A model generated the notes under the pieces. It ran no database searches and had not been told where the DNA came from. It saw nothing but the letters and a program-made list of their open reading frames with translations. From NCBI GenBank assembly GCA_032718475.1, contig JAUCBJ010007965.1, positions 1-62,457 on the forward strand: 62,457 nt of DNA. The letters are read 5' to 3'. This document shows positions 1 through 62,457 of the stretch, piece by piece; positions within the stretch are counted from its first letter, which is position 1, and the number at the start of each line of letters is the position of its first letter. The DNA comes from Nemertoderma westbladi. Its lineage: Eukaryota; Animalia; Xenacoelomorpha. The translations under genes and the position numbers were made by a program.

Positions 1-290
1 CCTCTGAACGACTTCATATGTTATTTTCAGCATTTATCATGCTGCATGAAGGACTCTGAACAGTTTTATCAGCTCTTTTCAGTATTTCTCATGCTGCATG
101 AAGGCCTTTTAGCAGTTTTAACAGCCCTTTTCAGCATTTATTGTGATGCACGAAGGACTCTGAACAGTTTTATCAGCTCTTTTCAGTATTTCTCCTGCTG
201 CATGAAGGCCTTTTAGCAGTTTCAACAGCCCTTTTCAGCATTTATCATGCTGCACGAAGGCCTCTGAGCAGCTTTGAGAGATCTTTTATC
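1..290. repeat. Tandem repeat, ~52-bp alternating units
   Basis: Recurring ttttcagc/ta...atgctgcatgaagg...cagtttt units; two variants alternate. Confidence 0.85.
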
Positions 291-701
291 AGTCGGTGAT
301 ATAGGCGATTTTGGACTTATTCCAATTTTGGAACTTTGTGCGAGGGTAGATTCCGAAATCGGAATACACTCCAAAATTGGACTTTTCTAAATAAAAAAAA
401 TATATTTTAAAGTCCTGCAAGTATAATTCCATCATAAATTCTATCATTTTTCAATAAATATATGTTTTTTTGTGCCAAATTCATTATTCCTACCATGCTT
501 TTGCAGAAATGTATTCATACATTCCAAAATTGGACTTTGTTTGCAGAGATGCTATGGAGGATGACTGCTGTAACACTAGTATAACAAGGTACAGGGGTCC
601 GACCATAAGGCTATATGGGCACGACTAGAGCTGTACCCTGTACAGCTGTACAGCACAGTTTTACGCTAGAAGCACAGCTGCAGCTAGACCCTAGACCAAG
701 C

Positions 702-900
702 ATCAGCTTGGTCTATTGGTGACATTCCTGGGCTTCCAATTAGGAAGCCCAGTTTCGATCCCAAGATGGTCCTTGTGAGTGGTCGATAAATGGGAACCAA
801 GGCAACTTTGGAAAACATAATGGAAGAGGTTTACGGTACTATAGAATATCATCCATGGTGGCTGGGTGGTGAACAGGCATTCCTTGGCTTAATGAGCCTA
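702..900 (+). mobile_element. Degenerate tRNA-derived SINE candidate
   Basis: A-box-like TGGTCTATTGG (709-719) and B-box-like GTTTCGATCCC (752-762) at tRNA-like spacing, followed by ggtcgataaatgggaacca resembling SINE body sequence. No intact cloverleaf; 3' end uncertain. Confidence 0.45.
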
Positions 901-949
901 ATATCATGAATTGGGGTGTTAGCTATGATGGAAAATAAATAGACCTCTT

Positions 950-1930
950 AATCGTTTCAATATATTGTTTTAGTGTCTCATGTGCTGCGCGAAGGCCTTT
1001 GAACCGTTTCCACAGATTGTTTTAGTATCTCACATACTGCGCGAACGCGAAGGTATCTTAAACGTTTCAACAGTTTGTTACACAATGTTGGAGTACGCCA
1101 CGTGCTGCGCGAAGGTCTCTTAAACGTTTCAACAGCTTATTAGTTGTTACACAATGTTACAGTGCGCCACGTGCTGCGCGAAGGTCTCTCAAACGTTTCA
1201 ACAGCTTGTTACATAATGTTACAGTGCGCCACGTGCTGCGCAAAGGTCTCTCCAACGTTTCAACAGATTGTTACACAATGTTACAGTAAGCCACGTGCTG
1301 CGCGAAGGTCTCTTAAACATTTGAACAGCTTGTTACACAATGTTACAGTGCGCCACGTGCTGCGCGAAGGTCTCTTAAACGTTTCAACAGCTTGTTACAC
1401 ACTGTTACAGTTCGCCACATGCTGCGCAAAGGTCTCAAACGTTTCAACAGATTGTTTCAGTACCCCATGTGCTGGCACGTAGGTCTATTAAATGTTTCAA
1501 CAGCTTGTTAACAATGTTACAGTACGCCACGTGCTGCGCGAAGGACTCTTAAACTTTCCAACAGCTTGTTACAATGTTACAGCAAGCCACGTGCTCCGTG
1601 AAGTTCTCTTAAACGTTTCAACAGTTTGTTACACAATGTTGGAGTACGCCACGTGCTGCGCGAAGGTCTCTTAAACGTTTCAACAGCTTGTTTCAGTATT
1701 TCACATACTTCGCGAAGGTCTCTCAAACGTTTCATCAGATTGTTATACAATGTTACAGTATCGCATGTGCTGCACGAAGGTCTCTTAAACGTTTCAACAG
1801 ATTGTTTCAGTATCCAACATGCTGCACGAAGGTTTCTTAAACGTTTCAATGGATTGTTTCAGTCAGTCAGTATCTCACATACTGCGTGAAGGACATGGAA
1901 GGTATCTTAATCATTTCAACAGATTGTTAC
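950..1930. repeat. Tandem repeat, ~58-bp unit related to the 1-290 array
   Basis: Unit aaacgtttcaacagcttgttacacaatgttacagtgcgccacgtgctgcgcgaaggtctctt; shares the tgctgc..gaagg core with 1-290. ORFs here are repeat artefacts. Confidence 0.9.
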
Positions 1931-2140
1931 AGTTCTAGTTTTTAAAATCTATTTACGTATGTACGTACATTGACAAAGTGAAACAAAATAGAGTAAATAA
2001 GATAAATTTCATTCAGACAACTGTGGACTTAAAGTGCTAAGTGCTGCTATGTGCTGTTCAATAGAAACAATACGCTACCCATTCTGCCATTTTACTGCAG
2101 TGTACTGTACCTACAGTGTAGTACAGTAGTATAGTGCTGA

Positions 2141-5100
2141 TGGAAAGACAAAATTGGACCTAAAGTCCAAAATTGGGCCGAGAGGAAGAGAGAGCGAGAC
2201 GGAGGGAGACGGAGACGAGCGTCGACACGAGGCGCGGGTGTCGGAACCGATGTCGCCGGCCAGCCACAGGCCGAGGGCGACGAGCGGCCCACCGAAACGG
2301 CGACGGTGGGGCCGACGGTACGACGTCGGACCCGGAGAGACGGAAGAGAGGTCGGCGACGAGGACGTCGGGGTCTCTGAGCGACTTCGACGGGCCTACAA
2401 CGCGACCCGGAAACTACTAAAGGACGCCAAGAAAGAAGGGGCGAAGATAGACGAGGTGAGACTGAGGAAACGACTAGGTGAGTCGGACAGACATTTTAGT
2501 TACCTAATGCGTTTTGGGCAGAGAGAACTAGCCGAGGAGAGAGCAAAAGGGGTTGCCAGCGAACTGTTTGAACTATGGGAATGTGGGAGTATGGGACCTA
2601 GTGTAGCGTCAGTGTACATAGGGCCATACTTGGTCGATGCCCGGGGAGTAAAATTAGTGGGTTGGAGGGGACCTGAAGGGGGCGGATCCGAGGTTAACCC
2701 CGAGGATACGGCCTCGTCGGTCGGAGAAAGTTCCGGGAAGCGGGGGAAAGTTAGTAGGACGGGAAGGCGGAGGGAATCCGTCACAACCGATAAGTCTGCT
2801 ACATCCTCCGCAAAAGAAAGACTGGTGAGAGAGATAGATGCCGCGTACCGTCTCGATCTGATAGTGCAAGGTCAAAGGGAAATAGATAAACGGTTAAAGG
2901 AGGGGAGAATGATGCTAGAGAGGGAAGCGGCATTGATTAGAGAAACCGGAGAGAAGGCCGAAAGGGCCATGAGGAGCCTTAGGGAGAGTGAGGAAATAGA
3001 GAGAAAGGAACAAGAGGAGCGTGTGGCGGAACGCAAGGAGCGTGAGGCGAGAGAGGAAAGGGAACGCAAGGAGCGTGAGGCAAGGGAGGAAAAGGAATGC
3101 AAAGAGCGTGAGGCGGAACGCAAGGAGCATGAGGCGAGAGAGGAAAAGGAACGCAAGGAGCGTGAGGCAAGACGACGGGAGGAAGTTAGGAAAGTGGCAG
3201 AGTTGGCCGAACAGAGCGAACGGGAGTGTAGGGAGAGAATGGCAAAGGAGGAGTGTGAGCGAAAAGAATTAAAGAGACGCCAAAGTGAGCTTGCAGAGCA
3301 TAGGATTAGACGCATGCGCGAGCTGCAACTGGTGCGGGCGGGGGCGTCTGAGAGTGGGACTGGCTCGAGTATTTTAGGGGAGCCAGGGGCCGTGGATACA
3401 TTTATTAACACCCCACTTACAGGGACCGCACGACAGACCCAAAACTGGTGTAACAGTACGGGCGGGGGGGGGGGGGGGGGGTGATAATGGTACAGTAGAC
3501 GTGGTTAATATTAATAGTACCGTATGGGATAATTCTAATCAAACCTTTATTGCAGGAAATACTTTGCCTAGTGGTAGTAATTTAAATTTAAATCAGAACA
3601 ATCCTAATATTAATGTAGAAAATTATTCTAATATTAATGTAGTTACACAAAATAATCCAAATAATCAAAATAATAACCCAAACTCGAACCTACAAAATAA
3701 TTTAAGTAACGCAATTACACAAAATAATCCAAATAATTTAAATAATGTTCCAAGCCCGAATTTACAAAATAATACGAGTGATTTTGTTTCAAACGAACAG
3801 ATTGATTCCGTTTCCAATATGAGTGCTATTAACGTAAACACGTCGGGCGTGTATAGTCAGGCAGATGAGGGCCTGGTAGGCCACGTAGTTGGTAGGCAGG
3901 GAGCAGAGGGCCTGGTAGGCCACATAGTTGGTAGGCAGGGAGCAGAGGGCCTGGTAGGCCACGTAGTTGGTAGGCAGGGAGCAGAGGGCCTGGTAGGCCA
4001 CATAGTTGGTAGGCAGGGAGTGGCTGGGTTAGGTAGACCCGGCGAGGGCCTGGTAAGCCACGCAATAGCAGGGGGAGAGGCGGGGGTGAATAGACCCGAC
4101 CGCGGTAGGGCTGATGTGTCGACTGGAGAGGGATATAGTAGCGGGGTGAGGGGTAGCGAAGTTAGATGTGGCGAGTGGGGGGGGGGGGGGGGCTACAAGG
4201 GCCCCACAACAGAGAGTTAGCGGCGAGAGGGGGGGGGGCAGAGAGTGTCCCACAGCCGTCAGCGGATAATGCGCGGGCCAAAATAGGTAAACCGCAACAC
4301 CCGGCGACGGAAAGCAATAGGGGGATTGCGAGTATCCCCAGCGGCGTGCGACCGAGTAGAGAGAGACAGGTTGACGTCGTAAGAGGGCGGACGAAGCGTC
4401 GAGCCCGATCAGAAGAGGGAAGAAGAACAGTGGGGTTTAACCGGGAGGTCGACGAGAGATCTCACGAGCGGGAATACTCCACTGAAAGGAGAAGAAGAGA
4501 AGACAGTAGTAGAGGTATCGCCGCGAACGATAGAAGAGCGAGGACGGATAGCGAGCCGTCGGTAGTCGAGATGAGAACAGAGAGTCAGTGGGGTCGGACT
4601 CCGGGAGATTGCCGTCGCCCCGGAGAGATGCGACCCGGCGAGGCGCACTACGCGCCGATGGAGGGGTACGCGATGTACCGGTACGAAGACGGGAACAGCA
4701 GAGGGGGGGGTCGAAGGGAAACTTTCCGACGGAATACACCTACCGATCGAGAATACGGTAGCCACGGGGAGGACTATTCGAGAAGAATAAACTTCGATCC
4801 CGAGCGACACATGCAGACTGTAGGACATACTGTAGGCCTTACTGCACATACCATAGGCCATACTGAGAGAGGCAACGTAGGCGATAGGATAGCGCGGACA
4901 ACGGGATTAAACTCGGAAGTCGCGGCATACATACCGGCGGGTAGGCCAGAAGCTGATAGGCCTATACCGGTACCAGTACAGCAGTATGACTACAGCATGC
5001 AAGGTCATAACATATACCCAGGGGAGGGGGGAATTATTGCAGATAGGTGTATGGGCCCCAACATATTAACATCAACCCCAGTACCAAACATACCGGTGGG

Positions 5101-5156
5101 GGGGGGGGGGGGGACAGGGTGACATTCCCCCATCACAATATCAACAATATACCCCG
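2141..5156 (+). pseudogene. N-terminal gag region of family 1 (coiled coil, Asn-rich tract, 13-aa repeats), broken only at three poly-G runs
   Basis: ORFs 2306-3484, 3501-4220, 4166-5122 and the frame leading into 5157 abut and switch frame at G runs near 3464-3481, 4177-4192 and 5098-5113. Confidence 0.7.
3865..4065 (+). repeat. 39-bp coding tandem repeat (EGLVGH[V/I]VGRQGA x4 plus a partial unit)
   Basis: gagggcctggtaggccac[g/a]tagttggtaggcagggagca repeated in frame. Confidence 0.9.
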
Positions 5157-8100
5157 ATGGGAGCAAGAACAACGAGACCCTTGGATGAAAATAGGTCGTG
5201 TGACACAGAGATATGGAGGGGGCCGCTACCCCCGATGACATACCCAAGTCAAAGAAAATCGAGAAATAGGACGGACGAACCGCACCAGACAGGAGAAACT
5301 ATACAGCACCCATCGAATCCATTGGAAGCGCAGGCGATGGGGATGGCCACGTTGATCGATGCGTTGAAAACGAGGATCGAGTTACCACCCGTGGAACCAT
5401 TCAAATTCGATGGGAGTAGACCGGAAGAATATCTACAGTTTCGGCGCATGTATAGTAACGAAATACTAACAAAAAACTTGACGCAGGCGGAGTGCCTAAA
5501 GTATCTGCAAGTATACACGGGAGGCCCAGCATACGATATCGTGAGGCAATATCAAGGAATAGAGGGCGGCTTCACGACAGCATGGCGGGCACTGGATAGG
5601 GAATACGGGCACCCGGCCAAGATCATCAGACAGACACTGAGGGGCATAACATCGGGTGGCCTACAGGATAATCCCGTTAGCATTAAGACGTTCGCTAACA
5701 AAGTCGAAAAGGCGCTAATCGTGCTGAAGACGCTAGACGCGCCATACGAGCTCAACGCGTCCAACAACATCACCACGATAGCGCAGGCACTACCGAACTG
5801 GCTGCGCAACAAGTGGAGGAAGATCGCTTTCTCCACCCGAGACAAGAAGGGTGCGGAACCGGGTTTAGAAGAGATGTCAAACTTCTTAAACTACGAGGCT
5901 GAACTAATAACTGACCCAGTCTATAGCGAAGATAGCCTGGGAAAGGGACCGAAGACGGATTACCATAGACCGAAGCCAGAGCACAATACATCAAACGCAT
6001 TACCGAGGCTCAGGCAATCATTGCCATATGCAGCAACGCAGGGGACTGCAAGTCCACAGCTAGCCGAAGATAAGACAACACCATGGAACGGACAGGGGAA
6101 CAATAACAACACGAATAAATATACCCCCAGTACGTCCAGTAGGCCGAATCCAAACAATAAGAATAGTAGGGACTTTGGTACGAACGCAACTGCGATACGC
6201 AATGCGCTGTATAAGGAGGGCTACGACCCAAAGAGCAAATGCCAGCTACACGCAAATGCGCTTCATCAAACCATGAACTGCAGGTACTGGCAGGCGCTAC
6301 CTAGGCAAGATCAGATAGATTATGCGTTGAGCAACAAAATCTGCTCGCGATGTGTAATGAGTGGACATAGAGCAAGGGAGTGCAAGGAGAAGCCGGTCAA
6401 GTTTGGCCAAAGGAGAGGCCAAACGATGGCAATGAGCACGGTAGGGGCGAAGAAGAGAGGAACGGTGTTGCTAGGAGTAGTACCCGTGCTAGTGATTGGG
6501 GAAGGCAATCAATCGGTAACAACACTAATGCTGGTCGATAGTGGAGCTGCCTTCACATTAGTCGAGGAATGGGTGGCCGAAGAGATAGGATTGAGAATGA
6601 GGCCAAGCAGAATGGCGGTAACAACCATCTCTAGCAAAGATGAGATCCTGGAGATGAGAACAGGACGGTGCGCAATCGCAGCAGTGGCACCGGGATGCGA
6701 CTATGGGGCAACCATCAACCCCATCCAAGTGATAGAGTCAATTAATATCAATGCCAGGCGGCCAACCAACATCGAGGTCGAGCAATACAAATTCCTGGAC
6801 GACATTGACTTCTCAATCCCAGATGTGGACGTTAGGAAGGTATCCATCATAGTAGGAATGGACTGCCCAACGGCCCACGAAAGAATGCAAACGGTCTTCG
6901 GCGAAGACAAGCAGTGTGACCCGGGGGCGATATTAACACCATTCGGGTGGACGCTGAGTGGTCCAATCAAGAGCAAGATACCATTTAGGATGTCGGAGAC
7001 ATCGGGATGCATGTTCGTGGGAACAATGCAGGAAATGGGTGATGAGGGAGCAGAGGAGCAGCTTAAAAGACTGCTCAGACAAGACTTCGAGGGACTGAAA
7101 GAGACCGGGGTCGGGACCTCGGTAGAAGACAAGCAGGCTTTACAAAGCGTGGAGGAATCGATGACATGCGAAGAGGGGCGGTATACTATAGGAATGGTAT
7201 GGAAACTACCGAAGACACCGCTGCCCGATAATAGAGGGATGGTACTCACGAGACTCCGCAAGCTGAAACAAACACTAAAACGGAGCCCCGAGAAGAATGA
7301 GTACATCCATAGAATGATTAAGAAGTACGTCGAGAAAGGATGGGCCGTGGAGTTACCGGTCGACGAACCGAACACGGACAGGACATATTACCTGCCACTC
7401 CACGTGGCTTTAGACCCAAAGAAAGGTAAACTACGAATGGTAGTCGACGCATCGGCAAAGACCGACGGAAAATGCTTAAACGACTACCTGTTAGAAGGCC
7501 CGAACATATACAATTCGGGCATAGAGGTGCTACTTAGATTTAGAAACGGGAAACACGCCTTCACGTGTGACATGGAAGGCATGTTCAACCAAGTCCGTGT
7601 AACGGAAGAAGATAGCGACAGTCAACACTTCTTATGGTATAACGGCGAGGAAGAACCGTCGATAATACCGACATATAAGATGGTAGTACAAAACATGGGG
7701 GCCAAGTCGTCTTCATTCACGACGACTATGGCAGTGAGAGACACAGTGAAGGGGAAGGAAGATAGATACAGCAGTAGGGCCGTCGATATGATTCAACGCG
7801 GCTTCTACGTAGACGACGGAATGGAGTCTGGAAATACGGTTAAGGAGATACTGGACACAGGGCGTGAGGTTCGCGACATCCTGAAAGGATCCGGCTTTAA
7901 GCTGACCAAATTCCAATCCAATTCGGAAGAATTTATCAAGGCAATAGAAGACAAGAGGCCAGAATCGACCATGGATAATCCCACAACAGCCAAAGGGCAG
8001 GACATGGCGAATAAGAGAACAGAATCTCAACAAAAGGCATTGGGAATCATGTGGGATAGAGAGACAGACGAACTGAAGTATCAGCTGAGCCAGGAGGGCG

Positions 8101-9041
8101 CAGACATCCACACGAAGAGGGGCTATGTATCGTATATAGCAAGGATATACGATCCCCTAGGCCTAGCATCCCCATTATTAGTCACGGGGAAACAGATACT
8201 CAAGAGAGTATACAAGTTGAAGGATGAGTGGGATGTAGAGGTACCAGAGGAAATCAAGAAACAGTGGAGCAAGTGGACAGGAGACTTGGAGAAGATGGGA
8301 ACATACATCATGCCACGAGTGTATTTCCCGGATGGGAACATGACGAATCTGGACCTACACATGTTCTCCGACGCGTCGTTGGAGGCGTACGGAGCGGCAC
8401 TCTATTTAGTACAACGAGAGGGGGCTCATAAGCCCAGACTAGCCTTTAGCAAAGCAAAGTCAACGCCGCCAGATTCAGCATCAGTTCCCAAGTTAGAATT
8501 GACAGCTGCGAGACTAGGAGTTAGAGCCACAGCCTATCTAGTGGATACCATTCCCAACATAGTGGAGACACACTACTGGACGGACTCCATGGTAGTGCTT
8601 GGTTGGCTACATAACGAAAGGACGAGATACCCGATATTCGTCGCAAATAGAGTGGACGAAATAAGGGTGACCACAGAACTGGAAAGGTGGCACTACTGCC
8701 CAACAGACGAGAACCCAGCGGACTTGCTGTCGAGGGGCGTGGAACGCCACACTTTCTTGAAGAAGGAAGTATTGTGGCAACATGGGCCACAATTTCTGAG
8801 CAATAAGGAGGCCTGGCCGCCGATGAGAAAGGTGGAGCCGGGCTCGGAAGTAGTGTCAGAGGGAGAAGAGGGAGATTCAGAGGGAGAAGAGATATACTCC
8901 CAGATGGTGAGGGAGATTAGGGACGTGCAACCGAGACGAGAACTGTGCGATAAATTTAGCTTGGTTCGCAGCTATCCTATCCACATCAATTGCGTCCAAC
9001 ACACGCTGGGCTCCTTCACTATTAGGGCTAAGTCCATCTAA
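5157..9041 (+). CDS. BEL/Pao gag-pol fragment: gag core, Cys/His knuckles, aspartic protease, RT, Pao-type RNase H; last ~30 codons are antisense of copy A
   Basis: PFKFDG gag motif; CSRCVMSGHRAREC knuckle; LVDSGA protease; YYLPLH..KLRMVVDAS and FYVDD RT; HMFSDAS, PKLEL, WTDS, NPADLLSRG RNase H. Confidence 0.92.
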   Translation: MGARTTRPLDENRSCDTEIWRGPLPPMTYPSQRKSRNRTDEPHQTGETIQHPSNPLEAQAMGMATLIDALKTRIELPPVEPFKFDGSRPEEYLQFRRMYSNEILTKNLTQAECLKYLQVYTGGPAYDIVRQYQGIEGGFTTAWRALDREYGHPAKIIRQTLRGITSGGLQDNPVSIKTFANKVEKALIVLKTLDAPYELNASNNITTIAQALPNWLRNKWRKIAFSTRDKKGAEPGLEEMSNFLNYEAELITDPVYSEDSLGKGPKTDYHRPKPEHNTSNALPRLRQSLPYAATQGTASPQLAEDKTTPWNGQGNNNNTNKYTPSTSSRPNPNNKNSRDFGTNATAIRNALYKEGYDPKSKCQLHANALHQTMNCRYWQALPRQDQIDYALSNKICSRCVMSGHRARECKEKPVKFGQRRGQTMAMSTVGAKKRGTVLLGVVPVLVIGEGNQSVTTLMLVDSGAAFTLVEEWVAEEIGLRMRPSRMAVTTISSKDEILEMRTGRCAIAAVAPGCDYGATINPIQVIESININARRPTNIEVEQYKFLDDIDFSIPDVDVRKVSIIVGMDCPTAHERMQTVFGEDKQCDPGAILTPFGWTLSGPIKSKIPFRMSETSGCMFVGTMQEMGDEGAEEQLKRLLRQDFEGLKETGVGTSVEDKQALQSVEESMTCEEGRYTIGMVWKLPKTPLPDNRGMVLTRLRKLKQTLKRSPEKNEYIHRMIKKYVEKGWAVELPVDEPNTDRTYYLPLHVALDPKKGKLRMVVDASAKTDGKCLNDYLLEGPNIYNSGIEVLLRFRNGKHAFTCDMEGMFNQVRVTEEDSDSQHFLWYNGEEEPSIIPTYKMVVQNMGAKSSSFTTTMAVRDTVKGKEDRYSSRAVDMIQRGFYVDDGMESGNTVKEILDTGREVRDILKGSGFKLTKFQSNSEEFIKAIEDKRPESTMDNPTTAKGQDMANKRTESQQKALGIMWDRETDELKYQLSQEGADIHTKRGYVSYIARIYDPLGLASPLLVTGKQILKRVYKLKDEWDVEVPEEIKKQWSKWTGDLEKMGTYIMPRVYFPDGNMTNLDLHMFSDASLEAYGAALYLVQREGAHKPRLAFSKAKSTPPDSASVPKLELTAARLGVRATAYLVDTIPNIVETHYWTDSMVVLGWLHNERTRYPIFVANRVDEIRVTTELERWHYCPTDENPADLLSRGVERHTFLKKEVLWQHGPQFLSNKEAWPPMRKVEPGSEVVSEGEEGDSEGEEIYSQMVREIRDVQPRRELCDKFSLVRSYPIHINCVQHTLGSFTIRAKSI

Positions 9042-10058
9042 CCTTCTCCTCAACTCTTCATCTCCTAAAAAACGCTGATAGTCTGACAGATAGATGTCAA
9101 TGGCATCCCTCTTATGCAGTTTCTCTGCCGTCGCTTCACTTTCCACTTGGGAAAAAGTAGCGTCTGTTGATTCTCCATGGGTTGAGCGCTCCTCCAGCTG
9201 AGCTTTCCACTGAGCTGTTCCTTGAACCTGGAGACTCACCCGCTGAAACCAAGTCTTTACGGCAACTTGCAACGACGTGTCTTGTCTTCTTTTAGAAGCC
9301 TCTTCAAAGGCCGATAAGATTAGCCTAATTCGCAGAATTCTTTCTCTAACTTGATAAAGCAGTTGTCCCTGCTCTTGAGGTCCTTGAGGTTGTTGAAACA
9401 GTTGTTCTTTTACTCGCTCCATAGAGCTGAAGAATCCCTGTGCGTATCCGGCTGCGGACCTCTTCCACACAGCTGGATCGATGGTTTCCTTGGCTACTCC
9501 CATCCGGTGTATGTCTTCCCAGGCAGCTTCTGATAAATCAAACGGGAGTCCGGGTCCGGGGAAGTTCCATTGCGACTCGACCATAGACTTCAGTTCTTCC
9601 CTTGTGTATCCCTCATAACTATCTTTAGTTGATTGCTTACTTCTCGCCCAATCGATCTGGTGTTCTTCCACCGCAATCAATAACCTAGTGAGTACGGCTG
9701 CAGGAAGGATGAGAAGGGGATCCGAATAAACCGCATCCGTCATCCTTGCTCCGCGCTCGGGTGTCAGCTCTACAGTATCCTCACTACTGGAGCTGTCGGG
9801 CCGCTGAGAAATAAGTTCTTGGCTCGCGGGTTGTTGCTGTTCCGCTGCTTCTTGGTCCCGCTTGACCTGAGCTCGAGTGCCTATGATAGACCTACGATGT
9901 TGGACCAGCCTCGGTTCTGTTATTACTACTGGAGGGATGACCTTCCTCACAGTGGGAGGTGAACTGAACTTAGGTGTAGACGGTTCTACACCCTTATCTG
10001 AGTCGCAGATAGTTACATCTAATAAACTGTCTGACATGTTCTGCTTAGTATCAGACAT
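8952..10058 (-). CDS. N-terminal gag fragment of family 2 copy A (starts MSDTKQN)
   Basis: Highly similar to the start of copy B gag (57123 downward); similarity stops at AKF near 8952. Confidence 0.85.
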
Positions 10059-12255
10059 GTTTGTTTGCACAGTTGAATGCCTACTGCTATATTACAGTCC
10101 AAGCAAGTCTAGTAATTCAGTATTAACTGCTAGCCTAGTAATTAATTACCGATACTGCTACTCAGTGTAGCGTGATATATATAATATTAGAATACCGGTA
10201 TGCTTATGGTATATATAAGTATTATTACAGACTAGGTTTTTCACAGAAACCGGTATATAATTTTAGCACAAATATATAAATATATAATAGGCCTATCGTG
10301 GATACCGGTATGCAGTTTACACTTATAGTATATATAAGTATAATTATTAACTAGAATTAATTACAGAATACCGGTATGATTTCAGCTTATATTTATAAAA
10401 TAAAAATAATAAGCCTATTGTAAATACCGGTATATCAATTATTTTAGAATAATTGAATTTCTGAATTTTAAGGGCTACTTGGTTACTTTAACTTACTTTA
10501 TCGCCGTTATTTAAGCAGTAGTCCAACTGATATTGAGACCTAATTGTTATATGGCAGGCCTACTATTTATAAATCGTTTGAGTTGATTTATAATATATAT
10601 ATACCCGTTTAATGGGTTTTGTCAATGTTTGAAATAAATGTTATTATTTCTGGGGGAGTCACCACACATAAGCTGTGCGCTCTCAGTGGAGTGCTACTTG
10701 TTAGACACTAAAACAAATAATTCTAATTTACCTAAGTTACTTAATACTACGAATTACGTACAATCCGGGTTGAGATTACAATCTCTAACTAAACACAAAA
10801 TTTTAATTACAAATACACAAATACAAATTTTTTAGGGTAATTTTACAAGAAGTCTACTAACCAGCCTAACAAAGGGTTAGAATATCTGGTTATTACAACG
10901 GACAGGTTACTACGGTATTTGAAAATAATAAGTAGTAGTAAATATACTGCGTTGTCCAGATAGGAAAATACCACCGCCTGACGACCTATAACCGTATCGC
11001 TATAGGTACTACGTTATGTATCACGGAGTGTTCCTACCTAGAGATTAATTACCGCGGTCTACCAGAACCAACGTGCCTATTAACCACTTTACAACACAAA
11101 TACACTGCCTACACACTAATTGCTTTCGGAAAGCACTGTACACTAAACCCTAAATTAGGTACAAGTACTTGTACAACAAATAATCAGTAGTTAAAAATAC
11201 TTGAACAGCTAAAAGAACCACGGTATCTGCCGGAGTGACCAAAGCATAAAATCTCCATTCTTTACCTACGCCGAGCAGCCCTGATGTAGTACCGGGGTTA
11301 GTTTAACTATAACGGTATGTATAACAAACACAATTACTGTAGGAACAAACTTGGGGAATGAATGTTGCGAATAATCGCATAAATTCTGAATAATAAATAT
11401 TACGCTACGCGTACAAACTACTCAAACAAAATGCAGACCAAATACTGACAGACTACTATCAAGCCTAAACAAACTACGGTATATGCAGACTCCGAAATGA
11501 TTAGTTAGTATGCGTTCTAACCCAGTAGTACGACTTATTCTTTCACAGGGGGTTTACCTCACAGCACTCAAAGCCCCTACTTTCCTAACTTAGCACTTTA
11601 TCGGACAGATGCTCTACACACACCGAAATTTCCTCAAACCCAACAACAGCCAGACAACTATCCAGCCTACAAATTATCTAAATAAAATTATACGCTACCC
11701 GTACAGACTACACAAACAAAGTACAGACCAAACGATGGCAGACTACTATCAAGCCTAAATAAACCACAGGACATGCAGACTCCGAAATGGTTAAGTAGTA
11801 TGCGTTCTAACCCAGTAGTACGACTTATTCTTTAGATGGGGGTTTACCTTACAGCTATGGCTGCCCCTACTTCCTAACCGTTCTTTATCGGACATACACT
11901 CTACATGCACTGCAATCCGTTCAGACCTAATCAACAGTTAGCCAACAGTCAAGCCTACAAATTATCTGTACAATCTGAGCAGGCTTACACACCTTCTGCT
12001 CAATACTGGCTTACAAATAAATAAAACTGACAGAAATAGGCCTAAGTAAAATCCCAATAAAAACCAGGCGTCCCCGATTAATTATTAAGACCTACCGGTA
12101 TATAATAATCAAATCGAATAATACTGCTGTACTTGTACTGTAAGTACCGGTTCGGATGATCAGGCAGTCAGGCCTACTGGTTACAGCAGTACAGGTTACC
12201 GTTCGACTGGTACCGGTACTTTAGACTTGATTGCTTACGCCGCAATCCAGAAGCA

Positions 12256-12266
12256 ATATCTGTTAT
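12256..12266 (-). promoter_or_regulatory. Primer-binding site of copy A (ATAACAGATAT), complementary to its own LTR rather than to a tRNA
   Basis: Abuts LTR end; plus-strand atatctgttat is the exact reverse complement of ataacagatat at 12986-12996. Confidence 0.8.
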
Positions 12267-13435
12267 TGTTTGCGCTTTTAAGACCTTTGACAGTTTAACC
12301 TGCCAAATTAGGATGTCTTTTAGATGATATATATTCTTTAGCTTATGACGAGTATTTGAGACACTACATTAGCCGAAGCCAGTCTATGCGCAATCATTCA
12401 CCCGTTGGATATACCCGGGAGACTGGGTTCGGAAGCTTAATGATTGATGGTGTAAGCCTACTGTATTATTCGACTGATCGTAATATATAATCTCTGACAA
12501 ATATTATTCACTTTCGGGAAATATTAACAGTTCCTTTAGGGCGTGGCGCTCTAAATATGTAAACAGAGTTATGACTTAAACTAGACACAACGAAAAGGCT
12601 ATAGATTCACGTATATGGCGCATTCTTTAGGAGATGCTTTGTTATCAGTTACAATCATACACAATGCTGCACAATACTGCACACTAATCTGCCGACCTTC
12701 ACTAAATTTGGTCACGTATAAAGAGAGCAACATACAATTTATGTAGGGCATATGAAATAGCATTAGATTCACTTCAAACCACTTAACATAGGTCGCAATC
12801 GTTTATTTGTAACCGGTCTCTCTAACCTTTAGTATATCAAGAAGGTGGGGTATCTGACTATTGATCAGTATTCCGATATAATATTTCATCAACCAATATA
12901 ATGAATAACCGACAGTAAAAGCAGCAAAGTTAAGGTATGAATGATTATTAAGTGAGTTAACTGAGTTTTGGTATGATTTGGTTTGATAACAGATATACGT
13001 TCTATAATTAAGCCTACTAATGTAAAGCTAAAGAATGCTGATATACGGAAGTGCCAAAAGCCGGTGTTCTTAGGCTCTGGGCAAAAACATAACACTGAAC
13101 TACTGAGTTTCTGTATCCAATTCCAACAACACAGAGACAAAAAACGCTCTGATTGGTCAACCGAACAACGAGAGAACAAAGAAACAAAGAAATGTCGACG
13201 TGGCAATATCAGCTGTTAGCCGTCGTCATGGTAGCAACACTGTTTTCAAGAGTATCTAGCTTATCGCGTCACGAGATTGCGGATTATGTCCTCTAAAGTA
13301 CAAATACAGAAGAAATGACTTTTATGTCCTCTAAAACACCAGTACAGCAAGGACACGGCCTTTTTATGCCTGGCAAACCAACTACAGAGTACTTTAAGGG
13401 GATAATAACCGGCTAATTACGCAAAAGCTTTTACA
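12267..13435 (-). repeat. 5' LTR of family 2 copy A (1169 bp, TGT...ACA)
   Basis: Boundaries set by alignment with 43144-44343, 58831-60149 and 16078-16557; element strand starts TGTAAAAGC and ends GCGCAAACA. Confidence 0.88.
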
Positions 13436-14011
13436 CTAGGCCTACATTATAACTATTTAAGTCTGGTATATCTGCAGTAAATTTTATTAGTTTTCTTAAA
13501 TTTGACCGTTTTATGTAACTACATTTTTAAATATAATTAAGTATTTTATTCTTTACTAAAGTTTGCTCTAGATGTGTCCGAAAATGTTATTTTATTTATG
13601 TACTAATTATTTATCATACTTACTTAAGCCATAGCATAGTCTCCCAGCTCTAATAGTGTGCATATCACTGTTTCAACCTGTAAGTTTACTTGTCTATTTT
13701 ACTTATCGCTGCTGTGACTGTGAAGTCTCTAACTATAGTAGGTCATGTCTCCGGATTCCGAATAATATAATATAATAATAATAATACTGTATAATACGTG
13801 TTTCCAGTTGTTTCCGCTTCTAAGCATATTATACTGTATGTACCAATCCCATGGGCTCGGTGTTGAATCTAATTTAACGTACAGACTTAGGCCTAAGTAT
13901 TTTGCATGAGATTTATCCAGTAAGCAACCGAGGGTGGACTCTCTATAGCCGAGGGGCACTTGTATAATAACTAATAATCACAAACCCCATCCTCTTATAA
14001 TATATAACTCT

Positions 14012-14080
14012 GTAGTAGTCAGTAGTTAGTAGTAGTAATAGTAGTAGTAGTAGTAGTAGTATAAGTAGTAAGTAATAGTA
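14012..14080. repeat. Imperfect (TAG)n microsatellite
   Basis: Direct reading. Confidence 0.85.
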
Positions 14081-16077
14081 AAGGAGATCGGTTTAAACCA
14101 AAGTGATAAAGTAACATTATTATACTAGAACGCCATCAAGATGGCTTTAAACGAACCTGTCTTACACAGACTCCAAGAAACAGATGGGATTGGAAGATGC
14201 CTAACCAAGAATGACTTGCATCGACCAAAAACTGCCTCCCATTTAATGTAATACACACTACTCGCCTAGGCAAACAAATCATAATCACAATTACTACGAT
14301 GATGTGTGAAATGGTATCCATATCCGCAACCTGAGAAACGGCCCAAAAGAGCAGTTTATTCTGCGGAGGGGTCTTTTCTGTATTAGATAAATAAAATAAA
14401 GAACACTATAATTACAGTATTTATACCTGATACATTCTCAGTTAGCCTAATAAAAACATCGGAGCAACCAATATAATGTACATGTACAAGCATCCTATGA
14501 AAGTTTGTGAAATGTTCCCTTAAGTCTACCCAACAGCCGTTGGTACCCGGCTGGCAGCCACCCTGGTTCAGTTTTATGGTTTTGTTAGTTTAATCGACAG
14601 CTGTTGTAAACGTCCCAGATATACAAAACCTACTAAGCCTTTGCATTACAATTGAGCTTAGCCTAAGTTGATGACAGTATTATAACGATGACAATTAGGC
14701 CCTATAGATACATACGATATATAAATGATGTACTGCTTGACATTACACTAACTGGCTGAATAGAGATAGAACTATAATAATACGTTTGGCATTCTGTCAG
14801 ATTTCAGTAGTAAGTAACCTCATAATAATTGCTAAATATCAATCACCTGAAAAACATTTCAAGCAAGGGAGTTGTGGGTATTTAATTTCGCGTTCAATAA
14901 TGTTGAAAATATGCAAATATTTCGAATATCGCACTTCGAATCGTTCCCAACTTTTTTATTCAACAACTAGACAACAATTGATAAATACTTGCGTTTACAA
15001 TTTTACAATGCATGCAAGTGGTTTCAAGCCATTTGGTGAACATACATAGTGACATATATAGTGATATAGGTAAATATATCCATCGTGTTTTTGCCGGCCT
15101 CAGCTTTAGACAAAAACTACCCAGTCTAAAGACAGGTTCGTTATAACATAATCATATAGACAAAGTAGAATAATAAGATACAGATTCATAATTATTTTAT
15201 CAAACTCATGTACTACTTACTTCAATGTGCCAATTGTAATAATAATTAAACATATTATTCCGATTAATCTGCGTTTGGCCCTATAAGATATTATACTGAC
15301 ATATTTTATATTATTATATCCATCCGAGTAAACAAGAAGTGAAGTAAATGTTTATTATTATAGTTTTAGAAATTGAATGATATACCCAAGATAGTGAAAT
15401 AGATAATATACCAGAAATTGCCATTTGATCAGATATATCAAAGCGGCGTCTTTAGTATAATACCGTAATAGTATCAATTAACTCTGTTATACAATGTAAA
15501 TATACTAAATCTATTTATAAATATATTATGAGCCCTACATTGTATATTTATCCTACAGGTAGACAATGTAGTATGTTAAAACTTGATATAATTTGGTATA
15601 ATGTATAACATATTACAAATAAGACTGAGGCAGCTAAACTATATTGCAAAGAAATCAAATATCCTAAAGTAATATACTAGACCCACCCTCCACCCTATAA
15701 ATAGTGTTCACCACCTACCCCACCCACCGCCCTTATTACTTCATAATAATGAAAGATAGTACTGGCGCTCCGGTCACTCCGTTCCCTCCGCTGGGGGGGT
15801 TAAGTTGTAGGTTCTGACACTATGCAAAATCCGAGCACAGAGTTAGAAGCGCATTGGATAGGCGAACATTTCTTGCAGTGAAAGTATTTCCATACTTATT
15901 ATAGTTTTCGAGATAGTCAGACATGAGTAGCAAAAATTTGAATTTTTTTGGTAAAGTCTGATTACACCGGTACCTGTCATCCGAAATATGGATTGTGATA
16001 TATCGTTAGATGCGGGTCCACTAACTGTACATTCACATATTTTCAAGGAAAAAATTCGATCAAGGGTTTTCGAAATA

Positions 16078-16557
16078 TATGCTATTTCATAACCCCAACG
16101 TATGTGAGTCGCTATCCTCCTTATATATGATAAAAATCAGTGACAGTCGGCAAATCAGTGTGTGTTAGTAGTGTGAATATTAGTACAGAAATTGAGTGTG
16201 AAGTTTAATAAAGCATTCCTAAATAATGCGCCATTTGCGATACCCTATTGCCACTAGTTGTGATTAGTATAAGTCATAACTCTGTTTTTATACTTAAAGC
16301 GCCACGTCCTAAAGGAACTGTTAATATTTCCCCGAAAGTAAATATAGTTGTCGGAGATTATATAGTAGCGATCAATCGAATAATACAAAGTAGCCTACTC
16401 CTCTCTCTACAATAGAATCCAGTCTCCCACACCCATGGGTCATACGCCGCGCTAGACTGGCTTCAGCTGATGTCAATTAGTCCGGACGATTGTCAATTCC
16501 TAAGACACTTAAATTAGCGGCGCGGGTTAAACTGCTAAAGGTCTAAAAGCGCGAACA
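16078..16557 (+). mobile_element. 3' part of a family 2 LTR (solo or 3' LTR remnant)
   Basis: Shares aaagcattcctaa..aatgcgc, gtcataactctgttt and gcgccacgtcctaaaggaactgttaatatttccc; ends gtctaaaagcgcgaaCA; not followed by the PBS. Confidence 0.85.
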
Positions 16558-16679
16558 GCCAGCTAATTGTAGAGTGCATGGTGGAGGCACAAATATTTTT
16601 GTTAAGCCATCATAGCATCTCAATAGAGTATGCTTTTTCTATTCCTCGCAAATGCGGATTAAAAAGTCGGACAAAAAAT

Positions 16680-16832
16680 TTTACTTTATTTTTGTAAAAG
16701 AAGTAGTATTAATTATACTTTATTGGAGTAGTATTAATTTTACTTTATTTTTGTAAAAGAAGTAGTATTAATTATACTTTATTGGAGTAGTATTAATTTT
16801 ACTTTATTTTTGTAAAAGAAGTAGTATTAATT
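16680..16832. repeat. ~59-bp AT-rich tandem repeat, ~2.5 copies
   Basis: actttatttttgtaaaagaagtagtattaatt recurs three times. Confidence 0.85.
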
Positions 16833-17319
16833 CAATAATTATAGACCTCTGCATCATCATTAGCATTAAATTCCAGGTTGTATCTAATATATATTGTTAC
16901 ATTATGTCAACTTCGCGGCGTTTATAGTGGTATGCTGTCGCGTAACGGTTGGTTACAATCTTCGCCCGCATCCAACGTTCGCCCGATTGGGGGAAAGGAG
17001 CAGGTTACTTCCTACTTCCCAGGTCTGCTTATCCATCCCATTTAGTCTCCATCCCAAAAACTTGTATTTGAGGTATTCAATGTGTGTTTCTGATTGTCAA
17101 ATAAATAATAATATTATAATGATACATAATATATTTATACACATATTGATATATCATAATAATCATACATTTAAGAGAGGTAACATCCATCTGCTTAGGA
17201 TGACGCAAATACAAAATTATTTCAATTTTAGATAAGGTTCCGTTATCAAGGAAGTGGTTCCGGGGTGTCACAGCATATTTTGCCCCCTAAATATTATGCC
17301 CCCCCCCCCCCCGGATAAA

Positions 17320-18255
17320 TACTACTACTCTACTACTAGGATCGGCATGCTGCATTGCAGCTGCATTTTTAGGAATGCTGTGCCGGCTTGTCAACAAAAT
17401 TGCACCGCCACAACTCCCTATCACCCATGACATTTGCTAGATCATCCGCATCTTTAAGGCCTGTGTCCTTTAAGATGCGTCTCAAGAAAGTCATGGGCTG
17501 TCCACCATGCTTATTCACTCCATGAGGCTGCCAAAGTACAAGATTATGCACTGGCTGGTCCTCACGGCGAAGGCAATGTCCTGCAAAGCGGAGGCGATTT
17601 TGTTCTAGTGTCAAGCTTGGGGGAACCAATGAGACACCTCCAATGTTATATAGTGTCTGGTTGGAGATGTGTGCATTGTACTTGACACAATGAACCCGGC
17701 GTAGCATTCTTGTGAAAGTGCCATCCAGAGATTTGGTGTCCTCAGCAGTTAGAGCCCAGCATGGACTCCCATAGAGGAGTACTGGAACTACTGCTGCTCT
17801 AAATAATCGGACCTTAAGTTTCCGATTAATTCTCGGTGACTTCCAAATCCTGGAAAGCCTATTCAAGGCTGCCCATGCCTTTCCCTTACGTATTCGAAGG
17901 TCCTCACCTGACTTCCGGATCCATGATCCCAGGTAACAGAAGTCGTCCACATGCTCAAGCATACCATCCTTTGAGCTTATGCTCATCCGATCAGAGACTT
18001 GCTGAGGACTTTCAAAGTTAACTGTCATAATTTTGGTCTTTCTGGAGTTAATAAAAAGACCAACACTAGAAGCAGCATGTTCTAATGAGCTGAGGAGCCG
18101 TTGGGCTCCCTCTAATGATTCTGAGAGTACTCCTAAGTCATCAGCAAAGTCTAGATCAGTTAGGTACTTGGCAGGATTTCCTCGACTTCTGGAGCCAGTA
18201 GGTGGAGTTATCATCACCCCATCATCATTATGATGATCTAAGGACATGCGTAGAA
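17320..18255 (-). mobile_element. 5'-truncated RTE-like LINE, copy 1 (RT C-terminal part, ORF 17369-18247)
   Basis: LDFADDL, FCYLGS, RLRFAGHCLRR and DRELWR motifs; short 3' UTR with (TAG)n tail; near-identical to 32028-32959; aatac on both flanks as possible TSD. Confidence 0.9.
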
Positions 18256-18796
18256 ATACGCTAGCGTATTATGACCCCAAGGACGAAATACGCTAGCATG
18301 TATTGTCCTACGGGGTTAGTATCTGCTAGCAGATACTGTCCGGTGTTCGCAGTTTCGGCCTCCCATTTTTCCCTTTATTTTTACTCGTTTTAATGTCAGT
18401 CGTCTGCATTGGACTAGGTCGCTTCCGGTAACTAACTAACAGCCTTCTGCTACATAACATAAATTAACAACATACTTTACGTAAGTTTACTTATGTCAGT
18501 CTGTAAAAGTATGGAATATTGACAGTCTTCACGTCTTGAGTGTTATTGTTTTGTTAGAAAAGCCTGCATCTGTAAACTGTTCCTTTCCCTCAATTTGTAA
18601 CAAATATCTTTTAGTGTTTTGGTTAGAAAAGTCCGCCTTTACTTTTTTATACCCTGATAGATACCAGTATATCAGCCTAACATATAATTCCCCTCGACAC
18701 TGATAGTATATCCGTATATAGTAGTTTAACGTACTGAATCAGCCAGCATTATATGCCGATGATAGGTTGTCCTTACATACAGTAGTTATTATATTC

Positions 18797-19499
18797 TCAT
18801 AGCTAATTCATGGAACGCAAGCGAACACAGTAGAACACACCCGTAGGCCGTACACACTCCAAAAACTGCCGAACACAATCGAACACAGTCGAAAATAGAA
18901 TGAGCACAAAAAAATAACACCGGGTACCAACTTTTAGATACAATTAGCCACGCATTGCTTTTCTATAAGAAAATTCCCGAAATTATTGATTAAAATTGTC
19001 GCGAAATTAAATATTCATTTCTTATCAGATCAGGCCTAGCCTAAACCTAAGCCTAAGCCGACAACTAATAATTTAACATACTGTAGTAGTAGGCCGAAGT
19101 TAAGTGTGGTTAGCACCGGGACAGAGATCGCTACCGGTACCTGCCAGGGTTAGGGTAGGTACCTAACCGGGATCCAGCTCGGATACCACCGTGGTTAGCA
19201 CCGGGACAGAGATCGCTACCGGTACCTGCCAGGGTTAGGGTAGGTACCTAACCGGGACCCAGCTCTTTATATTCCAGTGCAGCAGTAGGCAGGTAGGTAC
19301 CGGTACCTAGGAGGTACCGACGTGTTGTACCGTACCTCATGTGCAGTACGTACAGTAACAGGCTTAACTTCCTAATTCATATCCCCAGCAATCAGTTATT
19401 TTTTGTGCTCTTTCTATTTTCGACTGTGTTCGATTGTGTTTGGTAGTTTTTGGAGTGTGTTTGTCTGTGTTCGCTGGTGTTCTGTAAAAAGAACTATCC
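18797..19499. mobile_element. MITE/foldback element with ~120-bp imperfect terminal inverted repeats and an internal 84-bp duplication
   Basis: cacactccaaaaactgccgaacacaatcgaacacagtcgaaaatagaa..gagcacaaaaaaataac is mirrored at 19395-19460; direct repeat at 19106-19265. Exact ends uncertain. Confidence 0.75.
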
Positions 19500-20353
19500 A
19501 CGGACTTTAACTAATTTTACTAGAGTACACTTTGAATTTCCCTCCACCAAAAACCAATATAACCAAAAGCCTAAGGAATCATCCTGTAAGAAGTGTAGAC
19601 CTACTCTTGTCAAATAATTTCGGTTCTTAGTTAAATTCCGTTAACGGTACCATTTGCTAATCAAAACCCGTAAAACCCGCTTTGAAATATTACAATAATT
19701 TTGTTTTTGCTTCATCCTTATCCCGTTTATATCATTTGAATGATAATACATTTTCCGTATGTATTACCTAATATCAATCAATAATAAATATAACAACTTC
19801 TTAGACCTACAGTAAAAAACCAAATTGATCTTCCCAAATTATAAATATCAACTGATAATTATTTTTTTTTATTACTCCAACATTTAAACTAATTTCAATC
19901 CAATACCAAATATAGGAAAACAATAACAGAATTACATTCAACTAGCCCTACTGCAATTCTAAGGTTTGGTTATTATATAGCATATAATTTTTACTATAAC
20001 ATATATTTATTTGGAAGCATGTGAAAAAGCTCAACAACAGGTAAATTCGATTCCATAAAAAGGGGAAATATGACAAGTTACAAATAAAATGGTAGCTGTT
20101 TGAACTCGGTGGAGGAATTTCAATGAGTCAGTCAGTCTGCTCCCCAGTCAATAACAAATTATCCATCCAATGTCCTCATCAATAGCATGGGCAATGAACA
20201 AACATGCCAAGTATTTTTCGATGTTTGGTTTTCACACTTTTGTGTCATCGTTTTTTGCCTGTTGTTGGGTTGTATTTGCTTGTGGTTATTCTAAATAATT
20301 ATAAAATAATGTACGGAATTTAAGGTTAAATTGGTTATATAATTAATTATTGT

Positions 20354-21691
20354 TTAATTATCATCATCTTCTTCTTCGTCACCAAAGTCTCCATCTTCAT
20401 CGACTGTCGCATCCTGGTACTGCTGGTACTCACTGATCAGATCTTGCATGTTACTGGCAGCCTCGGTAAACTCCATCTCGTCCATACCTTCCCCGGTGTA
20501 CCAATGAAGGAAAGCCTTTCGGCGGAACATTGCTGTGAAATGCTCATTGACCCGTTTAAACAGCTCCTGGATGGAGGTAGTGTTGCCAATAAATGTTGAT
20601 GACATTCTAAGTCCTCGAGGAGCGATGTCGCAGACTGCTGTCTTTATATTGTTAGGGATCCACTCTACAAAGTAGCTACTGTTCTTATTTTGAATGTTGA
20701 GGATTTGATCATCAACCTCTTTCATTGACATTCTTCCACGGAATATCGCAGCTACTGTGAGATAACGTCCATGCCGCGGGTCGCAGGCTGCCATCATGTT
20801 CTTTGCGTCGAACATCTGTTGTGTTAATTCGGCGACACTGAGTGATCGGAAGTTTTGGGCGCTGCGACTCGTAAGAGGGGCCACACCCGGCATGAAGAAA
20901 TGCAACCGAGGGAATGGAACCATATTAACTGCGAGTTTACGGAGGTCCGCATTCAACTGTCCCGGGAAGCGAAGACATGTGGTGACCCCAGACATGGTTG
21001 TGGAGACGAGATGGTTTAGGTCACCGTAGGTTGGGGTCGTTAGTTTAAGAGTGCGGAAGCAGATGTCATAGAGTGCCTCATTATCTATGCAGTAGGTTTC
21101 ATCCGTGTTTTCTACTAGTTGATGGACCGATAGAGTTGCATTGTAAGGCTCGACCACGGTGTCTGATACCTTCGGGGATGGGACCACAGAGAAGGTGCAC
21201 ATTATCCTGTCGGGGAATTCCTCCCGTATCTTGCTGATTATTAGTGTGCCCATTCCGGATCCGGTTCCACCTCCTAGAGAATGGGTCAGTTGGAATCCCT
21301 GAAGACAATCGCAACCTTCTGATTCCTTCCGTATCACTTCTATAACTGTGTCAACCAACTCTGCTCCTTCTGTGTAATGGCCTTTTGCCCAGTTGTTTCC
21401 GGCGCCGCTCTGTCCGAAGACGAAGTTATCCGGACGGAATATGCTCCCAACTGGTCCTCCTTTTATGGCATCCATAGTTCCCGGCTCAAGGTCGACTAAC
21501 ACGGCCCTGGGAACGTACTTGCCACCCGAGGCCTCGGTGTAGTAAACATTGATTCGTTCCAACTGCAAGTCCGAGTCGCCATGGTAATTCCCTGCTGAAT
21601 CGATTCCATGCTCGTCGGAAATTACCTCCCAGAACTTCGCACCAATCTGGTTGCCACATTGACCCGCCTGGACGTGAACTATCTCTCGCAT
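20354..21691 (-). CDS. TUBB: Beta-tubulin, 445 aa, intronless CDS, divergent isotype
   Basis: MREI start, GGGTGSG GTP-binding motif, full-length colinearity with beta-tubulins, acidic tail; AATAAA at 20006-20011 (minus); likely 5'-UTR acceptor ttttatttccAG at ~21719. Confidence 0.98.
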
Positions 21692-21790
21692 TGTGGATAT
21701 TTGTTGATGTTATTTTATCTGGAAATAAAACTATTCCTCTTCTAATTGATTATTCAATTATTTTAAGTAAAACAGTTTAGAATTATATAT

Positions 21791-22272
21791 AGTATAATAT
21801 AAACAAATGAGAAACCAGCCTCCTCTATCTAAAATGAAACCTACAACCTACCTACAGTACAAATAAACACTATAATAACTGAGTATAATATAAACAAATG
21901 AGAAACCAGCCTCCTCTATCTAAAATGAAACCTACAACCTACCTACAGTACAAATAAACACTATAATAACTGAGTATAATATAAACAAATGAGAAACCAG
22001 CCTCCTCTATCTAAAATGAAACCTACAACCTACCTACAGTACAAATAAACACTATAATAACTGAGTATAATATAAACAAATGAGAAACCAGCCTCCTCTA
22101 TCTAAAATGAAACCTACAACCTACCTACAAATAGACACTATAATAACTGCACGAATAAACTATCCTCTATATATTAGAAAATGCAGGACTTTTTATCCGC
22201 CGAAAGTGTTTAATTGTAGGTAGCTTTCATTTTTGATAGGAGGCTGCTTTCTCATTTCTTTATTATATTTAT
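21791..22272. repeat. 91-bp tandem repeat (~4 copies) followed by an inverted partial copy; MITE with an amplified arm
   Basis: Units start at 21791, 21882, 21973 and 22064; 22215-22272 is a diverged reverse complement of the unit. Confidence 0.8.
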
Positions 22273-22405
22273 ATTATATTTCACCAGTCAGGTTGTACTG
22301 TACCCATCTTATTCCGAATATATATAATATATGTATTCTATAACCATTGCTACAACCTAAATATATTTAATTTTTTCGAAACTAGAAGCAATATTTTACT
22401 TCAAA

Positions 22406-24355
22406 AGTTGAACGGGATGCTTGTTTTCTAGACTACAGTAGTAGTTGAAAGGGATGCTTGTTTTCTAGACTACAGTACTAGTTGAAAGGGATGCTTGTTT
22501 TCTAGACTACAGTACTAGTTGAAAGGGATGCTTGTTTTCTAGACTACAGTACTAGTTGAACGGATGCTTGTTTTCTAGACTACATTACTAGTTGAACGGG
22601 ATGCTTGTTTTCTAGACTACAGTACTAGTTGAACGGGATGCTTGTTTTCTAGACTACAGTACTAGTTGAACGGGATGCTTGTTTTCTAGACTACAGTACT
22701 AGTTGAACGGATGCTTGTTTTCTAGACTACAGTACTAGTTGAACGGGATGCTTGTTTTCTAGACTACAGTACTAGTTGAACGGATGCTTGTTTTCTAGAC
22801 TACAGTACTAGTTGAACGGGATGCTTGTTTTCTAGAGTATAGTACTAGTTGAACGGGATGCTTGTTTTCTAGACTACAGTACTAGTTGAACGGGATGCTT
22901 GTTTTCTAGACTACAGTTCTAGTTGAACGGGATGCGTGTTTTCTAGACTACTGTACTAGTTGAACGGGATGCTTGTTTTCTAGACTACAGTACTTGTTGA
23001 ACGGGATGCTTGTTTTCTAGAGTACAGTACTAGTTGAACGGGGTGCTTGTTTTCTAGACTACAGTACTAGTTGAACGGGATGCTTGTTTTCTAGAGTACA
23101 GTACTAGTTGAACGGGATGCTTGTTTTCTAGACTACAGTTCTAGTTGAACGGGATGCGTGTTTTCTAGACTACTGTACTAGTTGAACGGGATGCTTGTTT
23201 TCTAGACTACAGTACTTGTTGAACGGGATGCTTGTTTTCTAGACTACAGTACTTGTTGAACGGGATGCTTGTTTTCTAGAGTACAGTACTTGTTGAACGG
23301 GATGCTTGTTTTCTAGAGTACAGTACTAGTTGAACGGGGTGCTTGTTTTCTAGACTACAGTACTTGTTGAACGGGATGCTTGTTTTCTAGAGTACAGTAC
23401 TAGTTGAACGGGATGCTTGTTTTCTAGACTACAGTTCTAGTTGAACGGGATGCGTGTTTTCTAGACTAATGTACTAGTTGAACGGGATGCTTGTTTTCTA
23501 GACTACTGTACTAGTTGAACGGGATGCTTGTTTTCTAGACTACAGTACTTGTTGAACGGGATGCTTGTTTTCTAGAGTACAGTACTAGTTGAACGGGGTG
23601 CTTGTTTTCTAGACTACAGTACTTGTTGAACGGGATGCTTGTTTTCTAGAGTACAGTACTAGTTGAACGGGATGCTTGTTTTCTAGACTACAGTTCTAGT
23701 TGAACGGGATGTGTGTTTTCTAGACTACTGTACTAGTTGAACGGGATGCTGGTTTTCTAGACTACTGTACTAGTTGAACGGGATGCTTGTTTTCTAGACT
23801 ACAGTACTTGTTGAACGGGATGCTTGTTTTCTAGAGTACAGTACTAGTTGAACGGGGTGCTTGTTTTCTAGACTACAGTACTTGTTGAACGGGATGCTTG
23901 TTTTCTAGAGTACAGTACTAGTTGAACGGGATGCTTGTTTTCTAGACTACAGTTCTAGTTGAACGGGATGCGTGTTTTCTAGACTACTGTACTAGTTGAA
24001 CGGGATGCTTGTTTTCTAGACTACAGTACTTGTTGAACGGGATGCTTGTTTTCTAGAGTACAGTACTAGTTGAACGGGGTGCTTGTTTTCTAGACTACAG
24101 TACTTGTTGAACGGGATGCTTGTTTTCTAGAGTACAGTACTAGTTGAACGGGATGCTTGTTTTCTAGACTACAGTACTTGTTGAACGGGATGCTTGTTTT
24201 CTAGAGTACAGTACTAGTTGAACGGGGTGCTTGTTTTCTAGACTACAGTTCTAGTTGAACGGAAAGCGTGTTTTCTAGATTACAGTTCTAGTTGAACGGG
24301 ATGTGGGTTTTCTAGACTAGAGTACTAGTTGAAAGGGATGCGGGTTTTCTAGACC
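22406..24355. repeat. 37-bp satellite, ~52 copies
   Basis: Unit agttgaacgggatgcttgttttctagactacagtact with recurring variants. Confidence 0.97.
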
Positions 24356-24437
24356 AGTATATTAAATCATCCCACTTTTATTTTACTCCAATACTCATTT
24401 ATTATACTCAAATAAATTGTATTAATTAAATAGGCCT

Positions 24438-27400
24438 GTCACTACAGTACTGCTGCTACAACGTCACTATTGTACTACTGCTACAACGTCACTACAGTAC
24501 TACTGCTACAACGTCACTACAGTACTACTGCTACAACGTCACCACAGTACTACTGCTACAACGTCATTACAGTACTACTGCTACAACGTCACTACAGTAC
24601 TACTGCTACAACGTCACTACCGTACTACTGCTACAACGTCACTACCGTACTACTGCTACAACGTCACTACAGTGCTACTGCTACAACGTCACTACAGTAC
24701 TACTGCTACAACGTCACTACAGTACTACTGCTACAACGTCACTACAGTACTACTGCTACAACGTCACTGCAGTACTACTGCTACAACGTCACTACAGTAC
24801 TACTGCTACAACGTCACTACAGTACTACTGCTACAACGTCACTACAGTACTACTGCTACAACGTCACTACAGTACTACTGCTACAACGTCACTGCAGTAC
24901 TACTGCTACAACGTCACTACAGTACTACTGCTACAACGTCATTACAGTACTACTGATACAACGTCACTACAGTACTACTGCTACAACGTCACTACAGTAC
25001 TACTGCTACAACGTCACTACAGTACTACTGCTACAACGTCATTACAGTACTACTGCTACAACGTCACTGCAGTACTACTGCTACAAAGTCACTACAGTAC
25101 TACTGCTACAACGTCATTACAGTACTACTGATACAACGTCATTACAGTACTACTGCTACAACGTCATTACAGTACTACTGCTACAACGTCACTGCAGTAC
25201 TACTGCTACAACGTCACTACAGTACTACTGCTACAACGTCATTACAGTACTACTGCTACAACGTCACTACAGTACTACTGCTGCAACGTCATTACAGTAC
25301 TACTGATACAACGTCACTACAGTACTACTGCTACAACGTCACTACAGTACTACTGCTACAACGTCACTACAGTACTACTTCTACAGCGTCATTACAGTAC
25401 TACTGCTACAACGTCACTACAGTACTACTGCTACAACGTCACTACAGTACTACTGCTACAACGTCACTACAGTACTACTGCTACAACGTCACTACCGTAC
25501 TACTGCTACAACGTCACTACAGTACTAATGCTACAACGTCACTACAGTACTACTGCTACAACGTCACTACAGTACTACTGCTACAACGTCACTACAGTAC
25601 TACTGCTACAACGTCACTGCATTACTACTGCTACAACATCACTACAGTACTACTGCTACAACGTCACTACAGTACTACTGCTACAACGTCACTACAGTAC
25701 TGCTGCTACAACGTCACTTCCGTACTACTGCTACAACGTCACTACAGTACTACTGCTACAGCGTCACTACAATACTACTGCTACAACGTCACTACAGTAC
25801 TACTGCTACAACGTCACTACCGTACTACTGCTACAACGTCACTACAGTGCTACTGCTACAACGTCACTACAGTACTACTGCTACAACGTCACTACAGTAC
25901 TACTGCTACAACGTCACTACAGTACTACTGCTACAACGTCACTGCAGTACTACTGCTACAACGTCACTACAGTACTACTGCTACAACGTCACTACAGTAC
26001 TACTGCTACAACGTCACTACAGTACTACTGCTACAACGTCACTACAGTACTACTGCTACAACGTCACTACAGTACTACTGCTACAACGTCACTACAGTAC
26101 TACTGCTACAACGTCACTACAGTACTACTGCTACAACGTCACTACAGTACTCCTGCTACAACGTCACTACAGTACTACTGCTACAACGTCACTACAGTAC
26201 TACTGCTACAACGTCACTGCAGTACTACTGCTACAACGTCACTACCGTACTTCTGCTACAACGTCATTACAGTACTACTGCTACAACGTCATTACAGTAC
26301 TACTGCTACAACGTCACTACAGTACTACTGCTACAACGTCACTACAGTACTACTGCTACAACGTCACTGCAGTACTACTGCTACAACGTCACTACAGTAC
26401 TACTGCTACAACGTCACTACAGTACTACTGCTACAACGTCACTACCGTACTTCTGCTACAACGTCATTACAGTACTACTGCTACAACGTCATTACAGTAC
26501 TACTGCTACAACGTCACTACAGTACTACTGCTACAACGTCACTACAGTACTACTGCTACAACGTCACTACAGTACTACTGCTACAACGTCACTACAGTAC
26601 TACTGCTACAACGTCACTACAGTACTACTGCTACAACGTCACTACAGTACTACTGCTACAACGTCACTACAGTACTACTGCTACAACGTCACTACAGTAC
26701 TACTGCTACAACGTCACTACAGTACTACTGCTACAACGTCACTACAATACTACTGCTACAACGTCACTACAATACTACTGCTACAACGTCACTACAGTAC
26801 TACTGCTACAACGTCACTACAGTGCTACTGCTACAACGTAACTACAGTACTACTGCTACAACGTCACTACAGTACTACTGCTACAACGTCACTACAGTAC
26901 TACTGCTACAACGTCACTACAGTACTACTGCTACAACGTCACTGCAGTACTACTGCTACAACGTCACTACAGTACTACTGCTACAACGTCAATACCGTAC
27001 TACTGCTACAACGTCACTGCAGTACTACTGCTACAACGTCACTACAGTACTACTGCTACAACGTCATTACAGTACTACTGCTATAACGTCACTACAGTAC
27101 TACTGCTACAACGTCACTACAGTACTACTGCTACAACGTCACTACAGTACTACTGCTACAACGTCACTACAGTACTACTGCTACAACGTCACTACAGTAC
27201 TACTGCTACAACGTCACTACAGTACTACTGCTACAACGTCACCGCAGTACTACTGCTACAACGTCACTACAGTACTACTGCTACAACGTCACTACAGTAC
27301 TACTGCTACAACGTCATTACAGTACTACTGCTACAACGTCACTGCAGTACTACTGCTACAACGTCACTACAGTACTACTGCTACAACGTCAATATCGTAC

Positions 27401-27486
27401 TACTGCTACAACGTCACTACAGTACTACTGCTACAACGTCACTACAGTACTACTGCTACAACGTCACTACCGTACTGCTGCTACAA
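24438..27486. repeat. 25-bp satellite, ~120 copies
   Basis: Unit actacagtactactgctacaacgtc; long ORFs here are artefacts. Confidence 0.98.
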
Positions 27487-27551
27487 ACAGACTGATAGAT
27501 TTCTTGGCTCATTCAATGTTCAAGAATCAAGGTATAAAGATTACAAACCCA

Positions 27552-27666
27552 TATTGCCTATTGTGTTTATTGCCTATTGTCTTTATTGCCTATTGTGTTT
27601 TTTCCTATTGTGTTTATTGCCTATTGTGTTTATTGCCTATTGTGTTTATTGCCTATTGTGTTTATT
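27552..27666. repeat. 17-bp minisatellite
   Basis: tattgcctattgtgttt about 6 times. Confidence 0.88.
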
Positions 27667-28227
27667 CGGCCCTTTGCCTTCGGGGCAAATTGGCTTTAAT
27701 TGGTCATATTGGCTCCAGGTAGGGTTGAAAACCAGATTTCCAGTTAGGTTTAGGGTTGAAGACACTTTTTTTGTAGGGTTTTGAAAGGGTGCCCCTAACC
27801 AGGGCCATAGACAGACCTTCTAACATTTGGTGGTGAAGTGAGCCGTTTTTGGTGGAAAGCGAGTTAATTTGGTGCAAAAAGGTAATTGCAGTAGGTGTGC
27901 AGATAACTTGTTGCGGTTTTATTTTAGATTCTAAAAATATTATGTATTAAATGATGATAAATTATGTCATATAATTTCACACTTACAATGCTGTACATTG
28001 AATAGAACTTAATTGTAATAAAGTAATTTGTCAGACAAATTAAAGTGCACCCCCCAGTAAAAAGTAATTGCTACAAGTATACACTATTTATGTATGTTGG
28101 ATTAATTACTGTTCAAGTTTCCTGTTTCTTTATTGGTCTGACTAATTAATTCGATATTAAACAATATTTTAAACTTAAATACGGAAACTGTTACACAACA
28201 CTAACAACACTCTGTTTAATTAGAAAT

Positions 28228-28298
28228 ATGTTGTTACCAATCACACTCCTTGCTATTCTCTCTGTATGTATGGCAGCGCAGAGGCCTATAACTGATAC
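28228..28298 (+). CDS. Candidate signal-peptide exon of the micro-exon gene (MLLPITLLAILSVCMAAQRPITD)
   Basis: ATG, hydrophobic run, small residues at a plausible cleavage site, then donor GTGAGT at 28299 (phase 2). Confidence 0.5.
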
Positions 28299-28383
28299 GT
28301 GAGTATGAGTGCATACATACTTATCTTACGAGCTTAGTTCAGTTATTCAATGAAGAAAGAAAAGAAACATAATATACTAACAG

Positions 28384-28448
28384 TGCGCGACAAAATATTT
28401 CTGATCAAAGTACAACTTTTCTTATAGCTAATATCGTAATGCTGAATG
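28384..28448 (+). CDS. Candidate exon (65 nt, phase 2 to 1; alternative acceptor gives a 21-nt phase-1 exon 28428-28448)
   Basis: Acceptors ctaacAG (28383) or ttttcttatAG (28427); donor G|GTAAGA at 28449; frame open and joins the signal-peptide exon to the downstream phase-1 exons. Confidence 0.42.
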
Positions 28449-28517
28449 GTAAGATATGACATTGCCATCTAGCTAACACAAACATGCAATATGGGTGGGA
28501 TAGACTTTTGATAAATC

Positions 28518-28692
28518 CTTTACCAATCTGATTTAAATAATTGAACGAAAGACTAACTCATAGATACAAAAACATTTACCAATGTGATTAAAATAATTGA
28601 ACGAAAGACTAACTCATAGATACAAAAACCTATACCAATGTGATTAAAATAATTGAACGAAAGACTAACTCGCATAGATACAAAAACCTTTA
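28518..28692. repeat. 56-bp tandem repeat x3
   Basis: taccaatgtgattaaaataattgaacgaaagactaactcatagatacaaaaac repeated. Confidence 0.88.
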
Positions 28693-30323
28693 CTCGGATT
28701 TGAAACTTGGGTTTATTCAGCCATTCGATGAATGATTCTATCATAAAATGCTCGATGTTAATATTCTGCTCTTTGGTATAGTATGCCAGCCAATAGGTAT
28801 CCTTTGTGTAGCTGTGTACCGCCGTCAGTCGATCGTACAAATTGATATCCATTTATTTTCTACTTTTTATGTCCAAATCTTTCCTCCATCCCACGTAAAA
28901 TACTTGCATCGATCTCTCAGCTTCTGTTTCACAATCCAGATGTTGACCACATAGTAATTAGGCACCTAATGAGATAAACGATACAACAGTCAATTAAATA
29001 ATCTTTAATATTGATCCTATTTGGTATCCGTTATATGGTTATCAGATGAAAACCTTTTGGAAGCCTTTTGGCTGATCAATGAATTTTACAATTACTTACA
29101 GTACCGGTAGTAATAATTATAGCTCCTAATATTGTAAACCAGAGGGGCAATTAAATTGGATTTTATTTCCACAGAATGTCACATTGATTTGATTGTAAAG
29201 TTATAAGGTTAATGGAAAGTTAAATTGTTTGATTCTATGTGAACTAATCATTGTTAGAAATAAAAATAAATAAAGTTAAACACATTTTTAGTATTTCTGA
29301 TATCTAATGAGTGGCTATCTGTATCTCCAACAATGTTATTTGCAATAGTTTCAGCAATTTTCTTTGTAATCTCAATCAGAAGCGTTGAATCAGAACTGCC
29401 TCCCCCTCTGCCAGTCCCCCTTCCCACGTTACCAGGGCCACCGCGGCCACCATTTGTTTTCCCCACATCACTACCCCCAGGTTAGAAGATAACTTCATAC
29501 AATTTAACCACAGTTGGTAGGCCCACAGATATATCGGTATGTCAATGTTGGGAACCGGTAAACGTAATGTAATATAATATTTGAATATTAAAAGTAATAT
29601 AACTTCCGCGCCACTCAATATTGAATGACATTTTTCGTCGGGCGCATTAGATGTGGGATCCCCGTCACGGCAAAGACTCTGCTTGTGTTGGGGGGGGGGG
29701 GGGGGGGGGTGGGGGTGGGGAATGACCTTGGGTCATGGGGGGGCATTGGTTGATCCCAATCTGCCTGGCCAGGTCATATACCCCTGCAGCCAAGTATATG
29801 GGTCCTTAATCCAGGATCAAGGGCGTCCTTATCCCAGAACGAAGGGGGTCCTAGTTACAGGACCAGCTTTGCCCTAGTAAGAGGGTCTATGCAGCTACAG
29901 GTGGCACCCCTTTATGCTGCATGGAGGTGGCTAGTTTTCTAGATCACTGACCTTGATGAATTGACCTGACCTGGACCCGTAGGGGCGGGGTGTTACATCC
30001 TGGTCGGCAATGCGGCTTCCACAATGAGCACCGGGTCCTTCTTTCAAAAACAACGAGGGACTCTACCAGATGGTTCAAGGTCCCTAGATTATTTAATTAA
30101 CTTTAATTCAATTAATTGGAGTTGTTGAACGGTGCGTTTAATCTAATCATTTAAATCTACGATTTAGAAATATCATATTTTTTGAATTTTGAAATTTACA
30201 AAAGAATCTTTCGTGTACATTTTTGGTTGAATATTACAAACATTTTGTCAGTTATCATTATACATTATACTGGTTGTAGTTCACTGAATTATTATGCTTA
30301 ATCAATAATTGATATATTTGCAG

Positions 30324-30359
30324 GCAGTAACGATGGTGAATGCATGTGTCCATGCGAAT
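30324..30359 (+). CDS. 36-nt phase-1 micro-exon (G)[11 protein letters not shown]
   Basis: atatttgcAG acceptor, GTAAGT donor at 30360, length divisible by 3, open frame. Confidence 0.72.
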
Positions 30360-30393
30360 GTAAGTATTCATGTTTTACCATTGTTACATGTAA

Positions 30394-31037
<644 letters not shown>

Positions 31038-31459
31038 TACATACTATATTCTAGTACAGATTTGTCAGTAGAACACTACCTATGGTATCAAGAGAGCTCA
31101 GAGAAGTGGTAACAGCTAGGCTAGGGCTATACTGTATAGAGAGAGATAGAAGCAGTCATATAACTATGAAAGTAAAAGTATCATAAATTTCACGATAATT
31201 GCTTACACTGCGCCCGTACACCGTGTTGAGGGTATGAACTGTACAATAACACTACCATACTTACTAGATTTACTACTAAAATTATTACTAAAATTTACTA
31301 GATTTGGGCGAAACCTCAATCAACACACTTAAACAAACCATTAAACCTATTGAATTCGAGAACCGATTGATAATAAATTTTGGAAGGTTTTATTTCAATA
31401 TTAATTGATTAATAATTTCATATTTTGATAATTTTGGCTGAATATTTTGTTACTTTTAG

Positions 31460-31510
31460 GTCCAACCACTACAACAACGATACCAGAACCCACAACCACC
31501 AAAGGTGAAT
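31460..31510 (+). CDS. 51-nt phase-1 exon (C)PTTTTIPEPTTTKGE
   Basis: ttttgttacttttAG acceptor, GTAAGT donor at 31511; in-frame alternative donor GTGAAT at 31505; mucin-like Thr/Pro content. Confidence 0.75.
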
Positions 31511-31633
31511 GTAAGTTATTCTACCAATGTAAAAAATCCACTTTGATTTGTTGTGTACAAATTACCTAAGTAATTTGTAGCGTTCGTTCATTATGTAGCG
31601 TTCGCAACAGTCCGTATTTGTACTGTAGGTAGG

Positions 31634-31692
31634 CCTACCAGTCTACCTACCAGTCTACCTACCAGTCTACTTACCAGTCTACCCACCAGTCT
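31634..31692. repeat. 12-bp minisatellite x~5
   Basis: cctaccagtcta repeated. Confidence 0.85.
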
Positions 31693-32027
31693 CATTTCTA
31701 TTAATACTGTATACTGCATTGCAGCCTTCCGATGTTGTGTTGTCTAATGTGTATGGCTGAAATGAAATGAGCATGAATTCTTGTCTTTGGTGGTGGGATA
31801 GTGTTTTGGTCCAAGTTTGAAAGTTTTGAGACATAAATTGTATTATATGTATTATATTTATTAAAACTACACCCCGCTTGGGGGTGTAGTTTAAAGAAAA
31901 TATATATTTGTTAAAACATATATAATATGTTAGTAATTATTTTGTAAAGTAAATAAAGCGCCACGTCAAGAAACCAGCATGCCCATTGCTACTCGTTTCT
32001 GCTTGTAGGCCGGCCGGCATACCGCCT

Positions 32028-34150
32028 CTACTACTACTACTAGGATCGGCATGCCACATTGCAGCTGCATTTTTAAGAATGCTGTGCCGGCTTATCGACA
32101 AAATTGCACCGCCACAACTCCCTATCACCCATGACATTTGCTAGATCATCCGCATCTTCAAGGCCAGTGTCCTTTAAGATGCGTCTCAAGAAAGTCATGG
32201 GGTGTCCACCATGCTTATTCACTCCATGAGGCTGCCAAAGTACAAGATTATGCACTGGCTGGTCCTCACGGCGAAAGCAATGTCCTGCAAAGCGGAGGCG
32301 ATTTTGTTCTAGTGTCAAGCTTAGGGGAACCAATGAGACACCTCCAATGTTATATAGTGTCTGGTTGGAGATGTGTGCATTGTACTTGACACAATGAACC
32401 CGGCGTAGCATTCTTGTGAATGTGCCATCCAGAGATTTGGTGTCCTCAGCAGTTAGAGCCCAGCATGGACTCCCATAGAGGAGTACTGGAACTACTGCTG
32501 CTCTAAATAATCGGACCTTAAGTTTCCGATTAATTCTCGGTGACTTCCAAATCCTGGAAAGCCTATTCAAGGCTGCCAATGCCTTTCCCTTACGTATTCG
32601 AAGGTCCTCACCTGACTTCCGGATCCATGATCCCAGGTAACAGAAGTCATCCACATGCTCAAGCATACCATCTTTTGAGCTTATGCTCATCCGATCAGAG
32701 ACTTGCTGAGGACTTTCAAAGTTAACTGTCAAATTTTTGGTCTTTCTGGAGTTAATAAAAAGACCAACACTAGAAGCAGCATGTTCTAATGAGCTGAGGA
32801 GACGTTGGGCTCCCTCTAGTGATTCTGAGAGTACTCCTAAGTCATCAGCAAAGTCTAGATCAGTTAGGTACTTGGCAGGATTTCCTCGACTTCTGGAGCC
32901 AGTAGGTGGAGTTATCATCACCCCATCATCATTATGATGATCTAAGGACATGCGTAGAACATAGTCAACAACAATTATGAACAAGAATGGTGCAAGTGTG
33001 TCTCCATGGAGGACGCGCCATAACACTTCAAATGGTTCTGTGTCACCATCAACAGTAGACACAAATGTTGTCGAACCATCATTTACTGATCTGATTGCTG
33101 CAATAATTTCATCAGGAATCCCATATAATGAAAGTATGCTGAACATACGTGAGCGAGAGACTGAATCAAAGGCCTTGAAGAAGTCAACAAAGATAACAGC
33201 CAGATGCCTGTCTTTCTTTTTTGATAACTCTTCAATTATCCTTCTAAGTGCCAAAATGGGCTCCATGGTCCCACGACCTTTACGGAACCCATTCTGATTT
33301 CCACGGAGCAGTCTCTCAATGGGATCCCTGATGCGATTTAATATAATTCTATTTTATAGCTTTGCAGCAATCGAGATCAATGAGATTCCCCGAAAAGAAC
33401 CATAGAGTGTTAGGTTGCCCTTCTTGGGAACTGGCACCAACTTATTTGTTTTCATTTCTTGTGGGACTCTTGTTGTTCGGTACATGTCTACTATGATGGG
33501 ATATATGAGCTTTAAACACTCAGGTATTTAAAAGACCTCAGGGGGAACACCATTTACTCCACTGGCACGATTGGTCTTAATGCTCTTTGCAGCAGCCTTC
33601 ACCTCTGCAAAGGAGATATCACCAATGGGAATATCTGGGAGTACAGACTCAGACACTTTTACTTCTATAAAGTTATCAGGCAATACCCTGTCATTATTGA
33701 GAAGCTTTTCAATGTGGGCCTTCCAACCATTGAGGCGATCGGCTGGTGATTCAGCCTTAACCTTGGTGGTTGGTTGGCTTTTCCACCCAGTAAGCAAGTT
33801 GATCGATTTCCATGCCTGGGATGATTGCCTGCTGTCGTCAGCATCATTAATGGCGTCAACCTGTTGGTTTATTAGCTCCTGTAGATTAACAGAGTACTGC
33901 CGGTTCAGGGACCTAGATGCAGCCTTAACTGCATTCTTGGCCGCTGTAGTCTGTTTGAGTCGGGACTCTTTCTGCGCCTTGTAGAGGTCATTTCGGCACT
34001 TCTGAATTTTGTTGTCAGTCCAGGGGGCCCGTTTCCTGTTTCGAGGGTATACGGGGAACTGTTTCTGCAGCTGCTAACTTAACTGCCTCTGTGAAGGCAG
34101 TATAGCCCTCACAGTGATCTGCCGCCTCAGAGGCAAGAACCTCTGAGGGA
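32028..34150 (-). mobile_element. 5'-truncated, disrupted RTE-like LINE, copy 2 (RT ORF 32073-33266 plus upstream fragments)
   Basis: GFRKGRGT, FVDFFKAFDSV, GDTLAPFLF and LDFADD motifs; (TAG)n tail at 32028-32043; stops/frameshifts upstream of 33300; no endonuclease domain seen. Confidence 0.92.
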
Positions 34151-36920
34151 CGTAGTGGGACGTAGCATGCCCATTGCTTCTCGTTTCTGCTTGTAAGCCG
34201 GCATACCGACTCCACAATGTGGGACGTAGCATGCCCATTGCTACTCGTTTCTGCTTGTAGGCCGGCCGGCATATCGACTCCACAATGTGGGACGTAGCAT
34301 GCCCAATGCTACTCGTTTCTGCTTGTAGGCCGGCATACCGACTCCACAATGTGGGACGTAGCATGCCCATTGCTACTCGTTTCTGCTTGTAGGCCGGCCG
34401 GCATACCGACTCCACAATGTGGGACGTAGCATGCCCAATGCTACTCGTTTCTGCTTGTAGGCCGGCATACCGACTCCACAATGTGGGACGTAGCATGCCC
34501 AATGCTACTCGTTTCTGCTTGTAGGCCTGCATACCGACTCCACAATGTGGGACGTAGCATGCCCATTGCTACTCGTTTAAATGTGGGACGTAGCATGCCC
34601 AATGCTACACGTTTCTGCTTGTAGGCCGGCCGGCATACCGACTCCACAATGTGGGACGTAGCATGCCCATTGCTACTCGTTTCTGCTTGTAGGCCGGCCG
34701 GCATACCGACTCCACAATGTGGGACGTAGCATGCCCAATGCTACTCGTTTCTGCTTGTAGGCCGGCATACCGACTCCACAATGTGGGACGTAGCATGCCC
34801 AATGCTACTCGTTTCTGCTTGTAGGCCTGCATACCGACTCCACAATGTGGGACGTAGCATGCCCATTGCTACTCGTTTAAATGTGGGACGTAGCATGCCC
34901 AATGCTACACGTTTCTGCTTGTAGGCCGGCCGGCATACCGACTCCACAATGTGGGACGTAGCATGCCCATTGCTACTCGTTTCTGCTTGTAGGCCGGCAT
35001 ACCGACTCCACAATGTGGGACGTAGCATGCCCAATGCTACTCGTTTCTGTTTGTAGGCCGGCATACCGACTCCACAATGTGGGACGTAGCATGCCCAATT
35101 CTACTCGTTTCTGCTCGTAGGCCGGCATACCGACTCCACAATGTGGGATGTAGCATGACCAATGCTACTCGTTTCTGCTTGTAGGCCTGCATACCGACTC
35201 CACAATGTGGGACGTAGCATGCCCATTGCTACTCGTTTAAATGTGGGACGTAGCATGCCCAATGCTACACGTTTCTGCTTGTAGGCCGGCATACCGACTC
35301 CACAATGTGGGACGTAGCATGCCCATTGCTACTCGTTTCTGCTTGTAGGCCTGCATACCGACTCCACAATGTGGGACGTAGCATGCCCATTGCTACTCGT
35401 TTCTGCTTGTAGGCCGGCCGGAATACCGACTCCACAATGTGGGACGTAACATGCCCATTGCTACTCGTTTCTGCTTGTAGGCCGGCCTGCATACCGACTC
35501 CACAATGTGGGACATAGCATGCCCATTGCTACTCGTTTCTGCTTGTAGGCCGGCCGGCATACCGACTCCACAATGTGGAACGTAACATGCCCATTGCTAC
35601 TCGCTTCTGCTTGTAGGCTGGCCTGCATACCGACTCCACAATGTGGAAAGTAGCATGCCCATTGCTACTCGTTTCTGCTTGTAGGCCGGCCTGCATACCG
35701 ACTCCACAATGTGGGACGTAGCATGCCCATTGCTACTCGTTTCTGCTTGTAGGCCGGCATACCGACTCCACAATGTGGGACGTAGCATGCCCATTGCTTC
35801 TCGTTTCTGCTTGTAGGCCGGCCGTCATACCGACTCCATGATGTGGGATGTAGCATGCCCATTGCTACTCGTTTCTGCTTGTAGCCCGGCCGGCATACCG
35901 ACTCCACAATGTGGGATGTAGCATGCCCATTGCTACTCGTTTCTGCTTGTAGGCCGGCCGGCATACCAACTCCACAATGTGGGACGTAGCATTCCAATTG
36001 CTACTCATTTCTGCTTGTAGGCCGGCATACCGACTCCACAATGTGGGACGTAGCATTCCAATTGCTACTCGTTTCTGCTTGTAGGCCGGCCTGCATATCG
36101 ATTCCACAATGTGGGACGTAGCATGCCCATTGCTACTCGCTTCTGCTTGTAGGCCGGCTGGCATACAGACTCCACAATGTAGGACGTAGCATGCCAATTG
36201 CTACTCATTTCTGCTTGTAGGCCGGCATACCGACTCCACAATGTGGGACGTAGCATGCCCATTGCTACTCGTTTCTGCTTGTAGGCCGGCCGGCATACCA
36301 ACTCCACAATGTGGGACGTAGCATTCCAATTGCTACTCGTTTCTGCTTGTAGGCCGGCCTGCATATCGATTCCACAATGTGGGACGTAGCATGCCCATTG
36401 CTACTCGTTTCTGCTTGTAGGCCGGCTGGCATACAGACTCCACAATGTAGGACGTAGCATGCCAATTGCTACTCATTTCTGCTTGTAGGCCGGCATACCG
36501 ACTCCACAATGTGGGACGTAGCATGCCCATTGCTACTCGTTTCTGCTTGTAGGCCGGCCGGCATACCAACTCCACAATGTGGGACGTAGCATTCCAATTG
36601 CTACTCGTTTCTGCTTGTAGGCCGGCCTGCATATCGATTCCACAATGTGGGACGTAGCATGCCCATTGCTACTCGTTTCAGCTTGTAGGCCGGCCGGCAT
36701 ACCGACTCCACAATGTGGGACGTAGCATTCCAATTGCTACTCATTTCTGTTTGTAGGCCGGCATACCGACTCCACAATGTGGGACGTAGCATGCCCATTG
36801 CTACTCGTTTCTGCTTGTAGGCCGGCCTGCATACCGACTCCACAATGTGGGACGTAGCATGCCCATTGCTACTCGTTTCTGCTTGTAGGCCGGCCGGCAT
36901 ACCGACTCCACAATGTGGGC
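34148..36920. repeat. 64/68-bp GC-rich satellite, ~42 copies, with higher-order duplications
   Basis: Unit gggacgtagcatgcccattgctactcgtttctgcttgtaggccggc(cggc)ataccgactccacaatgt; a block repeats at a 300-bp offset (34441 vs 34741). Confidence 0.97.
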
Positions 36921-37026
36921 CGTGAGTAGTGACTAGAAGCAGAAGATGCCTCAACTTATTTAATACGTTTTATTGCTCCAAACATTTCCTCTCATGTTTT
37001 TTCTAGCCTTTTGGTTTATTTTGCAG

Positions 37027-37050
37027 GCGAAGACACGCCGACATCTACCC
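37027..37050 (+). CDS. 24-nt phase-1 micro-exon (C)EDTPTST
   Basis: ttttggtttattttgcAG acceptor, GTAAGT donor at 37051, length divisible by 3. Confidence 0.72.
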
Positions 37051-37385
37051 GTAAGTGTCAAACAAATTAGTTCTATACTATTAAATATCCCAAAATTACT
37101 GTTCACGTAAGGACTGTCATTGTTTTTATTTATTTGTATCGAATTAATTTCGCACTGCCAAATCGCCAGGGCGACATATTTTCCAACTTTACATCGCAGT
37201 GCGACATTATTTCTCAGATGTCCCTACACCATACAGTTTACTATGTATTTCTAGTATATCCAGTATGTCACCGCGTCATTATTAGGTTGTTCTATGAAGT
37301 TTAAGTGCAATACTACAAATAATTCCCCACAAATAAATAAAATATGATTCGCCATTGTTCATATTTAGCACATTAAAGCTTTTAC

Positions 37386-40300
37386 GGTAGCTAGTGTTTT
37401 TTTGGTAGCTAGTGTTTTTTGGTAGCTAGTGTTTTTTTTGTAACTAGTGTTTTTTTGGTAGCTAGTTTTTTTTTGGTAGCTAGTGTTTTTTTGGTAGCTA
37501 GTGTTTTTTTGGGAGCTAGTGTTTTTTTGGTAGCTAGTGTTTTTTTTGGTAGCTAGTGTTTTTTTGGGAGCTAGTGTTTTTTTGGTAGCTAGTGTTTTTT
37601 TTGGTAGCTAGTTTTTTTTGGTAGCTAGTGTTTTTTTGGTAGCTAGTGTTTTTTAGGGAGCTAATGTTTTTTTGGTAGCTAGTGTTTTTTTTGGTAGCTA
37701 GTTTTTTTTGGTAGCTAGTGTTGTTTTGGTAGCTAGTGTTTTTTGGTAGCTAGTGTTTTTTGGTAGCTAGTGTTCTTTTGGTAGCTAGTGTTTTTTTGGT
37801 AGCTAGTGTTTTTTTGGTAGCTAGTTATTTTTTGGTAGCTAGTGTTTTTTTGGTAGCTAGTGTTTTTTTGGTAGCTAGTTATTTTTTGGTAGCTAGTGTT
37901 TTTTTGGTAGCTAGTGTTTTTTTTGGGAGCTAGTGTTTTTTGGTAGCTAGTGTTTTTTTGGTAGCTAGTGTTTTTTTTGGGAGCTAGTGTTTTTTGGTAG
38001 CTAGTTATTTTTTGGTAGCTAGTGTTTTTTTTGTAGCTAGTGTTTTTTTGGTAGCTAGTGTTTTTTTGGTAGCTAGTTTTTTTTGGTAGCTAGTGTTTTT
38101 TTGGGAGCTAATGTTTTTTTGGTAGCTAGTGTTTTTTTTGGTAGCTAGTTTTTTCGGTAGCTAGTGTTTTTTTGGTAGCTAGTGTTTTTTGGTAGCTAGT
38201 GTTTTTTTGGTAGCTAGTGTTTTTTTGGTAGCTAGTTATTTTTTGGTAGCTAGTGTTTTTTTGGTAGCTAGTGTTTTTTTTGGGAGCTAGTGTTTTTTGG
38301 TAGCTAGTGTTTTTTTGGTAGCTAGTGTTTTTTTGGGAGCTAGTGTTTTTTGGTAGCTAGTTATTTTTTGGTAGCTAGTGTTTTTTTTGTAGCTAGTGTT
38401 TTTTTGGTAGCTAGTGTTTTTTTGGTAGCTAGTTTTTTTTGGTAGCTAGTGTTTTTTTGGGAGCTAATGTTTTTTTGGTAGCTAGTGTTTTTTTTGGTAG
38501 CTAGTTTTTTTTTGGTAGCTAGTGTTTTTTTTGGGAGCTAGTGTTTTTTGGTAGCTGGTTATTTTTTGGTAGCTAGTGTTTTTTTTGTAGCTAGTGTTTT
38601 TTTGGTAGCTAGTGTTTTTTTGGTAGCTAGTTTTTTTTGGTAGCTAGTGTTTTTTTGGGAGCTAATGTTTTTTTGGTAGCTAGTGTTTTTTTTGGTAGCT
38701 AGTTTTTTTTGGTAGCTAGTGTTTTTTTGGTAGCTAGTGTTTTTTGGTAGCTAGTGTTTTTTTGGTAGCTAGTGTTTTTTTGGTAGCTAGTTATTTTTTG
38801 GTAGCTAGTGTTCTTTTGGTAGCTAGTGTTTTTTTGGGAGCTAATGTTTTTTTGGTAGCTAGTGTTTTTTTTGGTAGCTAGTTTTTTTTGGTAGCTAGTG
38901 TTTTTTTGGTAGCTAGTGTTTTTTGGTAGCTAGTGTTTTTTGGTAGCTAGTGTTCTTTTGGTAGCTAGTGTTTTTTTGGTAGCTAGTTATTTTTTTGGTA
39001 GCTAGTGTTTTTTTGGTAGCTAGTGTTTTTTTGGGAGCTAGTGTTTTTTTGGTCGCTAGTGTTTATTTGGTAGCTAGTTTTTTTTGGTAGCTAGTGTTTT
39101 TTTGGGAGCTAATGTTTTTTTGGTAGCTAGTGTTTTTTTTGGTAGCTAGTTTTTTTTGGTAGCTAGTGTTTTTTTGGTAGCTAGTGTTTTTTGGTAGCTA
39201 GTGTTTTTTGGTAGCTAGTGTTCTTTTGGTAGCTAGTGTTTTTTTGGTAGCTAGTTATTTTTTGGTAGCTAGTGTTTTTTTGGAAGCTAGTGTTTTTTTG
39301 GTAGCTAGTGTTTTTTTGGGAGCTAGTGTTTTTTTGGTCGCTAGAGTTTATTTGGTAGCTAGTTTTTTTTTGGTAGCTAGTGTTTTTTTGGTATCTAGTT
39401 TTTATTTGGCAGCTAGTGTTTTTTTGGTAGCTAGTGTTTTTTTGGTAGCTAGTGTTTTTTTGGTAGCTAGTGTTTTTTTGGTAGCTAGTTTTTTTTGGTA
39501 GCTAGTGTTTTTTTGGTAGCTAGTGTTTTTTTGGTAACTAGTGTTTTTTTGGTAGCTAGTGTTTTTTTGGTAGCTAGTGTTTTTTTGGTAGCTAGTGTAT
39601 TTTTGGTAGCTAGTTTTTTTTTGGTAGCTAGTGTTTTTTTGGTATCTAGTTTTTATTTGGCAGCTAGTGTTTTTATGGTAGCTAGTTTTTTTTTGGTAGC
39701 TAGTGTTTTTTTGGTAACTAGTGTTTTTTTGGTAGCTAGTTTTTTTTTGGTAGCTAGTGTTTTTTTGGTAGCTAGTGTTTTTTTGGGAGCTAGTGTTTTT
39801 TTGGTAGCTAGTGTTTTTTTTGGTAGCTAGTGTTTTTTTGGGAGCTAGTGTTTTTTTGGTAGCTAGTGTTTTTTTTGGTAGCTAGTTTTTTTTGGTAGCT
39901 AGTGTTTTTTTGGTAGCTAGTGTTTTTTGGTAGCTATTGTTTTTTTGGTAGCTAGTGTTTTTTTGGTAGCTAGTGTTTTTTTGGTAGCTAGTGTTTTTTT
40001 GGTAGCTAGTGTTTTTTTGGGAGCTAATGTTTTTTTGGTAGCTAGTGTTTTTTTTGGTAGCTAGTTTTTTTTGGTAGCTAGTGTTGTTTTGGTAGCTAGT
40101 GTTTTTTGGTAGCTAGTGTTTTTTGGTAGCTAGTGTTCTTTTGGTAGCTAGTGTTTTTTTGGTAGCTAGTTATTTTTTGGTAGCTAGTGTTTTTTTGGTA
40201 GCTAGTGTTTTTTTGGTAGCTAGTTATTTTTTGGTAGCTAGTGTTTTTTTGGTAGCTAGTGTTTTTTTGGGAGCTAGTGTTTTTTGGTAGCTATAGTGTT

Positions 40301-41192
40301 TTTTTGGTAGCTAGTGTTTTTGGGATAGCTAGTGTTTTTTTGGTAGCTAGTGTTTTTTTGGGAGCTAATGTTTTTTTGGTAGCTAGTGTTTTTTTTGGTA
40401 GCTAGTGTTTTTTGGTAGCTAGTGTTTTTTGGTAGCTAGTGTTCTTTTGGTAGCTAGTGTTTTTTTGGTAGCTAGTTATTTTTTGGTAGCTATAGTGTTT
40501 TTTTGGTAGCTAGTGTTTTTGGGATAGCTAGTGTTTTTTTGGTAGCTAGTGTTTTTTTGGGAGCTAATGTTTTTTTGGTAGCTAGTGTTTTTTTTGGTAG
40601 CTAGTTTTTTTTGGTAGCTAGTGTTTTTTTGGTAGCTAGTGTTTTTTGGTAGCTAGTGTTTTTTGGTAGCTAGTGTTCTTTTGGTAGCTAGTGTTTTTTT
40701 GGTAGCTAGTTATTTTTTGGTAGCTAGTGTTTTTTTGGTAGCTAGTGTTATTTTGGTAGCTAGTGTTTTTTTGGGAGCTAGTGTTTTTTTGGTCGCTAGT
40801 GTTTATTTGGTAGCTAGTTTTTTTTTGGTAGCTAGTGTTTTTTTGGTATCTAGTTTTTATTTGGCAGCTAGTGTTTTTTTGGTAGCTAGTGTTTTTTTGG
40901 TAGCTAGTGTTTTTTTGGTAGCTAGTGTTTTTTTGGTAGCTAGTTTTTTTTGGTAGCTAGTGTTTTTTTGGTAGCTAGTGTTTTTTTGGTAACTAGTGTT
41001 TTTTTGGTAGCTAGTGTTTTTTTGGTAGCTAGTGTTTTTTTGGTAGCTAGTGTATTTTTGGTAGCTAGTTTTTTTTTGGTAGCTAGTGTTTTTTTGGTAT
41101 CTAGTTTTTATTTGGCAGCTAGTGTTTTTTTGGTAGCTAGTGTTTTTTTGGTAGCTAGTGTTTTTTTGTTAGCTAGTTTTTTTTTGGTAGCT
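37386..41192. repeat. 17-19-bp satellite (ggtagctagtgttttttt)n, ~3.8 kb
   Basis: Direct reading; block duplication (39208 region recurs at 40663). Confidence 0.98.
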
Positions 41193-41193
41193 G

Positions 41194-43143
41194 GCTCATT
41201 CCATGAAAAGGTCAACCTCCCCACTAATTTCTAAAAATGAGATGTAGCTTTGAATTTATACTTATTTTAGGTCAAAATCTATCGTACTTCATGAATTCAG
41301 TGCTAAAAATTGTATCAACACAGGTGGTTTATCAAAAATAGTCGAATTACAAATTATGCACCTGCTCTGCACAAAATGTGAATAAAAGTGTGCAAAAGTT
41401 TCGTTTCCTGTAGGCACTTCCTATGACCAATAAATTAACATTTCTGAGCATGTACCAAATCAAAAACAAACCCATTTTCGAATTTTTTTGGTTTCATTTA
41501 ATTTCACCAGTGTTTCGTTCCTCTGTAATGAAATCGATAAAGTTTAATCATGTGATGTCCCATACTTTACCTAAAATAGTGAAATTTTTAGTTTATTCAC
41601 AGAGATGTAACTCAGCCTATTCACCCAGTGGAATGCAAAGCACGTTTGTGTTGCGTCATCGTATAAAACAATTAGTTTCATCTTCACTCCCTCAGAAATA
41701 TCATGGCGGCCAATTAAAAATTGTCCCATACTTTACCATCAAAATGGCGATTATATTAGTGCACTGTATTAATGTAATATGTGAAGCCATGAGTGTTATA
41801 ATACTCTAAGGTCATAATCGGCCGTAAGAATAGGAGTCTATATTTGAACTGAGAATCACTCCTCAGTCAATAAATCCTTGGGTTTATGCATGTAAAGTCC
41901 CATACTTTACCAAAAAATAGTGAAATTTTTAATTTATACACAGAGAAGTAGTCTAACTAAGCCCAATCACCCAGTGGAATGCAAAGCAGGTTTGTGTTGC
42001 GTCATCTTAAGAAACAATAACCTGTAGTTTCATAATCTACTCCCTCAGAAACATCATAACGGCCAATTGAAAATTGTCCCATACTTTACCATTATAATGG
42101 CGATTACATTAGTGCACTGTATTAATGTAATATATGAAACCTGGAGGGCAGGAGTGTTATAATGCTTTAGGGTGATAGTAGGGGGAAGCATAGAAGTATG
42201 TATTTGAACTAAGAATCATTCCTCAATTAACTAATCTTTGAGTTTATGCATGTAAAGTCCCGTACTTTACAACAAATTTCAAAAAATTTAGTTTTTTAGC
42301 AGATAAGAAGATCGGTAAGTACAGTAATTGATACATTTTCAGAAAAATGGAAAGAAATTCTAAACTTTTTACAGACTACATACCAAGTTTGGTTATATTT
42401 CATAAATGATTGGCGGACTTATTTCGGTTTTTATCAAAATTTTGAAATTATCGGTAACCAACAGACAGACTGTCTGATATGTGACCTTTGATTCCTTAAA
42501 CTTCAGATTCTTTCCAAACTTTTGACGGACTTCATACGTACCAGGTTTGGTTTAATTTCATCTAAAAATGACCGAGATATACAGTATTAGCGATCAAAAA
42601 TTAGACAGATGACATACAACTCATAAGGGCACCCATATGCTAAGACTTCGGGTCAATTTGTGGGCCGCCCCACATTTTGTATCCATATCTTGGTTGGAAA
42701 TACTTAGTTGCACTTTATTATCACTAATTATCCAGAAATTACTGTTAGGTTAAGTGTAAGAGACCATTTTGACCATAAAATTCGTACAGGTCCCGTACTT
42801 TACTTAGCAATGTCCCATACTTTACCACACAAACCACACTGTAAAAAATTAGCAATGCAGCAATTCGTCTTATATTTATATTTTTATTTAAGCTTAATAA
42901 TACAGCTTTATCCTAAACATCAACTCAATACCGTACCTGCGCACAATTCGCTAAATTTTAGAATTTAAATCAAAAATTAAAAAATACCATTTCGTACGAA
43001 TCCGTACTTTACCTTAATTGGACAAGCTAGCGTTTTCTCAAAAGTGACTAAGTCCCGCCATAAGCTTCGCGAAATCAAAGCTGATATTCCAAAGTTTAAT
43101 CCAAGCACAATTTTGTGCACATATGTGCTGTGGATAACATTGT
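41194..43143. mobile_element. Probable non-autonomous DNA-transposon arm with a recurring motif and a ~350-bp internal duplication; interrupted by copy B
   Basis: gtccc[a/g]tacttta recurs about 8 times; 41557-41896 is duplicated at 41897-42270; no credible ORF; no matching second terminus seen in the window. Confidence 0.5.
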
Positions 43144-44343
43144 TGTTCGCGCTTTTAGACCTTTAGCAGTTTAACCTGCCAAATTTAGGTGTCTTCTAGG
43201 TTATAAATCGACTTTAGCCTATAACAAGTGTTTGATACACATAAAGCTACATTAGCCGAAGCCAGCCTATGCGCGATCATTCACCCACGGTTAAGGGAGA
43301 CTGGATTCGGAAGCTCTGACCTTATTGCGGTGTAGACTTACTGTACTATTCGATTGATCGTTAATATATAATCTCTGACAAATATTATTCACTTTCGGGA
43401 AATATTAACAGTTCCTTTAGGACGTGGCGCTCTAAGTATGTAAACAGAGTTATGACTTACACTAAACACAACGGGATGGCTAATGATTTACGTATAAAGC
43501 GCATTCTTTAGGAAATGCTTTGTTATCTATCACACTCATGCACACTACCGCACAATGCTGCACACTGATCTGCCGACCTTCACTAATTTTAATCATATAT
43601 AAGGAGAACAGCAACTGACACATGTAGGGTCTATGAAATAGCATTCAATTCACTCCAAAACCACTATAATGTAAGTCGCAATTGCTATATGTAACCGGTC
43701 TCTCTAACCTTCAGTATATCAAGAAGATTGGGGTTTTCTGATTATTTATCGATATTCTCCAAATATAATCCATCAACTGATAACAATTAATAACCGACAG
43801 TAAATATCAGTAAAATAATGCGGTGAAAGGTATGTATAGTATTTGAGTTATGAATTATGCATTGAGTTGAGTTGAGTTGTTTGAGTTGATAACAGTTATA
43901 CGTTTCTATGATCAAAGCCGTTCTAATGTTTTGCTAAAGTCTGAAACACAGAATAATTCCACAGACGATGTTCTGGGCTCAGGAAAAAAGGTAACCAAAG
44001 ACCATAATGCATTGCGCGATTTCCCGGAGGCTTCTGTACAAATAAAATGAAAATCGCTCTGATTGGTCGAGTGAGAGAGCCTGAACAAAGAAAGCCAAAA
44101 GCTCCACATCGACATATCAGCTGATAGATGTCGTCATCTGAACTACACTGTATTAAGAGTATTTTGGCGCATTGCGGCATAAAATTGCTTGTTATGTCTG
44201 CTAAAGTACACATACAGAAAAAATGGCTTTTTATGTCCACTAAAACACCTACACAGTAAGAAAACGGCTTTTTATGTCCGCTAAAACACCTACAGAGTAC
44301 TTTGTGGGAAAAATGACTAGCTAGATCCGCAAAAGCCTTTACA
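43144..44343 (-). repeat. 3' LTR of copy B (1200 bp, TGT...ACA)
   Basis: Element strand TGTAAAGGCTTTTGCG...AAAAGCGCGAACA; colinear with 12267-13435. Confidence 0.9.
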
Positions 44344-44351
44344 CCGCTCCC
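44344..44351 (-). promoter_or_regulatory. Short polypurine tract GGGAGCGG
   Basis: Directly precedes the TG of the 3' LTR on the element strand. Confidence 0.65.
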
Positions 44352-44876
44352 AGAAAATGGGATTTAATTCTATAAAATATAAAAAATCACAGTTTCTAAA
44401 ATATAAAAATACTCTAAACAGTTAGTCTTTCTTGCGAGGACGGCGTTTACGCAGTTTTTTGAGGCTAGCAAAAGTCCTTTTCTCTTTGGGGCGAGCCACT
44501 TTACTAGGAGGGCTATAACTCCTGGGTGAAGGGTGCAATACAATTGCATCGGAAGGTTTGGAATTACGGTCGGTGTATCCGCCGGTTGAGGTACCCGTTG
44601 ATTGGTATTAGCCTAAGTAGAACGAGGTCGAACAACCTTAAGAGCGCGTTTTAAGACAGCAGCTCTTACTGGTCCCTGATGGGTCGTTTGCACGAGAGCG
44701 GTAGGTGGACCATGTGTAGTGAGAAATTTCCTCGGTTTGATGATTCTTTCCAACTCGCGTTCTCGGGCTCTATCGGGATCGATATGCTTCTCCTCGAGCT
44801 GATTTTCCTCCGCTTGTCGTTGAAAGCATTCGTCTAAAACTCTTTTAGAGTAGAGTCATCCAAGTTCGATATCTTC

Positions 44877-46136
44877 TTAGAGATTCTGGATTTCCTGATT
44901 GAACTGACATAAAGCTAATTCGTTTACCGCTTGGACTTGCTGCTGCAATTTACATTTCTCTAAACAATTGTAGGTTCCTTTTCCGATCTTTTGACGAATA
45001 GTGTCCAACGCGTTTCGTACAACGCTCTCCTCGACTTCAGTGACGGGTTGTATCGGGGTTAAACCAGGACGATTGTACGGGTTGAACGGCGATATTAGAT
45101 GCCCGCGTCCCAATCCGGCTAGGTAGGAAGGGCAGATATCTAGCGAGCCCACTACCGGAGTGCCACCGATTAACTGTTCGGGTAACACAAGATCTTTAAA
45201 TAGTGAGTACAGTTCAGGGGGATCCGTTATACTATTAGGATCAAGCGTTTGAGGTCTCACTAAGGAATGAGGAGGTCTGACCGAGTATTCCGGAACTCTG
45301 ATCATGGGTTTATTTAAGGATCGTATGAGCCGAGCGAGCGTAGGTGATACGTCGAACAGGTTTCGCTCGAAACTTCCATAAGTATATTGTGTAAAACTGT
45401 GTTTAGCGCAACGTCTCCGCGGATGTTTATGTCTTTCCGTTTGCTGATTGGGTCTAGGGTATTCATCGCAGTAATACCAAAGACGCACGTCCTGCAGGGG
45501 AAACGCGGGTGATCGTTCTCCAGTTTTACAATATTCCTCCATCTGTTCGAAGCTATCTGGGACGACAGGTAGCGGTCGAACGGCGGTAAGATACATCATA
45601 GTGAAATAGAGCCGTTTGAGTTCTATCATAGGGTCATGATGTATACCTTGAGGATATCGAGTTTCTAGATTTTGTTGACTGGCGATATTGTGATATGTTT
45701 CTCTCAAGAATTCCAGATAATCGTTGAAGTCGCTGCGTTTATCCGGCTCTTCAACGTCTTCTCTTTCGAGTCGGTTCCGAATAGAATTCTCGTGTTCTAT
45801 TCTCGGTTTATTGTTCCGACTCTGCTGGGTATGATATTTAAATAAAACCATTTCCCTTTCGGTGTCTATATCGTCCGTATCGTGTAAATCGATAGGATGG
45901 CCAGTAGTTAAGAAGTCCATATACGTACCATTACGATGCGTATAGCGAGCGGTGAATTTTCTATAGTCCAATTCACGCGTAAGTTGCTCCTGGGACATCG
46001 GCGGTTCGATATAATGACCATCGTCCTCCGTAGTAGTTGGACTAGCGTCGCCGCGTATTAAGCTATCAACAAACGCTTGTAAAGTTAGAGTATATCGCTC
46101 CCTGATACCAAGATCATCTTCTATCAACTCAGTCAT
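44877..46136 (-). CDS. Extra ORF of copy B in the env position, 419 aa, unknown function (degenerate extension to ~44422)
   Basis: Long non-repetitive ORF on the element strand between pol and PPT; no evident signal peptide or transmembrane segment; no domain recognised. Confidence 0.8.
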   Translation of the reverse strand: MTELIEDDLGIRERYTLTLQAFVDSLIRGDASPTTTEDDGHYIEPPMSQEQLTRELDYRKFTARYTHRNGTYMDFLTTGHPIDLHDTDDIDTEREMVLFKYHTQQSRNNKPRIEHENSIRNRLEREDVEEPDKRSDFNDYLEFLRETYHNIASQQNLETRYPQGIHHDPMIELKRLYFTMMYLTAVRPLPVVPDSFEQMEEYCKTGERSPAFPLQDVRLWYYCDEYPRPNQQTERHKHPRRRCAKHSFTQYTYGSFERNLFDVSPTLARLIRSLNKPMIRVPEYSVRPPHSLVRPQTLDPNSITDPPELYSLFKDLVLPEQLIGGTPVVGSLDICPSYLAGLGRGHLISPFNPYNRPGLTPIQPVTEVEESVVRNALDTIRQKIGKGTYNCLEKCKLQQQVQAVNELALCQFNQEIQNL

Positions 46137-47839
46137 AGCTGCTATATGAGTTTATCAATATTATAATAAGTTTATAATTAGGCTAGCGGGCGTCGCTGCC
46201 TACCCCTCACGGCCCCCGGACAGTGCAAGATCCTCAGCGCTGATGTACTGTCGCCGATGTGCCTATCGCCAACATAGTAGCTGCACAACGACAACAACAA
46301 CCAGCGCGAGTCACTCCACTGTCTGTCCCAAAGGCTTAGATTTACTTCAGGTTCTTACTGCAGAGTTAGGGCTACTTTCACAATTGCGACTCGCTACTGT
46401 AAACACACTTTAGTAGTAACATTCACCTATAAACGCACAAATTCCACACAACTGTCACAAATTGTACACATTCGGGCCATTTGTCCGTTAGTCAAGTGCC
46501 TTCCAGAATGCCACGTTATTATTATGTATCCTTGGATACTAGCAGTGTGCTATTTATTCCTTATGCTATTCAATGGGGCAAGCTTTCTATTGTTCTTTTA
46601 ACTCGCTTCTAATTCTAGCGTGGTTGTTGCTATGGTGACATTATGGAAAGCTAGCGGTAGAATTAGGGTAATTCCCATGCATACAGATCTGGGATGCTAT
46701 TTAATAGTAATTCTTTAATTGTCAATATCCCCTTTATACATGATTTTATGAATTTTATCGGCTATTGACTATATATGGGAGATTCCCGCACACTAATACA
46801 CTCAATAGGGTGAATCTCCGCTCCCATGATCTATTAATTAATTGAATTTTTGGGAATGTCATAAATTGCATAAAATGACAATTTATCAAATTCATTAAAA
46901 AGATGAATTTAAATTTATTCCTGTAAATTTTTTTATTTATCCTTAAAACAGACATAATTTTATTCCAGAGCATGTCTGGGGACTAGTATCCTTAATTCTA
47001 GGAAATTTGTCCTTTTAAGAGCATCGGTAAGTGCTACGATATCTTAATAGACTAGAATTTTAAAGGATCTAAAATTTTACAGATTTTAATTTATAGATTT
47101 TCTAGAGTTAACTTGTAAGTAGTTACTCTATTGTATCTGTTTGACAGATTTTATAAATATTAATAGTTAATATTTAAGATGGGCACCGGTTTATTCCAGA
47201 ACGTGTCTGGGGACGTTAACCACTGATTCTAGAATTTTGTCTTTCAAGTATATCGGTGGGTGCCGCGATATCTTAATTGACTAGAATTACAGATGGTCAA
47301 AGGGTTTAACAGATTTATTTTGCATTTTATGCTACTGTTAAAGGGACATCACGCTACTATATGTATTATTTAATATATGGTATGAGAGCAATATCACAAG
47401 AAGCAATGTCAGTGAGAAGAGGCAAGTCGTTTCCAAGGTCTACCCAGAGCTTGGTTTAGCCGAGACACGAGGATCTGAATTTTGCATTCCTAATACTCTA
47501 CTTACCAATAATACTTGAATATAGTAAGAGCTTTATTGTACTTTAATAAGTACGGACATTTCATCTTACTGTAGTCACGTATTTATAATGTACTACGGAC
47601 AGTAAGGAAAGAGAAAAAAGAATTATTTCTCGCCGTCGCACTAAATATATAATATATAAGTAATTAAGTAATAAGACTAATATATATTGCACTAATCTAC
47701 TAAATAATCGCTAAAATAACATTCTACTAAATAAAATTAAAGAAAACGATTATAATAAAATTACATAAAAATACATACATAAATATAAAATAATAAAAAT
47801 ATATGAAATAATATAGTCACACACCCACTCCAGACGCTG

Positions 47840-50800
47840 TTACGTTGGGGAGTCCCTAGATGTTTGTTGGATTAGGGAGGTGGTCGTGGGAAGAGTATCT
47901 TGCCTTCCATAGTTTCCGGAGAGTTCTCTGTCTCTTTCCAGTAAACATAAACGACCAACTGGGCGATTGAGCTGCTGCGTCTCGAAGACAATTCCCGGTT
48001 TCTTAAAGTTACGTCGCATGACGACGAGTTCTACCGATCGCACCAAACCATCATCCGAGATATGAGTCTCGATGATACGACCTGTCTGCCACCGCTTACG
48101 TGGAAGATCTGAATCCACAATAAGGACCATGTCTCCGGCGCTGACGTTTTCTTGCTGCGCAAACCACTTAGTTCGAAGTTGTAGAGTAGGCAGATAATGT
48201 TTTTCGAAATGGTCAGCGAAACGACGGGATAACAACTGCATAAGTTGCCAAGTTTGCCGGCAGTATTCGTCTCCGTCCGTGATTTCCGATCGTGGGAGCA
48301 TGGCTACAGGTTTCTTCAGTAGGAAGTGCGCGGGTGTTAGCGCTTCCAGGGAATCGGGACTCGATGAGACTGGCATAAGCGGTCTCTCGTTGAGATAGGC
48401 GGCGATTTCCTCCATTAACGTCCGCAAAAGTTCGTCGGTGAGATACGCGCGGCACGGCACTATAAAGTGAAATGCGGTCTTCACGCTTCTGATTAATCTC
48501 TCCCAACTTCCTCCCCACCACGGGGCGTCGGCAGCGTTGAAGGTCCAACTAGACGCTGTTACCCTTAGCTGATCGTCCACCTGTCTTTGGTTCCAATCTT
48601 TGACGTAAGCCTTAATTTCATTGTTGGCACCAATGAAGTTCGTTCCCTTATCAGATCTCATCGTGTTGCTAGTTCCAAAGCGAGCGATCTGTCGGCGTAA
48701 GCTCAATATGAAGCTATTGGTAGATAAATCGTTCACCATATTGAGATGGATAGCTCTACAAGTCATACAGACAAAGATGACACACCATCTCTTGACTATA
48801 GTCCTAGCACGATATACTTCAATAGGGCCAAATAAATCCATACCGGTATTAGTAAAGGGTGGTTCATAGAAGCTTACTCGTTCCCTAGGTAATTCTGCCT
48901 CTCGCTGTGTTAAAGGCCTACTGAATGCTTTCCTACAGGGTATGCAGTTCCTAAGAACTTGGTTCAGAGCTCTACGGGGTTTATAAAAATAATAGCGAGT
49001 TCGAATTTCGCTAAGAACTCGTTCTCTACCAGCATGATAAAGCTTACTGTGAACATCTACAATCATCTTGATTTGTATTTCAAGATTTCTAATGAGTATG
49101 GGAAACTTAGTGTCAAAGGATAATGGAGCATTAGTTAGTCTTCCTCCAACGCGTATTAACCCATCTATCATTGTGCTAGAGAAACGATCCCTTAAGCGCA
49201 TCTGTGGATTTCTCAACAACAGGAAATACTTATCGGAATCCTCATAGCATTGCAGGAGTCTCAGTATCTGCTTATTGGTTTCTTCATGCTCCTGGTAACT
49301 GATCTTCTCCTTCAGAAACCTGTCGGATATCTTGTATTTGGGAAGATCTTTAACAACATGGACCTGCGCAGATGTCAGTGGAGCGGTATCACTAGTGGTC
49401 TTCGTCCTGGAGTAGTGATGATGAAAACATCGCTTTAAATATGTAACGGCCTTACAGAGCCGATTCCAGGAACTATAGTGATGTATCGCTCTCTGCAGGA
49501 GGGGTGAGAGTCCTTGCGAGACGTCTGGTATTCCAGATTTCCAATCTCTCTCTCTGATTTCCACAACAGACTTATTTGTGGCTGTGGGTTTCGGATCCAA
49601 AGCGTCGTCTCCGGAAGTGTGTAGTACAGACAGATCTATCACGGGTTTAAATAACTTCGATTTACTCGCCCGGGTTTTAGGTTTGACTTTCTCCGCTCCC
49701 TTGGCCTGTCTAATCTCCGCCGTAGTAAGATGAGGAGGCCATTCATCCTCTTCCTTGCTTAGGAAGTCGGGTCCACCTAACCAGTCTGGAGTATCTATCA
49801 GTTCTTGCGGAGTTGCTCCCCTGGAGGCGATGTCGGCTGGATTAATCGTCCCAGGGCAATGTCTCCATTGATCTATCTTCGTGCGACTAAGTATAATGGC
49901 TACTCTGTTGGTAACGAAGACGCTGAACTGACAGACTTCATTGGTTATATACTCCAACACGAGTAAAGCATCGGTCCAATAGATAGTTTTCTCCAGTGGA
50001 TAGTCGATCTGTTCTGTTACATTCCGGCCGATGGCTGTAGCGTATAGAGCCGCTTTTAACTCCGCTCGAGGAACTTTCAACTTGTTGTTTATCAATGCCT
50101 TAGAGGTAACCAAGGCGACCTTAATTCCATCCGGAGTTTCAACTCTCAGGTAGGCTACTATACCTATTCCCATATCGCTGGTGTCTCCAAACACATGGAG
50201 TTGATAGGAATACGTAGGGAGAACATGACCAAAATATGAACGGGAAATTATAAAGTTCTCGATGGATGGTAGAGAATCTTCCCATTTCATCCACTTCTTT
50301 AATAGTTCTCCCTTAAGTGGATCGTCCCATGTGTGGTTTTCAAGCCATATTTGTTGTACTATACTCCGAGCAATCAATATAACTGGGCTAATAAATCCCA
50401 ATGGATCGAAATAAGTGCTCAGGATACTTAGACAAATCCGTTTAGTCCGAACTGGATTATCTCGCTGTTTTAGCTGGAAAAACAGGATATCTCTCTCTGT
50501 GTCCCATTTCAAACCAAGCGTCTTGGTTTCTGGAAGATCGTCCTTGATTAGGTCTAGATCTTTAACTCCTCGGTCTTCTACCGGGATCGATTCCAGAAAC
50601 TCACGGGAGTTGCTGGTGAATTTAGTTAATCGAAATCCACCTCTTTTCAAGCACTCTACCGTTCCTTTGGCGACATCAATGGCTTCTTCCACCGATGGGA
50701 GGGACTTTAAATTGTCGTCCATGTATATATCCCGTTTGATGTTGTCGATAACCTCTTTAGAGAAGGCGTCCCGGTTGTCATCAGCAGTGGTGCGCACTAC

Positions 50801-51856
50801 TGAGCAGGCGTTTGAAGGGCTTGAGATGATCCCAAAAGCCTGGATGGTCATCCAGTACTCCACCGGTTTCTGGTTGAGGTCTCCTTCAGGCCACCACAGA
50901 AATCGTAGGCTGTCTCGATCTCTATCCAGCGCCTTAACTTGTAAGAACATGCCTTCTATATCGGAGGCGAAAGCGATTGAATATTGTCATAATCTTAAGA
51001 GTATTCCCAACAAGGATTGTAGTAAGTTGGGTCCTGGCAACAACTCGGAGTTAAGGGATTGGCCCATGTAGAGGGCGGAGCCGTCAAATACTACCCGGAC
51101 TTCATTGGGTTTACCAGGTTTGGGAACGTAATGATGTGTTAAATAGTACGTTCTCTCAGTTATGGGTGTTCCTTCCGGTACTCGCTCCGCATATCCCTTG
51201 TCAATGAATTTCTTCAGCTGGGTCTTGTACATCTCCTTAGCTGAAGCATTTGCCATAAGGCATCGATGTAGTTGCGCAATTCTCTTCTCCGCCAAGGGTC
51301 GGTTGTTTATAAAATTGGGTTCTCGCCGTCGGAAAGGCAGACCAATCTCATACCTACCTTGATCTTTAAGAAAACGTGTAGTTGTTTCCTGTATCTGCTT
51401 GGCTCTTTCTTCTTCTACCGATAGGGCCTTATCGTAGGAATTGGGCTCTACAGCCTCTTGAGTAAAGAATCGTTCGGCGTGTTCAGCACGAGTCTTCGCA
51501 TTGTAGCAATCTATCACTTCATTCAGTTCGTCGTTGTAGTCGACTTGTCCTGCTGGATGAATGAGGTGACATAGGTTCACTTGGTTTTGCCAAGTTTCAT
51601 TTTCCGTAAGGAGGTCAATGGTATTCTCCTCGTCGAAGAGTTGGTGGATATCGTCATTATCTGAGGAGTATGGTGTTCCCTCAGTTGGGTCGTCTCCCTC
51701 ACTGATCTCATCTTCCCATTCACTCACCTGGTAGACTCTTTCTTTGGGTAGCCTTTCCATGAGAGTTCTACGGGAAGGGCCAGTAAAGTACCAACCTACT
51801 CTAGTTCTTCCCGCATAGGTTTGTAGTGGTTGCGGTTGAGCAGGCCGTTTCTCCAA
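47840..51856 (-). pseudogene. pol of copy B: RT, Pao-type RNase H, integrase; one in-frame stop at 50987-50989
   Basis: YYLTHH..VRVVFDGS and IYMDD RT; HVFGDTS, RAEL, WTD, NPADIASRG RNase H; HSKLYH..CIPC zinc finger with GMDLFGP, RSDKGTNF, SWERL integrase triad. Confidence 0.95.
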
Positions 51857-54800
51857 TGTCTCAAGCGCCTCATGCGCATTTTGGCCGATAAGTATTTGTA
51901 CTCCAGGTTAGTCTGTGTTGAATCTAGGTATCTTATGCTGCTGGGTGAAATCGTCCTCATCCCAGTTATAAGGTTCCACTTGGCTGGTAGCGAAGTTCTT
52001 TATCGCCACCATTTTTACTGACCTTATGCTGTGTTCTCCTAGTTCATCCTGGGGGGTGGACAACGCGCCTATATAGTAATCTGTAGTTACTGTAGATTTC
52101 CAAACCTGCATAATTCCTGACATGTTCAACTTAGTTCGGAACTTGGTTATCCAGCAAAGATGTCTTCGGCTAGTTCTTTGTCGATGAATGTTCCTGTGCT
52201 GCCGGAGTCAAGGAGGGCGTTCACTATATAACTCTTGTCTGGCCCGTGGACTCTCAACTGCACTACGGGAAATTCTTGGATTCCTACGTTGGAAGTTGGT
52301 GCTTTCCAAGATGGTTGTCGGTCAGGAGTAGTTAGGGGGAGCTCATTGACGGTTTCCTTCTCATACGTAAGTGCTTGATACACTGCGGTATTTATTAGGT
52401 AACAGGATTCGTTTTCGTCGGAGAATTCATCCGTATAGAATCCTTCCATCTCAGAACTTTGGTCAGTGTCGTTCACATCACTGAATTGGACATGTAGTTC
52501 GGGCTCACTTACCTGACTCGGGCTGTTTCTTTCGAATTCAGTGCGCAACAAGATATGATGTTTTGCGCCGCACTTAGCACACCTTGCGTCGGAGTAACAG
52601 GTTCGCCGTTGGTGTCCTTGTCTGAGGCAATTATAACACAACCGCTTATTCCACATGACTTCACGTCTATCTATTAGGGATTTCCTCAGGAATTCATCAC
52701 ACGCACTTAAACGGTGGGGCCCGTCGCACAGCACACATTTTGGTTTGATGTTACTTACCTTACTTTGGGTAACGTTGTGCACACTCATTCTTTCCTCGGG
52801 CTTTCTTCCATGAATTCTCTTAGGAGACGTAGGAGGAGTTTTTCTTACCTGTTCTCTCCTGTCATTGGTTCGAGACTTGAATTTACTTACGTCTTTAGGC
52901 GCTTTGTTGACATAGTAAGATCTATCAATGTCTTTCCCGCTGTCCTCCTCTTGAGAGGCCTGGCTTTCACCGTCGTCTGTATAACACACTGGTGTTACCT
53001 TTCTCCTAGAAACGGGTTTCTCACTTACCTTATTTTCCGGTGTCTTCTCTCTGGACTGCTTTAGGAGCTGTAATTTTACCTCTCCATCTAAGAATGACAT
53101 GAGATCAGCCATGGTAGGGTCTCGTCGTTGTTGTTCCATCCTATATAAGACTTTCTTGTCCCAGCGTGTACCTACTCCACCCTTTGGTAAAGTAGAGGCC
53201 ACGGCTCCAATAACCATAGAACTCTGATATTCATGAGACTTACCTAGCCAATCTAATTGTCTACAGATTTCCTGAATCTCATCGGAAAACTCTATAATCC
53301 CGCTGCTAATGAACTTTCGGGGCGCTACCAATTTTGCATACAAATACCTAGCTATGTTATTTCTATTACCATACCTGATGTTTAGTGTATCCCAAACTTG
53401 TCTTAATTCATCTGGATGTCCAAACAAACTTTAACGCCATTAACTTGGGAGATCCTTCCAAGCACTCGATGAGGAATCTAAGTTTCTCTCCGTTAGATAA
53501 CACAGAGTTCTGTATGTTATCTTTGTAATATTCATTAAAAGGTAACCATTTCATCTCAACTCCATTGAACTTGACGATCTCTCCCACCTTTACCGCTTGA
53601 CAGACTTCGGTTCTAGCCATTTGACGCGTAAAACTTTCTTGGGCCATCGTATTATTTAATATCGAGTTATCGGTATATAAATTTCTCGGATTATTATCAG
53701 GTCTATATGGAATATCATTGTCAACAGGTTTATAATTACCCTTAATAGGGTTTACTATAGGAGTTTCTACTTCACTAGCAGTATAGATGCGTGTAGGCTC
53801 CACACCTTGCGCATGAAATACTTCAGACCTAACAGGTTGACACATTGTTACAGGGGGTGGTGGTATACCCTTTTGTGTATTTACTAATTTATCGCGTTCT
53901 AACGTGATATTCTGCTGCACTTCTTGCAACTCTAACCTACTTTCCCTTACTGTTCCCTTGAACTGTTGAACAGTCTCCTGCATCTGCCCGAGCAGGAGAT
54001 CCATCCCCCGCCGTCCCTCATCCACCCACTCGACCGCCGAAGCGGGAGCCACCAACATAGTAGCGGGTAGATGAGGGACAACAGGCGACAAATCATTGAT
54101 ATTTCGCTCGGAGTCCAGGACAGGAACTGTCTCAGGGGCTGTTCTGCTGGGCACAGGTAGTTTAGTGCTGTGCAAAGGGGATTTAGAGTTGGGTTCTGGA
54201 AGTACAGGGGTCTCTATCACAGAGGGGGTAGCTTCGAGAACAGGCCCAATCATTTCAGGCTCATCTACTATAGTAGGGAGTCTTTTTACTCTAATAATTT
54301 GGTCTGTGGGTTCTGTACTACCTAAGTCCGTGCTAGCTAGTTGCCTTCTCACAGCTGGGGGCAAATCAGGCAATTTCTGACGGTGGGGCATTCTTCTACG
54401 CCTGCTGAGACGAGATCTATTTCCTCCGCCTTCAGGATCTGTTGTATCGCCTTCATCCAATGATGTAAAGCCCTGTCGCTTGGGGGTGGATCGACTTATC
54501 TGCTGCATCTGGCTAGCTGTTATCTGTTTATTGAAGTTGTCTTGTTTCTCTTGAAGATCTTCCAACTCTAGTTGGGTTGTCTCTTCAGATGCCCTCCGTT
54601 CTGCTTCTGCCACTGCCACTGCCGCTTTTCTTTCCACTTCTACTGCTGCAGCTGCCGCTTTTGCCTCTGCCGCTGCCGCTTTTCTTTCCGCTTCTGCTTC
54701 TACCGCTGCTGCTTTTGCCTCTGCCACTGCCGCTGCCGATGCCACCTTTCTTTCAACTTCTGCAGCTGCCGCTGCTGCTGCCTTTCTGTCTTCTATTCGT

Positions 54801-57123
54801 TTTTTCTTTAATTGTTCTTCCTGTTCCCTAACGATGCGGATTCTTTCATCAAATTTAGCTCGATCCGCTTCTAACCTTTCCGCATCTATTGCGTCCAACA
54901 CAAACTTGGCTCCTTCACTATTAGGACGAAGTCCAGCCAGCCATCTCCTCAACTCTTTGTCTCCTACAAATCGTTGATAGTCCGACAGGTAGATGTCAAT
55001 AGCGTCCTTCTTCTGAGGTTTCTCTAATGTAACCTCGCTTTCCACCTGAGAAAAGGCAGCGTCTGTTGATTCTCCATGGGTGGAGCGCTCAGCCAGCTGA
55101 AATTTCCACTGGGCCGTTCCTTGAACCTTGAGACTCACCCGCTGGAAACAAGTCTTTACGGCAACTTGCAACGACGTGTCTTGTCTTCTTTTCGAAGCTT
55201 CCTCAAAGGCCGATAGGATTAGTCTGATTCTTAGAATTCTTTCTCGAACTTGATAAAGCAGCTCTCCCTGCTCTTGAGGTCCTTGGGGTTGTTGAAACAG
55301 TTGTTCCTCTAATCGCTCCAAAGAGCTGAAGAATCCCTGTACGTATCCTGCTGCTGACCTCTTCCACACAGCTGGATCACTAGTGTCTTTTGTCACTCCC
55401 ATCCTGTGTATGTCTTCCCAGGCAGCTTCCGATAAGTCAAACGGGAGTCCGGGTCCGGGGAAGTTCCATTGCGACTCGACAATAGACTTCAGTTCCTCCC
55501 TTGTGTATCCCGCATAACTGTCATTGGTTGATCGCTTACTTCTCGCCCAATCAATTTGGTGTTCCTCCACCGCAATCAATACCTTAGTGAGTACGGCTGC
55601 AGGAAGAATGAGAAGGGGATCCGAATAAACCGCTTCGGAAGCAGGACAATTCGGTCCCGGACAATTCGGTCCGGACAATTCGGTCCCGGACAATTCGGTC
55701 CCGGACAATTCGGTCCCATTAATTTTGTGTTTTGGGACCGAATTGTCCGGGACCGAATTGTCCAGGACCGAATTGTCCGGATACTGACTAGGACAATTCG
55801 GTCCCAAAACATGCAAATTAATGGGACCGAATTGTCCGGGACCGAATTGTCCGGGACCGAATTGTCCGGGACCGAATTGTCCAGGACCGAATTGTCCGGG
55901 ACCAAATTTAATTGGTACTATATAATGGTGAATTTTCTAGAACCTTAATATATATTATTATATGGTAGCTAGTGTTTTTTTTTACTAACTAGTATTTTTT
56001 TATAAATAAAAAAAATTTACTTTTTTTTGTTAACATTATTATTTATGGTAGCTATTGTGTTTTTATGGAGCTTGTGAATTATTTACTAGCTAGTAATAGT
56101 ATGTATTTAAAATGTTTAAAACTGATTTTTTTAAATACTGCGTAAGTATAATGTACAGTATGTGTTGTTGGTTGGTAACAAGCCTAAATTATTATCCTAG
56201 ATAATAGCTGGATCTCATTCAGGGACTGTTATAATATCATCAATATTGTTGGTAATTAATATAATCAGCAACAGTTTAGGCCTAATTCTGAAATATCAAT
56301 GTTTTCACAAGTGTTTTTATAATTTCAAGGAAATGCTAGCTAGTAAAAAAAAACACTAGCTACACCTTAATAAATAATATATAATAATGTTCTCGAACAC
56401 TTACAATAACAAAAATAAAAAAAAATACAGTATTTTTAAAATTTCAAAAAATTCTAGCAAGTAAATAACACTAGCTACCATAACAAATATCTCTACTAAT
56501 GTTCTAGAACATTCACCAATATCAAAAAAAGCACTAAAAAGTTGCTATCAGGAACCGGACAATTCGGTCCTGGACAATTCGGTCCCGGACAATTCGGTCC
56601 CGGACAATTCGGTCCTAGGACAATTCGGTCCTAGGACAATTCGGTCCCGGACAATTCGGTCCCGGACAATTCGGTCCCATTTATTTAGTGTTTTGGGACC
56701 GAATTGTCCGGGACCGAATTGTCCGGGACCGAATTGTCCGGACCGAATTGTCCGGGACCGAATTGTCCGGGACCGAATTGTCCTACATCCAACCGCTTCT
56801 GCCATCCTTTCTCCGCGCTCGGGTGTCAGCTCTACAGTATCCGAACTACTGGAGCTATCGGGCCGCTGAGAAATAAGTTCTCGGCTAGGGTGTTGCTGCT
56901 GTTTGACAGCTGCTTCTTGATCCCACTTGACTTGAGCCCGAGTGCCTATGATAGACCTACGGTGTTGGACTAGCCTAGGGTCTGATACTACTACTTGAGG
57001 GATGATCTTTCTTACAGTAGGAGGTGAGTTGAACTTCGGTCTCAAACGTTCAGCACTCCTATCTGGGTCACAGATGGTTGTATCTAGGAGACTGTCTGAC
57101 AGGTTTTGCTTTGTGTCAGACAT
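51857..57123 (-). pseudogene. gag and protease of copy B, with frameshifts near 53420 and 52147, a stop at 51908 and a foldback insertion
   Basis: IVKFNG gag motif; three Cys/His knuckles (CVLCDGPH, CYNCLRQGHQRRTC, CAKCGAKHH); LLDSGS protease; Ala/Glu/Lys coiled coil. Confidence 0.9.
55637..56790. mobile_element. Non-autonomous foldback element, Mutator-like (9-bp TSD), inserted in gag of copy B
   Basis: TSD aaccgcttc at 55628-55636 and 56791-56799; termini ggaagcaggacaattcggtcc / ggaccgaattgtcctacatcc; 17-bp ggacaattcggtcccg-type arrays; empty site visible in copy A near 9729-9737. Confidence 0.92.
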
Positions 57124-58830
57124 GTTTGTTTGTACAGTTGAATGCCTACTGCTATATTACAGTTAAAGCAAGTCTAGTAATTCAGTATCAACTGTTAGCC
57201 TAGTAATTAATTACCGATATCGTTACTCTATGTAACGTGATATATATACAAGATATTAAAGTACCGGTATACACTTATAGTATATATATAAGTATTATTA
57301 CAGACTAGGTTTTTTCACAGAATACCGGTATATAATTTCAGCGCAAATATATATAAATATATAATAAGCCTATCGTAAATACCGGTATGTCAATTATTTT
57401 AGAATAATTGAATTTCAGAATTTTTAGTGGTTACTTGGTTACTTTACTTTACTTTATTACCGTTACTGTATTTAAGCAGTAGTCCAACTGATATTAATAC
57501 CTAATTGATGTATAACAGGCCTACTATTTTATAAATCGATTTGAGTTGATTTATAATATATATATACCCGTATAATGGGTTTTTTCAATGTTTGAAATAA
57601 ATGTTATCATTTCTGGTAAGGAGTCACTACACAGAAGCTGTACGCTCTCAGTGAAGTGCTACTTGTTGGACACTAAAACAAATAATTCTACTTGCCTAAG
57701 TTACTCATTACTACAAATTACGTACAATTCGGGTGAGATTACAATCTCTAAATAAACACAAAAATTACACGTACGAATTTTTAGGGTTAATTTTACAAGA
57801 AATCTACAAACCAGCCTAACAAGGGTTAGAATTTCTGGTTATTACAAGCGGACAGGATACTACGGTATTTGAAAATAATAAAGCAGTAGTAAATATATTG
57901 TGTTGTCCAGATAGGAAAATACCACCATCTGACGACTTATAGCCGTAGCGCTATAAGTACTACGTTATGTACCCGGAGTGTTCCTACCTAGAAGTTAATT
58001 ACCGCAGCCTACTATAGCTAACGTGCCTATTAACCACTTTACAACACAAATATACTGTCTACAAACTAATTACCTTCGGAAAGCACTATACACTAAATTA
58101 GGTACAAGTACTTATACAACAAATAACCAGCAGTTAAAAATACTTGTACAGCTAAAAGAACCACGGTATCTGCCGGAGTGACCAGAGCATAAAATCACCA
58201 GTCTTTACCTACGCCAAACAGTCCTGATGTAGTACCGGGGTTAATTTAACTATAACGGTATGTATAACAAGCACAATTACTGTTGGAATAAACTTGGGGT
58301 TATGAATGTTGCGAGTAATCGCATATACTCTGAATAATAAATATTACGCTACCCGTACAGACTACACAAACAAAATACAAACCAAATGCTGGCAGACTAC
58401 TATCAAGCCTAAATAAACTACAGTATATGCAGACTCCGAAATGGTTAGTTAGTATGCGTTCTAACCGAGTAGTACGACTTATTCTTTCGGGGGGGGATTT
58501 ACCTTACAGCACTGGATGCCCACACGTTCCTAACTAGTACTTTATCGGACATACACTTTACACACACTGCAATCTCTTCAGACCTAACAATAGCCAGACA
58601 ACAATCCAGCCTACAAATTATTTATACAATCTGAGCAGGCTTACACGCCTTCTGCTCAATATTAACTTACAAATAAATAAAACTGACAGAAATAAGTAAA
58701 ATCCCAATAAAAAACCAGGCGTCCCCGATTAAATATTAAGACCTACCGGTATATAATTATCAAAATCGAATAATACTGCTGTACCTGTACTGCTGTAAGT
58801 ACCGGTTCGGGTGGTTAGGTAGTCAGGCCT

Positions 58831-60149
58831 TGTAAAAGCTTCTGTGGGATGCAACTGGTCCTTCGCCCCGCGATCCAGTTTTTCCCCCATACGCTGAAAT
58901 ACTCTGAAACCTGCTGTAAAAGCGTTTACAGATATAATTGGATCCCCTAGCCCTCGGGGTGCTGTATAAGTGTTTTTAACGGACATAAAATAGATTCTTC
59001 TGAATGTGTGCTTTATGCGGACGTAGCAGGGTACATAACCCGCAATGCGGCATTTCACTGTCACTATGTCAAGGGAAGGATTCTGATTACGACATCTCCC
59101 AGCTGGATGATGACGTGGAGGGAGCTCTCATTGGACTCCTGGTTCCTTTGTTTTGGTCTAACAACCAATCAGGGTGATTTGCGTTTTCCTTGAAGAGATA
59201 CCTACAGCAGCTCCCAAACTCAGTTTTTATGTCGTTCTATACTGCCTGAAGATCGGCTGGAATGACGCAATGTTTCTGCCTTTTTATAAGAACATTAGTA
59301 GGCTAAATTATAGAAAGCATAGCTATTATCCATTTGATCCGATTTGATCCGATTTGATCCGATTTGATCCGATTCGATCCGATTCGATTCGACACGATTC
59401 CAATTTATAACTTAACGATTCAATGCAATCTAATTATATCTTAACCTACCGTCATACTGCTTTTACTGTTTGTAATTTTGTATCAGTATAATTGGATGTT
59501 ATTAGTTGAAGAATATCAATAATCAACCCACATTTTCCCAATATCCTTGAAACACTACAGGTTAGAGAGAAGGGTTATGTACAACAATTGCGACTTTATT
59601 ATTGTGTTTGTAGTGAATCTAATGTTGTTTGACAGACACTACCTGAGTCCAGTGCATATCTCTTTATACCTGATCAAAGTCAGTAACTGTCGGCATATCA
59701 GTGAGCAGTGTTGTGCGTTACCGGTAGCGTGCGTGATTGTAAAGTGATTGGATCTGATAATAAAGCATTCCTAAAGAATGCGCCCTATGCTTGAAATTTA
59801 AGCCATATTGTTGTGTGTAGTATCAGTCATAACTCTGTTTACATAGGTAGAGCGCCACGTCCTAAAAGGAACTGCTAATATTTCCCGAAAGTGAATAATA
59901 TTTGTCAGAGATTATATATTAGTAATCAATCGAATAATACAGTAGGCTTGACCGCAAATAAATTTAAGCCCACGAATCCAGTCTCCCGGTGTTATAAACG
60001 GGTCATTTGGACGCGCATGGACTGGCTTCGGCTAATGTTTTTGGTTTGTTTTTGTATTAAATCTTGTCATCTTATAAAAGGCAGTTTATCAATAAAGACA
60101 TATAAATTTCGGCAGGTTAAACTGCTGAAGGTCTATAAAAGCGCGTACA
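58831..60149 (+). repeat. 5' LTR of copy C (1319 bp, TGT...ACA)
   Basis: Starts TGTAAAAGCTT, ends AAAAGCGCGTACA; contains (atttgatccg)n at 59332-59400. Confidence 0.88.
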
Positions 60150-60160
60150 ATAATAGCTAT
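60150..60160 (+). promoter_or_regulatory. Primer-binding site of copy C (ATAATAGCTAT), complementary to its own LTR
   Basis: Abuts LTR end; exact reverse complement of atagctattat at 59319-59329. Confidence 0.8.
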
Positions 60161-62186
60161 CGATCTTATTTGCGGTAAGCAATAAGATTGAAAGTACCGG
60201 CACTCCAGTAGGTCAGTAGGCCCAACTGTCATAACCGGTACTACTACCGTAGGTCCGTAGGCCCAACTGTCATAACCGGTACTGCTGTACAAGTACATTA
60301 GTATTATTCGATTTTGATTATTGTATACCGGTAGGTCTTGATACTAAATCGGGGACGCCTGGTTTTTATTGGGATTTTACTTAGGTTTATTTCTGTCAGT
60401 TTTATTTCCTAGTAAGTTAATATTGAGCTGAAGACGTGTAAGTCTGCTCAGATTGTTCAGATCATTGTAGGCTGGACTGTTGTCTGACTGTTGTTAGGCT
60501 TGAAGATTACAGCGTGTGTAGAGGTCTGATAGGTGCCAGTTAGTAAGTTGGGGCAACTCGTAAGTTGTAAGGTCAACCCCCATAAAGAATAAGCCGCGCT
60601 ACCTTATTAGCACGCATACTCACTAACAAGTTTCGGAATCTGCATATACTGTGGTTATTTAGGCTTGATAGTAGTCCGTCAGCGTTTATACTGTACTGTC
60701 TGTATAGTCCGTTCAGATACCGTAATAGTATTATTTAGATATTTGTAGGCTGGATTGTTGCCTAGCTGTTGTTGGGTCTGAAGAGATTGCCGCGTGTGTA
60801 GAGAGTCTGATAGGTGCCAGTTAGTAAGTTGGGGCAACTCGTCAGTTGTAAGGTCAACCCCCATAAAGAATAAGCCGCGCTACCGTATTAGCACGCATAC
60901 TCACTAACAAGTTTCGGAATCTGCACATCCTGTGGTTTATTTAGGCTTAATGGTAGTTTGTCAGCATCCGGTTTGTATTTTATTTGAGTATTCTGTACGG
61001 GTAGCGTAATATTTATTATTCAGAGTTTATGCGATTACTCGCAACATTCATGTCCCCAAGTTTATTCCTACAGTAATTGTGTTTGTTATACATACCGTTA
61101 TAGTTAAATTAACCCCAGTACTACACGGGCTGCTTGGCGTAGGTAAAGACTGGTGACTCAGTGCCCCGGTCACTCCAGCAGATGCTGTGGTTCTTTTAAC
61201 TGTTCAAGTATATTTAACTACTGGTTATCTGTTTTTACAAGTACCTGTACCTAATTTAGGGTTTAGTGTACAGTGCTTTCCGAAAGTAATTAGTGTAGGC
61301 ATTATTGTGTTGTAAAGTGGTTAATAGGCACGCTCGTTCTGGTAGACGGCGGTAATTAACTTCTAGGTAGGAACACTCCGTAGATACATAACGTTGTACC
61401 TATAGCGATACGGCTGTAGGTCGTCAGGCGGTGGTACTTTCCTATCTAGACAACGCAGTATTTACTTCTACTTATTATTTTCAAATACCGTAGTATCCTG
61501 TTCGTTGTAATAGCCAGAAGTTCTAACCCTTTGTTAGACTGGTTAGTAGTTTCCCTGTGAAATTGCCCTAAAAAATTTCTGTACGTAACGTTTTGTGTGT
61601 TTATTAGAGATTGTAATCTCACCAATAGTAAGTAACTAGTAAATAAGTAACGTAGGCCAGTAGAATTATTCTGTTTAGTGTCCCATAAGTAGTACTTCAC
61701 TAAAAGCGCTTAGCTTCTGTGTAGTGGTATTTTGCCGGAAATAGTAACATCTATTTCAATCTTGTAACGAAATACCTTATCAGGGTATATATATATATTA
61801 TAAATCAACTCCAAAGATTTATAAATCAGTAGGCCTGCCATACAACAAGTAGGTCACAATATCAGTTGGACTACTGCTTGCATAATGGTAACAAAGTAAA
61901 CTCAAGTAACTAAGTAACTTATAATTTCAGAAATTCAATTATCCTAAATAATTGATATACCGGTATCTATAATAGGCTTAATATATATTTGTATATATTT
62001 GAATTGAAATTATATACCGGTACTCTGTAACAAACCTAGTCTGCAATACTTATATATACTGTGGGTGTATACCGGTATCCTAATATATTGTAATTAATTA
62101 ACTGTACTAGGCCAACAGTCTTACTGAATTACTAGACTTGCTTTAACTGTAACTATAGCAATAGGCATTCAACTGTACAAACAAAC

Positions 62187-62457
62187 ATGTCTGACACAAC
62201 CCAATCACTGTCAGATAGTCTCTTAGAAAGTGTTAGAATGACTGTGAGGCAGTGTCTTAAAAAGAGCAGTGACCCAGACCAAAATATAGAACATCCCAGA
62301 CACAGGTCTAAGTCCCCTCCTACTGTAAGAAAGGCCATCCCTACAGTAATAGTGTCAGACCCTAGGCTAATCCACCATAGGTCTATCATAGGCACTCGGG
62401 CCCAAGTCAAACGGAACCCAGAGGAAGCTGTCCTATCGCAGCAACATCCTGATCACG
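62187..62457 (+). CDS. Start of gag of copy C (MSDTTQSLSDSLL...), open to the window edge
   Basis: Hand translation is open and matches the A/B N-terminus (SPPTVRK, RSIIGTRAQVKR). Confidence 0.85.
   Translation, partial: MSDTTQSLSDSLLESVRMTVRQCLKKSSDPDQNIEHPRHRSKSPPTVRKAIPTVIVSDPRLIHHRSIIGTRAQVKRNPEEAVLSQQHPDH

Follow-up and report, generated by a model that had tools for sequence, protein, structure and literature searches.

The locus between positions 29333 and 37050 of the analysed stretch of DNA (62,457 nt, hereafter the window) is very probably a real gene, and probably an ordinary one. Our preferred reading, to which we assign a probability of about 0.55, is an ordinary animal gene, spliced and with its probable start at 29333, whose predicted product is a small mucin- or glue-like protein that is secreted. 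An earlier note on this DNA had predicted a gene whose spliced product is a probably secreted protein rich in Cys, Thr and Pro, and the splice motifs, frames and composition described below are in favour of that prediction.

Short exons, splice sites and introns

The preferred model contains the following exons.
29333-29480, + strand: candidate first coding exon, 148 nt, an ORF that ends in phase 1
30324-30359, + strand: 36-nt symmetric exon with a CxCxCxC motif, the last Cys of which is built across the junction
31460-31510, + strand: 51-nt symmetric exon, Thr/Pro-rich, with a run of five Thr and a PTTTK motif
37027-37050, + strand: 24-nt symmetric exon, Thr/Pro/Ser

The three short exons are genuine sequence features. 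Their coordinates and lengths, as reported in the earlier note, were reproduced, and each exon was preceded by a T-rich AG acceptor and followed by GTAAGT, as had been described. Using splice matrices that were our own approximations of the consensus, not trained models, the acceptors of the 36-, 51- and 24-nt exons ranked 9, 8 and 1 among 350 AG, and the donors ranked 3, 2 and 8 among 368 GT, respectively. The GC content of each exon was higher than that of its own flanks. Within 6482 nt of sequence free of satellites, each of the three GTAAGT sites closed such an exon. When the local sequence was shuffled with its dinucleotides preserved, two or more such exons appeared in 0 of 2000 shuffles and one in 42 of 2000, at an acceptor cut-off chosen after the scores had been seen. 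With the cut-off swept from 1 to 3.5, three units were kept in 4639 nt, as compared with 3-5 in the remaining 93,673 nt (both strands). The splice architecture is very probably not a chance arrangement. The three short exons were absent from the ORF track; ORF-based annotation would overlook such a gene.

The exons had been described as multiples of three in phase 1. The lengths are indeed divisible by three and phase 1 is open in each; however, phase 0 is equally open in all three, and phase 1 was therefore assigned from the join and the composition. Joined in this phase, the exons gave two Cys codons spanning junctions and the sequence GEC twice, in agreement with what had been reported. The 51-nt exon contained eight Thr codons of four kinds, and its Thr run was five residues long, not four as previously counted. 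Exon duplication was rejected as the source of the 36- and 51-nt exons, as their likeness was due to the shared donor consensus; the intron-only similarity beside them was not significant (50/300 shuffles).

The introns are rich in repeats, as the note had claimed in attributing their inflation to satellites and transposable elements: 5541 of the 7718 nt between 29333 and 37050 (about 72%) were repeats (satellites and a LINE fragment), listed below.
30394-31038, no strand: microsatellite of a hexamer repeated about 108 times, in the intron that follows the 36-nt exon
32028-34154, - strand: non-LTR retrotransposon (LINE) fragment with RVT_1 and DUF6451, lying in the intron that separates the 51-nt and 24-nt exons; the right boundary (34154) is an estimate
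34155-36923, no strand: 64-68-nt satellite, in the same intron as the LINE fragment

The LINE fragment included 932 nt that were 98% identical to 17325-18255. One unit of the 64-68-nt satellite was found at 31976-32031, on the opposite side of the LINE, which suggests that the LINE was inserted into the array. Satellite expansion and LINE insertion would have enlarged the introns. No hidden unique islands were found inside the satellite arrays, and long stop-free frames over a 25-nt satellite and the hexamer microsatellite were rejected as repeat artefacts.

This repeat content, the 3-5 comparable short exon-like units elsewhere in the window and the lack of a detected homolog speak for the exons being chance matches or the remains of a dead gene. 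We consider this very improbable, as two such units were obtained in none of the 2000 shuffles, every frame and splice motif is intact, and the composition is coherent over the four exons.

The 5' and 3' ends of the gene

The ORF at 29333-29480, overlooked in the earlier note, is probably the better first coding exon. Its ATG has an A at -3, and its first 20 residues were signal-peptide-like by a crude rule (hydropathy and the (-3,-1) rule) that was our own approximation and not a trained predictor. A proline-rich tract follows, in which all four Pro codons are used, 14 times in total. The best GC segment stopped at 29481, where the exon closes in phase 1. The donor, CAG/GTTAGA, ranked 6 among 368 GT when the exonic bases were included; its score on the intronic bases alone was weak (-0.09), and the GTTAGA pattern was entered into the scan with the site already known. 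In our main case, this exon would be spliced directly to 30324 in frame through a candidate junction that involves no weak sites. The minus strand over 29254-29481 is likewise open and Gly/Arg-rich; an antisense shadow of Pro codons would produce such a frame, but it may also be a genuine minus-strand fragment, a point against the preferred model.

Fifteen signal-peptide-like ATG ORFs were found in the window, three of them with a donor inside the ORF; the pair on the + strand comprised 29333 and the first of the two features below.
28228-28298, + strand: second signal-peptide-like ATG exon, 71 nt, ending in phase 2 with a GTGAGT donor
28384-28448, + strand: doubtful link exon of the earlier note, with a strong donor and a weak acceptor

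The exon at 28228, which also passed the crude signal-peptide rule, may be an alternative first exon, part of a neighbouring gene or a chance feature. Two in-frame joins are open to it, one by way of 28384-28448 and the other using an acceptor at 29380, which falls within 29333-29480. The earlier note had taken the former path. Its ATG and its in-frame route do exist, and if it were the main transcript (28228-28298, 28384-28448 and the three short exons), 29333-29480 would be intronic or belong to the other strand. The signal-peptide-like start and the donor at 28449 (rank 4/368) are consistent with this path. However, the acceptor at 28384 is purine-rich, has no pyrimidine tract and ranked only 57 among 350 AG. 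The GC content of 28384-28448 is intron-like (0.32, with flanks of 0.27 and 0.37), as compared with 0.44-0.62 in the other exons. A better acceptor at 28428 would shorten the exon to a symmetric unit of 21 nt, which does not fit the frame of the 28298 donor, and the path leaves the GC-rich, Pro-coding, donor-bounded ATG ORF at 29333-29480 unaccounted for. We regard this transcript as distinctly unlikely to be the main one; since 29333-29480 offers both the fitting phase and a signal-peptide-like beginning with no need of a weak site, the path through 28384-28448 is probably not the principal one.

At the other end, no convincing terminal exon was found within the window. The 24-nt exon at 37027-37050 could also open the terminal exon: continuing past 37050 added six residues including one Cys (the sixth) before a stop, with an AATAAA at position 37332. 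Alternatively, the gene may end in a short exon at 37218. The exons could also be the front part of a longer protein, namely the N-terminal stalk of an ordinary gene whose main domains lie downstream past retrotransposons, outside the window. The consensus donor of the 24-nt exon and introns of up to 5.5 kb at the locus would fit such a gene, whereas the nearby stop, the sixth Cys, the AATAAA and the possible exon at 37218 speak for an end close by; we hold the longer gene to be unlikely. One further candidate was found downstream.
42300-42314, + strand: doubtful extra micro-exon of 15 or 12 nt, with tandem acceptors (42300/42303) and a GTAAGT donor

This candidate closes a tandem duplication of roughly 350 nt and is similar to a piece of repeat near 46990-47085, a likeness equalled in 1 of 300 shuffles. 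Exon-like units at 43411-43425 and near 43966 were rejected because they lie inside a repeat also present at 12263-13436, as were the units of the 41541-42303 duplication, in which the frame was not kept from copy to copy.

The predicted protein

In the predicted product, Pro, Thr and Ser account for 39 of 86 residues, and five Cys lie beyond the signal peptide, counted up to 37050. Synonymous Pro and Thr codons are mixed across the predicted coding sequence. The first exon would contribute the signal peptide followed by a stiff arm rich in proline, and the three short phase-1 exons a CxCxCxC cluster, a Thr/Pro stalk that is likely O-glycosylated, and a further Cys. Once exported, the protein would form part of a layer of mucus, adhesive or matrix, in which disulfides cross-link it.

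The combination of a signal peptide, a Pro/Thr/Ser chain and multiple Cys, characteristic of mucin-like and group-1 glue proteins, was present in the predicted product. According to passages of PMC9409817, the Drosophila group-1 glue proteins (Sgs1, Sgs3, Sgs4, and Eig71Ee) share the signal peptide, several Cys and Pro/Thr/Ser tracts, and Sgs3 has a PTTTK region, the motif found here in the 51-nt exon. The likeness is an analogy only, as no long internal repeat was found here, and the Sgs1/3/7/8/Eig71Ee group is described there with a single shared intron near residue 10, not with micro-exons. Likewise, among the exons found there was no long tandem PTS repeat domain as in true mucins, only two short Thr runs.

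Homology was searched with single-exon peptides or ORFs and a Cys-motif pattern. In Pfam, one of six exon-sized peptides had a single weak match (E 0.2) and the others had none. The Cys-exon region gave no usable match in the ESM Atlas, and the 50-residue first-exon ORF gave none among PDB sequences. Against 1.84 billion representatives, phmmer with the first-exon ORF returned a single match, of 24 residues at E 4.6e-4; the 244-aa protein concerned lacks the Cys/Thr module, and the match was dismissed as compositional. The 71-residue ORF at 29270-29482 gave 594 pattern matches in metagenome contigs, none of which was confirmed. A degenerate Cys-motif scan yielded 17 loci with no blastn match to the window and no mucin-like context, and the best-looking of these seemed to be a chance match inside a different animal gene. 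Rfam and ARAGORN gave no matches. No homolog of the predicted protein was found with these exon-level queries, and no function is supported by homology.

Comparison with micro-exon genes

The earlier note had also proposed a modular gene similar to the micro-exon genes (MEGs) of schistosomes. We compared the locus with criteria for MEGs drawn from passages of citing papers (PMC7653826, PMC5825161, PMC4671649). The layout was borne out. In the part of PMC4671649 concerned, the signal peptide of MEGs lies mostly in a long 5' exon followed by Thr/Ser/Pro-rich micro-exons; here, 29333-29480 passed the crude signal-peptide rule and is followed by several internal exons shorter than 70 nt and divisible by 3 (36, 51, and 24 nt). 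The numbers fell short. As stated in PMC7653826, MEGs have at least seven exons and four or more micro-exons in a row, as compared with four exons and a run of three in the best model within the window. About 80% of their coding region is in symmetric 6-36 bp exons, according to the portion of PMC5825161 consulted, whereas exons of 36 nt or less made up 60 of 259 nt (23%) in the best model and all three short exons 111 of 259 nt (43%), or 111 of 247 nt (45%) in the 28228/28384 model. Too few micro-exons were thus found for a schistosome-type MEG, and the gene is likely an ordinary mucin-like one.

As far as passages of PMC4671649 and PMC4350168 describe them, platyhelminth MEGs (the Schistosoma MEG-4/-8/-15 type and those of Hymenolepis and Echinococcus) share with this locus the long signal-peptide 5' exon, the short symmetric exons, a small Thr/Ser/Pro-rich protein and transposon-rich introns. 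The likeness is one of layout, and no sign of a flatworm host was found. Schistosoma mansoni SmPoMuc is alike in being a mucin-like secreted protein with short exons (15, mean 60 bp) and intronic microsatellites, as given in part of PMC2576457; it repeats a 27-bp exon plus introns in 1-kb tandem units, whereas no exon-plus-intron duplication is evident here. Furthermore, class 1-1 exon symmetry is described as typical of extracellular (PMC8001218, in part) and disordered (PMC3632108, in part) animal proteins, in which symmetric phase-1 exons are common, in line with the preferred model. We propose that the short symmetric exons reflect a disordered extracellular chain.

On a rival reading, the gene would diversify its product on a small scale, by analogy with a schistosome MEG: transcripts would start at either of two signal-peptide exons (28228 or 29333) and could skip the symmetric cassettes, and the few resulting secreted isoforms would vary in their N-terminus and in their number of Cys. 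The two signal-peptide-like, donor-bearing exons are 1.1 kb apart (two such exons in 1/1000 shuffles) and both reach the micro-exons in frame, any combination of skipping keeps the frame and alters the Cys count, and the order of a long 5' signal-peptide exon and Thr/Ser/Pro-rich micro-exons is that of MEGs (PMC4671649, in part). However, only three cassettes were found, one of which is 51 nt; frame-keeping follows from symmetry alone; no paralogue of the gene was found within the window; and the consensus GTAAGT donors at all three exons suggest constitutive inclusion. In the preferred model, splicing would be mostly constitutive. Such an isoform set is accordingly improbable, and diversification by exon skipping is unproven. 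Further cassettes may lie beyond the window.

In passages of PMC4350168, MEGs "appear to be restricted to platyhelminths"; crude word searches gave nothing relevant on MEG-like genes outside flatworms, which is no proof of their absence from print. The window's beta-tubulin reached an identity of no more than about 88-90% with many animal tubulins, and its Bel/Pao Pol, compared over its length, shared about 35% identity with elements of marine invertebrates. A bolder reading is a diversifying MEG-like gene in a possibly non-flatworm lineage without a close relative in protein collections, in which two first exons and skippable phase-1 cassettes with Cys codons across their junctions would let splice choice set the number of Cys open to cross-linking and tune a secreted glue or mucus; we consider it a long shot.

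Taken together, the locus is most likely an orphan secreted-protein gene from an animal lineage thinly represented in protein databases. It would be of use to annotation and offers a candidate component of mucus or adhesive, but it is not surprising. If combinatorial skipping with two first exons were true in a non-flatworm, MEG-type diversification would reach past the parasites in which it was described, and would permit a test of immune evasion versus tuning of secreted polymers as its origin.

Micro-exons and their splice signals

Three micro-exons lie on the plus strand of the window, with the positions, lengths, and splice-site ends that the earlier note had proposed.

30324-30359, plus strand: 36-nt exon, T-rich AG before, GTAAGT after
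31460-31510, plus strand: 51-nt exon, T-rich AG before, GTAAGT after
37027-37050, plus strand: 24-nt exon, T-rich AG before, GTAAGT after

The Thr run, previously counted as four residues, comprises five. The exons had also been described as phase 1; they are open in this phase, but phase 0 is open too, so that the assignment to phase 1 is inferred. Splice sites were scored in the non-satellite part of 27668-37385 using approximate, untrained matrices built from the splice consensus. The acceptors of the 36-, 51-, and 24-nt exons ranked 9, 8, and 1 of 350 AG, respectively, and their donors 3, 2, and 8 of 368 GT. All three GTAAGT hexamers in 6482 nt of non-satellite sequence lay at the end of a symmetric phase-1 exon that is open and 12-81 nt long; local dinucleotide shuffles (n = 2000) yielded one such exon in 42 cases and two in none. 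Since the acceptor cut-off was picked after the scores were known, it was swept from 1 to 3.5; the count remained constant at 3 in 4639 nt, compared with 3-5 in the other 93,673 nt (both strands). The GC contents of the exons were 0.47, 0.47, and 0.62, against 0.25, 0.15, and 0.33 in their upstream flanks, and no hidden unique islands were found in the satellite arrays. We consider it very probable, at roughly nine in ten, that the locus is a real, unannotated gene.

The 5' and 3' ends of the gene

The gene had been proposed to start at 28228 and to reach the micro-exons through a link exon at 28384-28448. The link exon is indeed in frame, and its donor is strong (rank 4), but purines dominate its acceptor, which ranks only 57. 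Its GC content (0.32) is similar to that of its flanks, and a better acceptor inside it, at 28428, disrupts the frame of the 28228 exon (28228-28298). Between the link exon and the first micro-exon lies an overlooked ORF.

29333-29480, plus strand: proposed first coding exon, 148 nt, phase-1 end, donor CAG/GTTAGA

The ATG at 29333 has A at -3, and the frame opens with about 20 signal-peptide-like residues, followed by a tract in which Pro is encoded 14 times, with all four of its codons in use. The GC-rich segment found by maximum likelihood within 29100-29620 was 29396-29481, so that its right edge coincides with the CAG/GTTAGA donor. This donor is weak (-0.09) on intronic bases alone with the approximate matrices. 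The window contains 15 signal-peptide-like ATG ORFs, 3 of which have an in-ORF donor, the plus-strand two being 28228 and 29333. Among 1000 shuffles of 27668-30323, 20 contained at least one such ORF and 1 contained two; the GTTAG donor pattern had entered the scan when the 29333-exon site was already known. The minus strand over this exon is open and Gly/Arg-rich, as would be the case if it were an antisense shadow of the Pro codons.

The 28228 exon could join the micro-exons via 28384-28448 or an acceptor at 29380 (rank 30); it can also be read as part of a separate small gene ending at the AATAAA pair at 29259/29265. The gene probably starts at 29333, not 28228. Two AATAAA motifs (29259-29292) directly precede a weak acceptor, which lies 41 nt before ATG 29333, and an AG stands 4 nt before ATG 28228. 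These arrangements resemble operon or trans-splicing layouts but may be due to chance in such AT-rich DNA.

Four options were found for the 3' end.

Read-through of the 24-nt exon, adding six residues with a sixth Cys and a stop; AATAAA at 37332
37218: short terminal exon
42300/42303-42314: 12/15-nt unit
Further exons past the window edge

The 42300 unit is doubtful as an exon because it closes a tandem duplication of roughly 350 nt and is similar to a repeat piece near 47000.

Repeats and neighboring elements

The window is repeat-rich animal DNA, and repeats account for 5541 of the 7718 nt of the gene span. They comprise a LINE fragment, a hexamer microsatellite, and a 64-68-nt satellite that has one of its units on the far side of the LINE fragment. 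A beta-tubulin gene lies elsewhere in the window.

20354-21691, minus strand: intronless beta-tubulin, 445 aa

This beta-tubulin is divergent: its identity to the listed relatives, which come from many animal groups, does not exceed about 88-90%, and its exact sequence had no match in the protein collection. It is possibly a retrogene or specialised isoform.

The window also contains two Bel/Pao LTR elements, LINE fragments, and large satellites. Over its length, the Bel/Pao Pol shares about 35% identity with marine-invertebrate elements. Immediately downstream of its ORF, a frame of 424 codons (44877-46151, minus strand) had no Pfam family, no homolog at E<=0.001, and no Atlas match >=0.9, and may be an additional ORF of the element. 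A long non-coding repeat occurs at 8952-13436 and 43140-62450 in several diverged copies (75-88% identity, both orientations), which adjoin gag-like ORFs; these copies resemble nested Bel/Pao elements whose leaders or LTRs are very long. One gag-like ORF is broken by inverted 15-nt repeat arrays (55644-56783). A motif in the inner flanks of these arrays also occurs in the 18-nt satellite at 37386-41192, which may therefore derive from a similar element. The plus strand of a 25-nt satellite (24438-27486, 122 copies) is nearly stop-free, giving spurious frames of >700 codons. CpG observed/expected was 0.45 in the LINE fragment (32028-34150) and 0.60 in 27668-30393, whereas it was 0.90-0.96 in the Bel/Pao elements (2141-9041, 44877-55640). 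Patchy methylation, or the age of the elements, may lie behind these differences.

Predicted product and comparison with micro-exon genes

Exon skipping is the defining function of schistosome-type micro-exon genes (MEGs). The analogy with these genes drawn in the earlier note holds for the exon layout, but the best model (29333-29480 and the three micro-exons) falls below two published figures: it has four exons with a run of three micro-exons, compared with a minimum of seven exons and of four consecutive micro-exons in PMC7653826, and 23% of its coding region lies in 6-36-bp exons (43% with the 51-nt exon), compared with about 80% in PMC5825161. Extracellular animal proteins (PMC8001218) and disordered proteins (PMC3632108) can be expected to have symmetric phase-1 exons, so that symmetry alone is no evidence of diversification.

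Up to 37050, the best model comprises 86 codons, 39 of them for Pro, Thr, or Ser. The product predicted from the sequence is a small, probably secreted Pro/Thr/Cys-rich protein, in the order signal peptide, Pro-rich arm, CxCxCxC cluster, Thr/Pro stalk, and further Cys. Single-exon queries, which are short and have little power, found no homolog.

The gene may behave to some extent as a small-scale MEG, the MEG class being only a candidate. If the Drosophila group-1 glue proteins (PMC9409817) and the Thr/Ser/Pro-rich MEGs (PMC4671649) are taken as analogs, the product would be exported from the cell, O-glycosylated, and joined by disulfide cross-linking to form a layer of mucus, adhesive, or matrix.

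What the first reader, a model, noticed from the sequence alone, without database searches (positions are those of the whole stretch)
44422..46136. Extra non-env ORF of unknown function in the 3' region of the BEL element
Seen: a 419-aa soluble-looking ORF 1.7 kb downstream of pol, with no signal peptide or transmembrane segment and no motif I recognise. Reading past the stop, the frame stays protein-like (EDIELG*LYSKRVLDECFQRQAEENQLEEKHIDPDRARERELERIIKPRK...), with TAA/TGA/TAG stops that are each one C>T change from sense codons. After one frameshift it ends in KKLRKRRPRKKD* at 44422. Established: extra 3' ORFs in BEL elements (roo, Cer7, Tas) are typically envelope glycoproteins. Inference: the ancestral protein was ~570 aa with a basic NLS-like tail, possibly a nuclear accessory, anti-silencing or RNA-handling factor.
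Basis: partly seen in the sequence, partly recalled or inferred. Interest (0 to 1): 0.75.

Follow-up and report, generated by a model that had tools for sequence, protein, structure and literature searches.

The report
Orphan accessory gene in BEL retrotransposon
A large jumping gene, likely from an animal, carries an extra gene where related elements keep an envelope gene, but this one has no membrane anchor and no known relative, and its product likely works in the nucleus, possibly helping the element's own RNA get out.

Summary
The ORF is real: 419 codons on the minus strand (46136-44877), between pol and the PPT/3' LTR of a BEL/Pao element at least 15.7 kb long. It has no signal peptide or transmembrane stretch. 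No relative was found among 1.84 billion cluster representatives, Pfam, PDB or the other libraries tried. Contigs of four public runs hold many diverged copies. Sites that vary among them are mostly synonymous (18 of 28), while changes private to this copy are not (5 of 21). The signal is significant beyond the first stop (14 of 20) but not in the core alone (4 of 8). Stops 2 and 3 are private to this decayed copy, and a frameshift lies near 44595. Stop 1 was not shown to be private and may be genuine, so one continuous ~570-aa protein is unproven; an in-phase 78-nt intron could skip it. Best reading: a spliced nuclear accessory protein that works like CERV of Cer1 or Rev; the function is untested. 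Extra ORFs are known in other LTR groups; I found no non-env one described for BEL/Pao. The family also shows a Tf1-like self-priming signature.

The parts
44877..46136 (-). Extra ORF core, 419 aa, ATG to stop 1; soluble-looking, no homologue
   Evidence: no hits
44422..44876 (-). Downstream coding stretch, broken in this copy: same frame to about 44595, then a second frame to the stop at 44424-44422; no Met in the 93 codons after stop 1
   Evidence: 14 of 20 variable sites synonymous
44856..44858 (-). Stop 2, private to this copy
   Evidence: 98-100% of depth reads otherwise in 4 of 4 runs
44613..44615 (-). Stop 3, private to this copy
   Evidence: about 100% of depth reads otherwise in 4 of 4 runs
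44594..44597 (-). Frameshift zone
   Evidence: one-base gap rows and contig ends (tables 4 and 8); 5 of 9 sites below it synonymous in the second frame, 3 of 9 and 0 of 9 in the other two
44425..44499 (-). Basic C-terminal tail: 13 K/R in the last 25 residues, one monopartite NLS-like match; two SP and one RS just upstream
   Evidence: function inferred
44876..44953 (-). Candidate 78-nt in-phase intron containing stop 1 (best of 6 GTRA donors in the ORF; tandem AG acceptor at the stop)
   Evidence: predicted only, no RNA
46139..46147 (-). Acceptor-like 9-mer just before the ATG, also found before the gag ATG of copies A and B and nowhere else in the window
   Evidence: null 5 of 441; noticed by eye first
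46137..47839 (-). AT-rich spacer with an internal 129-nt duplication and a GC-rich box near the ATG
   Evidence: fold z -1.8
44344..44351 (-). Polypurine tract
   Evidence: sequence
43144..44343 (-). 3' LTR, 1,200 nt, TG...CA, 75% identical to the LTRs of copies A and C
47840..50986 (-). BEL/Pao pol, RT to integrase
   Evidence: PF05380, PF17921, PF18701
52147..57127 (-). Long gag and protease, broken by stops and an inverted-repeat insertion at about 55644-56783
   Evidence: PF03564 below cut-off

Best explanation
This is an element-borne, non-envelope accessory gene of a BEL/Pao family, present in many copies and under moderate purifying selection, whose product is likely made from a spliced RNA and likely acts in the nucleus, most plausibly by helping unspliced genomic RNA leave it, as CERV and Rev do. 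Shown: position between pol and PPT/LTR, many copies, synonymous bias, no TM segment, basic tail, no homologue. Inferred: the element splices (acceptor-like sites before gag and before this ORF, donor-like GTAAG 26-29 nt after the 5' LTR), so its full-length RNA would count as intron-containing and need an export helper. Inferred: the tail with the NLS-like stretch is joined to the core either because stop 1 is decay or by a short in-phase intron, which would give a short form without and a long form with the tail. I put about 0.9 on 'real, non-env accessory gene', about 0.6 on 'nuclear' and about 0.35 on 'RNA export or handling'.
For: ORF far beyond chance. All 30 bins covered in three runs and 29 of 30 in the fourth, with contigs from 99+% down to under 90% alike. 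18 of 28 variable sites synonymous against a neutral expectation of at most 0.34 (p=0.001), 5 of 21 private ones (Fisher p=0.009). 0 of the 12 indel rows shown fall in coding DNA, which is 43% of the stretch. Shared acceptor-like 9-mer. Donor-like site kept in copies A and C. Basic, SP-containing tail. Precedent: CERV occupies the env position, is non-env, spliced, nuclear, without homologues outside nematodes, and needed for genomic RNA export (PMC10309623: abstract, passages, sections 9 and 15).
Against: No homology or fold ties it to CERV, Rev or any RNA-binding protein. Constraint in the 419-aa core alone is not significant (4 of 8, p=0.27), and pol looks stricter (5 of 5). The sites are those the tool chose to show (40 of 1,269 and 40 of 96 rows). 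Indels are also more likely in AT-rich non-coding DNA. The splice signals are short motifs noticed after the fact. A 730-nt R-U5 leader with 9 ATGs would hamper a cis-spliced message. The NLS-like stretch lies beyond stop 1, which may be genuine; the core has no such match. CERV shares exons with gag; nothing shows that here.
Confidence: 0.35

Rival explanations
1. A nuclear anti-silencing or transcription factor that acts on the element's LTR or internal promoter, possibly made from its own promoter like Grande gene23.
For: Same composition evidence. GC-rich box and TATA-like site at 46176 before the ATG. Fast divergence and orphan status fit host conflict. Grande GENE23 is nuclear with its own promoter (PMC7264820, parts 1-2 of 3).
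Against: No DNA-binding or chromatin domain found. TATA-like words are common in this AT-rich spacer (9 sites).
Confidence: 0.2
2. A particle-associated or cytoplasmic cofactor (nuclear import of the integration complex, particle transport or help for self-priming).
For: The basic tail could bind nucleic acid. The family has an unusual primer site.
Against: Tf1-type priming is not known to need an extra protein (recalled). No link between the two traits could be tested: one ORF-bearing copy, and its own 5' LTR is outside the window.
Confidence: 0.15
3. A captured host or viral gene carried along with weak or no benefit to the element.
For: CpG is higher than in gag-pol (o/e 1.40 against 0.68-1.05; 88 CG against 59 expected, 0 of 2,000 resamplings). 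A PPT-like tract plus TGT directly after the pol stop looks like a relic of an older 3' end.
Against: No donor found in any search. Synonymous bias across copies. CpG rises steadily along the element, so it may be positional. The host's own gene set could not be searched.
Confidence: 0.15
4. A highly diverged envelope gene.
For: Env position and orientation. BEL envs come from several unrelated fusogens (PMC13524379, PMC9094657, passages).
Against: No signal peptide, no TM segment, 7 Cys, one sequon, basic C-terminus. No match to viral glycoprotein families or PDB.
Confidence: 0.04

Closest known systems
CERV of C. elegans Cer1 (Ty3/gypsy; PMC10309623)
   Same: [quoted passage not shown]
   Different: Different superfamily; no homology shown; CERV takes its N-terminal exons from gag and has a Cys loop and a G-protein-like fold, whereas this ORF has its own ATG and no fold could be predicted.
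BEL/Pao env genes: roo (F-like), Cer13 and Atlas (phlebovirus-like), Tas (gB-like), mosquito chuvirus-like
   Same: Same superfamily, sense strand, 3' of pol.
   Different: Those are membrane glycoproteins, fused to pol in roo and Atlas; this is soluble, separate and 1.7 kb away.
Extra 3' ORFs of plant Ty3/gypsy and SIRE elements (Grande gene23, Retand; PMC7264820, PMC6317226) and rotifer ORF3s (PMC5408684)
   Same: Between pol and LTR in large elements; mostly orphan and fast-evolving; some nuclear.
   Different: Other superfamilies; many are antisense or carry PMD, Transposase_28, esterase or exonuclease domains, none found here.
Belpaoviridae as profiled by ICTV (PMC8742986, whole text)
   Same: Gag-PR-RT-RH-IN order, Pao peptidase A17 and DUF5641, PPT, LTR of 1.2 kb.
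   Different: At least 15.7 kb against 4.2-10 kb; 11-nt self-complementary primer site in sister copies instead of an 18-nt tRNA site; third gene not env-like.

Membership tests
BEL/Pao (Belpaoviridae), host element | Pol with Pao-type domains in Gypsy order | tested here: met
   PF05380 E 6e-35, PF17921, PF18701 in order
BEL/Pao (Belpaoviridae), host element | LTR with TG...CA ends and a PPT before the 3' LTR | tested here: met
BEL/Pao (Belpaoviridae), host element | 18-nt tRNA primer-binding site | tested here: inconclusive
   This copy's 5' LTR is outside the window; sister copies A and C carry an 11-nt match to their own LTR instead; no comparison with host tRNAs was run
BEL/Pao (Belpaoviridae), host element | Placement in an RT tree | not tested
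   no reference set was fetched
BEL env-like genes | Signal peptide and transmembrane anchor | tested here: not met
   hydropathy maximum 1.14 in the core; hydrophobic share at most 0.45 per 40-residue block of the read-through
BEL env-like genes | Sequence similarity to class I-III fusogens | tested here: not met
CERV/Rev-like export regulators | Non-env gene 3' of pol, kept across copies | tested here: met
CERV/Rev-like export regulators | Made from a spliced RNA | tested here: inconclusive
   motifs only
CERV/Rev-like export regulators | NLS and NES | tested here: inconclusive
   one NLS-like match in the tail; three loose NES-like matches, which arise easily by chance
CERV/Rev-like export regulators | Nuclear location and need for genomic RNA export | not testable with these tools
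   needs bench work
CERV/Rev-like export regulators | Homology or shared fold with CERV or Rev | tested here: inconclusive
   no sequence hit; models unusable, pLDDT 34 and 39

The most novel reading that the evidence does not exclude
This is a 'complex' BEL/Pao lineage: 16 kb or more, self-primed, and regulated by an alternatively spliced Rev-like nuclear protein of an unknown protein family, in which a short intron over stop 1 switches between a form without and a form with the basic nuclear tail.
Probability: 0.15. Interest if true: 0.78.

Novelty: new variant of a known kind. Interest (0 to 1): 0.47.

Why it matters
In what I could read, BEL/Pao elements are described as gag-pol with an optional env, and their replication is called poorly understood (PMC8742986). 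A constrained, soluble third gene would show that this superfamily also evolved retrovirus-style accessory proteins. If it exports RNA, it would be an independent invention beside Rev and CERV. It also offers an orphan protein family in a high-copy element, where natural variation makes fold and constraint tractable once the genome is in hand. The layout itself has precedent in other LTR groups, and the function is untested, which caps the score.

Tried and rejected
Homologue searches, all empty: Pfam, PHROGs, NCBIfam, PDB sequences (31; one chance hit at E 0.65), 5.8-billion protein set at near, shorter and longer lengths, 1.84 billion representatives with the 419-aa core, ESM Atlas (9: best 0.82, below the lead level; 55: none), exact look-up, viral, metagenome and genome contigs, phage records. 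The pol integrase region also found no relative in viral or metagenome contigs, so those collections do not hold this lineage and their blanks say little. Single-sequence AlphaFold2 gave pLDDT 34 and 39; Foldseek on the second model found nothing at E 0.001 or better and is uninformative. No RNA holder listed; X5 is only guessed to be RNA. Rfam: one chance hit; no tRNA genes. Nested-insertion origin of the ORF: no flanking repeats or second match in the window. An LTR-promoter-like motif before the ATG was noticed and dropped (11 of 100 shuffles match). Literature searches listed no paper whose title or shown text describes a non-env extra ORF in BEL/Pao; 35 and 79 none on self-priming in BEL/Pao. 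Repbase, Dfam, GyDB and subscription papers were not searchable. I recall that C. elegans Cer7 was reported with an extra ORF besides env; the papers were not held, so that precedent is unchecked. No supplements were read.

Full report
Observation. The minus strand holds an ORF of 419 codons from an ATG at 46136 to a stop at 44879-44877. It starts 1,703 nt after the pol stop. Shuffles of the region never gave more than 207 stop-free codons (0 of 1,000 reached 419). The protein is hydrophilic (GRAVY -0.75), its most hydrophobic 19-residue window scores 1.14, and it has 7 Cys and one sequon. The frame continues past two more stops (44858-44856, 44615-44613), and a second frame ends in a basic tail at 44424-44422.

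Context. The upstream pol carries Pao peptidase A17, an integrase zinc finger and DUF5641, so the element is BEL/Pao; the host is likely an animal, since the group is described from metazoans (PMC8742986, whole text). A purine tract ends at 44344 and a 1,200-nt TG...CA LTR follows (44343-43144), 75% identical to the LTRs of copies A and C. The final stop lies 78 nt before that LTR. Copy C appears to have inserted in the opposite orientation into this copy's 5' UTR at about 58830, so this copy's 5' LTR is not in the window; the part present spans 15,687 nt. No repeat flanks the ORF region and nothing else in the window matches it.

Other copies. No genome is held. Five of 7 listed runs hold the stretch or part of it, from 4 studies (one may be the source). 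I laid 4 runs. They cover 30, 30, 30 and 29 of 30 bins, with contigs spread from 99+% to under 90% identity, as expected for a multi-copy family with subfamilies. Summed depth is not copy number. A long X4 contig runs from 46002 to 46412, across the ATG into the spacer, another from 44390 to 44732, across the final stop, and an X5 contig crosses the pol stop (table 8). The 12 indel rows shown (187 more hidden) all lie outside coding DNA, which is 43% of the stretch.

Constraint. I classed the single-letter differences that the tool displayed: 17 in the core and 5 in pol (40 of 1,269 rows shown), and 32 (40 of 96 shown). I dropped 8 rows: one outside the ORF, three in stop codons, four in a gap zone at 44835-44846. 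Sites where at least 90% of depth in both X1 and X2 differs from the window were called private. Private sites: 5 of 21 synonymous, as for neutral decay. Sites varying among other copies: 18 of 28 synonymous, against at most 0.34 expected (p=0.001; Fisher p=0.009). Beyond stop 1 it is 14 of 20 (p=0.001); before it 4 of 8 (p=0.27). Pol gave 5 of 5. The gene is therefore constrained, probably less than pol, and the window's copy is dead.

The breaks. Stops 2 and 3 are read otherwise by 98-100% of depth in 4 of 4 runs. One-base gap rows and many contig ends place the frameshift near 44595, and the sites below it fit the tail's frame best (5 of 9 synonymous, against 3 of 9 and 0 of 9). Stop 1 is different: no row appears for it, although rows at 44858, 44896 and 44900 do. 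As 56 rows are hidden this is not proof, but I lean (about 65%) to stop 1 being shared by most copies. The 93 codons after it contain no Met, so a constrained tail behind a real stop would need read-through or splicing. The best of 6 GTRA donors in the ORF (44953, 5 of 6 letters) is in phase with a tandem AG acceptor at the stop and would remove 78 nt including stop 1; 4 of the 6 donors are in that phase, so this is a lead only.

Expression. The 9-mer ATATAGCAG occurs 3 times in the window: before the gag ATG in copies A and B, and 2 nt before this ATG. Five of 441 non-coding 60-mers of the element share 9 letters with the gag leader; I saw the motif before testing it. A donor-like GTAAG stands 26-29 nt after the 5' LTR in A and C. 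These suggest spliced messages for gag and for this gene. Against simple cis-splicing, the presumed R-U5 leader is 730 nt with 9 ATGs; trans-splicing or an internal promoter remain open.

Identity. Every search was empty, including HMMER over 1.84 billion representatives, three length ranges of the 5.8-billion set, Pfam, PHROGs, NCBIfam and PDB and the ESM Atlas. Eukaryotic transposon proteins are thinly covered there: pol patterns also found nothing in the contig collections. Models were unusable. The tail has 13 K/R in its last 25 residues, one NLS-like match and SP motifs. A His/Cys cluster at residues 223-246 might bind metal (my inference).

Mechanism. I commit to a nuclear accessory protein that helps unspliced genomic RNA leave the nucleus (0.35). 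The element seems to use splice sites, so its full-length RNA faces retention. The closest precedent, CERV of Cer1, sits in the same place, is non-env, spliced, nuclear, lineage-restricted and required for export (PMC10309623: abstract, passages, sections 9 and 15; an earlier AI note, pointed me to it). This is analogy, not homology. Rivals: anti-silencing or transcription factor (0.2), particle cofactor (0.15), captured passenger gene (0.15; CpG excess and a PPT-like relic after pol), env (0.04).

Comparison and novelty. BEL third genes in what I read are env-like: roo, Tas, Cer7, Cer13, Atlas and mosquito elements (passages of PMC3087523, PMC554778, PMC9094657, PMC13524379, PMC3118150). Orphan extra ORFs are common in plant elements (PMC6317226, passages: 582 copia and 3,372 gypsy elements; PMC7264820, parts 1-2 of 3) and varied in rotifers (PMC5408684, part 1 of 5). 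PMC2774666 (passages) names Tat and fungal chromoviruses as carriers of additional genes and does not name BEL in the passages shown. My searches showed no non-env BEL ORF, but Repbase and older papers were out of reach and I recall an extra Cer7 ORF that I could not check. Verdict: real, a new variant of a known kind, function untested; interest 0.47.

Noticed in passing
window 12266-12256 and 12996 (copy A, minus); 60150-60160 and 59319 (copy C, plus): The 11 nt right after each 5' LTR are the perfect complement of an 11-mer 405-440 nt into the copy's own LTR, with 2 mismatches to the other copy's LTR: a covarying Tf1-like self-priming signature in a BEL family. Other notes of this scan report the same trait in other genomes.
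   Followed up: partly
window 47831-47821 (minus): PPT-like tract followed by TGT right after the pol stop, much like the real PPT/LTR junction; perhaps a relic of the 3' end before the extra gene was gained, or an internal plus-strand primer.
   Followed up: no
window 58831-62457 (plus): Copy C, a diverged subfamily, seems inserted in reverse into the 5' UTR of the ORF-bearing copy, about 100 nt past the primer site; its LTR start looks doubled (58831 and 58915).
   Followed up: partly
window 60160-60195 (plus): Hairpin directly after the primer site of copy C (z -2.3), holding the donor-like GTAAG; weaker in copy A.
   Followed up: partly
window 55644-56783: Inverted-repeat insertion with short tandem repeats inside gag of the ORF-bearing copy, MITE-like.
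   Followed up: no
window 43144-55600: CpG o/e rises along the element from gag (0.68) through RT (0.85) and integrase (1.05) to the extra ORF (1.40).
   Followed up: partly
window 2141-9041 (plus): A second, distinct BEL element with a very long low-complexity gag N-terminus, cut before integrase where it meets copy A.
   Followed up: no
window 20354-21691 (minus): Intronless, divergent beta-tubulin gene with an acceptor-like site about 27 nt before its ATG, amid tandem arrays and LINE fragments.
   Followed up: no

Follow-up and report, generated by a model that had tools for sequence, protein, structure and literature searches.

The Tf1 retrotransposon is self-primed through a cut after nucleotide 11 by way of RT/RNase H, according to the available part of the report (PMC7175516), and its 'pretzel' consists of three duplexes in the accessible portion of a preprint (bioRxiv 10.1101/2022.12.06.519325). 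For Tf2, the available text describes that the choice of start site governs priming competence, in another form (PMC5341516). The accessible sections of further papers name Tf1/sushi, Tcn1, TAR/Houba/Osr-1 and fungal elements as self-priming (PMC6317226, PMC3601003, PMC4600332, PMC6934838), and for the Ty1/copia elements TAR/Houba/Osr-1 and for Tcn1 self-priming was deduced, in the portion available, from a complement of at least 10 bp between the PBS and the LTR (PMC6317226). The ICTV profile of Belpaoviridae gives an 18-nt PBS for tRNA-Arg or tRNA-Gly, LTR lengths of 0.2-1.2 kb and genome sizes of 4.2-10 kb; it presents BEL/Pao replication as primed by tRNA and as little understood (PMC8742986). 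Two BEL/Pao surveys do not mention the PBS, tRNA or priming (PMC3118150, PMC554778), and the available parts of two other papers add nothing on priming (PMC8220671, PMC12451622). Our literature search, with subscription journals, Repbase entries and supplements outside its scope, returned no report of BEL/Pao self-priming. To our knowledge, Tf1 is the one element for which self-priming has been demonstrated; for its relatives and some plant copia elements it is predicted.

Here, we analysed a window (the whole stretch of DNA under study, 62,457 nt) of Nemertoderma westbladi, GCA_032718475.1, contig JAUCBJ010007965.1, positions 1-62,457 of the forward strand. An initial annotation had proposed that a BEL/Pao element in it, carrying LTRs of family 2, primes itself as Tf1 does. 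We find self-priming to be the best reading, supported by a U5 stem, an LTR-leader duplex and self-complementary PBSs in elements elsewhere, although the TATA argument that had been made for the transcript start fails. Judged from its sequence, family 2 quite probably self-primes with an 11-mer of its own LTR in a Tf1-like manner.

Results

Family 2 and its assignment to BEL/Pao

Pieces of LTR family 2 are present four times in the window (copies A, B, C and D; Table 1). The LTR ends were set by comparison of the four LTR copies, which are 65-76% alike overall. Public contigs agree with two of these ends: the repeat flanking the B 3' LTR stops at 43143, and loose ends cluster at 12266/12267 for copy A. 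The family is high-copy and diverse, with 11,704 contigs placed on 1551 nt (B 3' LTR, run X1). A search for its LTR motifs in viral and metagenome contigs gave 0 matches, and a pol search of viral contigs gave no relative of family 2. Because copy C sits in the leader of copy B at 58830, the PBS of B lies outside the window.

The BEL/Pao identity given in the initial annotation is supported by Pfam matches to PF05380 (Pao-type RNase H, E value 5.7e-35), PF03564 (DUF1759 gag, 4.7e-5) and PF18701 (DUF5641 tail, 2.6e-20). Among 115 homologs, PF05380 or PF18701 was present in 114. The domain order PR-RT-RH-IN, the TG..CA LTRs and the PPT before the 3' LTR are those of BEL/Pao; the 18-nt tRNA-Arg/tRNA-Gly PBS of the ICTV description is absent, and the class assignment rests on the proteins. 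No chromodomain match was obtained, and family 2 does not fall within Tf1/sushi (Ty3/gypsy). By these sequence features, family 2 likely works like Tf1 but belongs to BEL/Pao.

Copy B spans 15.7 kb without a 5' LTR, of which about 1.1 kb is an insertion, and has a 2-kb leader. Its RT, RNase H and integrase motifs are intact, with the four acidic residues of RNase H present. Its gag carries DUF1759. The insertion in gag (approximately 55644-56783) has inverted 15-mer arrays at both ends and is MITE- or foldback-like. The extra ORF of B gave no Pfam match, and its Atlas scores were at most 0.81; its product may conceivably be env-like or accessory. The best identities in the protein libraries are 33-40% (pol best about 40%), and therefore no close relative is on record; the named matches at the top of the ranking come from sea urchins, fish, molluscs and a sea anemone.

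Several other features were observed in the window. A second BEL/Pao family at 2141-9041 (+), with 33% pol identity to B, runs with its pol into the gag of A at about 8952; repeat arrays lie upstream of it at 946-1933, and no LTR of it was found within the window. At 20354-21709 (-) there is a tubulin ORF without introns (beta-type start MREIV), possibly a retrocopy. Two non-LTR (LINE-type) RT fragments at 17325-18255 and 32028-33353 (-) are 98% identical and carry DUF6451, and long tandem arrays with units of 37, 25, 6, 64-68 and 18 nt occupy 22406-27666, 30394-31038, 34155-36923 and 37386-41192. Within the 3' half of the family 2 LTR, about 100-150 nt (59820-59945 and the homologs in A, B and D) are near-invariant, with 88% in the best 100 columns and no Rfam match; in an Rfam scan of 58800-62457, no family came close to its gathering score. 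We considered whether the conserved U5 block might be a ribozyme and dropped this reading, as the topology did not fit by eye.

Table 1. Positions of family 2 features in the window, and related loci in other hosts
Feature	Position	Strand	Remarks
Copy C 5' LTR	58831..60149	+	1319 nt, TG...CA; inserted in copy B leader
CCAAT box	59165..59169	+	conserved in A, B, C; ~155-170 nt upstream of 11-mer
ACATTAG (-27..-21)	59292..59298	+	invariant; possible promoter element; no covariation
Copy C candidate 11-nt self-primer ATAGCTATTAT	59319-59329	+	exact complement of C PBS
Anti-primer alpha of C	59756..59762	+	pairs with primer +6..+12 (59324-59330), 7/7
Hairpin between anti-primer strands	59765..59781	+	invariant, 4 bp; three-way junction
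Anti-primer beta of C	59785..59792	+	pairs with -4..+4 (59315-59322), 8/8; 3 covarying pairs
LTR strand of 11-bp LTR-leader duplex (C)	59930..59940	+	partner 60301-60311
U5 stem 5' strand	60011..60016	+	partner 60141-60146
U5 stem 3' strand	60141..60146	+	ends 3 nt before PBS
Copy C PBS ATAATAGCTAT	60150-60160	+	flush with LTR end, no TGG
Copy C leader and gag start	60161..62457	+	leader ~2 kb, gag start near 62187; cut by window end
Leader strand of LTR-leader duplex (C)	60301..60311	+	
Leader strand of LTR-leader duplex (B)	58776-58766	-	in B leader
Copy A 5' LTR	12267..13435	-	1169 nt
Copy A candidate self-primer ATATCTGTTAT	12996-12986	-	exact complement of A PBS
Anti-primer of A	12609..12646	-	alpha 12646-12640, beta 12616-12609
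Copy A PBS ATAACAGATAT	12266-12256	-	directly after LTR
Copy A leader and 5' part of gag	8952..12255	-	ends at junction with another BEL/Pao element
Copy B leader	57157..58830	-	cut ~88 nt behind B PBS by copy C insertion
Copy B gag, protease, RT N-terminus	50987..57156	-	broken into several frames
Copy B pol	47840..50986	-	RT (YMDD), RNase H (Pfam Peptidase_A17), integrase HHCC/DDE, DUF5641
Copy B extra ORF	44877..46151	-	424 aa, between pol and 3' LTR
Copy B 3' LTR	43144..44343	-	1200 nt, polypurine tract before
Copy B 11-mer, third variant	43899-43889	-	in 3' LTR
Anti-primer of B	43490..43527	-	alpha 43527-43521, beta 43497-43490
Copy D, 3' part of fourth LTR	16079..16557	+	without 11-mer; other letters at anti-primer strands
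Intron-split loci	L011, L015, L016, L023, L029, L047/L042, L053, L069, L070, L085		other hosts

Complementarity between the PBS and the LTR

Rechecking of coordinates and sequence bore out the core of the initial annotation: no TGG-type PBS follows the 5' LTR of A or C, the PBS of each is the exact complement of an 11-mer at the homologous place of its own LTR, and the LTR of B carries its 11-mer where it had been placed. As had also been claimed, two of the 11 positions differ between A and C, with the changes mirrored on both strands, and the pairing is exactly 11 bp in each copy. The differing letters are at primer positions 4 and 7; the pairing begins flush at the LTR end, and there is none on either side of it. 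Each of these two 11-mers occurs once per strand in the window, and no tRNA gene was found there. When the LTRs were dinucleotide-shuffled 3000 times each, an exact PBS complement arose in 4 shuffles for A and in 2 for C. For comparison, among all 11-mers of the leader, 3 of 2056 (A) and 5 of 2021 (C) are matched by an exact complement in the LTR, a count that includes the PBS. At LTR-wide substitution rates, the 11-mer of A would change to exactly that of C with a rough probability of about 3e-4. When the A primer is paired with the C PBS and the reverse, the duplex weakens from about -10.5 to -3.9 and -0.4 kcal/mol.

Public contigs hold an exact copy of the A LTR-PBS junction at a depth of 3831 (run X3), and three contigs of other copies part from A at PBS position 11-12; run X4 had no contig cover at this junction. 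The covariation is thus far that of two PBS/primer pairs and three LTRs, and from the third LTR the PBS of B is predicted to read ATAACAGTTAT. The mirrored PBS changes need not mean selection, because under the Tf1 model the self-primer would be copied into the PBS. The 11-mer is contiguous in A, B and C, with no longer intron-split match. An intron between primer and PBS (conserved AG|GTTAG) was considered and rejected by reasoning, because strong-stop DNA would lose it. Just 3' of the PBS, a hairpin ATTGC..GCAAT (60165-60190 and 12250-12225) is kept in A and C with differing letters.

A proposed anti-primer that pairs with the 11-mer

In predicted folds with its upstream sequence attached, the 11-mer moves onto a second LTR partner in A, B and C. 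The two strands of this anti-primer lie 350-470 nt downstream of the 11-mer and cover 10 of 11 primer bases, leaving only C5 unpaired. In the 559-column alignment, its helices are the sole ones of at least 5 bp that are Watson-Crick paired in all three rows, and a covarying helix of at least 7 bp appeared in 0 of 60 column shuffles. All cells of the junction are paired (57/57), four pairs are changed on both sides, and one pair takes three forms (A-U, U-A, G-C); slid controls were 17-54% paired, and a shuffle control of 5-8/500 is weak with three related rows. Since copying of the primer cannot template the anti-primer, its covariation would therefore reflect selection. The anti-primer switch is a new part that competes with the primer:PBS pairing, and it had been missed in the initial annotation. 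It is predicted to mask the 11-mer whenever upstream LTR sequence is attached.

Folding predictions on RNAs of 800-1000 nt, which depend on the ends chosen, gave a primer:PBS probability of 0.96-1.0 for RNA beginning at the 11-mer. This value falls to 0.21 in A with 12 extra upstream nucleotides; with 20, it is 0.03 for A and 0.09 for C. Under constrained folding, primer:PBS was preferred in 4/4 cases without upstream bases and the masked form in 16/16 cases with 10-60 nt, and the masked form was favoured by 2-12 kcal/mol with 20-60 nt upstream. By these predictions, primer:PBS would win only for an RNA whose start lies no further than about 10-15 nt from the 11-mer. The primer:PBS probability in A ranged from 0.17 to 0.99 depending on the 3' end chosen, and one MFE structure of A leaves the 11-mer on the anti-primer. 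The primer:PBS duplex itself is AU-rich (about -10.5 kcal/mol) and spans a very long loop of 730-830 nt, and the whole-loop MFE did not differ significantly from shuffles (z of -1.7 and -0.3).

Two further duplexes may assist the pairing. A scan of the whole LTR gave eight helices of at least 6 bp, three of them with two-sided changes, of which the third is the U5 stem (6 bp, two covarying pairs across A, B and C). The LTR-leader duplex has 11 bp in A and C, lies about 140-150 nt after the PBS and shows no two-sided change; B retains it through a G-U pair. The energy of the flank duplexes was better than that of shuffles in C (3 and 4/100) and not in A (20 and 69/100). By analogy, these two duplexes and primer:PBS would make up an arrangement akin to the Tf1 'pretzel' with its three duplexes.

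Start site and promoter signals

The initial annotation had used TATAAG to place the transcript start. This argument does not hold, as TATAAG lies at -34 in C only and has no counterpart in A or B, and no TATA box is conserved across A, B and C. Conserved signals upstream of the 11-mer are a CCAAT box and ACATTAG (Table 1), the latter complementary to an invariant CTAATGT at 60032-60038. A pyrimidine/A step is found at -1/+1 of the 11-mer in all three copies. Together with the sharp 11-nt limit and the folding result, this step leads us to lean slightly towards a transcript start at the 11-mer; conserved pairings reach -27, and so a start further upstream fits too. No poly(A) hexamer is conserved that would show R reaching past the anti-primer.

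Self-complementary PBSs in other BEL/Pao elements

Searches with pol gave 94 BEL/Pao loci, 18 of which have a usable LTR end; in 11 it was set by LTR comparison or by the contig end, and in 7 by an inverted repeat only. Three of the 18 have a tRNA-type TGG PBS, and none of these has a self-complement (0/3, at most 6 nt). Among the 15 loci with a non-tRNA PBS, 10 have an LTR complement of 10-14 nt split by an intron (GT/GC donor, YAG acceptor; Table 1), although L069/L070 and L015/L016 are close kin and 4 of the 10 LTR ends come from the inverted repeat; the other five have no complement under the strict rule. Shuffled PBSs reached the score of the split complement in 0-2/100, and a foreign PBS used as a control reached a 13-nt split match in the long LTR of A. 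In the intron-split loci the first exon holds only 3-7 primer nucleotides and there is no TATA 30 nt before the primer begins, a hint that the first exon is longer. At L075, a contiguous 11-nt PBS complement was read by eye at offset 4.

L075 is young, with identical 320-nt LTRs (5' LTR at about 6091-6410) and a TATA-like motif about 27 nt upstream. Loci L068-L094 are 27 contigs in bacterial or archaeal genome records that hold BEL/Pao elements of animal type; most likely, host DNA was binned into MAGs there.

Quick trees were built without named clade references (Bel, Pao, Suzu, Sinbad, Tas), and family 2 stands on a long branch in them; the RT-RH tree excludes 17 of the 94 loci, for which RT-RH cover was below 330 aa. 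A branch with SH-aLRT support of 95 (RT-RH) and 89 (RT-RH-IN) has the self-signature elements on one side. Family 2 is placed beside them in the RT-RH tree (91) and has no resolved position in the RT-RH-IN tree. AU tests, from which Planococcus was left out as a long branch, rejected none of three constraints (p of 0.60 for the self-signature side, 0.82 for the insect/tRNA-type grouping and 0.21 for L004), of which the insect/tRNA-type grouping had the best likelihood. If family 2 and the intron-split lineages are separate, self-priming would have arisen twice within BEL/Pao.

Discussion

Beyond the sequence complementarity, we infer the following course of priming. A priming-competent RNA would start at the 11-mer or within about 10 nt of it, and the 11-mer would close the loop onto the PBS, aided by the U5 stem and the leader duplex. 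RT/RNase H would cut after nucleotide 11, where an invariant C12 lies opposite a mismatch, and the cut 11-mer would prime minus-strand DNA flush with the LTR end. In plus-strand synthesis the primer would be copied and would rewrite the PBS, which we propose as the reason that the PBS changes mirror the primer and stop at 11. The masked copies would be the 11-mer of the 3' LTR (if R is long enough), those in RNAs started upstream and that in plus-strand strong-stop DNA; these carry upstream bases, and hence could not compete for the PBS.

Several other explanations can be weighed against this course. The first of them stays within self-priming and differs in the start site, which would lie at least 30 nt upstream, so that the RNA is masked by default, as a translation state, until the 11-mer is moved to the PBS by Gag/nucleocapsid or by dimerisation. 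Pairings that reach -20 and -27, the invariant ACATTAG/CTAATGT pair and the longer first exon hinted at by the intron-split relatives are consistent with such an internal primer. We nevertheless consider it the less likely variant of self-priming, because with 20-60 nt upstream the energy difference found under constrained folding favours masking, because a 5' extension should tend to lengthen the PBS complement, which stops at 11 in A, C and the three contigs, and because the 11-mer begins at the pyrimidine/A step in A, B and C.

Second, the pairings may form a switch for packaging, dimerisation or translation, with priming by a host RNA (a tRNA half or another small RNA) or by another route. 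The tRNA-Arg or tRNA-Gly primers that the ICTV assigns to Belpaoviridae (PMC8742986), the half-tRNA primers that exist in Ty1/copia according to the available portion of one paper (PMC6317226) and the network of alternative helices in the LTR would suit this explanation. It is improbable in view of the PBS itself, which has no TGG and whose complement begins, in A as in C, with the base that directly follows the LTR; moreover, a host RNA would rewrite an invariant PBS, yet two of the 11 PBS positions vary, and the LTR varies with them.

Third, the 3' end of the RNA could prime, if in the 3' LTR the transcript terminates or is cleaved directly behind the 11-mer and then pairs with the PBS without any 5' cleavage. 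The same complement would allow this topology, and conservation drops just after the 11-mer (depth from 107196 to 2301, run X1), but upstream of the 11-mer there is no conserved poly(A) or cleavage signal, and, although the 3' copy has upstream bases, a transcript ending there would be without the anti-primer, whose conservation would go unexplained; we give this route very little weight. The least credible account is that the match is due to chance or is left over from an AT-rich, near-palindromic motif, for although the 11-mer of B is nearly palindromic and the sequence AT-rich, the palindrome is broken in A and C, where the PBS goes with the complement and not with a direct copy, and shuffles reach the match in only 0.07-0.13% per copy, with the mirrored changes at about 3e-4.

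Self-priming by the LTR 11-mer would have several consequences. First, it would extend self-priming to a third LTR superfamily and free BEL/Pao elements from control via host tRNAs. Second, the anti-primer would address a general problem of self-primers, namely that the RNA contains two copies of the primer sequence and plus-strand DNA a further one, and the model of its action yields letter-exact predictions. Third, a self-complementary PBS explains why tRNA-based PBS searches miss such elements. As a tentative generalisation, which could well hold and about which we are somewhat doubtful, BEL/Pao may have evolved tRNA-free self-priming plus a device that licenses one primer copy, this being an RNA switch toggled by the start site here and splicing in the intron-bearing relatives.

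Compared with the known systems, family 2 combines features of two groups. Like Belpaoviridae (Semotivirus), it has a Gag with DUF1759, RT, Pao-type RNase H (PF05380), integrase with DUF5641, TG..CA LTRs and a PPT; unlike the elements of that profile, it has no tRNA PBS, its LTRs are 1.17-1.32 kb, copy B spans 15.7 kb without counting a 5' LTR and there is an extra 3' ORF. As in Tf1, Tf2, Tj1 and Tf1/sushi, as far as the accessible descriptions go, an 11-nt LTR segment is complementary to the PBS after the 5' LTR and there is no tRNA site, and, as in the accounts available for the Tf1 group, there may be two further duplexes, in which PBS-side sequence would pair with LTR sequence downstream of the primer. 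Unlike the Tf1 group, which are Ty3/gypsy chromoviruses, family 2 belongs to BEL/Pao and has a loop of 730-830 nt, and its second duplex lies some distance after the PBS and does not adjoin it as in the available Tf1 text. The complement also reaches the length of at least 10 bp used for TAR/Houba/Osr-1 and Tcn1 in the accessible part of that work; these are plant copia and gypsy lineages, for which the same part mentions no masking structure. The covarying anti-primer junction, mutually exclusive with primer:PBS, has no equivalent in the portions of the Tf1 descriptions available. The intron-split BEL/Pao elements, like family 2, match a non-tRNA PBS to their own LTR over 10-14 nt, and their complement forms only after splicing, whereas family 2 has a contiguous complement together with an anti-primer.
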